NCBI GenBank assembly: GCA_002269645.1
Contig: NIVC01001296.1
Coordinates: 62,001 to 126,000, forward strand
Source of the DNA: Macrostomum lignano
Taxonomy: Eukaryota
DNA length: 64,000 bases
Direction of reading: 5' to 3'
Position 1 is the first letter of the stretch, and each line of letters starts with the position of its first letter. The notes beneath the pieces were generated by a model. It searched no databases. It worked only from the letters and a program-made list of their open reading frames with translations, and had not been told where the DNA came from. The translations under genes and the position numbers were made by a program. Of this stretch, positions 1 to 64,000 are shown piece after piece.

Positions 1-2
1 AT

Positions 3-2522
3 GTCAGAATTTGCGCCGACTACAAAGCGGGGGTCAACCATCAGGTGTGCGGGGACACCTACCCCATGCCAACCGTCGAAACGATCTTCTCGGACGTTGC
101 CGGAATGACTGACTTTGCCACTCTCGACCTATCTGACGCCTACTTACAGATCGAGCTCGAGGAGAAGAGCAGGGAGGTCACCACGATTGCAACTCCTTTA
201 GGGCTGTTCCGCTACACCCGACTAGTGCCTGGCCTCAAGTCAGCATCCGCCATCTTTCAAAAGGCAATGGAGACCACCCTCGAGGACGTAAGCGGCAAGG
301 TCATTTATCAAGACGACATCCTTATCGGAGGTCAATCTGCCGAGGGTCTCAAGGCCAAAGTTGATGAAGTAATCAAGACCCTACAGGCGGCCGGCATGAA
401 TATAAATCTCGCCAAATCCAACCTGGGGGCCAAGACAGTCAAGTTCCTGGGCTACAGAATCAGCGCAGACGGAATCTCGCCAGACCCCGGCCTGGTCAGC
501 AAAATCATGGAGATCTCCGCGCCACGCGACCGTCGCCAGTTAGAGTCGTTCCTTGGTCTCTGCAATTTCTTCGGAAGGTTTGTCAACAACTATGCGCACG
601 TTGTCGAGCCTTTGAACCAGCTGCGCAAGAAGGGAGCGGAGTTTGTGTGGGGAGCTGCGCAAGAAGCGGCCTTCCACCAGCTGAAGAAGCTGCTGAGCTC
701 CGGCCCGATCATCCAGCCTTATGACCGAGCCAAAGAGACAACGCTGACGACAGACGCCAGTGAAAAGGCGGTGGCCGCCGTGCTCACGCAGGAAGGGCAC
801 CCCGTCATCTACTTCAGCCGGCGATTGACACAGGCGGAGGCGCGCTACTCCAACATCGAGCGGGAGGCTCTGGCGATTGTTTGGGCGATGGAGAGGGCTC
901 GACAGTTCCTTCTAGGCAAGCGTTTCATACTGCGAACGGACCACCGCCCTCTAGAGTTCCTGTTTGGAACAAGACAACAACTCCCCAAGGTCGCCAACGC
1001 TCGACTGCTTCGCTGGGCCATCCGCCTCATGGGGTTCGACTTCGCAATTGAGTACGTCCGAGGAGCCCAAATTCCGCACGCCGATGCGCTCTCCCGGCTC
1101 GACTTTGCCGACGTTCCGGACGACCAGGCTGAAGCTGCGACTCACCACCACCACCTGGTGCATTGGGCTGGTGAAAGCGTCATTGGTTGGAATGAGCTAG
1201 CAGAGGAGACAAAACGTGACAGGCTGCTAGCAGATGTCATGCGCAGGATAGCCGGAAATCGCTGGTCGGGCTGCTCCCCTGCAGAGCGGCCCTTCAAGGC
1301 AATTCGTCACGCGCTTACAATAGACGACTCGGTAGTGTGCTACGGAGACCGGCCAGTCATTCCCTCGTCTTTGCGAAGCCGCGTCCTGGAGTTGGTACAC
1401 AGCGGGGCGCACCCCGGTGCCTCGAGCACACGAGCGCTGGTCCGCAACTCCGTCTGGTGGCCAGGCTACTGCGGCGACGTGGAAGGATTCGTCCGTGCCT
1501 GCCACACCTGCGCCAAGCAACGCCAAAGCGGCCACAGCAGCGTCCATCAATGGCCGGCCGACTCTGAACCCTGGGGACGCGTCCACATGGACCACGCTCA
1601 CGTCCCAAAGGTCGGGCTCCTGCTGGTCCTGGTCGACGCCATGTCCGCCTGGCCGGAGGCCGTCCGAGTGCCGGACAAGAGCGCCGCGACCGTCAGGAAG
1701 GTCCTCCAGGAGGTCTTCGCCCGCAATGGAGTTCCCCGAACCCTGGTGAGTGACAATGCTGCTGAATTTCATGATGAAGGGTTGGTGAGTTGGCTGAGCA
1801 GAATTGGCTGCCGCGCTGTGAAAACTCCGCCATACCACCCCCAGTCGAACGGCCTGGCTGAGCGCATGGTGCAGACGATCAAGGTGGCCTCGGCGGGCTG
1901 GGACCAGCAGGAGTCGTACGACGCGTTCCTCGCGCGGATTCTGCTAAACTACCGATGCGTGCCGCATGCCGGAAGAGAGTTCAGTCCAGCGCAGCTGATG
2001 GGCAGGCAGCTGCGGAACCCCATCACCATGAGAACAGCAATCCGGTCCGAGGTGTGGTACGCCCCAAGGAGAGGCGCGATCCCGGAAAAGGCAGAATTCC
2101 TAGCGCAGAAGGGATCCAACACGGCGCTGATCGTGCGACAAGGCAACAGAGTCACACTCGCCCACCTTGACCAACTTCGGCGACACGAGCCTGACAACAA
2201 TGAGGGCGGCGCGACTGCGACAACCGACCTGAACGGCAACCTCCGCTCCGAGGGGGCGGCGAAGCCCGCCGACCTGCCAACAGTGACGCCCGGCAGCGAC
2301 GGACCTCCGGTCTCGGCCACGTCAGAGCAGGTGGAGAACCAGCCGGCGGCGAGCTCAGTCCCGAGTACTCCCGAGTCCGGTGGCCACAACCGCTTAGCGG
2401 AGAGCAGAGCCGGAACTGACAAGGCGACTACGGCTCAGAGACCGAGCTACAACCTCCGAGCGAATCGAGGCGTGCCCCCGTTGCGATTCGAAGGGGGAGA
2501 TGAGGTGCCGGGCGTGTTTTGA
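3..2522 (+). mobile_element. Ty3/Gypsy LTR retrotransposon pol ORF (RT-RNase H-integrase), 5'-truncated by the window edge, probably Mag-like lineage
   Basis: The frame is open from base 3 (VRICADYKAGVN...). RT motifs FATLDLSDAYLQ and YQDD; RNase H LTTDAS and YSNIEREALA; integrase zinc finger H-x4-H...C-x2-C; catalytic RVHMDH, VSDN and SNGLAERMV; C-terminal AHLDQLR. No internal stops. Confidence 0.97.
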
Positions 2523-2858
2523 TGTACTGCACTGCACCTGACTCACCTGAGTCCAATTATGAGTAACTCTAACTAGCCAGCCAGCCTAACTAACCAAACC
2601 GGCCTACTCCGGTGTACGCTGCTCTGCGTACTTTTTCTCTCTCTCCCCCTTGACATGATAATATTCAGTAGTGATCGATTCTGAGTTTTAAGCCCACTTA
2701 CTTGTTGTCTTTTAAGCCTATATATTGGTCTCGCCACCTACCACCTCGTATCTCACAATCATTGCAATAATTCGCTCATCTCAAATACACAACTTCGTAC
2801 TTGACTCAAACCAAGCTCACGGGCGGCCTTGTCATCGTTTACTGGGCGCGACTTGACA
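2491..2858 (+). mobile_element. Polypurine tract and 3' LTR of the Gypsy element
   Basis: PPT AAGGGGGAGA (2491-2500) is followed directly by TG at 2501. TATA-like TATATAT near 2718. The right boundary (...ACTTGACA, 2858) is assumed from where the minisatellite begins, because the 5' LTR lies outside the window. Confidence 0.65.
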
Positions 2859-4100
2859 TGTAGTTTGTGTTGTATTTAGTGTAGTTAGTGGCGTAGTTTG
2901 TGTAGTTTGTGGTGTAGTTAGTGTAGTTTGTAGTGTATTTAGTGTAGTTAGTGGCGTAGTTAATGTAGTTTGTGGTGTAGTTAGTGTAGTTTGTGGGGTA
3001 CTTAGTGTAGTTTGTGGTGTATTTAGTGTAGTTTGTGGTGTAGTTAATGTAGTTTGTGGTGTAGTTAGTGTAGTTTGTGGTGTAGTTAATGTAGTTTGTG
3101 GTGTAGTTAATGTAGTTTGTGGTGTAGTTAATGTAGTTTGTGGTGTAGTTAGTGTAGTTTGTGGTGTAGTTAATGTAGTTTGTGGTGTATTTAGTGTAGT
3201 TTGTGGTGTAGTTAATGTAGTTTGTTGTGTATTTAGTGTAGTTTGTGGGGTACTTAGTGTAGTTTGTGGTGTAGTTAATGTAGTTTGTGGTGTAGTTAGT
3301 GTAGTTTGTGGTGTAGTTAATGTAGTTTGTGGTGTAGTTAATGTAGTTTGTGGTGTAGTTAATGTAGTTTGTGGTGTAGTTAGTGTAGTTTGTGGTGTAG
3401 TTAATGTAGTTTGTGGTGTAGTTAATGTAGTTTGTGGTGTAGTTAATGTAGTTTGTGGTGTAGTTAGTGTAGTTTGTGGTGTAGTTAATGTAGTTTGTGG
3501 TGTATTTAGTGTAGTTTGTGGTGTAGTTAATGTAGTTTGTTGTGTATTTAGTGTAGTTTGTGGGGTACTTAGTGTAGTTTGTGGTGTAGTTAATGTAGTT
3601 TGTGGTGTAGTTAATGTAGTTTGTGGTGTAGTTAATGTAGTTTGTTGTGTATTTAGTGTAGTTTGTGGTGTAGTTAATGTAGTTTGTGGTGTATTTAGTG
3701 TAGTTTGTGGTGTAGTTAATGTAGTTTGTGGTGTATTTAGTGTAGTTTGTGGTGTAGTTAATGTAGTTTGTTGTGTATTTAGTGTAGTTTGTGGGGTACT
3801 TAGTGTAGTTTGTGGTGTAGTTAGTGTAGTTTGTGGGATACTTAGTGTAGTTTGTGGTGTAGTTTTTGTAGTTTGTGGCTGTGGTGTAGTTAATGTAGCT
3901 TGTGGTGTAGTTAGTGTAGTTTGTGATGTAGTTGGTGTAGTTAATGGTGTAGTTTGTGTAGTTTGTGATGTAGTTGGTGTAGTTTGTGGGTAGTTAGTGC
4001 AGTTTTTGGGGTAGCTGGTGCAGCCTGTGGGGTGTTTTAAATAGTCTGTGGTGTAGTTGGAGGTTTGTTGGTGTTGTTTGGTGTTTAGCGGTAGGCAGGT
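2859..4100. repeat. 21-bp minisatellite (GTAGTTTGTGGTGTAGTTA[A/G]T)n, roughly 50 copies, degenerate at both ends
   Basis: Periodicity seen directly in the sequence. Confidence 0.95.
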
Positions 4101-4217
4101 GGTTTCGCAGTTTTAGCTTAGTATTTCGTTGGCTAGCATCAGTTAGGCTCAGTAGTATTGGTGGGACATTGACTGAAATATGAATTATTGAAGCCACCCC
4201 TCACCGCCTGTCCTCAG

Positions 4218-4309
4218 TCGGCAGCGCCGGCGAGGCGGTCAGGGAGTTCGTGTACGGCATTCTCACCCGCATCGACCTGCTCAACTTTATCCTCAAGATG
4301 CAGGAGTGA
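4218..4309 (+). CDS. CBS: Terminal coding exon of cystathionine beta-synthase (end of the CBS2 regulatory domain)
   Basis: Pyrimidine-rich acceptor CCTGTCCTCAG| then phase-1 frame x|TC-GSAGEAVREFVYGILTRIDLLNFILKMQE*. This matches the recalled metazoan CBS C-terminus (human ...[26 protein letters not shown], whose last intron I recall as also phase 1). Absent from the ORF track. AATAAA at 4875. Confidence 0.75.
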
Positions 4310-5472
4310 CCGCTGCATCTTGTTCTCTTTTCTGTCCTGGAAAACAAATTACTCTTTTTTGCTCCAATGCCCTAACAGATAAATTTCGATTTTTATTGCA
4401 ACGCCATTTTTCGTTTTTTTGGGTGTTTTGTTGTCATTCCAGTGTTTCTGTGTCTTTTTTGTTTGTTGCAATGAAAATATTGCAGAATCTATTAGGTTTA
4501 AATGCGCGCTGGAATGTGTTGAATTCAATGCAATTTTGTCCCGAGAGAGATCTCAAAGTCTGTGCCACTGTTTAAAGAAATTAGTTAATTGTATTTTCAA
4601 CTGCCGTTTTATTGTCTCATTTTTAATCTTTCCTTTGTTTTGGTGACTTTTTTGAGCCGTTTTTTCTCTTTTCTGTTCTGAGTTTTGTTGCAGCAACCAG
4701 ATAATCTCTAGTAGGAGTGCTTTGTGTAACTTTGTACGCACTTTTTGCTCTATATATTAGATCTCACTACTTACTGTCCACACTAGTTTTTCAGTAGCCA
4801 TTTACGATTGTTTTGTGATAAATATAAGTTCTCAATATTGGGAAGATGTTGCTAGCACCTGACAGATGTAACTCAATAAAGTCCATAAATTTCTTATTAT
4901 CAACTTGTTTTTGATTTTCACAAATCCGTGCGACAGCTGGGCTCATTTACTTTGGAAGAAGAAAAAAGAAAACATAAGAGAGAGAGAGAGAGACAGAATT
5001 GACAGCAAATTAACAGGGCGATAAAGTTTCTCTTTTGCCAGTTTGAAAATAAAAAATATATCAGCTGGTTGTCCAACACTCGAAATAGTCGCCAAATCAG
5101 GCTGTGAGAGAATCCGCATGCCCGCTTAAGCTGTAAAAGTTGAGATATTAAAATTACACCGAATTTTGCCGGAGATTCGAAATTCCATAACTATTAAGAA
5201 GTGCAGTAGCCAGGGTGAGGGTGGGAATAAAAATAAGCGACTGGGGGCTCAGGGCTTCTCATAAATCATTAATTATAGGCCATCATTAAACGTATATATA
5301 AACACAGTACAGTACTGTAACAGGCGTCCGCTATTTTCATGGGCCTCTAAAAGTAGCTTGAAGTACACTTAAGGCATAGAAAGAAATGTTAAGTGAGTTT
5401 CTTCTGTTCAGGCGGACGTTGTTTGTCGGATTTTCGAGTATCTCGTCTTTTAGCTCGTATAATTAACTATTG

Positions 5473-5781
5473 TTAGTTGCTGACCAAGGGCGGCAGCTGC
5501 TGCTTGCCCGCCGACAGCGGCCGGGTCTCCAGTTCGTGAATCTGGGTGCGCAGCTGCTGGATCAGCAGCCGCTGGGTTTCAATTGTCCGCTCCTTCTCCT
5601 CCATGTCCTTCTCCAGAATTGGATTGGACTTGTTGGACGTCACCATGGCTACTAGTTGCTTGGCCTGGTCGTTGTTCTTCCTGTGCAGGCCGACCGCCGC
5701 CTCGAGGTCATGAATCTGGGTTCGTGACTTCTTCAGGTCGCGCCGCAGGTCGTTGATCTCCTTGATTAGCGACACGTTCTC
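5473..5781 (-). CDS. CFAP57: CFAP57 terminal coding exon 8
   Basis: Acceptor CCCTACCAG|[14 protein letters not shown]...PPLVSN*. Confidence 0.9.
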   Translation of the reverse strand, partial: ENVSLIKEINDLRRDLKKSRTQIHDLEAAVGLHRKNNDQAKQLVAMVTSNKSNPILEKDMEEKERTIETQRLLIQQLRTQIHELETRPLSAGKQQLPPLVSN

Positions 5782-8700
5782 CTGGTAGGGTCCGGAATCA
5801 GAAAAGTTTTAATTCGTGCTAGGGAGAAATTCCTAGGATTTCTCTGGACCCAACCACGCCACTCCGCCAACCACCTCACTCCGCAAACCCCCTCACTCCG
5901 CCAACCACCTCACTCCGCAAACCCTCTCACTCCGCCAACCACCTCACTCCGCTAACCCCCTCACTCCGCCAACCCCCTCACTCGACCAACCCCCTCACTC
6001 CACCAACCACCTCACTCCGCCAACCCCCTTACTCCGCCAACCACCTCACTCCGCCAACCATCTCAATCCGCCAACCACCTCACTCCGCCAACCATTTCAC
6101 TCCGTCAACCCTCTCATTCCGCCACGCCCACCGACCTCACACCTTCCAGAATCATCAGAGGCATCCCACTCACCTGCATGATGCGCACGTAATCAGCCCT
6201 GTGAATGTCATTCTCTTTAGCCAGCTTCTTTCGCAGCGAGGCCACGGATCTTTCAAGGTGCTCGCGCTGCCTGGCGAACTCCTTCTGTATGTCGGCGTCC
6301 ATGTTGGCCTCGCTAGCCTGGTAGTTAGTGCGGGAAAGTTGTATTTAAAAATTTCTCTCTGATTATTTCATATTGAGTCCACAACTTCACAGCATCGAAC
6401 TCACCATATCGTCATCACGGACGTGCTTCCTGTACATCGACATGATGCTCTCCTTCAGCTGTTTTGGCTCCTGAATGAAGTTTACGCAATTGTGCAGGTC
6501 GGTCTTGAACCGGCGCACCGCCGCCTCGACCCTGAACTTCTCGGTCTTCTCATTCTTCAAATCGTTCTCAACCGCCTTGAGCTTGTCCCTCATCTCGCTG
6601 ATGTTGAGCTCCAGCTGCGTGTTCTGCTTGTGGAACCGCTCCAGCTCGGACTCCATCTCCTGGATCTGCTCCTTGTAGTTCTTGATGTCCTGCTCGCGCG
6701 GCTCGATCTGCTTCTTGAGCTCCTTGATCTTGTAGTCCAGGACGAACTTGAACTTCTCCAGCTCCTGGTTCTTCTTCTTCAGATCGTAGATTCGCTTCTC
6801 CTTGTCCTGGATGGTCTCATCTCGCTCCTGGATCTCCTTCTTCAGTCCGTCGATGTCCTTCTGCAGGTTGCGGATGACGTTGTTGAGCTTCTGATTCTCC
6901 GTCTGCAGCTTCTTGATTTCGTCCTTGTGATCGTCGATCTCCTTCTGCAGCGAGGTGAACTTCTTCTTCATGATGCCGGACTCGCTCTTCAGCTTCGTGT
7001 TGGATTCTTTCTCCTCGCGGAGCCGCTTCTCGTACTTGATCTTCGAGTCCAGAATCTCGCGGTCGGCGTCTTCCTCGATTAGCTTCTTGGTCTCCTCGTA
7101 CTCCTCCGTCTGCTGGTGGATCTGGCTCTCTAGCTCCTCGATCTTCTCGTCCAGCTGCCGGATTCGCTCCTCGAATTTCTCGGTGATCTCCTCCTCCGAC
7201 TTCTGGCGCGCCTCCTCCATCTCCTGCAGCTGGCGCTCGTAGTCCTCCTGCATCTTCTGCGACTTGGACTGCAGCTCCTGGTACTTCTCGTACTCCATCA
7301 TCAGCTTCTGGTTGTTGGCGGCTTCCATGTCCTGCACCTCCTTGCTGTGCTTCTCCATCACCTCCTGCAACTGTTCCTCGTGCTTGGCCTCCTCCTTGTC
7401 CTTCTCCGTCTTCAGCACTTGGTTCTTTGTCTTGAGCGATTCCATCTCCTGGATGAACTTCTCAGTGAGCTCCTTGATCTTGTCGTTATAGTTCATGTCC
7501 TTCATGCGCAGCTGGTACTCGTTGCCGATCTTCAACTCCTCCACGCGCTGGTTGAGCTCGGCGGTCAACGCGTTCTTCTCCTCCAGGTCGGACTTGGTGA
7601 TGAGGATCTCCTCGGCCCAGCCAGTCTCCTTGTCGCGCTTGAGCCCGCGGCCCTCCTTGTCCGTCACCTTCCAGATTAGCACGCAGCCATCGTCGCCAAC
7701 GGTGACCATGTACTCGTCGGTGCAGACCAGGCGCATCTTGTTAACGCCGCCGCTATGCGCTGCCACCTCCTGCCAGTCGGAACCGGCGCCGCCGCCAACC
7801 GAGGCCGCCGTGAAGGGGAACTTGATGGCCCGGACTGAGCCGGACTTGGTGCCGGCGAACATCATCCGGCCGGAGTTGGACATGGCCAGCGAGGTGAACT
7901 CGGCCTCGCCGGCGTCAATGGCCGGCATCGGCTCCTCATCGGTGATCTCCTTCAGCTTGCCGTCGCTGCCTACAGCGTAGGTTGTCTTCACGTCGGCCGT
8001 GGCGGCGACGCCCGTGTAGCTGCAGGTCTTGAGCACGTGCTCGCGCAGCCGCTTGCCGGTGGCCACCTCCCACTCGTAAACGGCGCCGTCCATGCCGCAG
8101 GACACCAGCTTGCTGTCGTCGTTGGACCAAACTAAGCCTTTGATCTTGCCGTTGTGGCCTTTGAAGTTGCCGACATTTTCAAAGCTGATGGTTGAGAAGA
8201 TCTGGATGATGTTGCCGTGGACGGCGGCGAACAGATGGCCACCGTTGCTGAAGGCGCACTGCGGGGGGAGACGTTTGGAGAGGAAATAATTGACACTATG
8301 AGATGAATCGTGTGCTCATCGCTATGAGTTTCTGAGTCTGTATTCGAGGACCACATCAGGCAGGCTCACGCGTTCAAAGTTTTATTCAATGGGACTCACC
8401 TCGCGGCAGCCGCGGATAGTGAACTCTTTGAAGGTGCGAATGTCGTCAATGAGCAGGTTCATCAGGCGGAGCTTGTCGCTGAATCCTACCAGCAGGAACA
8501 GGCCGGACGGGTGCAGGGCCACGCTGTAGGCCTCCTCAGCGAACTCCTTGTACAGCTCGCATTGGCTGGGTGGGTTGGGGTGGCGATTTAATACAATTTT
8601 TGCTCCTAACTTTAGCTCTGGGCCATTCTCGAGCCCCAGCTACGCGAACTCACTTGGTCTCAAAGTTCCAAATTCGAACCGAACGATCCACGGAGCAGGT

Positions 8701-10497
8701 GGCGACCAGCGGTTTTCGTGCGCAAACGTCCAGTCCGAGCACCTGGCTGCTGTGGAAACTGTGCGACAGCTGCTCAAATTGAGCATAGTCACCGCCCTGG
8801 ATTTGCGAAGTTTTTTTTAATTGTTATACATTGCTTGTTCAACTTTTAGGCCAGAATTTTCTTCCCCTGCTTCTTACCTTGCCAAGCTCTGACGAGGCCA
8901 GGGAGATCTGGTAGATTTGGCCTCGGTCAGTGGCTGCCACCAGGTTTTCCTCAGAGGGGCTGATGCTGAGCTGAATGATGATCTGCTGCTCCGAAACTGA
9001 CGGATCTGCGCTAAATGGGTCTGCCGGGATCTGCGCAATAAAGATGTACGGGTTTGGCTTTAGTTTTTATGCACAAAGACTTTGTATACATTCTGGGATT
9101 GATGAGAGTAGAGAGGAAGCCATCCCACCCTAGGCTGTACATTCTGGGGTTAACGGGGGTAAAGAGAGAGCCATCCCGCCCTGGACTGTACATTCTGGGG
9201 TTGACGGGGTAAAAGAGAGAGCCATCCCGCCCTAGACTGTACATTTTGGGGTTGACGGGGGTAGAGAGGAAGCCATCCCGCCCTAGACTGTACATTCTGG
9301 GGTTGACGGGGGTAGAGAGGAAGCCATCCCACCCTAGACTGTACATTCTGGGATTGACGGGGGTAGAGAGAAAGCCATCCCACCCTCGACTGTACATTTC
9401 AGGCTTGATAGGGATAAGACAGAAAACCAGCCTACATTATGGTACTTTCAGGGTAATGGAACGGGGGGTTCAGCCTTACCCTGATCTCTCTGGCCTTCTT
9501 GTAGTACTCTTTGCCGTCCTCCATGCGCTCGAACAGATGCACCCGGCCGGCGCCGCACGAGACAGCAAAGCCTTTTGAGTAGGCGGCAATGGAGTGCGCC
9601 TGGTTGGCCATCGCGGCGTTGAGATCGGACTCGCGGTCGCCGGACTCGCTGGCCGACTCGGCCATGGTGAACTCAGCTCGCTGCTCGCCGTTCTCCATCA
9701 GCACCCACTTGCCGCTGTCTGTGCCGGCAACAATTCTCTCGTCCGACACCCAGCAGTGGCTGACAAAATTCTGCGGCTCAGTTTTTGACACGGCGAACTG
9801 TTTGAGATTGTTCTCGGAGTAGCGGTACAGCTTGAAGGTGCCGTTGCCAACAACGGACACCTGGGTGCTGTCTTGCGGGTTGAAAGCAATCTGGAAAGTT
9901 TTTTTATGGACCGAAATCAATCATTTTTTCCACGTAGAAGTCTAGGCTCAATAAAGGGTGTCTGTTGACCTTCTGTGACCTCTTAATCTCTATTGGCGCA
10001 CTGTGACTCACCTGATTAACAGAAGCGTGCGGCGTCACCTGCACGTTGAGCGATTTGACAATGGCGAGCTGCTTGTTTTTCTCCCAGCTCCAGTAGACCA
10101 GGTGATAGTCCGGCTTGCCAGACTGCCCGGCCAGGTACTTTGAGTCAGGCGAAAAGGCCACGCTCACGTAGTCTCCTGAGGCCACCTCGGCCGAGCTCAC
10201 CGTCTTCTTCTTCTTGGTTGTCTGCACGTCGTAGACGTGAATCAGCGGCTTCTCCTCGGCTCTGGCCGCTTCGGCTACGGCGACGAATCGCCGATTGGGC
10301 GACACGGCCATGGCGGTGATGCCGGAGCATTTCTCCGACAGCGAGATGAATCGCTGAGTCTTCTGGTCGACATTGTGCAGCACGATGCTGTTACCGCACG
10401 GATAGACCACCGTCTGCTCGTCGACAAAGTAGATGTTCCCGGCGACTCCGGTGCGCAGGCCGAAGGCGTGCCTCAGCTGGATACCGGCGATTGACAT
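5473..10497 (-). CDS. CFAP57: Cilia- and flagella-associated protein 57 (WDR65): WD40 N-terminus plus long coiled coil, 8 coding exons, about 1221 aa
   Basis: Exons 10497-10012, 9890-9480, 9030-8878, 8796-8654, 8565-8400, 8258-6405, 6317-6174, 5781-5473. All introns are GT-AG with consistent phases, giving 3666 nt. Translation follows CFAP57 ([110 protein letters not shown]). Confidence 0.95.
5849..6124. repeat. 17-bp minisatellite (CCGCCAACCACCTCACT)n in CFAP57 intron 7
   Basis: Periodicity seen directly. Confidence 0.9.
6174..6317 (-). CDS. CFAP57: CFAP57 coding exon 7
   Basis: [25 protein letters not shown]...YVRIMQ|GTGAGT. Confidence 0.9.
6405..8258 (-). CDS. CFAP57: CFAP57 coding exon 6 (last WD40 repeats and most of the coiled coil)
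   Basis: Acceptor CCCCCCGCAG|[13 protein letters not shown]; contains the 572-aa ORF; donor ATG|GTGAGT. Confidence 0.93.
8400..8565 (-). CDS. CFAP57: CFAP57 coding exon 5
   Basis: (N)[21 protein letters not shown]...IRGCRE; donor GAG|GTGAGT. Confidence 0.9.
8654..8796 (-). CDS. CFAP57: CFAP57 coding exon 4
   Basis: [47 protein letters not shown]; phase-2 donor AA|GTGAGT. Confidence 0.88.
8878..9030 (-). CDS. CFAP57: CFAP57 coding exon 3
   Basis: [18 protein letters not shown]...SSELGK; acceptor TTATTGCGCAG; donor AAG|GTAAGA. Not in the ORF track. Confidence 0.88.
9086..9397. repeat. 51-bp minisatellite, about 6 copies, in CFAP57 intron 2
   Basis: Unit TACATTCTGGGGTTGACGGGGGTAGAGAGGAAGCCATCCCACCCTAGACTG; it produces the 17-aa repeats in ORFs 9011-9397 and 9246-9578. 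Confidence 0.92.
9480..9890 (-). CDS. CFAP57: CFAP57 coding exon 2
   Basis: Acceptor TTTCCAG|IAFNPQDS; donor AGG|GTAAGG. Confidence 0.9.
10012..10497 (-). CDS. CFAP57: CFAP57 coding exon 1
   Basis: ACC-ATG start ([13 protein letters not shown]); donor CAG|GTGAGT. Confidence 0.9.
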
Positions 10498-13400
10498 GGT
10501 GGCTGGTTGCCTGACAGCTTGAGCATGCATAATAATTAATATATAGGCTATTTAGAAGCAAAGACAAAGATATGCTTTATTTTTCTGAATTAAAAAATTA
10601 GAAGGATAAAAAGACACTTTATAAAAATTGTCTTTTTAAAGTAAAAATATTTACAAGCTTATGGCTTCTTAGACCTTGAAAATGGTGTTTTAAATCTACT
10701 ATCATTTTCATCGATTCTGGTTAAATTCAGATTTGTTTACAAATTTAAAAAATATCAATTTGACCTAAAATCATTAGAGCTAAATAAAAAAGTTAACCAT
10801 ATCATTTGATTCAAAATCTTTCCTTCCTATATACTAAAACTTTAAACAGCTTGAAACCAATACACTAGATTTTGGCATGTGTCTGATAATCGAAAATTAC
10901 CTTACAGAGTATAATTTAAAGGGCTAAAGTTGCAATATACAATCCTGTAAATGACCTGATAAGTTGAGTCTATTTTTGCACATTCAAAGTTTATTAGTCA
11001 ACTCTGATTTGATTCGTGCAATAGTATTAGTTAGTTTACCAATTATATGATAATTTTATAATTTACTAACAAAAACATCAATTTATATGCTAGAACCTAC
11101 AAAAAGATGCTATGTCGAAATACAAATATGAATATAGTCTAAAAAGCTCTAGTCTAATATTTTTTTAATTAAGAAGTGAAATAATTATATGCACAATAAT
11201 GTAATATACAAATATTTTGGCAGCTTTTTCCTAGTTTAAAAGTACCCAGTTTCCTAGTTTCTCCTAGTACTTCAAAAGTAGGAAGTGGGAAGGCAAGATG
11301 GATACCATACATTTAGTTCTTCAAATACGCTCGTATATAGCTCGTTCTCGTTCAATGTTTCACTTGATTATTTTATATTGAAGCCCAAAAGGGACTCAAA
11401 TGAATCTTACTAATCTTTCAAAAGTTATATATTCGCAGCATATACGAAGCATGTTAAATAATTTGTAGTTATTATTTCGTAGGTTCAATTTTTTATTGTA
11501 CTGTAGATACTCCTGTTGTCAACAGAAACTAGCAAAAAAATTATTTTTCTCACTGAAGCTTTTATTATTAGTCTTTATTTGTTTATTTATTTTTCTTTTA
11601 CAAAACCTATAAAGATGCTTTGTTGCAAGATCAATGAGTTTTGTTATATCGTTTAAATTTTTATAAAAAGAAAACCGTGAAAGTGCAAGCAAGAGTTGTT
11701 GTTAATATTTATCGAGATAGAAAATCTATGCATGTTTTAAATTGCTTTTTTCAGCTGTGAGATCAGCGAGACAGTCAGGTTGCTTGTTGATCGACTGCTC
11801 GATTCTCTGCCTTGCATCTTTTATTGGACTTATTTGCATTGTACATGTACGAGTATAACGTTCAGCTGTACAGCTACACGTACGTCACGGACTACTAGAT
11901 ATTTGGGGGATGAGGACCTAATGAGGGCTTATTCATTGAAGGCAACATCTTTTTCTGTCAAAAAATGATTAGAAAAGTTTCTAAGTACGGGGTAAAAGTT
12001 CTATATTTTAAATCTGATTGAAGACGAAAATTAGCTGGGAATCGTACCTGAATTCATTGTTGGATAATTGAGCGAGGTTTTTTCGATTTGTTGCATACAT
12101 ATATTTGACATGAATATTTTTTGTCACGTTCCAACTGGAACAAATTATTACTTTATTATCACACGCGATTAAAGAATATAAGCAAGAAATCAGGGGCACA
12201 GGGATCGAAGGGGGTTGGGGAATGTATATCCTCCCGAACAGCCTAAAAAATTTGAAGTATGTTATTCTAGTACAAGCATTTTCAATCCCTAGGGGCGTCC
12301 TATCCCCCGAGAGGAAAATTTCTGGTGGCCTAGCTAAATCCCCCAGAAGAATTAAGATTTCTGGCTACGCGCCAGCTGCAAGGATCTAGTTGATAGCTTG
12401 CTATAAATTTGAGTTTGAGTTGAATTAAGCCGCTTTATTGATCGACATTCATAAAAACGAATTAGTACAACAAGCAGAACATCAAAAGCGAAAAGCGTAA
12501 TATAGAAAAATTTAGTGGACACAGCTGCAGCACATTAAAACAAGTTTACAGATTTAGGAAAACAAAATGCCTAATTTCCAAAAGCGATGAAGCCTGCTTT
12601 GTGCGACACATGTACAGTTATTGCGTCTGCAGATATGATTCGAAAAGCTGTGGAAAAATCATTTTGAATGAATTTTACGGCTCATATTTATTCACAACGA
12701 TTATCAAAAAGCAATTAGCTATTTTGTAATGAAATGAGCTAAAATTAAAAAGGAGCATTGTGCAACACCAATTGCAGTAGAATAAGAAATAGGTTAAATT
12801 TTCCAACGAACATTTATAGTAATAAATAATATAAACAACAGATGATGCACGGCCGCATATACAGTGTATAAATTAACGTATTGAACAAAAATAACGAAAA
12901 TGTTTGTATTGAATTGGAATTGGCAGAAGAGCAATCTGGAACCAACAACTTTACCTATAAATACAAATAGTTTTATTCAGAATTTAGAATAAGAAACTTG
13001 CTTTGATTCAATTACGAGAAAATTATATTGAGTTATAACAAATTAAAACTGACTTTTGAATGTTTTTTCGGCTTTAATGTGTTAAGCGAATCTATTTGAA
13101 TGACTAAACACTTATGTGGCGGCAAATAAAAAATAACCATTATTCATTGATCAGTACCTTGATGATTATTATTCATTAAAACACGTTTTTTATGTTTTAT
13201 ACCTATTTTTTAGATGGGGTAAAAATGGCGAAATTTATTGGCATAAAAACTTTGTGACATTTCCTTTGCGATGATACAATTTAGCTGTTTGTGCCCTTGG
13301 TCTACGATGTACATCATTCTCTATGTACAAAGCTGGCTTGCTTGCGTACATTTAACTGATGGCAGCCCACTCTCTCCATCCACCCAATGTACGAGAGTGG

Positions 13401-13782
13401 TACAATACATTCTTGCCTTCCTAGATCAAGCCTAAAATTTTCCATCGTTGATTGGCTAACCAGCTAGGGGGAATCCCAGAAAAATTTCTAATTAGAGAAA
13501 ATCGATAATCGAGATTTTCAGTGTCTATAAAAAACGGATTTTTTACTCTAACAATTGATATAGTAAATATTTGATTATTTAATTTCACATCGATTCATCT
13601 GGATTCCTTATCTAGCATCAGCTTATTTGATAAACCGATTTTTTTGTTGTTTCAACACATGCTAAACAAACGTCTTCAGTTATAGTCTTCAGTAGGTTGG
13701 AATTCCGGGAATACCGCGCATTGATGGTCAACTTTAAACATTGCATCGCATGGAGAAGCATTCACGGTTGCCAGCAAGTTGA

Positions 13783-14000
13783 TCAGGGATAAGCAACCTG
13801 CTGCTGCCAACCAGCCGAGTAATAGGGAAGCACAGTGCCGGTAAACAGGTGCTCCTGGTGATACTGCAGGTGCTGGTGCTCATGCTGGTACTGCTGCTGC
13901 TGCTGCTGCTGAACATCTGGGAACTGCTGGTATCCGTCAGTTGCATGGCAGCTTGAGTAGCGAGCTCGCATCTGCTCATAGTACTGCTGATAGGCCTCCG
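13783..14000 (-). CDS. DMRT-like gene, terminal exon
   Basis: Acceptor AATTTTCAG|CG; (P)EAYQQYYEQMRARY...QQVAYP*. Confidence 0.75.
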
Positions 14001-16740
14001 CTGAAAATTGAAATTTACGTGCATAATTTTCTACAGCTAATAAATATTATTGAAGACCATTCGCACAATAAAACAGCACACTGCAGGAGACTGCAGGAGT
14101 CAGGATCTATAGGGTATTGTTAGAGACCCAGAAACTCATGAGACCTTTGTAAATACCCTGTAGGGACCCTTGTAAATACCCTGCAGGGACCCTTGTAAAT
14201 GCCCGCTAGAGATCCCTGTAAATACCCCTGCAGAGACACCCAGGCACATTTTAGAAAACTTTGTAGCTCGTAAATACCCTATAGAGACCCTTGTATCTCT
14301 TCAACGATGGACTGCAATATACAACAGCAAGTGCAGTGGACCCCCTTAACTCTACAGCTGCAGCCTGTCAATCAGCACCTGTTCGGTGACACTCACGCGC
14401 ATTAGCCGGGCAGCTGTAGGCCAGCTCCGCCCAGGACGGGTTGGCCATCCCTGTGCCCGGAGACAGCCCTGATGAGGGCGCGGCCAGAGCTGCATCCTCC
14501 CCGAACTGATCGAGGTACGGAGCGGCATTCATGTGGATGGCCGGCTGCTCCTGCGGCTGGTACACCGAGGCCACGGCTGCCTGCATCGCTGTCATCTGGT
14601 ACTCGGATGACAGACTGGCGTTGCCTGTGGAGTTTGATAGAAGGCAGGTGTGGTGGGTTGGCCTGTGCTGTATAGTATCCCTGGTGGCCAGCTGCGATTG
14701 CATCTGAGGGCACCGGGGGCTTTAGTACCAGGGACTTACACCATGGGCTTTAGCACCAGGGGCTTTAGCACCAGGGACTTTAGCACCAGGGGCTTTAGCA
14801 CCAGGGGCTTTAGCACCAGGGGCTTTAGCACAAGGGGCTTTAGCACCAGGGGCTTTAGCACAAGGGGCTTTAGCACCAGGGGCTTTAGCACCAGGGGCTT
14901 TAGCACCAGTGGCTTTAGCACCAGGGGCTTTAGCACCAGCGCTTAAATGCCATTAACCTGTGAAACAGCCTCGTGCAGAGCACATCTCTGGACTAGAGTG
15001 ATCCTTACTATGCTACTGACAAGCAAACAGTAGAATGTTCAACATTTGCCGAAATCAAGTTTCATCAGCTCTCACCGGCATCGGTGCTGGAGCCTTCAAA
15101 CGATTCGTTAGATTCCGTTTTCACCGCTGCCCCTTCGTTCACCTCGCCATCGTGGGGCAGGTGTTGCAGAAACTCCTGGTGGTGCTGCTCATGCTGAAGC
15201 AACTGCTGCTGCTGCTGCTGATGCTGCTGCTGCTGGCAATGGTAGAACATCTGGCGGGGCTCAAATAGTTTGCTTTCGTCTTTGAGCAAGATCTGATGCT
15301 GCTGCTGCAAGGCCAGGGTTTGCTCGCGCAGAGTTTTGTCGTTGGATTTGCGCAGGGCAATGAGCTCACACTTCTCGCAGATGCAGTTGGCGAACGGGCA
15401 GGTCTTCTTGTGGCCCTTCCACAGCTGCATCTTGTTGTGGTTGCGGCAGCGGCGGCAGTGCGGGAAGTCGCCTGCAGTTCGGGTTTCGGTTAGCCATTCA
15501 CTCAATTCACATTCTTTGCTGGTCAGCCATTCACCCAATTCACATTCTTTGCTGGTCAGCCATTCACCCAATTCACATTCTTTGCTGGTTAGCCATCACC
15601 CAATTCACATTCTTTGCTGGTCAGCCATTCACCCAATTCACATTCGTTGCTGGTTAGCTATTCACTCAATTCACATTCTTTGCTGGTCAGCAATTCACCC
15701 AATTCACATTCTTTGCTGGTCAGCAATTCACCCAATTCACATTCTTTGCTGGTCAGCCATTCACCCAATTCACATTCTTTGCTGGTCAGCAATTCACCCA
15801 ATTCACATTTTTTGCTGGTCAGCCATTCACCCAATTCACATTCTTTGCTGGTCAGCAATTCACCCAATTCACATTCTTTGCTGGTTAGCCATTCACCCAA
15901 TTCACATTCTTTGCTGGTTAGCCATTCACTCAATTCACATTCTTTGCTGGTCAGCCATTCACCCAATTCACATTCGTTGCTGGTTAGCTATTCACTCAAT
16001 TCACATTCTTTGCTGGTCAGCAATTCACCCAATTCACATTCTTTGCTGGTCAGCAATTCACCCAATTCACATTTTTTGCTGGTCAGCCATTCACCCAATT
16101 CACATTCTTTGCTGGTCAGCAATTCACCCAATTCACATTCTTTGCTGGTTAGCCATTCACCCAATTCACATTCTTTGCTGGTTAGCCATTCACCCAATTC
16201 ACATTCTTTGCTGGTCAGCCATTCACCCAATTCACATTCTTTGCTGGTTAGCCATTCACCCAATTCACATCCTTTGCTGGTTAGCCATTCACCCAATTCA
16301 CATCCTTTGCTGGTCAGCCATTCACCCAATTCACATTCCTGGCTTAGTCAGCCAATCATCCAATTCACATTCTGTGATGGGCAGTTATTCACCCAATCCA
16401 TAGTGAATGACGGTCTTTCATTCACCCATTTACAACGAATACTCACTCACCAATTAAAACCACTTTGCCTTTGGCTTGCTCTAAAATGTCTTCTGAGCGC
16501 TGTTTCCGGTAATTGCTAATCTGCTTGGCGACAATTTGCCTGCCGTGATCGACCAGCATGCACTTGGGGCAGTTGCAGTCCTTGTACTGGCATTGACGCT
16601 TGTGGCCTTTGACGCTGATGCAGATGCCGTGGCTCTTGCATTTGCGGCAGAAGTACTGCTTCCGGTTGGCGGCTCCCGCGACACTGGATGCGGCACTGCT
16701 GCCGGACTTCTTGCTGGATGAGGAAAACGAGGATGCTGTG
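13783..16740 (-). CDS. Doublesex/mab-3-related (DMRT family) transcription factor with two tandem DM zinc-binding domains and a Gln-rich C-terminus; 5' exon(s) unresolved
   Basis: Exons about 16740-16451, 15471-15076, 14624-14397, 14000-13783, joined by three phase-1 GT-AG introns. DM1 CRKCKSHGICISVKGHKRQCQYKDCNCPKC and DM2 CRRCRNHNKMQLWKGHKKTCPFANCICEKC both fit C-x2-C-x2-H-x8-H-x3-C-x4-C-x-C-x2-C. Confidence 0.9.
14140..14295. repeat. Degenerate ~20-bp tandem repeat (GACCCTTGTAAATACCCTG) in a DMRT-like intron
   Basis: Several diverged copies visible. Confidence 0.7.
14397..14624 (-). CDS. DMRT-like gene, internal exon
   Basis: Acceptor CTCCACAG|GC; donor GCGC|GTGAGT; phase 1 at both ends; NASLSSEYQMTAMQAAVASVYQ... 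Confidence 0.75.
14716..14941. repeat. 15-bp minisatellite (GGGGCTTTAGCACCA)n in a DMRT-like intron
   Basis: Periodicity seen directly; source of the RGFST and LKPLV ORFs. Confidence 0.93.
15076..15471 (-). CDS. DMRT-like gene, exon with DM domain 2 and poly-Gln
   Basis: Acceptor AACTGCAG|GC-GAC (G-D-F-P-H-C); donor GCCG|GTGAGA. Confidence 0.88.
15490..16340. repeat. 33-bp minisatellite (CATTCACCCAATTCACATTCTTTGCTGGTCAGC)n, about 26 copies, filling the intron between DM1 and DM2
   Basis: Periodicity seen directly; variant units put stops in the sense frame. Confidence 0.95.
16451..16740 (-). CDS. DMRT-like gene, exon with DM domain 1 (5' boundary approximate)
   Basis: DM1 motif; phase-1 donor ATTG|GTGAGT; candidate acceptors at 16740 and 16735. 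Confidence 0.8.
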
Positions 16741-16804
16741 CTGATTGGTTGATGGTGGTTGCAATAATCAATGAATAACCAACTATCAAGCTTGTATGTT
16801 GGGG

Positions 16805-18601
16805 TGATTCTCATCAATAGCACTGATTCTCATCAATAGCACTGATTCTCATCAATAGCACTGATTCTCCTCAATAGCACTGATTCTCATCAATAGCACT
16901 GATTCTCCTCAATAGCACTGATTCTCATCAATAGCACTGATTCTCATCAATAGCACTGATTCTCATCAACAGCACTGATTCTCCTCAATAGCACTGATTC
17001 TCATCGATAGCACTGATTCTCATCAACAGCACTGATTCTCATCAATAGCACTGATTCTCATCAATAGCACTGATTCTCATCAATAGCATTGATTCTTATC
17101 AACAGCACTGATTCTCATCAACAGCACTGATTCTTATCAACAGCACTGATTCTTATCAACAGCACTGATTCTCATCAATAGCACTGATTCTCATCAACAG
17201 CACTGATTCTCATCAATAGCACTGATTCTCATCAATAGCACTGATTCTCATCAACAGCACTGATTCTCATCAATAGCACTGATTCTCATCAATAGCACTG
17301 ATTCTCATCAATAGCACTGATTCTCATCAATAGCACTGATTCTCATCAATAGCACTGATTCTCATCAATAGCACTGATTCTCATCAATAGCACTGATTCT
17401 CATCAATAGCACTGATTCTCATCAATAGCACTGATTCTCATCAATAGCACTGATTCTCATCAATAGCACTGATTCTCATCAATAGCACTGATTCTCATCA
17501 ATAGCACTGATTCTCATCAATAGCACTGATTCTCATCAATAGCACTGATTCTCATCAATAGCACTGATTCTCATCAATAGCACTGATTCTCATCAATAGC
17601 ACTGATTCTCATCAATAGCACTGATTCTCATCAATAGCACTGATTCTCATCAATAGCACTGATTCTCATCAATAGCACTGATTCTCATCAATAGCACTGA
17701 TTCTCATCAATAGCACTGATTCTCATCAATAGCACTGATTCTCATCAATAGCACTGATTCTCATCAATAGCACTGATTCTCATCAATAGCACTGATTCTC
17801 ATCAATAGCACTGATTCTCATCAATAGCACTGATTCTCATCAATAGCACTGATTCTCATCAATAGCACTGATTCTCATCAATAGCACTGATTCTCATCAA
17901 TAGCACTGATTCTCATCAATAGCACTGATTCTCATCAATAGCACTGATTCTCATCAATAGCACTGATTCTCATCAATAGCACTGATTCTCATCAATAGCA
18001 CTGATTCTCATCAATAGCACTGATTCTCATCAATAGCACTGATTCTCATCAATAGCACTGATTCTCATCAATAGCACTGATTCTCATCAATAGCACTGAT
18101 TCTCATCAATAGCACTGATTCTCATCAATAGCACTGATTCTCATCAATAGCACTGATTCTCATCAATAGCACTGATTCTCATCAATAGCACTGATTCTCA
18201 TCAATAGCACTGATTCTCATCAATAGCACTGATTCTCATCAATAGCACTGATTCTCATCAATAGCACTGATTCTCATCAATAGCACTGATTCTCATCAAT
18301 AGCACTGATTCTCATCAATAGCACTGATTCTCATCAATAGCACTGATTCTCATCAATAGCACTGATTCTCATCAATAGCACTGATTCTCATCAATAGCAC
18401 TGATTCTCATCAATAGCACTGATTCTCATCAATAGCACTGATTCTCATCAATAGCACTGATTCTCATCAATAGCACTGATTCTCATCAATAGCACTGATT
18501 CTCATCAATAGCACTGATTCTCATCAATAGCACTGATTCTCATCAATAGCACTGATTCTATCAATAGCACTGAATCAATAGCACTGATTCTCATCAATAG
18601 C
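16805..18601. repeat. 19-bp minisatellite (GATTCTCATCAATAGCACT)n, about 94 copies, nearly invariant
   Basis: Periodicity seen directly; no spacers, so not CRISPR. Confidence 0.97.
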
Positions 18602-19406
18602 ACAATCAGCAAGAGCTTCTGCTTTGAGATTTCACTAATCCCATTAACTTATGCATATGAACAATCCTGATTTAATGAGCTTGAAACTGCTTGGAATGAA
18701 ACGCAATGCCATCAGGATAAGCCATCCCAGGCACGCTACCAGCACAACTCTCTTCGTTCATATTTCCTGTAAAAGGGAAACTTAATTGTTTTAAACCTGT
18801 GGAGCTCGCACGTGTCAGTCAGCAGTTTAAAACTGCGAGCTCCAATTTGTCTGACCGTAAGGATTAACTCTGTTTTTTGCAACAGCAAATTCGATTGTTT
18901 GGGCTTTGATGTTGATGTTGGTCTTTCATAAATCTCTCTGTGATCTCAGCAATCCGCTTTGACCCCGAGGGCACGCCTGGCCGTTTTCTGGGGGATCATT
19001 CTGCGGGGAAAGGGGAACAGTCAGCCAGTGCGCCACCAAGCCCAGCTGTTGAGAGGATATTTTCCCTTAGACAGGTGTCTCAGTGTCAGAGCATAAAAGT
19101 GAACTCTATAATCAGATTAACATCTATGTAGTTATTTATGCAATAGTGTTCTGTCTACCATCATAGAACCCTATAGCGTGTATTTCCTGCAGTGAAAAAG
19201 CATGTCGTCAAAAAATTAATGATTTATTGCCCTTGTGAGTCTAAATTTACAGTAAGCTTTTCGGGTGCAGTGACTTCTATGGCCATCCATTGTCACCCGC
19301 TAACATGCAGGCTATTTAATAACTTTGAGACTGGTCACTCATTTTTATGTTGAATAGATTAATTTTCCCGAATCACAGCAATACATTTTACTCTAGACTC
19401 CTAGAG

Positions 19407-19645
19407 CAGGGGTCGGGCAATTACAGCCTGCGAAGCCTCCCCATCCGGCCCTCGGGTCCTTTGAAACTTCACAATAGCAATCGCAATAGAAAGTGTGTCT
19501 CTTCTCAGCTCTCTTACCTCCTCTCTCTTCTAATCTCCTGTCTCTTATTTCCTATGCTCTTTTCTCTCTCCTCTATTTCATCTCTATTCTCGTATGGCAT
19601 TAGCCAGGTTCTTTATCTGGCCCTTGAGGTACAATAGAAAAAGTT
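19407..19645 (-). mobile_element. Short hAT/Charlie-type MITE with a small CT/AG-rich core
   Basis: Terminus CAGGGGTCGGGCAA...CCGGCCC preceded by TCCTAGAG, a Charlie-like target. The other side carries the reverse complement of ACCTCAAGGGCCAGATAAAGAA, also found at 46594, 49475 and 52395. Confidence 0.6.
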
Positions 19646-19650
19646 CAAAG

Positions 19651-19840
19651 GGGGGCCGTAGCCCAGTGGTCTAGGGCGGCGCTCTGATTTACCAGCGGCC
19701 CAGGCTCGATTCCCAGTGCAGTCGCATTAATTTGCGGCTAAATTGGAATCTCGGCTTGGCTCTGCTCGTGCAATCAACGGCCGTGAGGGGGCCAACCCCC
19801 AAGGCACAGTGAAGTGTACATGCCTAACGATAAATAAAGT
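19651..19840 (+). mobile_element. tRNA-derived SINE
   Basis: A box TAGCCCAGTGG, B box GGCTCGATTCCC, no pairing acceptor stem, non-tRNA body ending in AATAAAG. Confidence 0.65.
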
Positions 19841-20487
19841 TAGGGCCGCTGTACACTCCTGTGTGAGTGTGTGCCTGTGCGTGTGACTGCGTACGTATCC
19901 GCGCGCTTGTGTGCCTGCTCAGGGGAGTCGGCGGAATAGGCAGTAATGCCTCTCGCCGGTTGTGAGACAATGTCCTTAAAGTTTATGAAAACCGTGACAA
20001 AAAGATAAAAAACTGCATTATGAATCATAAATCATGCGCGACAGGAAACCGAGGTTTGGCTGGGGGCTTGTCAGAAAAGCAAAGAAACAAATACAGGTGC
20101 AACAATTCCCGTTTTTCCTCACATTAATGACCCGCGGGCATGCAGGGCGACATTCGATATTCATCTTCCAACCTGGCCAGCCACATTGTTGGGGAAATAA
20201 CATGCTAAATTGGCGTCGCAGGTAAGACGCTTTGACCACTTTGCTGAGCAATTTCTTTTAGTTTCTGGCGACATTCAATACTTTGCAGCCATATAGAGTT
20301 CAGGTTTTGTGCCTACCTTGCAGTATGGCTTGTTATGATTCCTGATTTAACCTCCCACTATAATTATAGCAGTGCCTGTGTGCAGCATTTCCCCGATTAT
20401 ATACAATGAATCAGGAGTGAGATGCATTGTTAAAGTACAGTGGCTTGACTTTGTAATGGCGGTGCTGTTTGGACGGTTTCTACGGGC

Positions 20488-20840
20488 AGGGCGGATGAAA
20501 GGGCGGATTGCTCAAGGGTTTCCTATGGGTAGGGGCGGATGAAAGGGCGGATTGCTCAAGGGTTTCCTATGGGTAGGGGCGGATGAAAGGGCGGATTGCT
20601 CAAGGGTTTCCTATGGGTAGGGGCGGATAAAAGGGCGGATTGCTCAAGAGTTTCCCATGGTAGGGGCGGATGAAAGGGCGGATACCCCAAGGGTTTCCTA
20701 TGGGTAGGGGCGGATGAAAGGGCGGATACCTCAAGGGTTTCCCATGGTAGGGGCGGATAGCTCAAGAGTTTCCCATGGTAGGGGCGGATAGCTCAAGAGT
20801 TTCCCATGGTAGGGGCGGATAGCTCAAGGGTTTCCCATGG
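20488..20840. repeat. 44-bp minisatellite that shifts to a 30-bp deletion variant
   Basis: Unit GGGGCGGATGAAAGGGCGGATTGCTCAAGGGTTTCCTATGGGTA. Confidence 0.9.
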
Positions 20841-21543
20841 TATAGACTAGCCAGCATCAGGCGGAGACAACGCTGGAAGACTTACCCAACGAGATGGTTG
20901 GTGGCAATGAAGCTTCTGGAATCGGCGGCTCCCAATGATTTGAAACCGGTTTCCTCCATGCGAGGGCTGCGGCAATATTTTTGTTAATGCTTTTTATATT
21001 AGCAACCCGGTAGCGAGTGGGGCGACAATGTAGCCTTCTTGGCTCCTATATTTCAATACAGACTCAGGGCTGCGGGCTGCGGCGCAAGAGAGGGAAGAGA
21101 GGTCGGGCCGGCTGCTTTCGGAGCAGAAAAAAAGACCAAAGCCTGGAGGAGGAGGGCCAAAGTTCCTCGGGGGGTGTTGGAGTTCGCTACACTAGCGGGG
21201 ATTGTGCTGCTTCCTCTCAACGGTTGCCTCGCTCACCAAAAATCTTCCCAAAGCGTGTTGCGGACGGAGGCTGATGTTCTCGATTCTACTTGCGGGGGGA
21301 GGCCGGCGAGCCAGGATTATTTCTTAACTGCGCAGCGGCCGCGTCTGCCGCTCTCCCCGCCTCCCCCTCGGGCGGAGGCTGGGGTGGGCGGCCAGCCAAT
21401 CCGGGGCTCCGTCTCCTCTGCCTTCGTCTCTCAATCCATCCGCTACACCGCGGGACTGGCTTGGCGCGCGATTTTGTCACGACTTATTTTGGTTCATTGC
21501 TTGATTCGGTTTTGCTTTTTGGCCTATTGCGATTTTTTCATGC

Positions 21544-21832
21544 TGCTCTACTGCTCACTCTACTGCCCACTCTCACTCTCACTGCTCACTCTCACTCTCT
21601 ACTGCTCACTCTACTGCCCACTCTCACTCTCTACTGCTCACTCTCACTCTCTACTGCCCACTCTCACTCTCACTGCTCACTCTCACTCTCTACTGCTCAC
21701 TCTCTACTGCTCACTCTCTACTGCTCACTCTCTACTGCTCACTCTCTACTGCTCACTCTCTACTGCCCACTCTCTACTGCTCACTCTCTACTGCTCACTC
21801 TCACTCTCTACTGCTCACTCTCTACTGCTCAC
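21544..21832. repeat. ~14-bp CT-rich tandem repeat (CTCTACTGCTCACT)n
   Basis: Periodicity seen directly. Confidence 0.88.
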
Positions 21833-22123
21833 CTGACACCCCGGATCCTACCTGACACCAGGGATCCTATCTAACACCCCGGATCCTACCTGACACCCGG
21901 GATCCTACCTGACACCCCGGATCCTACCTGACACCCCGGATCCTACCTGACACCCCGGATCCTACCTGACACCCGGGATCCTACCTGACACCCCGGATCC
22001 TACCTGACACCCCGGATCCTACCTGACACCCCGGATCCTACCTGACACCCCGGATCCTACCTGACACCCGGGATCCTACCTGACACCCCGGATCCTACCT
22101 GACACCCCGGATCCTACCTGACA
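21833..22123. repeat. 19-bp minisatellite (GACACCCCGGATCCTACCT)n
   Basis: Periodicity seen directly. Confidence 0.92.
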
Positions 22124-22179
22124 CTAGATAGATCCTGCTGCAATTCTTCTACAAATACACGGTTTAGTAACTCCAAGCT

Positions 22180-22325
22180 AAAGAATCCAGCTCATGGTTG
22201 CGGGAATAGAAGAGAGAGAAGTGGAGAGGAGATGAGGGAAGAGAGCTGAGTATAGAGACACATTAAACCTTGAGTTTAATGATTGATTGCTATGGTGAAG
22301 TTTCAAAGGACCCGAAGGCCGGACA
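22180..22325 (+). mobile_element. Partial copy of the same hAT-type MITE family
   Basis: AAAGAATCCAGCTCATGGTTGCGGG...short AG core...GAAGTTTCAAAGGACCCGAAGGCCGG matches 19407-19645 (reverse) and the nested copies. Confidence 0.6.
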
Positions 22326-22937
22326 AAGAGGTAACTCAATCTGCCAGGTATATATTTTGCAAAGCAGAAAGCGATTTGTAAAAGTGAAAATTAATATGTT
22401 GATAATTTATGAGGCCACTCGCTCAGAAATGGCGAAGAAATCTTTCAAGCCAAAGCCTGTCAGCATTGATGAATTGTGGCAGCATGGGGTGCGTTATTAC
22501 TAGCGACATTATATATTTATTCAGGTAAAGTGAACAGGTTACAGGTAAGAATTTGACGTGTGAAGGCTTAACACCTGCCTGTTGATGCATTGCATGCACC
22601 ATGTATGCATTTGAATGGTGCAGGATCAGCCACTCCCACAGCCCCTGCAGTGCCCCAGTTGCCGGACTTGTGCCGCCTCTGGCTGCAAACACGAGCTAAA
22701 AAACGCCTATAGATAACGCATTATATTGATCCTAAATCCATTTTTTACGATCGTGTTTGCCCCATTCTGCCCTCGGCCTCCTGGCTGCCAGTCCCAGGCA
22801 ACCCCCAGACTGCTGAGTTTCGCTACTTTCAATGACGGGCTGCAGTGAGCGAGTGAGAGAGCACAGGACCGATCCCTGTTTTCGCTAAGACCATGGTCAA
22901 GGGTCTGTCGCAGCGGCAGTCAGACAGAGGGACACTA

Positions 22938-23410
<473 letters not shown>

Positions 23411-24102
23411 GACAGACACCAAGAATACCCTAACCCTGGCATTCCTTGCCATTTTCCTTGGTTTCCCTCTTGTCCCTGGCATCCCTGTTGTCCCTGATAT
23501 CCCTATTATCCCTGGTGTCCCTGGTGTCTGTGTTTCTTAATGAATCTTTATCGTTAAGCCCCGATGCCATTCACAAACCGCAACACAAGGGTGACAGCTC
23601 AGTCCAATAAATTTGTATCGAAAGGACAACACAGAGATTTGTTTGGGGAAATCGCTCCGCCAAACTCCGGCCTTTATTACCTCACTTCACGCCCCCTCAT
23701 TCCCATCGACCTTCGAGGATGCACGCGAGCAAAAGTTGAACCAAAAGTTTACAAACAATTTTAGGGTCCACATCTGGCCCAGTTTCACTGTCCCAGACAG
23801 TAACCAAGACCTGCCGGACATTTGTCTGCCTATAAGCAATGCTGCAAGTCTGTTAATTCTTATTAGCGAATCGAACCACCGACTGCATGGCAACTCCTGT
23901 TAAAGAAATTCTGTTTACAAGTCGAGGTCGAGCAAGAAAACAAAAAATTGGGGAAACTGCCTGCCGCACAGTAGCAAATGGGAACTGCAGCTAGAGAGGA
24001 ACAGATAAAGATGATGCAGGAAGAGACTGCGTGTGTAATTTCCTTTGCAGCATGGGAACCGCTATTCAGGAAGCCCCCAGGCACTGGTCTCTCGTGAAGC
24101 CC

Positions 24103-24565
24103 CTCTCAGCTCTATCCTCCTCTGCACTCCCCCCTCAGCTCTATCCTCCTCTGCTCTCCCCCCTCAGCTCTATCCTCCTCTGCTCTCCCCCCTCAGCTCT
24201 ATCCTCCTCTGCTCTCCCCCCTCGGATCTATCCTCCTCTGCTCTCCCCCTCAGCTCTATCCTCCTCTGCTCTCCCCCCTCAGCTCTATCCTCCTCTGCTC
24301 TCCCCCTCAGCTCTATCCTCCTCTGCTCTCCCCCCTCAGCTCTATCCTCCTCTGCTCTCCCCTCTCAGCTCTATCCTCCTCTGCTCTCCCCCCTCAGCTC
24401 TATCCTCCTCTGCTCTCCCCCCTCAGCTCTATCCTCCTCTGCTCTCCCCCCTCAGCTCTATCCTCCTCTGCTCTACCCTCTCAGCTCTATCCTCCTCTGC
24501 ACTCCCCCCTCAGCTCTATCCTCCTCTGCTCTACCCTCTCAGCTCTATCCTCCTCTGCTCTCATC
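24103..24565. repeat. 28-30-bp CT-rich minisatellite (CAGCTCTATCCTCCTCTGCTCTCCCCCT)n
   Basis: Periodicity seen directly. Confidence 0.93.
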
Positions 24566-25220
24566 TCTCCCTCTTCTACTCTACTCATTTTTTTTTCTGA
24601 GAGAGAAATGGAATTCAATAAGAAACCGAGATTGGTCTAGATTTATATAAATCTTTCTTCTTCAGGCCAGCCAGGCAAAAGCCACACCTGTACCCACAGA
24701 TCAGCCTGCCAATATCCTGTCATCAATAGTCAGTGCAAGGTGGGAAATCACAGAGCGCAATAAAAGGGGCGCGCAGAAATCCGCACAATTTATCTGGGCC
24801 TAAAAAAAGGCCAGCGGCTGTTTCGAATGGAAAAAAAATTGCCCCGACGATAGAATGGGATCCTGCAGCTCCGATACCAGTATAACCCTTGCCTGCAGGG
24901 CGAGCAAGTCCACTCGGACTTTCGGTGGAGACGGGATTAACGTTGCACCTAAAGACAAAAAAAAATTGACCTTTTCAGAGCCAAGTTCACCCAATTTCTA
25001 ACATTCCCGCATCTTCTGACACCTCATAGTCTATACAGATCGAATCTAATGACACCTTAATCCCGACTGACACAACAGATCTGACACCTTAATAAGCTTA
25101 CCTGACACCCCAGATAGATCCTAGCTGACACCCTAGATAGATCCTAGCTGACACCCTAGATACGTAGATCCTAGCTGACACCCTAGATAGATCCTAGCTG
25201 ACCTCCGGAAACAGTCATCT

Positions 25221-25748
25221 GACCCATCTGAGTCAGGGCAGACACCAGCTCTGACCCACACTCAGTGACCCATCTGAGTCAGGCAGACACCAGCTCTGTC
25301 TCATGACCCACACTCAGTGACCCATCTGAGTCAGGGCAGACACCAGTTGACCCATGATCTACACTCAGTGACCCATCTGAGTCAGGGCAGACACCAGCTC
25401 TGACCCATGACCCACACTCAGTGACCCATCTGAGTCAGGGCAGACACCAGCTCTGACCCATGACCCACACTCAGTGACCCATCTTAGTCAGGGCAGACAC
25501 CAGCTCTGACCCACACTCAGTGACCCATCTGAGTCAGGGCAGACTCCAGCTCTGACCCATGACCCACACTCAGTGACCCATCTGAGTCAGGGCAGACACC
25601 AGCTCTGACCCATGACCCACACTCAGTGACCCATCTTAGTCAGGGCAGACACCAGCTCTGACCCACACTCAGTGACCTATCTGAGTCAGGGCAGACACCA
25701 GCTCTGACCCATGACCCACACTCAGTGACCCATCTGAGTCAGGGCAGA
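25221..25748 (+). repeat. 53/46-bp minisatellite array, left arm of an inverted pair
   Basis: Unit GACCCATCTGAGTCAGGGCAGACACCAGCTCTGACCCATGACCCACACTCAGT; preceded by 23-bp repeats (GACACCCTAGATAGATCCTAGCT) at about 25085-25200. Confidence 0.92.
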
Positions 25749-26568
25749 CTCTATAGACACAACCGCCCAAACACAACGACACAAAGACACAATCTGTATT
25801 AGATTTCGATCAAGCAGGTAAAAACAGTGGCTTAAATAAGCGGTGACTCGCCTTCACTCAGGTTTTAAGGGCCCCTAAGAAGCCGGTTCACTCCCAATGT
25901 CTGAAATGTCGAACTTCTCTCGAATGCGGCGGCCCTTAAGAGAGAGAGAGAGAGAGAGGCAGAGTCAGAAGACACGGACGGATTCGAGAAAAACAAGTGG
26001 GGTTCGGACGGAGGCCGCTCCTTGCTCCGTTTTTCCCTCTCAAGCCCCCGTCCCAGTGCGATAAAAAAACGCTACATGCAATGCATGCGCGACTCGTGCA
26101 TGCGCCATGCAGTGTCTCGGATTATAATAAGTAAGCGAAAGTCTTCTTGGCTCAGCTGGGCCCCGGGGCCGATGTAGCGATTCGAGTGCGGCCTGCGGTG
26201 TGCGCTGCGCTCGAAGGGGTGACGGGGGCAGGCGGCACCGAGCTGGCGCGCGGAAATTTTTTTCGCTACAAATAATTTTCGGAGCCTTTCTCTCTCTCTC
26301 TCAAGAGGCAGAAAGCACCCAGGTCGAGACGGGGCATACAAGCCTAGAAATAACCGGTTTCAGGCCGATTCTCTCCGAAGCTGTACTTTTTTACGATTCG
26401 AGTAATTTGATGTACGCAGTGGATCATATCGTAGTGGGGAACAGAACCAACAATCCAAAAACTACTACTTCCTAGGTTACTTTGGGAATCTGGGTTTGGT
26501 GCTGCAGGACAGACTGCAGCCTCTGATACTTATTTTAGCGTCACAGATCGATTTAGCTAGATGGTCAG

Positions 26569-27262
26569 CGGGTCACTGAGTGTGGGTCATGGTTCAGAGC
26601 TGGTGTCTGCCCTGACTCACATGGGTCACTGAGTGTGGGTCATGGGTCAGAGCTGGTGTCTGCCCTGACTCAGATGGGTCACTGAGTGTAGGTCATGGGT
26701 CAGAGCTGGTGTCTGCCCTGACTCAGATGGGTCACTGAGTGTAGGTCATGGGTCAGAGCTGGTGTCTGCCCTGACTCAGATGGGTCACTGAGTGTGGGTC
26801 AGAGCTGGTGTCTGCCCTGACTCAGATGGGTCACTGAGTGTGGGTCAGAGCTGGTGTCTGCCCTGACTCAGATGGGTCACTGAGTGTGAGTCATGAGTCA
26901 GAGCTAGTGTCTGCCCTGACTCAGATGGGTCACTGAGTGTGGGTCATGGGTCAGAGCTGGTGTCTGCCCTGACTCAGATGGGTCACTGAGTGTGGGTCAT
27001 GGGTCAGAGCTGGTGTCTGATCTGACTCAGATAGGTCACTGAGTGTAGGTCATGGGTCAGAGCTGGTGTCTGCCCTGACTCAGATGGGTCACTGAGTGTG
27101 GGTCATGGGTCAGAGCTGGTGTCTGATCTGACTCAGATGGGTCACTGAGTGTGGGTCAGAGCTGGTGTCTGTCCTGACTCAGATGGGTCACTGAGTGTAG
27201 GTCATGGGTCAGAGCTGGTGTCTGCCCTGACTCAGATAGGTCACTGAGTGTGGGTCATCTGG
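26569..27262 (-). repeat. Same 53/46-bp minisatellite in reverse orientation, right arm
   Basis: GGGTCACTGAGTGTGGGTCATGGGTCAGAGCTGGTGTCTGCCCTGACTCAGAT is the reverse complement of the left-arm unit. Confidence 0.92.
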
Positions 27263-28163
27263 TGTCTGCTCCAGATCACAGGTAGATCAGGTGGTTCACC
27301 GACGCAGACGGCCGCACCGGCAGCTCAAACGACAGCAATACTCATTCCAGCTTCACCGTCATCATTATTTTACAAGGGCACAATCCAATAAAAGCTGCAA
27401 TTTAAAAGTTGCTTTAAAATTTTGGCGTCGCCACAGTAAACTACGAGATTACGAAATGAGCCACAGCTTCCACCATAGATTTCCTGCAGCAATCTTTTAT
27501 TGCCTCTGGACCACCCGCTGGGGATACTGCAGGTTTAAGTTTATAGTGCTCACAGTCCAGTTTCTGCGGCTACTCAGGTAGGGCACGCACCCTGGCGGAA
27601 GCAGCCAGCTCTCAGACGAATTTTTGAAATCATTTTCCGCCTCTATAAGCTTGTTGTCTTCTTTTATTTCAAATTTTTAAGCCCCTTGCCCATCCCGTCT
27701 GAGACGAGTGTTTAATTGCCCTGAGCATCGAGCCTGATGGTCACGAATCACAGAACTCCAACCCCCCCCGTTCCATACTCCTCAGACTGGAGTTCTGCTG
27801 TTGCATCCTGCCGTGTCTGGCAACTGTGCCAGAACCCCCGCGCCGGCCCTTCTATAGAGGAAATTTGTGTATACATGTGGTTTTCTGTCTGCGCGTCTGC
27901 CAGTGTGTTCTATTTTCTTTTTTCTTGAATGTCAAGCAGACGGGGACACCATGGGAACGCGCTGATGGACATGTCACAATTAGCAATGCAGGTTAAGCGG
28001 AAGTGGCCGCGGTTAGTAGCACGCGGATTATCCTCTTCATCCAATTTTAAACTTTGTGAAGTTTAAGCTAAATAAATAGCATGTGACTTGTGTAGTGGCT
28101 CGCGTAGGAATTTTAATTGGAGAGGGTCGCAACCCAAAGGGGCGCCGATATTTGGTGTCTGGG

Positions 28164-28835
28164 TGGGCGCCCCTGTCTCTTGGTTGGTGCCCCTGTCTCT
28201 TTGGTGGGTGCCCCTGTCTCTTGGTTGGTGCCCCTGTCTCTTGGTTGGTGCCCCTGTCTCTTGGTTGGTGCCCCTGTCTCTTGGTTGGTGCCCCTGTCTC
28301 TTGGTGGGCGCCCCTGTCTCTTGGTGGGCGCCCCTGTCTCTTGGTTGGTGCCCCTGTCTCTTGGTGGGTGCCCCTGTCTCTTGGTTGGTGCCCCTGTCTC
28401 TTTGGTGGGTGCCCCTGTCTCTTGGTTGGTGCCCCTGTCTCTTTGGTGGGTGCCCCTGTCTCTTGGTTGGTGCCCCTGTCTCTTGGTTGGTGCCCCTGTC
28501 TCTTGGTTGGTGCCCCTGTCTCTTGGTGGGCGCCCCTGTCTCTTTGGTGGGCGCCCCTGTCTCTTGGTGGGCGCCCCTGTCTCTTGGTTGGTGCCCCTGT
28601 CTCTTGGTGGGCGCCCCTGTCTCTTGGTTGGTGCCCCTGTCTCTTTGGTGGGTGCCCCTGTCTCTTGGTTGGTGCCCCTGTCTCTTGGTTGGTGCCCCCT
28701 GTCTCTTTGGTGGGTGCCCCTGTCTCTTGGTTGGTGCCCCTGTCTCTTGGTTGGTGCCCCTGTCTCTTGGTTGGTGCCCCTGTCTCTTGGTTGGTGCCCC
28801 TGTCTCTTGGTGGGTGCCCCTGTCTCTTTGGTGGC
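28164..28835. repeat. 20/21-bp minisatellite (GTGCCCCTGTCTCTTGGTTG)n
   Basis: Periodicity seen directly; explains five overlapping ORFs. Confidence 0.95.
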
Positions 28836-29426
28836 CATGGTCATTGGCCATGGAAAGTTCGATGTGTCAATTTTTATATGCACCAAGGATATGAATCCGG
28901 AGTAAAAAATCAGCGTAACATTCGATAGATCGCCATGGGGTCACAAAGATTTAGTTTATTGGTTGCATGCGGTGCTCCATTGCGGTGCGCATCACCATTG
29001 GCGCCATCCTGCAGTCCATGACAGGAAGGCAGTTTTTGCACATGACGCCATCTCCCTTGAACACACGCTCATTACACACGGGTGCAGTACGCAGGCCCAC
29101 GCTCACACAAGGGTGTACTACAACTCTGCCCAGACTTTTCGCCTTCAGTCACTGAGACACCGTTTCTGAAAATCAGAACGCTGAAACCAACAACTCAGTC
29201 TTCCGAAAACCACTGTTGTTGTACTGGAGCACTCTGCATAGTATATGTGGAGTGGAGTGGCTGCTTCACATGCACCGAGGAGCAACTTGGGCTGCTCGTG
29301 CAATATACGTCAATGTGGATCGACCTCTTATAAGGCACAGGGGATGTGTCTCACCTGACGTTAGAAAAGTCAGGCTCAGCATATCTGTTAAACCCCACTT
29401 ATTCAGTTTAAATGCTTCGCTCCTGT

Positions 29427-29871
29427 CACAGATACTAAAATAACTACTTTAGGGTAGATGGGCCACTCAGCAAATTTGCGTGTAAGCTACTTTCAGTTCA
29501 GTAGTAAGTTAAACCGAAGCATTTTAATGTATTTTTAAAACCAAGGCTCATTTATTGGCTCTTGCCCGGTTGCCCCCGACTTCTAACTTCCAACTTCTAA
29601 ACCCTCCAATAATCACGCCCTTCCTCACTACCCCGCCCCGCCCCGGAGTCACATCACAAGCTCGAAAAGGGTTAGGCTTAGGTTAGGGCTAGGGTTAGGG
29701 TTAGGGTTTGTGCCTTTTCGAGCTTGTGATGGAGCCCTGTTTCGACGATGTGATTTTTCGAGCTTATGATGGCGGACCCATGTATTCTTCTTTGCTACTG
29801 AACTGAAAGTAGAAAGCTGTTTTACTAAGTATATGCCTGAGTGGCCCATCTAGTCATTTTAGTAATCCGTG
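29427..29871 (+). mobile_element. Non-autonomous TIR element (MITE) with CAC...GTG termini, copy 1
   Basis: Imperfect TIRs: CACAGATACTAAAA...TAGATGGGCCACTCAG...CTACTTTCAGTTCAGTAG and CTACTGAACTGAAAGTAG...CTGAGTGGCCCATCTA...TTTTAGTAATCCGTG. Internal TTAGGG-like run. No clear TSD. Confidence 0.75.
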
Positions 29872-30589
29872 GCTCTCGTTCTCACTCTTGGATAGAATAG
29901 CGACTTGATGCTCCACCCTCTCTCCGACTCTGACACAATTTTTAGTTTTCTCTTTCTCACTGTTTATTTTATTTGTATAGCTCGTACTTCGAGTCATACT
30001 TCTATAAGTATCTCAATTCACAAGAGGCTCGTGTTTCCCGACGTATGTATTGGTCGCAGTCGATACTGCACATGCAACTCGCTCGCCCAGGGCTGTTGTT
30101 CGGTTCTGACAGAAACAAACAACAGAGCAAGCAAATGGCGTGCGTCTGTAATCTTTCGTGGCTCCATACATTCCATTGTACTCGTATTCAGATTCGCTTT
30201 GCTTTGTGCCTCCTGGGTACATATATTTTTTAATGACATGCAAATAAATATTGGCGTCATAAAACCCGCGAAGCGTAGCATATTCTGGCCAACTTAAGAC
30301 GAAACTTTTCTCAAGTACAATATACGCCTTTTCTAGTGAGTCTTGACATTTCGAACATATTGCGTTTCTTTTTGAAAACACAGGTAGCAAGAACTTAACG
30401 AACAGAGCCAGCACTTGACGGTCTTACAATAAAAGGTAGGTGTTATTTGAGAACGCAAATTTGTTAAGATATTAATCTTTTTAAAATAACGGATTTGCGG
30501 AATGAAGCGAGTTTTGACTTGCCTTGATTTTTTATTACACCTGGTCTTTTGGAAAGTCGAGTTCAGGCCAGCTAGAACGGTTATTAACT

Positions 30590-30902
30590 GATAATAATAA
30601 TACGAGTAATAACTGAATGCACCTACCCCAATGGGCAGATGTGCAACCGACAGCTCAGCCGCAGCTATTGCGCGGCGCATCTGAAGGCCGCCTACTGCTG
30701 TTCAGTCCAAGGACTGGGGGGTCGCCACACACCCTCAATTACCCCAGCTAATGCTGGCACCCATTTTACAGCTGGGTGAACTGAAGCAATGCAGAGTTAA
30801 GTGTCTTGCTCAAGGATACAAAGTGTTCCGAGTGAGATCGGGAATCGAACCCTCGACCTTCAAGTCGTGAGTCCGACGCTCTGACCACTAGGCTACAACC
30901 CC
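30590..30902 (-). mobile_element. tRNA-derived SINE with a CORE-like central domain
   Basis: Minus strand: A box TAGCCTAGTGG, B box GGTTCGATTCCC, then CCTTGAGCAAGACACTTAACTC...CAGCTGTAAAATGGG resembling the MIR/CORE consensus. (ATT)n-like tail near 30590-30612; the 3' limit is approximate. Confidence 0.75.
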
Positions 30903-31023
30903 TGTTGACTATTAACTAATAAATGTTCATAATTACTGATAGGTAAGGTATAGTGTACAGAATATTTTGCACTATTTTTTATAAAAAATCGTCACCGAGA
31001 CAAAGATTGCCTCCCACTCTCCT

Positions 31024-31279
31024 ATGCTGCCTCCTTTTGAAGAGATGCAGCCCTCAGAGGACCAGAAGAAAAGCATCGCAGCAGCTGCAAAGATAGCCGA
31101 AGAGCTGATGGCCAAGCTCGTGCCGTGGATAACCGAGCGAAAGGAGGTCGTCAGTCGGCTAAAAGAGATCGCGGACGAGATTGACAAGATTGAGAAGGAT
31201 GTGAATATTTCCAAGACTGTGGGCACATCAGTGTCCATCTTGGGTGGAGTGGCATCCATTGCGGCCATTGTTGCTACAG
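31024..31279 (+). CDS. ApoL-like exon 1 (start could be Met1 or Met8)
   Basis: Donor ACAG|GTGATG, phase 1. Confidence 0.8.
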
Positions 31280-34200
31280 GTGATGGGGAACACTTTATTA
31301 TATCGATTCTGTTTTCCAGTCCACGGCCTCTGCTTCCAGGGTTGCTCAGTCATCTTGTTCCCCTTTCCTCTCTGCTCTATCCTACTATTTCTGTCATACT
31401 CCCTCCTCTTTTTAGTATCTCTCTCCATAATCCTTACCTTAGCCTCACCCACAGATACTAAAATGCCTAGAGGGGCCACTCAGGCATATTAAGGCATAGG
31501 CATAGTACTCGTAAAACAGCTTTCTACTTTCAGTTCAGTAGCAAATAAGAATCCGTAAGTTATTTTATAAAAATAAAGGCAGCTGAAATGAATTTGATAA
31601 GTTTAGAAGGCCACAAGCTTGCAGGCGTAAACAACTTGCTAACTGGTTCAGCAATAATGTACATTAGCCAGTCCACTGAGATGTACATGGCAGCTTTAGG
31701 CTGGAATTCCGAGAAAGGCAATAAAAATTTGGGGGTGGGTAGTGAGGGAAAGGCGCGTTGGAAGCTTTAAGCTGGGGGGGGGTAAAAATAAATGAAGTAT
31801 TGGCTTTAAAAATACATTAAAATGCTTCTGTTTAACTCACGTTACTACTGAACTGAAAGTAGCTTACATGCAAATGTGCTGAGTAGCCCCATCTATTGTA
31901 GTTATTCTAGTATCGGTGGCCTCAGATTAAATTATAACGGAGCTTACCTTAAAGGTTCGATCTTTGTCCACAGCCCAGGTTCGAACTTAGCTTAGTTTAA
32001 GCTAGATTAAGCCTGGCCTAATAGTCTAGCGCGTCGGACTAACGACAGGAAGGTCGAGAGTTCTGGTTCCGCCAACATCCCGAAGGTACTTACTTACTTC
32101 CAAAACTTTAGGGATGACATTCTGCTCACTGTCTCGCGGAGAATGAGTACGATCCTTCATGAATGATTATAGAAATCTTGTATTCTTCAATCTCAATTAT
32201 TGAATTCGATCCCACGCACAGGTGGCCTCGCCGCCCCGCTAATCGCAGGAAGCGTGGCCGTTGCCGGCGCCGCAACCTCGGGCGGCGCCTCCATCACCGG
32301 AGATTTGCTGTCCAACAATAAGATGAAGCAGGCCCAGGCAGCCATGGACCAGGACAAGAGGTCCGTCGGTGAGATTGAGACGCTGCATCGGAAGCTGGAC
32401 GCTCGAGCAGTCCAACTGTCTAAACAGTTCAACGTGGAACCAGAAGCAGTTACCGGCCTATTCCTTATGTCCAGCATGGGCGGCAGGCAGCCTTACTCTG
32501 GCATGCTCGGCAACTTGCTTCCATTGACTCTTGCCTGCAGTACCATCATTACTGTGCGCACAGTTCTCACGACGACAGTCAGAACTACCGGCAAAGGCAT
32601 AACAAAGGCTGTCGGGCAAGTGTCCACGAAGGCTCTGACACGCACTGTGGGCTCGGTTCTGGGAGCAGCCGTGGCGTCGGCACTTATTGTTTGGGACGTG
32701 GTTGAGCTGGTGAAAACGGCCAAAGATATGAAAGGAGGATCCAAGTTGAGGCAGATCGCTACCGAACTGGAGAGCGAGGTGCACAGCCTTGAAGCTCAGC
32801 TAGAAGAGGCTCGGTAAGTTGTTTCTCATAGTTGACTGCAGGGCCTCCAGTCCAATGATATAGTGTTACTAGTGTGGTCCAAGGCCAGGATGGGTCCCAG
32901 GTGAATCCGGAGAATATTTGTTGAAATTCTTGGGTTAGTGGGACTCTTTTAGTGTGAAGAAAGAGGTAGTGAGAGACGGAGAGAAAGAGAGAGGTAGTGA
33001 CAGACGGAGAGAAAGAGAGAGGTAGTGACAGGCGGAGAGAAAGAGAGAGGTAGTGACAGACGGAGAGAAAGAGAGAGGTAGTGACAGACGGAGAGAAAGA
33101 GAGAGGTAGTGACAGACGGAGAGAAAGAGAGAGGTAGTGACAGGCGGAGAGAAAGAGAGAGGTAGTGACAGGCGGAGAGAAAGAGAGAGGTAGTGACAGG
33201 CGGAGAGAAAGAGAGAGGTAGTGACAGGCGGAGAGAAAGAGAGAGGTAGTGACAGACGGAGAGAAAGAGAGAGGTAGTGACAGACGGAGAGAAAGAGAGA
33301 GGTAGTGACAGTCGGAGAGAAAGAGAGAGGTAGGGAGAGCCGGAGAGAGACGAGGGGGGAGATAGAGGGAGAGACGCATCCCACCTTCACTTTGTGCGAA
33401 GGCTGAGGAAAGAGCATCAAAATAGGCAGACGATGAACTGCCAGATGGGCGCTGCGATGGTATTGTTGAGTGCTGATTTTCAGTACTCGTGTTTTTCAAA
33501 ATGCATGAATGGGGAGGAACTCCAATCTAATTAATCACTACGAGTTTGAATGAAAAATTTCTACAGAGAATAGTCTCGTTGATTTAATTTACTTCCATCC
33601 ATTCGGTGTCAATAAATTAAGTAGCAGTAGTGTACTTGTTAAGGTAAAGCAGGGTAGCTGACTTTGCTGTGCTGTTGCAGAACTTGCTCCACAATCTGAT
33701 CTGCAGTGCACTTAAATTGAGTTTTTGCGTTGCACTGGCGCCGCATCAAGAACACTGTATTCCTATAGAGGTGAGCATTCCAATCTTAAAAAAATTTCTT
33801 ACAAAAGTCTTCTATGTACTTAAACCCCAAACCACAACGATGCCTCTTTCTGTTTGGAGTGAAACGGCGTTGAGAAGCTCAGGACCCTTAGTGAGCAATG
33901 TTTCGCTTTGCTCGTTAAACTTTTTTCAATTCGTCATCGCGCCAAAAATGCATTTCCTTAACCTAAGCTCTAAACCAAACCTTAACTCAATCCTCAACTC
34001 AATCTAACCCTATCCTAAACCTAAGCCCAAACCCTTACTTAAACCCTAACCTTAATCTAAGCCCCAGCCCTAACCTATACAAAGTAGAGTTTTTTTGGCG
34101 CGAATTTGAATTAAAAACACTCGTAGTGACGAACGCAAGGAAAAGAACGCCCCATAGTGCAATCTATAACTTTCATGAGAAAAAACCCCTAGGTCACGTG

Positions 34201-35134
34201 CGCGTGTGGGTAGGCTCAAGAGTGCAGCGAGTGGCTTGGACGGATGGAACACGTGAGGAAATTGTTTGAGACGCTGTCGAAAATTGGTGAGAAGCGCAGA
34301 GCTAGCTCGGAAGATGCCCGAGACGCGCAGCAGGCTCTGGAGCAGCTCACTGATGAGACTTGGCGTCTCACCTTTCTCCAATACGTTCCCCAGATGAAAG
34401 ATCGGGTGGAGTTTACCTCTAGGCTTGCGAGGCTGTACCAGCTGTTCTCACGCAAGATTCCAGCCGAGCCGCCGAGCAACGTGACTGTCACGATTCTTTC
34501 CCACGGCGGAATTGACCCACGCCTGCAGCTTCCAGTTGGCTTCCACTTTCCCATCGGTATTTCAAGCATTACAAGGGGAGAGCTGCAGAAAATCGCCCTC
34601 TACTCGCCCTGGGGCTGCAGCATCAATGCTTCCGTGACGTGCGGTATCATAACAGACACGCTCAGCATGCGCAATGTGCAGTTTGACAGGCCAGTGTATG
34701 CATTCAATGCTGTCCAAGGGCACAGGGAGGCTCGCCCCAGCGGATGGAACGAGCTGCATCGGTCGAGCGGTGGCATGATTCCGAGCGTAACCTTTACACC
34801 CCTGCAACTGTCCGACCAAGCGGTTGTCTCCCTGCGGGAAATGCTGAATGTCAGAATGCCAGAATTTGACTCCGTTGTGGTTCCCTACTTCACCTTCGGC
34901 GACAACGCGTGGCCATTTCCGACGGTGACGCTTTTTGAGGTCAGCGTCATGCTCAACTTGCTTGGCTTTTTTCGAAACATGCGGATCAGCCTTCAAGTGG
35001 CCTGCTGCCTGGACTGGCCTGGCAGAGATGAAGTGGTACCATGTGAGCAGTATTACGTAACCGGGACAAACACGATGCGCAATCGGAATGCTCCGGGTGG
35101 CGGAAGGTTTCACCATCTGGACGGCTTTCTGTGA
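31024..35134 (+). CDS. Apolipoprotein L-like protein with a C-terminal unassigned ILSHGG/VACC domain, about 608 aa (predicted 4 exons)
   Basis: Exons 31024-31279, 32222-32813, 33402-33459, 34214-35134 with phases 1/2/0, totalling 1827 nt. ApoL-type segment LKEIADEIDKIEKDVNISKTVGTSVSILGGVASIAAIVATG|GLAAPLIAGSVAVAGAATSGGASIT and ALIVWDVVELVKTAKDM. The link between exon 2 and exon 4 is inferred. Confidence 0.75.
31450..31918 (-). mobile_element. Non-autonomous TIR element, copy 2 (same family as 29427-29871, opposite orientation), in ApoL-like intron 1
   Basis: CACAGATACTAAAATGCCTAGAGGGGCCACTCAGG ... CTGAGTAGCCCCATCTATTGTAGTTATTCTAGTATCGGTG. Confidence 0.72.
32010..32080 (+). mobile_element. 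Degenerate tRNA-SINE head
   Basis: GGCCTAATAGTCTAGCGCGTCGGACTAACGACAGGAAGGTCGAGAGTTC resembles the head of the SINE at 30902. Confidence 0.4.
32222..32813 (+). CDS. ApoL-like exon 2
   Basis: Acceptor CCCACGCACAG|GT; donor CG|GTAAGT (an in-frame TAA follows if unspliced). Confidence 0.85.
32960..33345. repeat. 28-bp purine-rich minisatellite (GGAGAGAAAGAGAGAGGTAGTGACAGAC)n in ApoL-like intron 2
   Basis: Periodicity seen directly. Confidence 0.93.
33402..33459 (+). CDS. Putative 58-nt bridging exon 3
   Basis: Acceptor CCCACCTTCACTTTGTGCGAAG|, donor ATG|GTATTG; converts phase 2 to phase 0, as needed to join exon 4. Confidence 0.5.
34214..35134 (+). CDS. Exon 4: helical linker plus unassigned globular domain (TILSHGG, ALYSPWGC, WNEL, IPSV, VVPY, LQVACCL)
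   Basis: 307-codon open frame with exon-like codon usage, starting after TGGGTAG|. Confidence 0.75.
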   Translation, partial: AQECSEWLGRMEHVRKLFETLSKIGEKRRASSEDARDAQQALEQLTDETWRLTFLQYVPQMKDRVEFTSRLARLYQLFSRKIPAEPPSNVTVTILSHGGIDPRLQLPVGFHFPIGISSITRGELQKIALYSPWGCSINASVTCGIITDTLSMRNVQFDRPVYAFNAVQGHREARPSGWNELHRSSGGMIPSVTFTPLQLSDQAVVSLREMLNVRMPEFDSVVVPYFTFGDNAWPFPTVTLFEVSVMLNLLGFFRNMRISLQVACCLDWPGRDEVVPCEQYYVTGTNTMRNRNAPGGGRFHHLDGFL

Positions 35135-35584
35135 CGGTCGGGCTGCTAGACTGTCGCTGGGCTGTATGCCAGTAACGTGCATGTTTTGCAACTTCGGGTC
35201 TAACTCTAAATCGTAACCAAAAGAAATTTAGCTGCAGCCCTAAATCTGAAGTGTCAACCCCTCACCTTTTTCTGTAATGAATAGAAAGCTTGAGTGCATT
35301 AAAACTACTGAAATGTGCGCACGATAAAACGAGCGTAAAAGCCTCCGTACTGATGGTGGAGTATGTAGCAGAACGAAGAGAGAGGCAAGCATAGGCAGGC
35401 AGTCAATCAGCTTTATTTAGTGAATCGCAAGGAGTGGTGAGCATGAACAAAGATAAATGTACTTTGGGTCACGCAAAGACAACGAAAGAGAGAAAAAGGA
35501 GAGGAAGTGAGGGAGGGATTGAGAGGGCGAGATGTGGATGAGATAAAAATATTGACAGACATATAGGGAGGAGAGACAGATAGA

Positions 35585-38085
35585 GAGAGAGGAGGGGGAG
35601 GAACAGAGAGGAGGGGGAGGAACAGAGAGGAGGGGGAGGAACAGAGAGGAGGGGAGGAACAGAGAGGAGGGGGAGGAACAGAGAGGAGGGGAGGAACAGA
35701 GAGGAGGGGAGGAACAGAGAGGAGGGGAGGAACAGAGAGGAGGGGAGGAACAGAGAGGAGGGGAGGAACAGAGAGGAGGGAGAGGAACAGAGAGGAGGGA
35801 GGAACAGAGAGGAGGGGAGGAACAGAGAGGAGGGGAGGAACAGAGAGGAGGGGGAGGAACAGAGAGGAGGGGAGGAACAGAGAGGAGGGGGAACAGAGAG
35901 GAGGGGGAGGAACAGAGAGGAGGGGAGGAACAGAGAGGAGGGGAGGAACAGAGAGGAGGGGGAACAGAGGGGAGGAGGAGGAACAGAGAGGAGGGGGAGG
36001 AACAGAGAGGAGGGGAGGAACAGAGAGGAGGGAGGAACAGAGAGGAGGGGAGGAACAGAGAGGAGGGGAGGAACAGAGAGGAGGGGAGGAACAGAGAGGA
36101 GGGGGAGGAACAGAGAGGAGGGGGAGGAACAGAGAGGAGGGGAGGAACAGAGAGGAGGGGAGGAACAGAGAGGAGGGGAGGAACAGAGAGGAGGGGAGGA
36201 ACAGAGAGGAGGGGAGGAACAGAGAGGAGGGGAAACAGAGGGGAGGAGGAGGAACAGAGAGGAGGGGGAGGAACAGAGAGGAGGGGGAGGAACAGAGAGG
36301 AGGGGAGGAACAGAGAGGAGGGGGAGGAACAGAGAGGAGGGGAGGAACAGAGAGGAGGGGAAGGAACAGAGAGGAGGGGAGGAAGAGAGAGGAGGGGAGG
36401 AACAGAGAGGAGGGGAGGAACAGAGAGGAGGGGGAGGAACAGAGAGGAGGGGGAGGAACAGAGAGGAGGGGAGGAACAGAGAGGAGGGGGAACAGAGAGG
36501 AGGGGGAGGAACAGAGAGGAGGGGGAACAGAGGGGAGGAGGAGGAACAGAGAGGAGGGGAGGAACAGAGAGGAGGGGGAGGAACAGAGAGGAGGGAGGAA
36601 CAGAGAGGAGGGGGAACAGAGGGGAGGAGGAGGAACAGAGAGGAGGGGAGGAACAGAGAGGAGGGGAGGAACAGAGAGGAGGGAGGAACAGAGAGGAGGG
36701 GAGGAACAGAGAGGAGGGGGGAACAGAGGGGAGGAGGAGGAACAGAGAGGAGGGGGAGGAACAGAGAGGAGGGGAGGAACAGAGAGGAGGGGAGGAACAG
36801 AGAGGAGGGGAGGAACAGAGAGGAGGGGAGGAACAGAGAGGAGGGGGAGGAACAGAGAGGAGGGGAGGAACAGAGAGAAGGGGAGGAACAGAGAGGAGGG
36901 GAGGAACAGAGAGGAGGGGAGGAACAGAGAGGAGGGGAGGAACAGAGAGGAGGGGGAACAGAGGGGAGGAGGAGGAACAGAGAGGAGGGGGAGGAACAGA
37001 GAGGAGGGGGAGGAACAGAGAGGAGGGGAGGAACAGAGAGGAGGAGGAACAGAGAGGAGGGGGAGGAACAGAGAGGAGGGAGGAACAGAGAGGAGGGGGA
37101 GGAACAGAGAGGAGGGAGGAACAGAGAGGAGGGGGAACAGAGGGGAGGGGAGGAACAGAAAGGAGGGGGGAACAGAGAGGAGGGGAGGAACAGAGAGGAG
37201 GGGAGGAACAGAGAGGAGGGGAGGAACAGAGAGGAGGGGGAACAGAGGGGAGGAGGAGGAACAGAGAGGAGGGGAGGAACAGAGAGGAGGGGAGGAACAG
37301 AGAGGAGGGGAGGAACAGAGAGGAGGGGAGGAACAGAGAGGAGGGGAGGAACAGAGAGGAGGGGGAGGAACAGAGAGGAGGGGAGGAACAGAGAGGAGGG
37401 GGAGGAACAGAGAGGAGGGGAGGAACAGAGAGGAGGGGGAGGAACAGAGAGGAGGGGAGGAACAGAGAGGAGGGGGGAACAGAGGGGAGGAGGAGGAACA
37501 GAGAGGAGGGGGAGGAACAGAGAGGAGGGGAGGAACAGAGAGGAGGGGAGGAACAGAGAGGAGGAGGAACAGAGAGGAGGGGGAGGAACAGAGAGGAGGG
37601 GAGGAACAGAGAGGAGGGGAGGAACAGAAAGGAGGGGAGGAACAGAGAGGAGGGGGGAACAGAGGGGAGGGGGAGGAACAGAAAGGAGGGGGGAACAGAG
37701 GGGAGGAGGAGGAACAGAGAGGAGGGGGAGGAACAGAGAGGAGGGGAGGAACAGAGAGGAGGAGGAACAGAGAGGAGGGGAGGAACAGAGAGGAGGGAGG
37801 AACAGAGAGGAGGGGGAACAGAGGGGAGGGGAGGAACAGAAAGGAGGGGGGAACAGAGGGAGGGGAGGAACAGAGAGGAGGGGAGGAACAGAGAGGAGGG
37901 GAGGAACAGAGAGGAGGAGGAACAGAGAGGAGGGGAGGAACAGAGAGGAGGGGAGGAACAGAGAGGAGGGGGAACAGAGAGGAGGGGGAACAGAGGGAGG
38001 GGGAACAGAAAGGAGGGGGGAACAGAGGGGAGGAGGAGGAACAGAGAGGAGGGGGAGGAACAGAGAGGAGGGGAGAGGCAGAGAG
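35585..38085. repeat. 2.5-kb purine-rich minisatellite, 17-20-bp variants of GAGGAACAGAGAGGAGGG(G)
   Basis: Seen directly; gives three stop-free ~900-aa pseudo-ORFs on the minus strand. Confidence 0.97.
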
Positions 38086-39881
38086 AAGACGGGGAGAGAC
38101 ACAGAAGAGACATGATGAGGGAGAGAGCAAACAGAGAGAAGCAGAATCTGGTGGGCAGTTCACAGATAACAGCGTATACTTAGCTGGAGTTAAACTTTAA
38201 CCAAACATTAAAACATGGCTTTTCTGTTTTCTAACAACTTGCCCAGCACTTGACCAAACGCTGCATGATTCTAACCCCTAGCCTTCTCACTAAACCCTAA
38301 CACTACCTTAAGGTTGAACTCTAACGAGAAGCCGTCATTTGCTACCTGAAATTATCTTATGCATATGCTTTAATACCTCCACGCCTCATTGGTATAATTC
38401 TCAGCTGCCGTAATTCCTTAGTAGTGACTTTCACTAATACTGTCATTCAGACCTCATTGAAATAAACTGTGATCAACTGTGCGAAATTTTACCTGTAATT
38501 TTTTGCATTACAGGAGAACTACTAAGGGGGGAATTCCCCTGACAATTTTCCCAGCACCGGAGCAACGCAGGCAAAAATCTGACATAGTTGCAAATCTCCA
38601 AACTCACTTGGTGCCGCCTGTTGAAGGTCCCGACGGCGTCGTGGTGATGGCTGAATGCTTGAGAGACCAGCTGAGGATGTCCAGCAGTTGAGGCAATTGC
38701 CACTGTCGTCGAGGCTTGATTAGCGAAACTAAAGAAATTCGTAACAGGGTTTCCATATTCACATGGACGTGCCACCTGTTGAAGGTCCAGAAGCTCCGCC
38801 TGGGTAAAAACCAGTGACCAACGAAGTCAGAGCTGACGCAGACACATGCGGTCGACGTGCTGATGAAATTTGAAGGCTTGGCAAGGCTGCACTGAGGTGC
38901 AGTGCTGATTGGCGCACAGGGGTTGTACTGAATACACTGGCGCTTATGGGAAAAATCCGACCTTCTGGCAGAATAGTCGAATATCTCGTCGGTCCAGAGG
39001 GCTGGCGACTTGATTTTTGTTTGAGAAGGTGCGCAAAAGAAGCTGGCCCGTGCTCTTGAATTTCGTGTGCCTGCGTTGCTCCGTTCCGGCGCAGCAAAAA
39101 AAAATTTTCCACCCATTGGTAGTTCGACGGGCGGAAAAAATGGCTTTGCATTCCTACTGTTAAAGAGAAAAACAAACTGATAAGATGGCAAAGGTAATTT
39201 TTTAGCAAATTGCGAGCTAGCATAGGGAATTATAAACAGTAATTTGGCCTTATGCTGCTGCGGTGCTGATGTGTCATTTTTTTGCGGCGACACGCCGTCG
39301 CAACGATTGTTCCTTGACATGACCTGACAGATTTTCGCCTATATATCAATAGAACTAGCATAAAAGCGTCCGTGTATCAGTTTTATTCGTAGAGTATTAT
39401 ATGTTTCCTGCCTTTTTAACAAAACATTTCGATAACAGTATAACGTCGCACACAGTAAATGTAGCTTAGTCGTTTAAATGTACTTTCTTGCGCAACCAAA
39501 TATACATGTATATTTATGGCTTGTTATCACTTATTGCATTTGATAACCAACTAATCGCCACTTATGTCTCAATGACAGAAAAGATAGTTCCCGGGTTCGA
39601 AACCTTGTGCACCACACGAATTTGAGGTTGTCACTGAGAAGCAACTTGGGCCGTTCCTGCAGCATATTCCGATGTGGGTCAACCCTAACCGCGCAGTATA
39701 CACGTTTCTCATTGTCTGCTCAGTGATATCTGTGTACCGTATCGGTGTGTACTGCACGTGTGCGTGTGCTCATGAAAGATGGAGGAATAGCTCGTAGGCA
39801 CACTAGACCATTCTGCTGATTTATACAGGACACCAAAGTTGTTGTATATCAAGGTGGGAAACTGTTTCTGAGGTAAGATTA

Positions 39882-41769
39882 TCTCCTAATACTAAAACTG
39901 ACGCGATGTTTGTCTGTCTGTATGTCTGTCTGTCTGTATGTAGCAAGTGAACTCCTACAATTCTGCCAAGTCAACGTCGAAACTTATATGGGAAAACTGC
40001 AAATTTTCCGGAGCAGGCTTTAGGCTATTTTAATTTTTAATTTTCACATTTTAACATCCCTAAAAAAGCAGAAAACTGCTTTTTTAACCCCCAATAACCT
40101 TCTTTGGTCACTCTGCCTGGGGCTTCAGCCAGTTTGTAAAAATAGCCACCCCAACCTCCGCCCGCGGGCCGCTGTGTATTGAGGGGTGGTGGGTGCGCGT
40201 GTTCTGCGTTCAATGCAAATAAAACCCCCGCGTGTTGGGGGGTCGAGTTCAATTTAATGCTTCCCCCAGAACGGGGGTTGGGCTTGGGCTGAGTGTACAT
40301 AGCAGTTGTACAGTGTAAATAGATAGACTGTGTCGAAATTCATTTGGTTTTATTATCGGCGCCTTTTTTCTCCATAGGCAGCCAGCCCTGTGTATTAGCT
40401 TGGCAGTGAAATTCAATGAATTGCGACTGCGAGCTTCTCTAGCAAGCAGTCGGGAAATCGGTAAATTTCAAACGCTAACTGTTCCTCGAGTTTTAAACTT
40501 TGAGAGGAGAGACTTATATTGCTGGAAAGATCTTGCAACGCTGAGTTTGGGGATATAAGTTGTTTGCTTTATATATGAAAAGAAAAAGCACAGCATTTGA
40601 AAAACTATTTTCATACTTTTAACTTTCTGCAAAGATTGTACTTAGTTTTGCGAGACGTAATAGATAAAGTTGGGGGAGGGTTCAACTTCTCACTGCTGCT
40701 GTGTATTGGAGGGTTGATTTAGATTGCGCAACTGTTTATTTAACTTTAAATAAGACTGATACTGTCTGACTGAGAAATGGTTTGCGCAATTAATTGATTC
40801 AATTAATTCAACACGCAGCTCTGTGCAGCTCGAACCCTAACCCTAACCAATGAATTCTGAAAGTTAAGTTCTTTTTGACAGAGAAAATTTCGATTGAGTC
40901 CAGTTTCACGGAGTATTCTGATGGTTTTCGGTTTCACGGAGAGGATTTATTTTTCGTGGAGAGAATTTAGATGTATTTCTGTTTTACGGAGACGATTTTG
41001 ATGGATGTCAGTTTCACTCAGAGGATTTCCATGGAGCCCAGTTTCACGGAGAGGATTTCTGTTTCGCGGAGAGGATTTCTGTTTCGCGGAGAGGATTTCT
41101 GTTTCACGGAGGGATTTTGATGGATTTGGTATCTTCAGTCAGTCAGTAAAGAGAGTAAAGAGAAGAGTGAAAAGAGAAGAGAGAAGAGATTATAGAAAAG
41201 AGAGTAGAGATGAGAGAGGACAGATTAGACATGACAGATGGGAGAGAAGAGGGGAGTAAGGCGGGAACGAAGAGGGAGAGAGAAGAAAAGAGGAGAGAGG
41301 AGATGAGAGGGAATATATGAGATAGCAGAGGGAGACAGGAGAGATGAGAGGAGAGAGAAGAGAGGAGCTGAGAGTAGAGGAGAAAGAAATAGTGAGATGA
41401 GGCATGAGGGATGAGAGATGAGAGAGGAGAGAAGAGAGGAGAGAGGAGAGAGGAGAAAACAGGGGATAAAGGAGACAGAAGAGAAAGACGAAAGACGAGG
41501 GAGAAGAGATAAATAAGGTGGTAGAGATGAGAGACGTGAGAGGAGAGAAAAGAGAAGAGAGGAGACAGAAGAATCTGAGTCTGGACAATGGCAGTCAGTT
41601 TTTGCGAACAGGGAAAACAAGATATGGTATTTGAAAGGCTTTACAGAGGATTTGGAGATGATTTGGAAGATGGGATTCAAGTCATGGAATTTCAGCTGAT
41701 GGATTTCAGGGAATGGAATTCCGGTGATGGGAGTTCTTCCCCTTTCTCCTCCAGAGGAGGAGTTGGCCT
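39882..41769 (+). mobile_element. Helitron-like non-autonomous element, family 1, unit U1
   Basis: A|TC start (TCTCCTAATACTAAAACTG) followed by (GTCT)n; 3' hairpin CTCCTCC-AGA-GGAGGAG at 41746-41762. Confidence 0.72.
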
Positions 41770-41793
41770 TCCCTAATACTAAAACTGCTGCGA

Positions 41794-41824
<31 letters not shown>

Positions 41825-44416
41825 ATGTAGCAAGTGAACTCCTACAATTCTGCCAAGTCAGCGTTGAAACTTATATGGGAAAACTGCAAATTTTCCGGAG
41901 CAGGCTTTAGGCTATTTTAATTTTTAATTTTCCAATTTTAACATCCCTAAAAAAGCAGAAAACTGCTTTTTAAACCCCCAATAACCTTCTTTGGCCACTC
42001 TGCCTGGGGCTGCAGCCAGTTTGTAAAAATAGCCACCCCAACCTCCGCCCGCGGGCCGCTGTGTATTGAGGGGTGGTGGGTGCGCGTGTTCTGCGTTCAA
42101 TGCAAATAAAACCCCCGCGTGTTGGGGGGTTGAGTTAAATTTAATGCTTCCCCAGAACGGGGGTTGGGCTTGGGCTGAGTGTACATAGCAGTTGTACAGT
42201 GTAAACAGATAGACTGTGTCGAGATTCATTTGGTTTTATTATTGGCGCCTTTTTTCTATAGGCAGCCCTGTGTATTAGTTTGGCAGTGAAATTCAATGAA
42301 TTGCGAGCTTCTCTAGCAAGCAGTCGGGAAATCGGTAAATTTCAAACGCTAACTGTTCCTTGAGTTTTAAACTTTGAGAGGAGAGACTTATATTGCTGGA
42401 AAGATCTTGCAACGCTGAGTTTAGGGATATAAGTTGTTTGCTTTAAATATGAAAATAAAAAGCACAGCATTTGAAAAACTATTTCCATACTTTTAACTTG
42501 CTGCAAAGATTGTACTCAGTTTTGCGAGACGTAATAGATAAAGTTGGGGGGAGGGTTCAACTTCTCACTGCTGCTGTGTATTGGAGGGTTGATTTAGATT
42601 GACTGACTGACTGTGCAGTTGCGCAATGAATTGATTCAATTAGTTCAATATTTTTATCAGTGTCTTTTAACACGAAGCTGTGCGTAGTTCTAACCCTAAC
42701 CCTAACCCTAACCAATGAATCCGGAGAGTTGAGTTGTTTGACGGAAAAAATTCGATTGAGTCCAGTTTAGCGGAGACGATTTCAATGTTTTAATTTTGAC
42801 GAAGAGGATTTCTGTTACGTGGAGAGGATTTCGATGGTGTTCAGTTTCGTGGAGAGGATTTCGATGGTGTTAAGTTTCGTGGAGAGGGTTTCGATGGTGT
42901 TCAGTTTTGTGGAAAGGATTTCGATGATGTTCAGTTTCACGGAGAGGATTTCGATGATGTTCAGCTTCACGGAGAGGATTTCTGGTTCGCGGAGATAATT
43001 TATGATTGATTTCTGTTTTATGGAGACCATTTTGATGGATTTAAGTTTCAAGGAGAGGATTTCGAAGGAGTCCAGTTTCACGGAGAGGATTTCGATGGTT
43101 TTCAGTTGCACGGACAGGATTTTTCTGTTTCGCGGAGAGGATCTTGATGGATTTGGCATCTTCAATCAGTCAGAGAAGAGAGTAAAGAGAAGAATGAAAA
43201 GAGAAGAGAGATGAGATGATAGAAAACAGAGTAGAAATGAGTGGAGAAATTAGACATGACAGATGGGAGAGAAGAGGGGAGTAAGGCGGGAACGAAGGAG
43301 AGAGAAGAGAAGAGAAGAGAGGAGATGAAGGGAGAGGATATGAGAGAGGAGATATGAGATAGCAGAGAGGAGACAGGAGAGAGAAGAAAGGAGGGATAAG
43401 AGCGTACAGAGGCAATAGAAGAGAGGAAAGAGAGGAGAGAGGTGAGAGGTGAGAGGAGAGAGATGAAAGATCAGAGATCAGAGTTTTAAGAGAAGAAAGT
43501 AGTGAGGAGAAAGAAGAGGGTAAAGATGAGAGTGCAGAGAGGAGAGAAACGAGAGGAGACAGGTGGTAGAAAGGAGTGTAAAAACAGCAGATAAGAAAGG
43601 GGAGGGTGAGAGTGAGAGCATATAGGAAAGTGTAAAAGGGGAGCAGAGGAGAGAGAATAGATAAGTGAGTAGAGAAGAGATATGAGAGAGGAAAGACGAG
43701 GGGAGAGAGGAGACAGGAGAGAGTAAATTTGAAAGACCTGGGAGAAGAGATAAATAAGATAGTACAGATGAGAGGAGAGATGAGAGATGCAATGAGAAAA
43801 GAGATGAGTGAGAAAATAAGAGAGAGAAGAGATTAGAGATTAGAGAAGAGATGAGGGGAGATGAGAGGAGAGAAGAGAGTATGGAGAGGAGAGAAAAGAG
43901 AGGAGAGGAGACAGGTGATGCAGTAGAAAGGGAAGAAAGATGGTAGATAAGAAAGGAGAGGGTGAGAGCGTATAAGAGATACGAGAAATGAGAGCAGAGA
44001 GAAGAGAGAAAGTAGAGCGGAGACAATAGATAAGTAAGTAGAGATGAGATATGAGAGAGGAGAGAAAAGGGGAGAGATAATAGAGAAGATAGGAGAGTAG
44101 ACAGGAGAGGGTACAGACGAAAGACGAGGGAGAAGAGATAAATAAGGGAGTAGAGATAAAAAAGAGAGTAGGGTAGAGATGAGATGAGAGAGAGGAGAGA
44201 GAAGCGAGTCACGATAATAGCGAAGAGAGGAGAGAGTAGATATGAGAGACGTAAGAGTCTTTGAGCTATGGTCTTTGAAAGGTTTGTAAAGAATTTGGAG
44301 ACGATTTGGAAGATGGGGTTCAAGACATGGAATTTCAGTTGATGGATAATTCAGGGAATGGAATTCCGGTGATGGGAGTTCTTCCCCTTTCTCCTCCGAA
44401 GGAGGAGTTCCACTTA
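41770..44416 (+). mobile_element. Helitron-like non-autonomous element, family 1, unit U2
   Basis: First ~900 bp closely similar to U1; 30-bp internal repeats at about 42780-43140; AG-rich core; 3' hairpin CTCCTCC-GAA-GGAGGAG then TTCCACTTA. Confidence 0.72.
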
Positions 44417-45421
44417 TATACTAAAGCTGACGTCGTGGTCCGGTGGGCCGGGTTTGTCGACGATCTCCTCCTAGGATTCTTGCAACTCAACTTTCAAACC
44501 GGTACCAAAACATGTCAAATGTCCCGACGATGCTACAATTTAAAATTCATTTTCAAATTTCAATTTTAAGTGCTTCAAAAAAGCAGAAAACAGCACAAAC
44601 CAGACAGCCAGATGTCTATATATCGCATTCCATGGACTTCCCACTTGACGCTATTTTGTATGGTTGCGCCACAACTTTTCTCCTATCTCTGCAGTGTATT
44701 TCATTTCAGCTGGGGGAGGGTCGCCGGCACTTGAGAATTGGCGGCCTACTTGCTCAGTGTTAAAAAGGGGTGGAGGTGCACACTGCGCGAGAATGGATGG
44801 CTTGATTTTTTAACTCATCACAGAGTGTACATTGCGCTCTGCAAGTAAGAAACGGGAAAACTTGCACCTTAATTTCTGCTTTTAATTTTCAAGCTACAGA
44901 AAAGTGAATCACACCGTTGGAAAGAGTTTGAAAAACTGAACAGAATGGTATAATTTTCTGTTCCGAAATCTCAACTGCATCAGAGCAATTTGTCATAGAA
45001 AATTTCTTGATTTCAATTGTGAAAACGTTAAGTGGCTGGGGAGGGGTTTCATTAATTTCAATTCTGACTGTGCAATGCACAAGCCTAGACTCTCCCTGTG
45101 CATTTGGGGAGGTGCATGGGCTATAGACTGTACTGTAGATATTTACTGTACGCTTGCAAGTAACAAGGCCGACATAAATGAATATAAATGAATAAATTCG
45201 GCTAAATGCAGTGTACATTTGTGAGAACCGGGCTGCGACAGTGATGGCGCAATGCATATGCATCAACGGGGGCAGGCGATCGTTTCAGTAGCTCAATTTC
45301 GCTGGCCCAAGAGCTAGGGTTAGGGTTACGATATGGAGTTCTGCAGATTCAACATTCCAACCATGGGATTCCGGGGATTTCAATTCAGCGGATTTCTCCT
45401 CCAACGGAGGAGTTCCACTCG
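44417..45421 (+). mobile_element. Helitron-like non-autonomous element, unit U3 (family-1 termini, different interior)
   Basis: Starts TATACTAAAGCTGACG; ends with hairpin CTCCTCC-AAC-GGAGGAG plus TTCCACTCG. Confidence 0.6.
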
Positions 45422-48301
<2,880 letters not shown>

Positions 48302-50323
48302 TCTCTAACTATAAAAATCAAAACTCTGTGTGTGTGTGTGTCTGTGTGTGGACAATTTTGATCGCTATGGACTCCCAAACCGCTCAACCAAATGACACCA
48401 AATTTTACACCCACCCTAAACTTACTACGGAGAATGTCTTAGGCTACCTTTAAATTTCCTAGACTCAAGTCTTCCTACCTAAAAGTACAAAAAACTGCTC
48501 AAAATGCGCGATTTTTTTACTAAATCCTCCATAGCGCCGCTCCACTTCTACCGATTCTCTTCAAATTTGACACAGGCAATTTTTAACTATTTTGACACAA
48601 TCGTGTAAAATTTCAAATCTCAAAGTTAATCCTGAAAGCCGCTGTGCACTTTTAAAGTTAGGCTGTTTTTTTCAGCGAGGCAGCCACCCCAACCTCCGCC
48701 CGCCTGCCTCTCTTTCCCGATCTGGGCCCAGATGTGTAAAAGGGTTTCAAAATTGACTAACTTTCAGCTGCCATAAGTTTGCTCCACGTAAAACGATTGA
48801 CTTCAAACTTGACACAATTCTTCACAATTGACCCATTCTCTATCTAAATGTAAAGTTTCAACTCTGTAACTCAACCGAAAAAGAAACTGTAAGCATGTGA
48901 AGTTTGTCTGCTTTTTCTGTTGTTTGTGCCACTCACTCACTCCACTCATTCCCCCCAGAGCCAGACGAAGGGTCAGGCGATAGGACTGAATGTACATAGC
49001 AAATGTACAGTGTTTTGGAAAAACTTTATTTATAGCCTTCTCTGCACCCCGAGAGTGGAGAGGCTACGTTTAGCCATAACAGTTTAGTGAGAAATTCTAA
49101 CCACTGCCCTCCCCTCTGTATTGGCAAACTCTGCAGCAGTTTAACAGTGGATGGCAATTGGCAAATCGAGGGAATCCAGCATGGTTTGTAAAAGCGAAAG
49201 ATTTATGAAAAGGCAATGCAGTGCAATACAACCCTACTAAATTAGGCACACCATGGAAATTTTAGGTTTCTTTTAAAGGTAGTGTGTAAATTTTAAATGG
49301 CCTCCTAAGAAATGCGTATTTCCTTGGTTGTTAGACTGATCCAGAGTCCAGACTGCAGTGGAGCTGAAGTTTACACAAATTCCTTTCAGGGCTGCAAATT
49401 GGCAAGAAAGATGACGTGATCAAAGCATGAGAACAACGATGAGAGTAGTACGTCCCACAAACTGGCTTTCGAAGCAGGGATCGGCAGACTTTTACTTCAA
49501 AAGCCAGATAAAGAATCCAGCTCATGTGCGGGCCAGATGAGAGTGGAAAGGAGAAGGAATAGACTCTTAGAAGAGAGGAGAGGCGAGAGGGGGATTAGAG
49601 AAAACATGGAAGATAAGAGGAGAGACAAGTGGTGAGGAGAGAGCAGAAAAGAAGGGAGGAAGAAGCGAGAGGAGGGGAGAAAGGAGGGAGAGGAAAGAGT
49701 AAAGATGAGAAGAGGGGAGAGATGAGACAGAGGATCAATGAGAGGAGAGTAAAGAAGAGTGAGAAGAGAGTAGAGATGAGAGAGCAGAAAGAAGATGACA
49801 GAGGGTCAAGAGGAGAGGAGAGAGTAGAAAGGATAGAGAAGAGAGGAGATAAGAGGGGGAGAGAGGAGTGAGAAGAGAAGAGATAGAGATAAGAGAGGGG
49901 TGTAAGAAGAGGGGAGAAAGGAGAGATGAGATTGTAGAGATGAGACAAATGAAAGGAGAGATGAGAGAGTAAAGATGAGAGATGAAAAAGGTGAGAGGAG
50001 AGTGCAGAGAGACGAGAGAAGATAATAGAGGAGAGAGAGTATAGAAGAGGGAAGAGAAAAGAAGAGAGGAGTAAGGAAAGAGAGGAGTCAGAAGAGGTGA
50101 AAGAGAAGAGTACAGAGGAGATAAGTGAGAGAACGTATTAGAGAGTAAAGATGACAGATGAGAGAGCAGAGATGAGGGTGAACAGACGAGAGATGGGAGA
50201 GTAGAGAGAACAGAGGAGAGATTACATAGACTAGAGGAGAGAGGAGAGACAGGGAGAGAGAAGAGGAAATAGGAGAATGAAGAGGGGAGAGAGTAAAGAG
50301 GAGAAGAGAGATGGGAGAGGAGA

Positions 50324-50390
<67 letters not shown>

Positions 50391-51228
50391 GAAAGAGAGA
50401 CAGAGAGAGAGAGAGCGCGCAGAGCAGAGAGAAACGAGAAGAGATAAGAGAGAAAAGATAAAAGAAGAGAAAGGAGAGATAAAAACGCAGACAAGAGAGA
50501 AGAGAGGTGAGGGAAGAGACGAGTGACGAGGGGAGAGAGAAGAGATAAAACAAGAAAAGAGATGAGAGGAAAGAGAGAGAGGAAAGAGGTGAGAGAAGAG
50601 AGGAGAGAGTTAAGAGAAGAGAGAAAAGAATAGAGAGGAGAAGGAAGAGACGAGAGAAGAGGGGGAGAGAGTAGAAGAGAGAAAACGAAAAAGTAGAGAG
50701 GAGAGAGGAGGGAGAAAACGAAAAGTAGAGAGGAGACAGGAGAGAGGAGAGAAGAGAGAAAACGAAAAGTAGAGAGGAGAGAGAGAGGAGAGTAGAGAGA
50801 AGAGACAAGAGATAAGAGAGATGAAAGAGAAGAGAGATGAGGGAAGATATGAGAGAAGAGAGGAGAGAGGAGAGAAGAGAGAGGAGAGACGAGGGACGAG
50901 AGAGAAGAGAGGAAACAGAAGAGACGATAGAAATTTTAAAGGATCCAAGGGACATAGGGAGAGTCAGGGAGAGACCAGAGTTTAGCAATACATGTTTTAG
51001 AGTCAGACAGACATTGCCTGACATTCTGTGAAGTACCCCAGCCAACAATATCAATGTTTGCTTCAAATCCTAATTTTACACGAATGTGTCCATTTTATGT
51101 CTACCTCTTTCCTACTAACTATTAACAAGTTTTTGTTTGTGTATGGCCTTAGATTTCAGAATACATGCAAAAGTAGTTCCGGGGATTGGAATTCCCCGGG
51201 TTCAAAATCCGCGGGTTTCAACAGCTTG
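48302..51228 (+). mobile_element. Helitron-like non-autonomous element, family 2, unit U5
   Basis: Head-to-tail CTTG|TC junctions on both sides; colinear with U4 and U6. Confidence 0.75.
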
Positions 51229-53150
51229 TCTCTACCTATAAAAATCAAAACTCTGTGTGTGTGTGTGGACAATTTTGATCGCTATGGACTCCCAAACCAC
51301 TCAACCAAATTACACCAAACTTTACACCCACCCTAAACTCACTACGGAGAATGTCTTAGGCTACCTTTTAATTTCCTAGACTCAAGTCTTCCTACCTAAA
51401 AGTACAAAAAACTGCTCAAAATGCGCGATTTTTTCACTAAATCCTCCATAGCGCCGCTCCACTTCTACCGATTCTCTTTACCGACTCTACCGACACAGGC
51501 AATTTTCAACTATTTTGACACAATCGTGTAAAATTTTAAATCTCAAAGTTAATCCTGAAAGCCGCTGTGCACTTTTAAAGTTAGGCTGTTTTTTCAGCGT
51601 AGCAACCACCCCAACCTCCGCCCGCCTGCCTCTCTTTCCCGATCTGGGCCCAGATGTGTAAAAGGGTTTCAAAATTGACTAACTTTCAGCTGCCATAAGT
51701 TTGCTCCACGTAAAGCGATTGACTTCAAACTTGACACAATTCTTCATTGACTCATTCTCTATCTAAATGTAAAGTTTCAACTCTGTAACTCAACAGAAAA
51801 AGAAACTGTAAGCATGTGAAGTTTGTCTGCTTTTTCTGTTGTTTGTGCCACTCACTCACTCATTCCCCCAGAGCCAGACGAAGGGTCAGGCAATAGGACT
51901 GAATGTACATAGCGAATGTACAGTGTTTTGGAATAACTTTTTAATAGCCTTCTCTGCACCCCCAGAGTGGAGAAGCTACGTTTAGCCATGACAGTTTAGT
52001 GAGAAATTCTAACCACTGCCCTCCCCTCTGTATTGGCAAACTCTGCAGCAGTTTAACAGTGGATGGCAATTGGCAAATCGAGGGAATCCACTAACCAGCA
52101 TGGTTTGTAAAAGCGAAAGATTTATGAAAAGGCGATGCGATGCAATGAAATACATACAACCCTACTAAATTAGGCACACCATGGAAATTTTAGGTTTCGT
52201 TTAAAGGTACCGTGTAAATTTTAAATGGCCTTCTAAGAAATGCGTATTTCCTTGGTTGTTAGACTGATGCAGACTGCAGTGGAGCTGAAGATACACAAAT
52301 TCCTTTCAGGGCTGCAAATTTGCAAGAAAAATGACGTGATCAAAGCATGATAACAACCATGAGAGTACTACGTCTCACAAACTGGCTTTCCAAGCAGGGA
52401 TGGGCAGACTTTTACCTCAAAGGCCAGATAAAGAATCCAGCTCATGGCTGAGGGGCAGATGAGAGTGGAAAGAAGAAGGAATAGACGATTCGAAGAGAAG
52501 AGAAGCGAAAGAGGGGATAAAAGAAAAGATAAAAGATAATAGGAGAGATGAGGGGGTGATGACGATGAGAGAGAGGAAGAGAAGAGGGGAGAGAGGAAAA
52601 GCGAGAGTAGTGAGTAGAGATGAGAGAGCAGAGAGTTGCAGATGAGAGGAGAGAGGAGACAGCAGAGAGGAGAGCAGAGAGGAAACAGGTGAAAGAAGAG
52701 ATGAGAGAGTACAGGGAAGAGAGAAGAGAAAGATACATCTCTACATCTCTAAGGTTGTAGAGATGAGAGGTGGAAGGAGAGATGAGAGATGAGAGATAAC
52801 GGATAGAGGAGAGTGGAGTGAGAGAAGAGAGGGAGACAGAGTATAGAAAAGGGAAGATAAGAGAAAAGAAGAAAGGAGAAAGGAAAGTGAGGAGTCAAAA
52901 GAGGGGAAAGAAAAGAGTACAGAGGAGAGAGGTGAGAGAACATATAAGACAGAGATGCCAGATTAAAGAGGGGGATGAGAGAGCAGAGACGAGAGTGAAC
53001 AGATAAAAGATGGGAGAGTAGAGAGAACAGAGGAGAGGTTACAGAGACGAGAGGAGAGAGGAGAGACAAAAGTAGAGAAGTGAGTGAGGAGAGAGGAGAG
53101 GAAATAGGAGAATGGAGAGGGGAGAGAGTAGAGAGAGGAGGAGAGATAAC

Positions 53151-53197
<47 letters not shown>

Positions 53198-53881
53198 AGC
53201 AGAGAGAAATGAGAAGAGATAAGAGAGAAAAGATAAAAGAAGAGAAAGGAAAGATGAGAGAGCAAAGACGAGAGAGAAAAGAGGTGAGGGAAGAGACGAG
53301 AGAAGAGACGAGAGATGAGAGAATAGAGGAGAGAGTTAAGAGAAGAGAGAAAAAAATAGAAAGGAGAAGGAAGATAAGAGAGAAGAGGGGGTGAGAGGAG
53401 AGAGGAGAGGGGGAGAGAGGAGAGGAGAGAGGAGAGGAGAGAGAAAAGAAGAGACAAGAGATGAGATAAGAGAGATGAAAGAGAAGAGAGATGAGGGAAG
53501 ATACGAGAGAAGAGGGGAGAGAGGAGAGAGGAGAGAGCCTCAGAGAGGAGAGACGAGGGACGAGAAAGATGAGAGGAAACAAAGAGACGATAGAAATTTT
53601 AAAGGATCCAAGGGACGTAGGGAGAGTCAGGGAGAGACCAGAGTTTAGCAATATATGTTTTAGAGTCAGACAGACATTGCCTGACATTCTGCGCAGTACC
53701 CCAGCCAACAATGTCTCAAACCCTAATTTTACACGAATGTGCTCCATTTTATGTCTACCCCTATCCTACTAACTATTAACAAGTTTTTGTTTGTGTATGG
53801 CCTTAGATTTCAGAATACATGCAAAAGTAGTTCCGGGTATTGGAATTCCCGGGTTCAAATTCCGCGGGTTTCAACAGCTTG
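51229..53881 (+). mobile_element. Helitron-like non-autonomous element, family 2, unit U6
   Basis: TC start; ends CAACAGCTTG followed by T at 53882. Confidence 0.75.
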
Positions 53882-54234
53882 TAGGTCTATAAAAATAGAT
53901 TTTTGGATGGATAAAAATAAGTTTTGCATTGACTTCTAACGCCCAGAAAAATGTTTGTCATAATCTTTTAGTGCTTTCTAAGAAGCTCTATTTCGGCTCG
54001 TATCCAAAATTTTGAACTCCCAGCAGCCAATTTTGCTGACTCTGTTGACACCAGGATCTTGGATTGCCACTGGATGTCTTCTGCCATTTGTTTTTAATAC
54101 CTATGGATGACGCTTTCACGGTAAAACATGTGGAACTTCGAGAAAAACGGGTACTTTCAAATGATATTGGTGTCCAAAGAAGCATATCCGGTGTATTGTA
54201 CTGTCCATTTACTTGTACTTGTCCGGTGTACTAT

Positions 54235-56530
54235 ACTATCTGTGGAAACGGTGCTCCTCTACAACGTCGAGACATGGATGACCACAGAGGTCCTGGAGCG
54301 ACAACTGGTCGCGTGCACTCCAGCCTGCTACGTGCTGCTTTTAACATCCACCGTCACGCCGAATGCGTCACCAACCAGGCCTTCTATCAACGGATCAAGC
54401 TGAGCCCTCCCAGCGTGACCCTGCGACAGCGACGCCTGAAGCTGGCGGGTCACGTCATCCGCGCCGAGTCATACTGCCCGGCGCCGCTGCAGGAGGTTCT
54501 GCTGTGGACACACGAGGCAGAGGCAGCTCTGGCAGCTGTCTACCTGCAGCGCCAACAAGCGGCTGTCGATGACGCCATTCAGGCTGTCTCTGCCGCTGGG
54601 CCCGATGCCAGAGGGCGCGTGGCCTGGTCCGCCATCAACGCTCTGACGGGAAGAAAGCGGCGCAATCCGCTGAACCTGGCTGGTGACACGCCGGACGAGC
54701 GTAGGAACGAGCTGCGCGAGTTCTTCGCCGCCATCGTCAACGCGCCGCCACCCCCGCTGCCAGACAGTCTGACGCTGCCGCCGGAGACGCCGCTGCCGGC
54801 AGAGGAGAGTTTCAGCGTAGCCCCAGTCAACGCAGCCGACGTTGTCAAGCTCGCCCAGCAGTCACCGGGCGGGAAAGCGCTGGGTCCGGACGAGGTGCCC
54901 ATCGAGGCGCTGCGCATCCCCTGTGTGGCCGCTGAGGTCGCCAGAGTGATGAACCGCGTGCTCTTCGGTGAGGCGGCGCCCAACGAATGGACCACGGCGC
55001 ACATCGTCGCTGTTCCAAAGAAGCCGGGCACCACTAGGCTTGAAGACCATCGAGGCATCTGCCTTCAGTCCTGTGCAGCGAAGCTGTTCAACCGGATGCT
55101 GCTTTCGCGGTTGCAGCCCGTGCTGGATCCGTACCTGCGCCCAGAGCAGAACGGGTTCCGGCCCCATCGCGGCACAGTGGCGCAGATCCTGGCTCTTCGC
55201 CGAGTCATCGAGGAGGCGCGGATTCGTCAGTCGATCCTGATTTTAATCTTTATTGATTTCAAGAAGGCATTCGACTCGGTTGTCAGAGCCGTGCTTCCAA
55301 TGGTGCTCCGCGCGTACAACGTGCCTGAGCAGCTGATCTCCGCCATCATGGCGATGTACCGTGATACGACAGCTGCTGTGACAACACCGGACGGCCTATC
55401 GGACTCCTTTGAGACATCCTCCGGAGTGCTTCAGGGAGATACGCTGGCGCCGTTCCTGTTCGTCCTGGTGCTTGACTGGGTGCTGCGGACTGCTCTTCCT
55501 ACCGACGACGACGGTTTTCTGCTGCAGCGACGCGTGGGTCGACGTCAACCGGAGAAGCGGCTCAGCGTGCTTGGCTACGCCGACGACCTCGCCCTGCTGT
55601 CCTCGACCGTCGAGGGCGCCCAACGGCAGCTGGACAGGCTGGTTGCCGTTGCGGCGAGTGTCGGCCTGGTGGTCAACACGCAGAAGACCGTTGTGCTCTG
55701 CGTGCCGGACGACATCGAGGCTGCAATATTTTGCCGAGGCGCTGACGGGCAGGCGACCGAACTCCCGCGATGTCAGCAGTTCGTCTACCTGGGCGGTCTG
55801 GTTCCAGACGCTCGCGAGGACCTGCGACGCCGCCGCGGGCTTGCCTGGGCTGCCTTTCGTTCTGTGAGGGCAGTCCTGCAGTCCGAGGCCCTACCAGACC
55901 GCCAGAGGGCGGCGCTGTTCCAGGCGGTAATCGAGACCGTCCTGCTGTACAACGCCGAGACCTGGACGCTGACGGACTCACTCGAACAGCAAGTCGATGC
56001 GGCGCACGCTGGTCTGCTGCGCGCCGCCTTCAACATCGGCGTCGAGCGAGTCACCAACGCGGCACTCTATCGCCGCGCTGGCCTGCCACGTCCAAGTGAT
56101 CTACTGCGCCGTCGGCGACTACAGCTCGCAGGCCATCTCATCCGCGCCGAGTCGTACTGCCCACAGCCGGTGCAGGAGGTGCTGCTGCTCACGCTGCAGG
56201 CACCCTACCGGCGAGGTCAAGCGCGAACTCGGCGTTATGTCGACTGTCTGCTGGCTGACGCCGGCGCCCCGGACACTGCCGGTGGCGCGGCCTTTGTTCG
56301 CGCCCAAGCCATGAAGCGCGCCCTGTGACGCTGACTTTTACCATCATGACAGCGTATTTTGTTGTTGTTGTTGTTGTGGACACAGCGCGGGCCCCTTTCC
56401 GGCGGAGGCATGCAGGCACGGACCCGGAGGTTCGTCGACTGTTTGACAGAAAACGCCAAGTCTCCTAACAAGGCCAACGGTGTTGCTTTTACCTCGCATC
56501 AGAGACTGTTTGACATTGTTCCATCTCCCT
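54235..56530 (+). pseudogene. Older, frameshifted 3' fragment of an RTE-like LINE, split by a younger insertion (pieces about 54235-54512 and 56375-56530)
   Basis: VETVLLYNVETW.../LLRAAFNI...LRQRRLKLAGHVIRAESYCPAPLQEVLLWT resumes after the insert as ...QARTRRFVDCLTENA; paralogous to the C-terminus of the younger copy. Confidence 0.75.
54513..56374 (+). mobile_element. 5'-truncated RTE-clade non-LTR retrotransposon (RT and C-terminal domain, no endonuclease)
   Basis: RT motifs PGGKALGPDEVP, QNGFRPHRGT, FIDFKKAFDSV, GVLQGDTLAPFLF, YADD; stop at 56328; (GTT)n tail; 10-bp TSD TGTGGACACA at 54503-54512 and 56375-56384. Confidence 0.92.
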
Positions 56531-57599
56531 GACCACTTTGTGGTCGGCGGACCTTGGAACTGTTGTATTGTAAAGAAGCAAATATGTAAAAGTTCTGTCG
56601 GATTTCAAAAACTGCTTTGCAATTGAACCTCTACAGCCTGAGCTATGGGGGAAGTAAGGGGGAAGTAGCTAGCAAATCACATTGCTTCGCGAAATTCGAG
56701 CAACCTTTCGAGACTAAAAATAGTATACTTATCGAGTGTTCATGACTTTATGAGTCAGGCTTCAAGCCATGCAGCAGCAACAGATCATTTTTATAGTCGG
56801 ATGCCTAAAAGCAGGGTAGCAGGGTGCTCCTGCCCACACGGGCCCCACAGCCTGGCCGCCTCATCAGAAGTCCCTTGGTGTGAGTACTGCATGGAACCCT
56901 GATGCACAATTTACCACCAAAGACGGATGAGGCAGCCTCAGTTATCCACGAGTGCGGCAAGTGCAAGTGCAGCAGAAGGAGAGCAAACCCAGAATAGAAC
57001 ATTGACATCAGCAGCGGCGTCAACAGTTTCCCATTGAGTTCCTTAACTCTCTGGAACAGGGTCGGCAAACACATCTTCTCTCCTCTTTCCTCTCTCTCCT
57101 CTCTTCTCTCTCCTCTCTCTCCCTCTCCCCCTCTCTCCCCTCTTCTCTTCGTCAAGGCTAATCGTCAATCAACTCTTTTCGAATGTGATTTAGGCAACAA
57201 TAGTGACAGGATCCAGCAAAGAGCAATCTGTATTTATTCTGGGAATTCAAAATTATTCATGGAATCTTTCTTTTCGTTCAAGCAAGTACAGTTCCCACTG
57301 CAGGTTTGCTTTTTCATGACTAACCAAGGAACTTGGACTTGACTTTTTTCCAAGGGATCAACTTGGTCACCTTGCTTCTTATATGGCCAACTTTATGTTG
57401 CATGCAGCATGCTCATGCGTCGAACTGCAGCTGGCCTCTTCATCTTTTGTGCAAGGAGGAGGGGGGAACAATTAAGAATTGGGTCTTGCTGATGTCTTGC
57501 ATACTTGCAAGAGTGTCACATGCAAAAGCACCACATGCTTTGCCAGCTGATGAGGGATGCAGAAATTGCTTATCGCTTCTTCATTTTACTTCACAGCTA

Positions 57600-60011
57600 C
57601 AAATTAATCTTGTCTTACATAAAAAAGATTCTGTTAAATTTCTGTCCGGACGCTGTAAGTTTAATTTGATTTTATTCTATTACGTTAAAAAATATAGTTA
57701 AAAAATACATTAGGTGTTTACCTGTATTCATCCCAACTATTAACAATATTTGTTTGAGTATGGCTTTAGATTTTATAAATGCATGCAAAAATACTTCCGG
57801 AGTTTCGAATTCGACGGTGGGTTCAAAATCCGTGGGTTTCAATTTTCAACGGTACCCAGTAAAATGCGGAATCCGCAACGGAATCGGAATGGAATAGTAC
57901 AGTAAAACGCGGAATCCGCAGCGGAATGGTAAACTGCGGAACGAAGTGCGGATTCCGCATATTAAAGTAAAACGCGGAATGCGAAAATGAAAAAAGTAAA
58001 ATGTGGAATGAAAACTAACTGAATTATACTTTTATTCATCAACATCAACATGTACTAAAGACTACAAATAGCTATCTAGCTACATGTATATATAGCTTAA
58101 TTTATTTAGAAGCTGATTTTTTGTAGTGTCAAATAAAGTTTCTATCATCGGAATGTATATTAACAACATATTGTGCAGTTTTTGGAAATAAGTATATGCT
58201 AAAAATACAAAAATAAATTTCTTTGCAAGAAATGTTTAAATATTCCATTTGCCTATCTTGCAAATGCATTCGGAAGTGTTACCATGATGCTCACTTGCGC
58301 TAGGCTTCCGCACCAGTTTATCACAATATATCATGATATTAAAAAGTGCTTATGCATGGACCTGGCCTGATTTCCAAGTGCCAAAATGTGCTACAAGGGA
58401 ACCTAACGTACAAGCAAAACCCTTTCCTGGACATCCTTTTTGATGTGACCAACTATTAACAGCTAATTTTCTAAATGTACTGTTTGATTGAATCTATGCA
58501 TTAACTTTTCTGTGGACAAAGCCCACGAGATTAAGTTCCGAAGAGGGTTTACAGGCGACAACAACCCGCTTTACGGGTGTGCGGGTAGAGCCTCTATGTG
58601 ACTATGACCCGAAACAACAGCCCAGCAGTTGATTTGTGTCCTTAGAAGTAAGCACTATTTGCAGGCATAGATTAATAAAGTTAACAAAAAGGTTGCGATA
58701 AAAACAATGCCCATTTTTGTAATAGTTACTCCGGAACCCGATGTGCAACTATAAATATAAACGTATGCCCAGATTGATAATTTCCATACTATGACTTGAC
58801 TTTGCGATTCAAACACTGCATAAACATTACAATTCGGGAGTCGAATTTCTTGGGTTTGTCCTCCAGTGGAGGAGTTCCACTCGTTATACCTAACTTTCTA
58901 TTGCCTAGAGAAGTTACTATATATGATTTATCTGATTCATACCCCCAAGCAGTGGTTAATTCGATAGAATAGAATGAAGGGATTGTTATGCAAGTGAGAA
59001 ATCAAATAATTTTATACATTTTCTTATATTTACTAGCAAAATAGAGCCCCAATAATAAATAATCAAGCACTTATTTGTTAGCGATTCGCTGTCCCGTCGC
59101 TGGCGAAAAGTTGCTGGCGAAACTTCGCTAATGTTCCGCTGACGATTCGCCAATGCGACCGAGGTGGAAAAACTATGTTTTATGCTGCAGGAAGAAAAGT
59201 TCCAGACAAACACAGCTTTTTGAAACGTTCTATATGGGAAATGAAGAAAAAAATGTCGCCACTACTTCGCTGTCTCGCTGACAATTCGCTTGCGATTCGC
59301 CGGCGATTTTCCCAGAGGGTACTGACTTTCCATACTGATCTGACTGATCTGACTTTCCATGCTTCCTTGTACTATTTATTGCCTTTCTTGACACTAAAAA
59401 CGTAAAAGCGTCTTGCAAATCGTAATTTTAGCTTCGCTAAAATCAATCTTGTCCTAAAGTTTCGGATTTAATTTTTTTTTAGAAATGCACATTTAATGCT
59501 ATGATTTTTTTTGACAGCAATAGGATGTAGGATGACTTCTCGCCACATGTCAGCGGGCACTTTTGAAATACATTAAATATAAAAATTGTACGTAGTATGC
59601 ACTTTCGCTTCCAGAGTATGAATTTACCTTAAATAAGTTGCCAAAGCTCTATCTTCATTCCGAAAATTACTGTATCTTAACCATTCTGCTGAGGATTTTG
59701 CTAAGGGAAGATCAACAGATTTGATTTGAGTGTCATAGTGACAATGAAAAAAAATTTGTTCAGCAAAAATGTACATAAATTTCAGATGTTTTTTTAAATA
59801 TAAGGTGATGAATAAAAGTATAATTCAGTTAGTTTTCATTCCGCATTTTACTTTTTTCATTTTTGCATTCCGCGTTTTACTTTAATATGCGGAATCCGCA
59901 CTTCGTTCCGCAGTTTACCATTCCGCTGCGGATTCCGCGTTTTACCGTACTATTCCATTCCGATTCCGTTGCGGATTCCGCATTTTACCGGGTACCATTT
60001 TCAACAGCTTG
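57600..60011 (+). mobile_element. 3' part of another family-2 Helitron-like copy, interrupted by a TIR element
   Basis: 57730-57850 matches the U5/U6 3' region (ACTATTAACAA...GCATGCAAAA...GGTTCAAAATCCG[T]GGGTTTC); the terminus resumes at 59997 as ATTTTCAACAGCTTG|T. The 5' limit is approximate. Confidence 0.65.
57851..59996. mobile_element. Non-autonomous Mutator (MULE)-like element with ~191-bp TIRs and 9-bp TSD
   Basis: TIRs 57851-58041 and 59806-59996 (GGTACCCAGTAAAATGCGGAATCCGC...); TSD ATTTTCAAC at 57842-57850 and 59997-60005; no transposase ORF seen. Confidence 0.85.
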
Positions 60012-61281
60012 TTGTTCTACATGCATGCATTATACAGTACGTTTTGTATTTTAAGCTATGTGATCTGCTTATTTGAGTGGCAGTAGGGTAGGACTGCTGG
60101 CTAAATATTAATAAGCTTTTTTGTCCAGTAGTGTTACAGGACTATTGGATAAATTATAAATAGTAGGCCTAGTAGTAGGCCCAAGCTTATTAAAAATAGC
60201 CTATTTTAAGGTAAAGCTACAGATAGGCCTATTATGTTTAGCATTGCGTGCATACAATTTACAAAAATAATTAGCAATAGGCCAATAAGCATAGGCCTAG
60301 CTAAGTACTTGTACACTATTTAAGTAGGCCGTAGGCGTAGGCCTACTAAAATCTTAAGGGCTCTATCTTAAAAAATTCAACATCAACATTGAATTAGGCT
60401 ATATTTTTGACCTATTCAAATTCAAATATTTTTCAGTGTTCTAAATTTTATAAACATAGGCCTATACAATGTATAAACATTGTTGCTTTAATTAGGCTTA
60501 CAGATATAGTGCTAGGCTAGGTCTATTATTTAGTATATAGCTTAGCCTTAATCCTAATTCTACTTCTAATTCTTTGATCTACCTTTGAGTTTGGTTTGGC
60601 TTATTATCAACTTCTAATTGACCATTATATATGCCTAACACCTGGCCTATTTGGCTAAGTAGTGAGGGGCTTAGCCAAGATAAATTGCAAAAATACTGAC
60701 TAGAAAAATATAGGCATAGATAGTTACTAATTAGGGGGCCTAGATAAGAAGGCATTTAGCCTTAATAATATAGTTATAATTACTTTTGCCACTTATCCAA
60801 AATTATATTAAGTCATATAGCTGGATAAAATTTTGAAGTTGGGCATATATGTTTACTTTGTCCTTTAGTATCTTACCAACCCTCTTCTCTATAAACCATA
60901 GTAGCAATCTCTTTATAAGTATTGTAGGCCTATCTTAGCAATTTCACTATGACCTATGAGTCTTAATATATTATTGTACCTATAATCTAAGCCTTAGTGT
61001 CTTAGTAATATTCCAATAAGCCCTAAAATTTCTTTTAATAGTCAGTATTTTAGTAGGGCCTAATTCTTTCTAATGAGCCTTGATATCTTAGTAATTCTTC
61101 CCAAGAGACATAGCATTATAGCAATTTCTCCAAGCCTTGATATATTCCTACTCCTGAATCTTATATATATGCCAGAAAATATCTGCATACAATGAGTAGA
61201 CCTGAAAAAATGCTTGGCATAAAGTATCTAATATATAGAACAATCTGCAGAAAAATTGTGCCACAGAGCAAAAAAAATGTC

Positions 61282-62485
61282 TATAGCAAGTAAACTCAGA
61301 CTGTTAGCACAAGGTCGAAAATAATATGGCTCTTACAAGAGCCAGCAACCAGGGAATATATATTTTGGGTATAGCACCCCTCCAAGTTATATTGATTGGG
61401 CGTGGCTCGATATACATAAGTAAAATACACATGCAACCCCAATTCACATCTCTCCTCTTTTCACAGAAATGACTTGCAATTTGGCACTCAAAAAACAAGT
61501 AATAGAAAAATAAAAATGCAAATATTAGATACTAAAAGTTGAAATATTGATGTCACAAAAGTAGATTTAAAAAAATTGACAGTTTACAAATATTGACAGT
61601 TGATAGATATTGACTATTCAAATCACTTGTACTGCACTTTGTTGCACATGGATATGGTTGCATTGCTAGCAGCCCCTGGAGTCTGGATCTCCAGGAAGGG
61701 TGCCAGTCATTGTCACTAGTAAAGCATCTGAGATCAGATCCAAGATGACCAGCTTGATGGCTATGCAATGACATCAACAGGAAGCGCCATTGCGGTGCAG
61801 CTTCAAGGAGTTTCTAGACATTCGTTTGACTTTCCAAGCACCATTCTCAAATGGCATCAAACCTTCTAAGCTCCAATGCGATGCTGCAGCATGTCATTGC
61901 CAAGAGAGTCTTGCAGCTATCCAAAGTTGTAGGCATTGGCTGCTTTACGCAGCCGCTAGTGCCACCTGTCCACTAACTCTTCTGCCTGCTGTCAACGGGT
62001 CTCAAATTTGAAGGGGAGGAAGACAATATTGTTCCTTCTGTCCTAGTGTTGCTGGATGTTTTTCACAAGGTCCTTGTGACCCTCACCTGCTACAATCTGG
62101 TTTTCTTCAACTATATTCTGCAGTTCTTTTCCATATAAAGAAGCAGCTGCTACACCCATTTCTCATAAAAAATTCTGGCTGCTGCAATGTAGGTCTCAAA
62201 CCTGTGAGCCCAAGCTGCCCAATGCTGCGCAGTGGTGTGAGTGTAGCTGTCTATTGCAAACGGGCTAGGTGGCATTAGTGATATTTGCTGCCATGCTGCT
62301 TATTAGTTTGTGGCTTGCAAGGCCATTGTAGTGAGTAAACTCAGATGGTTAGCATGAGGTAAAAAATAGTATGGCTCTCACACGAGCCCACAACCAGTGA
62401 ATATATATTTGGGGTGCAGCACCCCTCCGATTCATATTGTGGCCTAATGTATATAAGTAAGGTACACATGCAACCCCAACTCACA
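61282..62485 (-). mobile_element. Decayed 1.2-kb LTR element with short LTRs and only a Gypsy-like gag remnant (TRIM/TR-GAG-like)
   Basis: LTRs 62327-62485 and 61282-61448; PBS-like TGGCCTTGCAAGCC; PPT AAAAGAGGAGAGA; flanks ATGTC/AGGTC (4 of 5 match). Stop-riddled gag: PPSPFAIDS..AQHWAAWAHRFETYI, FKFETR*QQAEELVDRWH*RLRKAANAYNFG*LQD. Confidence 0.75.
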
Positions 62486-63477
62486 AGGTCCTTAATTGTC
62501 ACAATGCAAAAAAGGTCCTTTATTGTCATAATGATTTTTTGATAATCTGGCATATAGATCACAAGTAAATTTGTTTTTCTGGTATACATTTAAATTTATA
62601 GTGTAGGGGGTCATTTTTTCTAGCATATTGTATAACAGATTTGAGAGTATGGTGATATCTTAGCAATTCTTCCCATGAATCTTTATATCTTATCTTAGCA
62701 ATTCCCTAACAAATATTTATATAAATTTGACAAAGCAATTCTTTTATATCCATATACCAAAAATGTCTGTTGGCAGGTATGTGTATGATCAATTTAAGAA
62801 AAATAGTTTTACTGGAACCCTAACCCTATTAAAAACCATAGCATATTAGCCCTTCTTTTATAAGCCACAACATTTTTACAATGTAAAATTTAGGCCTTAT
62901 GAAAGTGCAACTAATAGGTTTATCCATTAAACTGATAGGTTTAACTTAGAATTTGAAACTTGACAATTAAAATCTACTTTTTCAATTTTAAATGAATGTT
63001 ATTTATCATACAGCCAAAACTCCCGATTAATTAGATGATAAGGCATTTAGCCCTTATAATACAGTTATAGTTACTTCTGCCATTTACCTATTTTAATGTT
63101 AATTTTGCTTAGGTTTTTAGGTAAGTCGCATTTTTGGCTAAAAAGTGTTGCACAGCCGGTGTTAATCTGGGGTTGCGCATGTATGGTATTTATGGTACAA
63201 TTTTAGCATGTGCTCTTCACTATATGGCAAAGAAAATGTCTGTTTTGTATACCATAAATAATCTTGCATTTGGCTTTTGGATGGCCATGATAGTCAGGCT
63301 AAAATAGAATTAAATTGAGGGAATTCCCGAATGCCACACAGCTTTAAGGAAGTCTCAGCCATAGACTATTCACTCAATCTTTCTTCATCTATGCTTTTGA
63401 GTTCTTCATCCCGCAGTGGAACAGAGAAATCAGTTGGAATTTAGCGAATTAAAACAAAAACACACTGCAGCTGCGCA

Positions 63478-64000
63478 ATGTCGGACAAGTGCTGCTATTT
63501 AGTGGAGTTCGATTACAAAGCCGACCAGGAGGACGAGCTCTCCATAGTCAAAGGCGAGCTGCTGTACGACGCCGAGCCGGAGGAGGACGGCTGGCTTCGC
63601 GGCCGGAACTCGGCGGGCAGGCGCGGCCTGTTCCCTGACAATTTTGTTAAGCCGTGCCGCCTGGCCACCCTGCGCCGGGTTGACCCGAAGCTGCGCGCCT
63701 CCGGCTTGGAGGCCAACTCGGCTGTCTATGCGATGGAGCCGCTGCCAGCTGCCGGATCCGCCGCTGTGGCGACCGTCTACGTGCCCAAGCTGGCCGCCAA
63801 GTTCCCCGTCCCGCTGGCCTATCTGGACATTGACGGCGGGGGTGGCCAGCCGCCGCACGAGCAGCAGCAGCTGCCGCCGCGCCCCCTGCCCGGGATGGCG
63901 CCCACCAGCGCAGTCAGGCAGCACCAGCCGAAGCCTGCGCAGTCGGCGACTGCTGGCAGTTCAGCATCGGCCTCGCTGTCTGATAAGGCCAAGCTGCAGA
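63478..64000 (+). CDS. N-terminus of an SH3-domain adaptor protein, CD2AP/SH3KBP1(CIN85)/Cindr-like; runs off the window
   Basis: Frame open from ATG 63478 to the window end: MSDKCYLVEFDYKADQEDELSIVKGELLYDAEPEEDGWLRGRNSAGRRGLFPDNFVK, resembling CIN85 SH3-A (VEFDY..DEL..GW..G..GRRGLFPDNFV), then a Pro/Gln-rich region. Missing from the ORF track because it has no stop. Confidence 0.85.
   Translation, partial: MSDKCCYLVEFDYKADQEDELSIVKGELLYDAEPEEDGWLRGRNSAGRRGLFPDNFVKPCRLATLRRVDPKLRASGLEANSAVYAMEPLPAAGSAAVATVYVPKLAAKFPVPLAYLDIDGGGGQPPHEQQQLPPRPLPGMAPTSAVRQHQPKPAQSATAGSSASASLSDKAKLQ

What the first reader, a model, noticed from the sequence alone, without database searches (positions are those of the whole stretch)
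31024..35134. Apolipoprotein L-like pore-forming module apparently fused to a His/Cys-dyad domain: candidate single-chain immune effector
Seen: exons 1-2 encode an ApoL-type amphipathic helix, a long Gly/Ala-rich hydrophobic hairpin and a C-terminal hydrophobic helix. A strong CG|GTAAGT donor and a 58-nt exon join it in frame to a 307-codon exon with VTILSHGG (His at 34502) and LQVACCL (Cys at 35003), 167 residues apart. Known: ApoL proteins are innate-immunity membrane permeabilisers, and clan CD proteases such as caspases use (I/L)LSHG and (I/Q)AC motifs, though with much shorter spacing. Inference: the domain may be a divergent caspase-fold or Stv-like peptidase that self-processes or gates the ApoL module, analogous to gasdermin-protease pairs. 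I recall uncharacterised teleost ApoL-fusion proteins with similar HG / LYSPW / ACL motifs but cannot verify this here. Reading through the donor gives a TAA, so an ApoL-only short isoform is also possible.
Basis: partly seen in the sequence, partly recalled or inferred. Interest (0 to 1): 0.72.

Follow-up and report, generated by a model that had tools for sequence, protein, structure and literature searches.

The report
Flatworm ApoL gene with unnamed His/Cys domain
A flatworm gene that encodes an apolipoprotein-L-type membrane-permeabilising module is followed on the same strand by one large exon encoding a conserved, unnamed domain with invariant histidine and cysteines; the same two-part protein occurs in clams, crayfish and many fishes and has never been studied.

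Summary
The window is Macrostomum lignano contig NIVC01001296.1. The 58-nt bridging exon has no support and is not needed. The donor at 32813 joined to the CAG acceptor at 34225-34227 gives an open 584-aa fusion with no sequence change. This model aligns end to end with a 586-aa transcript-encoded homologue (E 8e-105). The intron before the C-terminal exon splits an Arg/Glu codon in phase 2 at the matching place in a bivalve and a teleost. In crayfish, ApoL and the C-terminal domain are one continuous genomic exon. GenBank instead ends the protein at an in-frame TAG (34211-34213) through a non-canonical GT..TG join, so whether this locus makes the fusion is unresolved. The C-terminal module is a four-helix bundle plus an alpha/beta core. 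It has 58 relatives, and every one whose source could be named is an animal. H87, G88, P122, W123, C125, N169 and C255 are near-invariant. It has no Pfam, PDB or Foldseek assignment, only sub-threshold hits to the bacterial Stv domain. A caspase fold is not shown. Catalytic function is inference.

The parts
30980..30987 (+). TATAAAAA, a possible TATA box 37 nt upstream of the first ATG (low confidence)
   Evidence: Read from the sequence; no functional test.
31024..31279 (+). Coding exon 1: N-terminal amphipathic helix and the first half of the Gly/Ala-rich hydrophobic hairpin. GenBank and the homologue alignment favour the second ATG at 31045 as the start.
   Evidence: Ends in phase 1 (ACAG|gtgatg) inside the first Gly of GGLAAP, the same codon and phase as in Mya arenaria and Procambarus clarkii.
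31280..32221 (+). Intron 1 (GTGATG...CACAG); holds a tRNA-related repeat fragment.
32222..32813 (+). Coding exon 2: the rest of the ApoL domain, two further hydrophobic segments and the C-terminal coiled coil LRQIATELESEVHSLEAQLEEA-R. Ends in phase 2 within the Arg codon.
   Evidence: Donor GCTCG|GTAAGT fits the M. lignano GT[G/A]AG motif.
32814..34227 (+). Intron 2 in my model (GTAAGT...GTGCAG). Mostly repeats: a 28-mer x14 array at 32957-33348 and telomere-like CCCTAA-type repeats around 33970-34060.
   Evidence: Phase-2 intron at the matching place before the C-terminal exon in Mya arenaria and Cheilinus undulatus.
34207..34213 (+). T GGG TAG: the last 7 nt of the GenBank CDS (protein ...EEARG*). 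The TAG at 34211-34213 is in frame with the downstream domain. The implied acceptor dinucleotide is TG (non-canonical).
   Evidence: CDS range 31045-34213; 277 aa = exon 1 + exon 2 + 7 nt.
34228..35134 (+). Coding exon 3 in my model: the whole C-terminal module and the TGA stop. An internal ATG at 34244 would start a 296-aa stand-alone product.
34244..34459 (+). Predicted four-helix bundle (residues 1-72 of the 296-aa ORF).
   Evidence: AlphaFold2 model, pLDDT 82-94 in this part; helices 2-17, 22-35, 38-51, 54-71.
34460..35098 (+). Predicted alpha/beta core (residues 73-285): mixed beta-sheet with flanking helices.
   Evidence: pLDDT 84 and 83, pTM 0.86 and 0.83.
34502..34507 (+). Invariant His87-Gly88, directly after strand 79-85.
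   Evidence: H in 55/56 and G in 56/56 homologues; invariant in A1.
34607..34618 (+). Pro122-Trp123-Gly-Cys125; the Cys sits just before helix 129-136.
   Evidence: P 57/57, W 57/57, C 56/57. Lies inside the stretch that matches Pfam Stv in teleost members.
34745..34750 (+). Trp168-Asn169, conserved pair.
   Evidence: W 51/57, N 55/57.
35000..35011 (+). Ala253-Cys254-Cys255-Leu256, at the end of strand 247-253. C255 is the invariant Cys.
   Evidence: C255 55/56, L256 55/55, position 254 = Ala in 43/56.
35298..35303 (+). ATTAAA, a possible polyadenylation signal 164 nt after the stop.
   Evidence: sequence only.

Best explanation
This is one M. lignano gene of a conserved, uncharacterised animal family. 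In this family an apolipoprotein-L (ApoL) membrane-inserting module of about 280 aa continues through its C-terminal coiled coil into a module of about 300 aa. That second module is a four-helix bundle plus an alpha/beta core carrying near-invariant His-Gly, Tyr-x-Pro-Trp-x-Cys, Trp-Asn and Ala-Ala-Cys-Leu motifs.

The most likely coding structure has three exons: 31024 (or 31045)-31279, 32222-32813 and 34228-35134. They are joined by canonical GT..AG introns and give a 584-aa (or 577-aa) fusion.

Shown here: the ApoL identity, the existence and spread of the fused architecture, the conserved intron positions, the conserved residues and a confident structure model.

Inferred mechanism: the ApoL part targets and permeabilises a membrane, as characterised ApoL proteins do. 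The C-terminal part is a thiol-dependent (Cys/His) enzyme, probably a hydrolase. It would either act on a target reached through the ApoL module or control that module by cleavage. The His that pairs with a Cys is H87. C255 is equally conserved and may complete the site.
For: Identity of the locus:
- The window is 100% identical to GCA_002269645.1 NIVC01001296.1.
- Pfam ApoL scores above its cut-off.

Fused architecture elsewhere:
- phmmer of the 296-aa ORF against 1.84 billion representatives gives 58 hits. The best is P0004, E 1.2e-32, with the domain at residues 298-559 of 586.
- 17 hits are 500-700 aa with the domain at the C-terminus.
- Pfam finds ApoL in their N-terminal halves, in 12 of 70 members scanned.
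- Named examples are Mya arenaria XP_052786655.1, Procambarus clarkii XP_069193328.1, Amphiprion, Cheilinus, Megalops, Ctenopharyngodon, Scomber, Epinephelus and Boleophthalmus.
- P0004 is an uninterrupted ORF on a 2.9-kb Logan contig.
- In crayfish the ApoL end and the C-terminal domain are one genomic exon.

Gene structure:
- The intron before the C-terminal exon is phase 2 in the codon after LEQI (Mya, AAG|gtaaat...ttcag|G) and after LAAL (Cheilinus, TTGA|gtaagt...caacag|A). In M. lignano it is phase 2 in the codon after LEEA (GCTCG|gtaagt).
- Intron 1 is phase 1 in the same Gly codon in flatworm, clam and crayfish.
- The only canonical in-frame acceptor after the TAG is CAG at 34225-34227. 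It fits the species' CAG acceptor motif.
- The resulting 584-aa protein aligns with P0004 in one HSP across the junction: 36% identity over 589 columns, E 8e-105.

C-terminal domain:
- All invariant family residues are present in the window protein.
- Model confidence is pLDDT 84, pTM 0.86.
- Sub-threshold but consistently placed Pfam Stv hits (profile positions 2-78 of 121) start at the xxAHG strand in three teleost members, E 0.0095-0.051. One member of the trimmed alignment A1 reaches E 0.0015; its position was not reported.
- Stv is described as having a conserved His and Cys.
Against: - GenBank's transcript-derived model BOX15_Mlig024591g1 ends at the in-frame TAG 34211-34213, giving 277 aa ...EEARG*. 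The annotators' dominant transcript therefore did not use the 34228 acceptor.
- That model needs a GT..TG junction. It came from a pipeline that maps de novo transcripts at 80% identity or more and merges transcripts across repetitive gaps. It is weak evidence, but real.
- No protein containing this C-terminal ORF, fused or alone, is in the 5.8-billion-protein collection. I therefore have no transcript evidence for its translation in M. lignano.
- The acceptor at 34228 has no pyrimidine tract, and the linker it gives is 8 aa against 13 aa in homologues.
- For the mechanism: no known catalytic family or fold could be assigned.
- One His and two Cys could equally form a metal site.
Confidence: 0.5

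Rival explanations
1. Two products from one locus. The ApoL exons give an ApoL-only protein of 277 aa that stops at TAG 34211-34213, as GenBank annotates. The C-terminal domain is translated separately from ATG 34244 as a 296-aa protein. It would come from its own promoter, or from a spliced-leader trans-spliced mRNA using the same CAG acceptor at 34225-34227. The locus would then be a gene fission, or an operon-like pair, of an ancestrally fused gene.
For: - The GenBank CDS ends at 34213.
- Many homologues are stand-alone proteins of about 300 aa: P0005, P0006 and teleost LOC proteins.
- An ATG lies 16 nt after the candidate acceptor.
[quoted passage not shown] The only requirement is an unpaired acceptor.
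- A TATAA-like string lies at 34165-34169.
Against: - An upstream cis donor (32813) is present and strong, which favours cis-splicing.
- The intron position and phase are those of the fused genes in clam and fish.
- Residues encoded upstream of the ATG (EWLGR) continue the hydrophobic periodicity of the first helix seen in homologues.
- A start at M1 would shorten that helix by about 10 residues.
- The ORF is not annotated as a gene, and no such protein is on record.
Confidence: 0.3
2. The C-terminal exon is a recently disabled remnant. The ancestral fusion was interrupted at the exon boundary (in-frame TAG, displaced acceptor), the flatworm now makes only ApoL, and the downstream frame has not yet decayed.
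For: - An in-frame TAG lies two codons after the annotated junction.
- The AG at 34212-34213, nearest the matching acceptor position, is out of phase with the donor.
- There is no record of the protein.
Against: - The frame is open for 307 codons, where the flanks have about 20 stops per frame over the same length.
- Every invariant and near-invariant family residue is retained.
- A canonical in-frame acceptor exists 15 nt beyond the TAG.
Confidence: 0.1
3. Functional rival: the C-terminal module is not an enzyme. It would be a regulatory or sensor domain, either an autoinhibitor of the ApoL pore former released by another protease (as in gasdermins) or a ligand- or metal-binding switch. The conserved His and two Cys would serve as a zinc or redox site.
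For: - No catalytic family or fold was recognised in any library.
- Three conserved ligand-type residues (H87, C125, C255) fit a three-ligand metal site as well as a dyad.
- In one fish model the domain is repeated three times next to a calpain protease (P0019). That arrangement looks more like a substrate or payload than a protease, though this gene model is unverified.
Against: - The strand-His-Gly and strand-Cys-helix placements are typical of active sites at the C-terminal edge of a sheet.
- An invariant Asn and aromatic residues accompany them.
- There is a weak link to Stv, which its describers read as a His-Cys toxin or peptidase domain.
Confidence: 0.3
4. One reading: exon 2, a 58-nt exon, then an acceptor at 34213/34214.
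For: Seven frame-preserving AG..58 nt..GT candidates exist, more than mononucleotide shuffles give (mean 2.1).
Against: - None has both species-typical splice motifs.
- They lie in repeats or overlap one another.
- The final acceptor is the TAG stop itself, preceded by a G-rich tract.
- Homologues have a 13-aa linker. With a 58-nt exon it would be 32 aa with no similarity.
- A simpler canonical join exists.
Confidence: 0.03

Closest known systems
Apolipoprotein L family (Pfam PF05461; human APOL1-6)
   Same: The N-terminal 283 aa pass the Pfam gathering score. They show the amphipathic helix, a long Gly/Ala-rich hydrophobic hairpin, further hydrophobic helices and a C-terminal leucine-zipper-like coiled coil. 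No signal peptide is visible, so the protein looks intracellular, as most APOLs are (own knowledge).
   Different: Characterised ApoL proteins end after the coiled coil. Here, and in the relatives, about 300 further residues follow. Pore formation was not tested.
Uncharacterised ApoL-plus-C-terminal-domain proteins of other animals, e.g. Mya arenaria XP_052786655.1, Procambarus clarkii XP_069193328.1, Cheilinus undulatus XP_041634219.1, Amphiprion ocellaris XP_023142336.2, Megalops atlanticus KAG7454532.1
   Same: Same two modules in the same order, same length (583-637 aa), same invariant motifs and shared intron positions and phases.
   Different: In those species the fusion is annotated, or is a single exon. 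In M. lignano the annotation stops at a TAG before the second module, and the fusion depends on an unverified acceptor.
Stv domain (Pfam PF21527), a bacterial C-terminal domain found on Rhs-type and C80-associated polymorphic toxin architectures (bioRxiv 10.1101/2022.08.23.504947)
   Same: Described as a mixed beta-sheet flanked by helices, with a conserved His and Cys and no close structural neighbour. That matches the model here in general terms. Three to four teleost members hit the first two thirds of the profile, starting at the His-Gly strand.
   Different: All hits are below the gathering score (14.8-17.1 against 24.2 bits), and the window protein has none. The animal domain is about twice as long (about 210 against 121 positions) and has a second invariant Cys and a preceding helical bundle. 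Stv function is itself unproven.
Clan CD cysteine peptidases (caspases C14, C80 self-cleaving domains)
   Same: Same order of His then Cys. Hydrophobic strand-(S/A)HG and strand-A-C motifs resemble (I/L)LSHG and QAC. The H87-C125 spacing of 38 residues is near the caspase spacing (own knowledge).
   Different: No Pfam match. Foldseek shows caspase-6 and caspase-8 chains only at E 7.8, TM 0.21-0.31.
Gasdermin / protease pairs (pore former held inactive until cleaved)
   Same: A membrane-permeabilising module is linked to a second module that could hold a cysteine-dependent activity. This is an analogy of logic only.
   Different: No sequence or fold relation; the pore-forming family is different; no cleavage site or autoinhibition has been shown.

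Membership tests
Apolipoprotein L (PF05461) | Match to the family profile above the curated score | tested here: met
   49.1 bits against a 25.9 cut-off, E 6.8e-13; GenBank product P0001 also carries PF05461.
Apolipoprotein L (PF05461) | Hydrophobic helical hairpin(s) for membrane insertion, followed by a C-terminal coiled coil | tested here: met
   Kyte-Doolittle segments at 62-111, 177-205 and 223-253; heptad-like LRQIATELESEVHSLEAQLEEA at the end.
Apolipoprotein L (PF05461) | Ion-channel or membrane-permeabilising activity | not testable with these tools
   Needs liposome or bilayer assays.
Animal ApoL + C-terminal His/Cys-domain fusion proteins (unnamed) | C-terminal module homologous over its full length, with the invariant motifs | tested here: met
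   phmmer E 1.2e-32 to P0004 over residues 9-277; H87, G88, P122, W123, C125, N169, P180, C255, L256 and Y270 all present.
Animal ApoL + C-terminal His/Cys-domain fusion proteins (unnamed) | Both modules in one polypeptide | tested here: inconclusive
   A canonical GT..CAG join gives an open 584-aa frame collinear with P0004, and the intron position and phase are shared. But GenBank ends the CDS at TAG 34211-34213, and no transcript could be examined.
Caspase-like / clan CD peptidases | Profile match to Peptidase_C14, C13, C80 or a related family | tested here: not met
   No such family at E<=1 for the window protein or for 23 trimmed homologues, and none at E<=0.1 among the top 25 families listed for the 70 full-length members.
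Caspase-like / clan CD peptidases | Caspase-hemoglobinase fold | tested here: not met
   Foldseek against PDB with the full and core models found no match at E<0.1; caspase chains appear at E 7.8, TM 0.21-0.31. Foldseek may miss very divergent folds, so this is not an exclusion.
Caspase-like / clan CD peptidases | His and Cys adjacent in space at the C-terminal ends of neighbouring strands | not testable with these tools
   Model coordinates are not returned. Only the secondary-structure context is known: H87 after strand 79-85, C255 after strand 247-253, C125 before helix 129-136.
Stv domain (PF21527) | Profile match above the gathering score of 24.2 bits | tested here: not met
   No hit for the window protein at E<=1. 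Teleost members score 14.8-17.1 bits, E 0.0095-0.051. One trimmed member reaches E 0.0015.
Stv domain (PF21527) | Conserved His and Cys in the equivalent positions | tested here: inconclusive
   The matched stretch starts at IIFVAHG and includes PWNC, which suggests H87/C125. The HMM alignment itself is not shown by the tool, and no Stv sequences were fetched.

The most novel reading that the evidence does not exclude
An ancient two-module effector found across several animal phyla, in which the colicin-like ApoL pore former is hard-wired to a Cys/His enzyme domain of bacterial polymorphic-toxin ancestry (Stv-like). In M. lignano, the choice between two in-frame 3' junctions 21 nt apart (34207, which includes a TAG, and 34228, which skips it), or SL trans-splicing at the latter, would switch output between ApoL-only, domain-only and fused forms. 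This would be a splice-controlled arming of a cell-death or antimicrobial effector.
Probability: 0.12. Interest if true: 0.85.

Novelty: new variant of a known kind. Interest (0 to 1): 0.6.

Why it matters
ApoL proteins are innate-immunity membrane permeabilisers whose regulation is poorly understood. A conserved version exists in flatworms, molluscs, crustaceans and fishes that carries a second domain with catalytic-looking residues. That version would give a natural handle on how ApoL activity is controlled or extended.

It would also define a new protein domain family: no Pfam model, no solved relative and no Foldseek neighbour. I found no paper on it in the library searched. M. lignano has transgenesis and RNAi, so the question is testable in an animal.

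For genome annotation, about 300 conserved codons at this locus are currently not annotated as coding.

Tried and rejected
- The word-index homology search with the 296-aa ORF found nothing. An exact look-up of that ORF found nothing. The alignment-based repeat returned only 14 teleost and Logan proteins, all unnamed.
- PDB sequence searches with the protein and with the profile gave only chance hits, E>=0.08.
- Foldseek found nothing at E<0.1 with the full model against PDB (top hits FtsY NG domains, TM 0.12), the core model against PDB, or the core model against BFVD.
- NCBIfam and PADLOC found nothing.
Bacterial relatives therefore remain untested.
- Alternative acceptors were rejected. AG 34212-34213 and AG 34191-34192 are out of phase with the donor and run into TGA after about 20 codons (my reading). 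No AG|N GGN stop that would explain the GenBank ending exists before 41461, so the GenBank junction must be the non-canonical 34207.
- The seven 58-nt exon candidates were rejected.
- Weak Pfam hits of the helical parts (Rx_N, SesA, Fib_alpha, ATG17, Lebercilin) were treated as coiled-coil noise.
- Literature searches for ApoL fusions and for the locus tag found nothing relevant.
- No second copy of either module lies in the window.

Full report
Origin. The ApoL part matches GenBank protein 'hypothetical protein BOX15_Mlig024591g1 [Macrostomum lignano]' at 100% identity (P0001, 277 aa). The 23,169-bp stretch fetched around that gene (L001, from contig NIVC01001296.1 of GCA_002269645.1) is identical to window 21045-44213. 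The window is therefore flatworm nuclear DNA, rich in tandem repeats and retroelements.

Observation. The coordinates hold.
- Exon 1 (31024-31279) and exon 2 (32222-32813) translate to 283 aa and pass the Pfam ApoL threshold (49.1 against 25.9 bits).
- Hydropathy shows a 50-residue Gly/Ala-rich hydrophobic stretch (62-111) and two further hydrophobic segments (177-205, 223-253), ahead of a heptad-like C-terminal helix.
- The donor is GCTCG|GTAAGT, and read-through gives Arg then TAA.
- The frame 34214-35134 is open for 307 codons, while both other frames and the flanks are full of stops.
- His87 of the 296-aa ORF is at 34502, and Cys254 is at 35003.
- The 58-nt exon does not hold. Seven frame-keeping AG..58..GT segments exist. 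They lie in repeats or overlap, and none has both species-typical splice motifs. The 'acceptor' of the large exon is just the AG of the stop codon TAG (34211-34213) that opens the frame.

The C-terminal module has relatives, and many are fused to ApoL.
- The fast word-index search found nothing. A full phmmer scan of 1.84 billion representatives found 58 proteins at E<=1e-3.
- Seventeen of them are 500-700 aa with the match in the C-terminal half. Pfam finds ApoL in their N-terminal halves.
- Sources include the clam Mya arenaria, the crayfish Procambarus clarkii and at least nine teleost genera. All are labelled 'uncharacterized', once 'Apolipoprotein L3'.
- Others are stand-alone proteins of about 300 aa, mostly teleost. 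Two Prochilodus models carry three tandem copies, one of them followed by a calpain domain. Those models are unverified.

Is the fusion real elsewhere? Yes.
- P0004 (586 aa) is an uninterrupted ORF on a 2.9-kb Logan contig from run SRR23477409.
- In the crayfish genome, everything from GGLAAP to the stop, meaning the rest of ApoL plus the whole C-terminal module, is one exon.

Gene structure at this locus. Intron positions tie the M. lignano exons to the fused genes.
- Intron 1 interrupts the first Gly codon of GGLAAP in phase 1 in flatworm, clam and crayfish.
- The intron before the C-terminal exon is phase 2 in the codon straight after the ApoL coiled coil: LEEA-R in M. lignano, LEQI-R in Mya and LAAL-E in Cheilinus. 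In all three species the whole C-terminal module is one terminal exon.
- The donor at 32813 is therefore the ancestral donor into this exon.
- I enumerated canonical joins. From that donor, the only in-frame acceptor that comes after the TAG and keeps the start of the module is CAG at 34225-34227, with the exon starting at 34228. It matches the CAG motif reported for M. lignano acceptors (PMC8629364).
- The product is 584 aa. It aligns with P0004 in a single HSP through the junction: 36% identity, 589 columns, E 8e-105. P0004's Met1 aligns to the second ATG, 31045.

The conflict.
- GenBank's protein ends ...EEARG*. Its CDS range, 31045-34213, equals exon 1 plus exon 2 plus 7 nt, so the last piece is 34207-34213 (T GGG TAG). 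The annotated intron is therefore GT..TG.
- That TAG is in the same frame as the C-terminal ORF. In the annotators' transcript the two halves are collinear and in frame, and a single stop codon separates them.
- The annotation pipeline combined StringTie/TACO assemblies with de novo transcripts BLAT-mapped at 80% identity or more. It kept dominant isoforms only, used TransDecoder for CDS calling, and merged ORF-bearing transcripts with downstream ones across repetitive gaps of up to 10 kb (PMC5730564).
- The gap here is repetitive, so the odd junction may be an artefact. It could also be a real dominant isoform.
- I could not examine reads. No protein containing the C-terminal ORF is on record. 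My inference is that the pipeline assigned one CDS to this transcript, which would explain why the ORF is not annotated, but this absence gives no evidence on expression.
- My estimates: fusion made at this locus about 0.5; two separate products about 0.3; recently disabled remnant about 0.1.

What the C-terminal module is.
- AlphaFold2 with a 23-sequence alignment gives a confident model (pLDDT 84, pTM 0.86). It has a four-helix bundle (residues 2-71) followed by an alpha/beta core. The core alone folds the same way (pLDDT 83).
- Over 56-57 aligned homologues the near-invariant residues are H87-G88, Y120-x-P122-W123-x-C125, G134-I135, W168-N169, P180, A253-x-C255-L256 and Q269-Y270.
- H87 follows strand 79-85, C255 follows strand 247-253, and C125 precedes helix 129-136. 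These are positions typical of active sites at the C-terminal edge of a sheet.
- No library assigns the domain: Pfam, PDB sequences, Foldseek against PDB and BFVD, NCBIfam and PADLOC.
- Caspase-6 and caspase-8 large-subunit chains appear only at rank 48-49 (E 7.8, TM 0.21-0.31). That is not evidence for a caspase fold.
- The only recurring lead is Pfam Stv (PF21527). Three teleost members match profile positions 2-78 of 121 at E 0.0095-0.051, below the cut-off, and a trimmed member reaches E 0.0015. The located matches begin at the xxAHG strand and include PWxC.
- Stv is a C-terminal domain of bacterial Rhs-type and C80-associated architectures. Its describers report a conserved His and Cys, a mixed sheet flanked by helices and no close structural neighbour, and they suggest toxin or peptidase activity without a test.

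Mechanism (inference).
- ApoL proteins insert into and permeabilise membranes (established for human APOL1 and APOL3; own knowledge). The flatworm protein has the same elements and no signal peptide.
- The attached module keeps a His, two Cys and an Asn across several animal phyla. In a cytosolic protein this argues for chemistry (a thiol enzyme or a metal or redox site) rather than disulfides.
- I favour a Cys/His hydrolase that works with the ApoL module, either as a second effector activity or as its control.
- A non-catalytic regulator is a serious rival. Nothing here shows self-cleavage.

Comparison and novelty.
- The N-terminal half is an ordinary ApoL family member.
- The whole belongs to an existing but unnamed and unstudied protein family. 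Membership of the caspase family was tested and not met. Membership of Stv was tested, not met at threshold and left inconclusive.
- I found no paper on the fusion.
- I rate it a new variant of a known kind: an ApoL with an unrecognised conserved domain.

Limits. I had no read-level transcript data, no model coordinates, no AlphaFold DB search and no profile-profile search against Pfam or PDB. The organisms behind the Logan contigs are unknown.

Noticed in passing
window 34207-34228: The GenBank junction (34207) and the canonical CAG acceptor (exon start 34228) are 21 nt apart and in the same frame. The longer form includes the TAG and the shorter skips it. Alternative use of the two would switch between an ApoL-only protein and a fused protein.
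   Followed up: partly
window 30833-30902 (-), and about 32010-32080 in intron 1: A tRNA-like element passes the Rfam tRNA threshold (31.5 against 29 bits), but ARAGORN does not call it. A related fragment (gcgtcggact.acgac..gaaggtcgag.gttc) lies in intron 1. These are probably heads of a tRNA-derived SINE.
   Followed up: partly
window 35586-38075: A 2.5-kb purine-rich satellite, an 18-mer (AGAGAGGAGGGGAGGAAC) in about 139 copies, starts 450 nt after the gene's stop. GC skew reaches 0.82 and AT skew 1.0. Similar purine-rich skew continues to about 54 kb.
   Followed up: no
window 32957-33348; 28158-28828; 26570-27258: Further tandem arrays: a 28-mer x14 inside intron 2, a 20-mer x33 and a 53-mer x13. 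The 20-mer array produces long spurious ORFs in all frames.
   Followed up: no
window 29668-29708 and about 33970-34060: Interstitial telomere-like repeats: (AGGGTT)x7, and a degenerate CCCTAA/AACCCT run inside intron 2.
   Followed up: no
window 45-2522 (+): An 825-aa ORF with reverse transcriptase, RNase H, integrase zinc-binding and integrase core domains. It is a Ty3/gypsy-type LTR-retrotransposon pol fragment that runs off the window start.
   Followed up: partly
window 54064-56328 (+): A 754-aa ORF with an RVT_1 reverse transcriptase domain (E 2.5e-28) in a GC-rich block. Probably a non-LTR retroelement.
   Followed up: no
window 6387-8105 (-) and 9904-10530 (-): Large minus-strand ORFs with WD40 beta-propeller and long coiled-coil matches (EML/WDR-like, ATG16-like coiled coil). 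These are probably exons of an unrelated host gene upstream of the ApoL locus.
   Followed up: no
P0019 and P0030 (Prochilodus magdalenae models): Three tandem copies of the C-terminal domain in one predicted protein, in P0019 followed by a calpain (Peptidase_C2) domain. This could be a real multi-domain protein or a merge of neighbouring genes.
   Followed up: no
L003 (Mya arenaria CP111027.1) 37140-40469: The first coding exon of isoform X1 occurs twice, identically, 3.2 kb apart (37140-37217 and 40392-40469). A second family member of 268 aa (LOC128221991) sits on the same chromosome. This suggests local duplication of the family in the clam.
   Followed up: no
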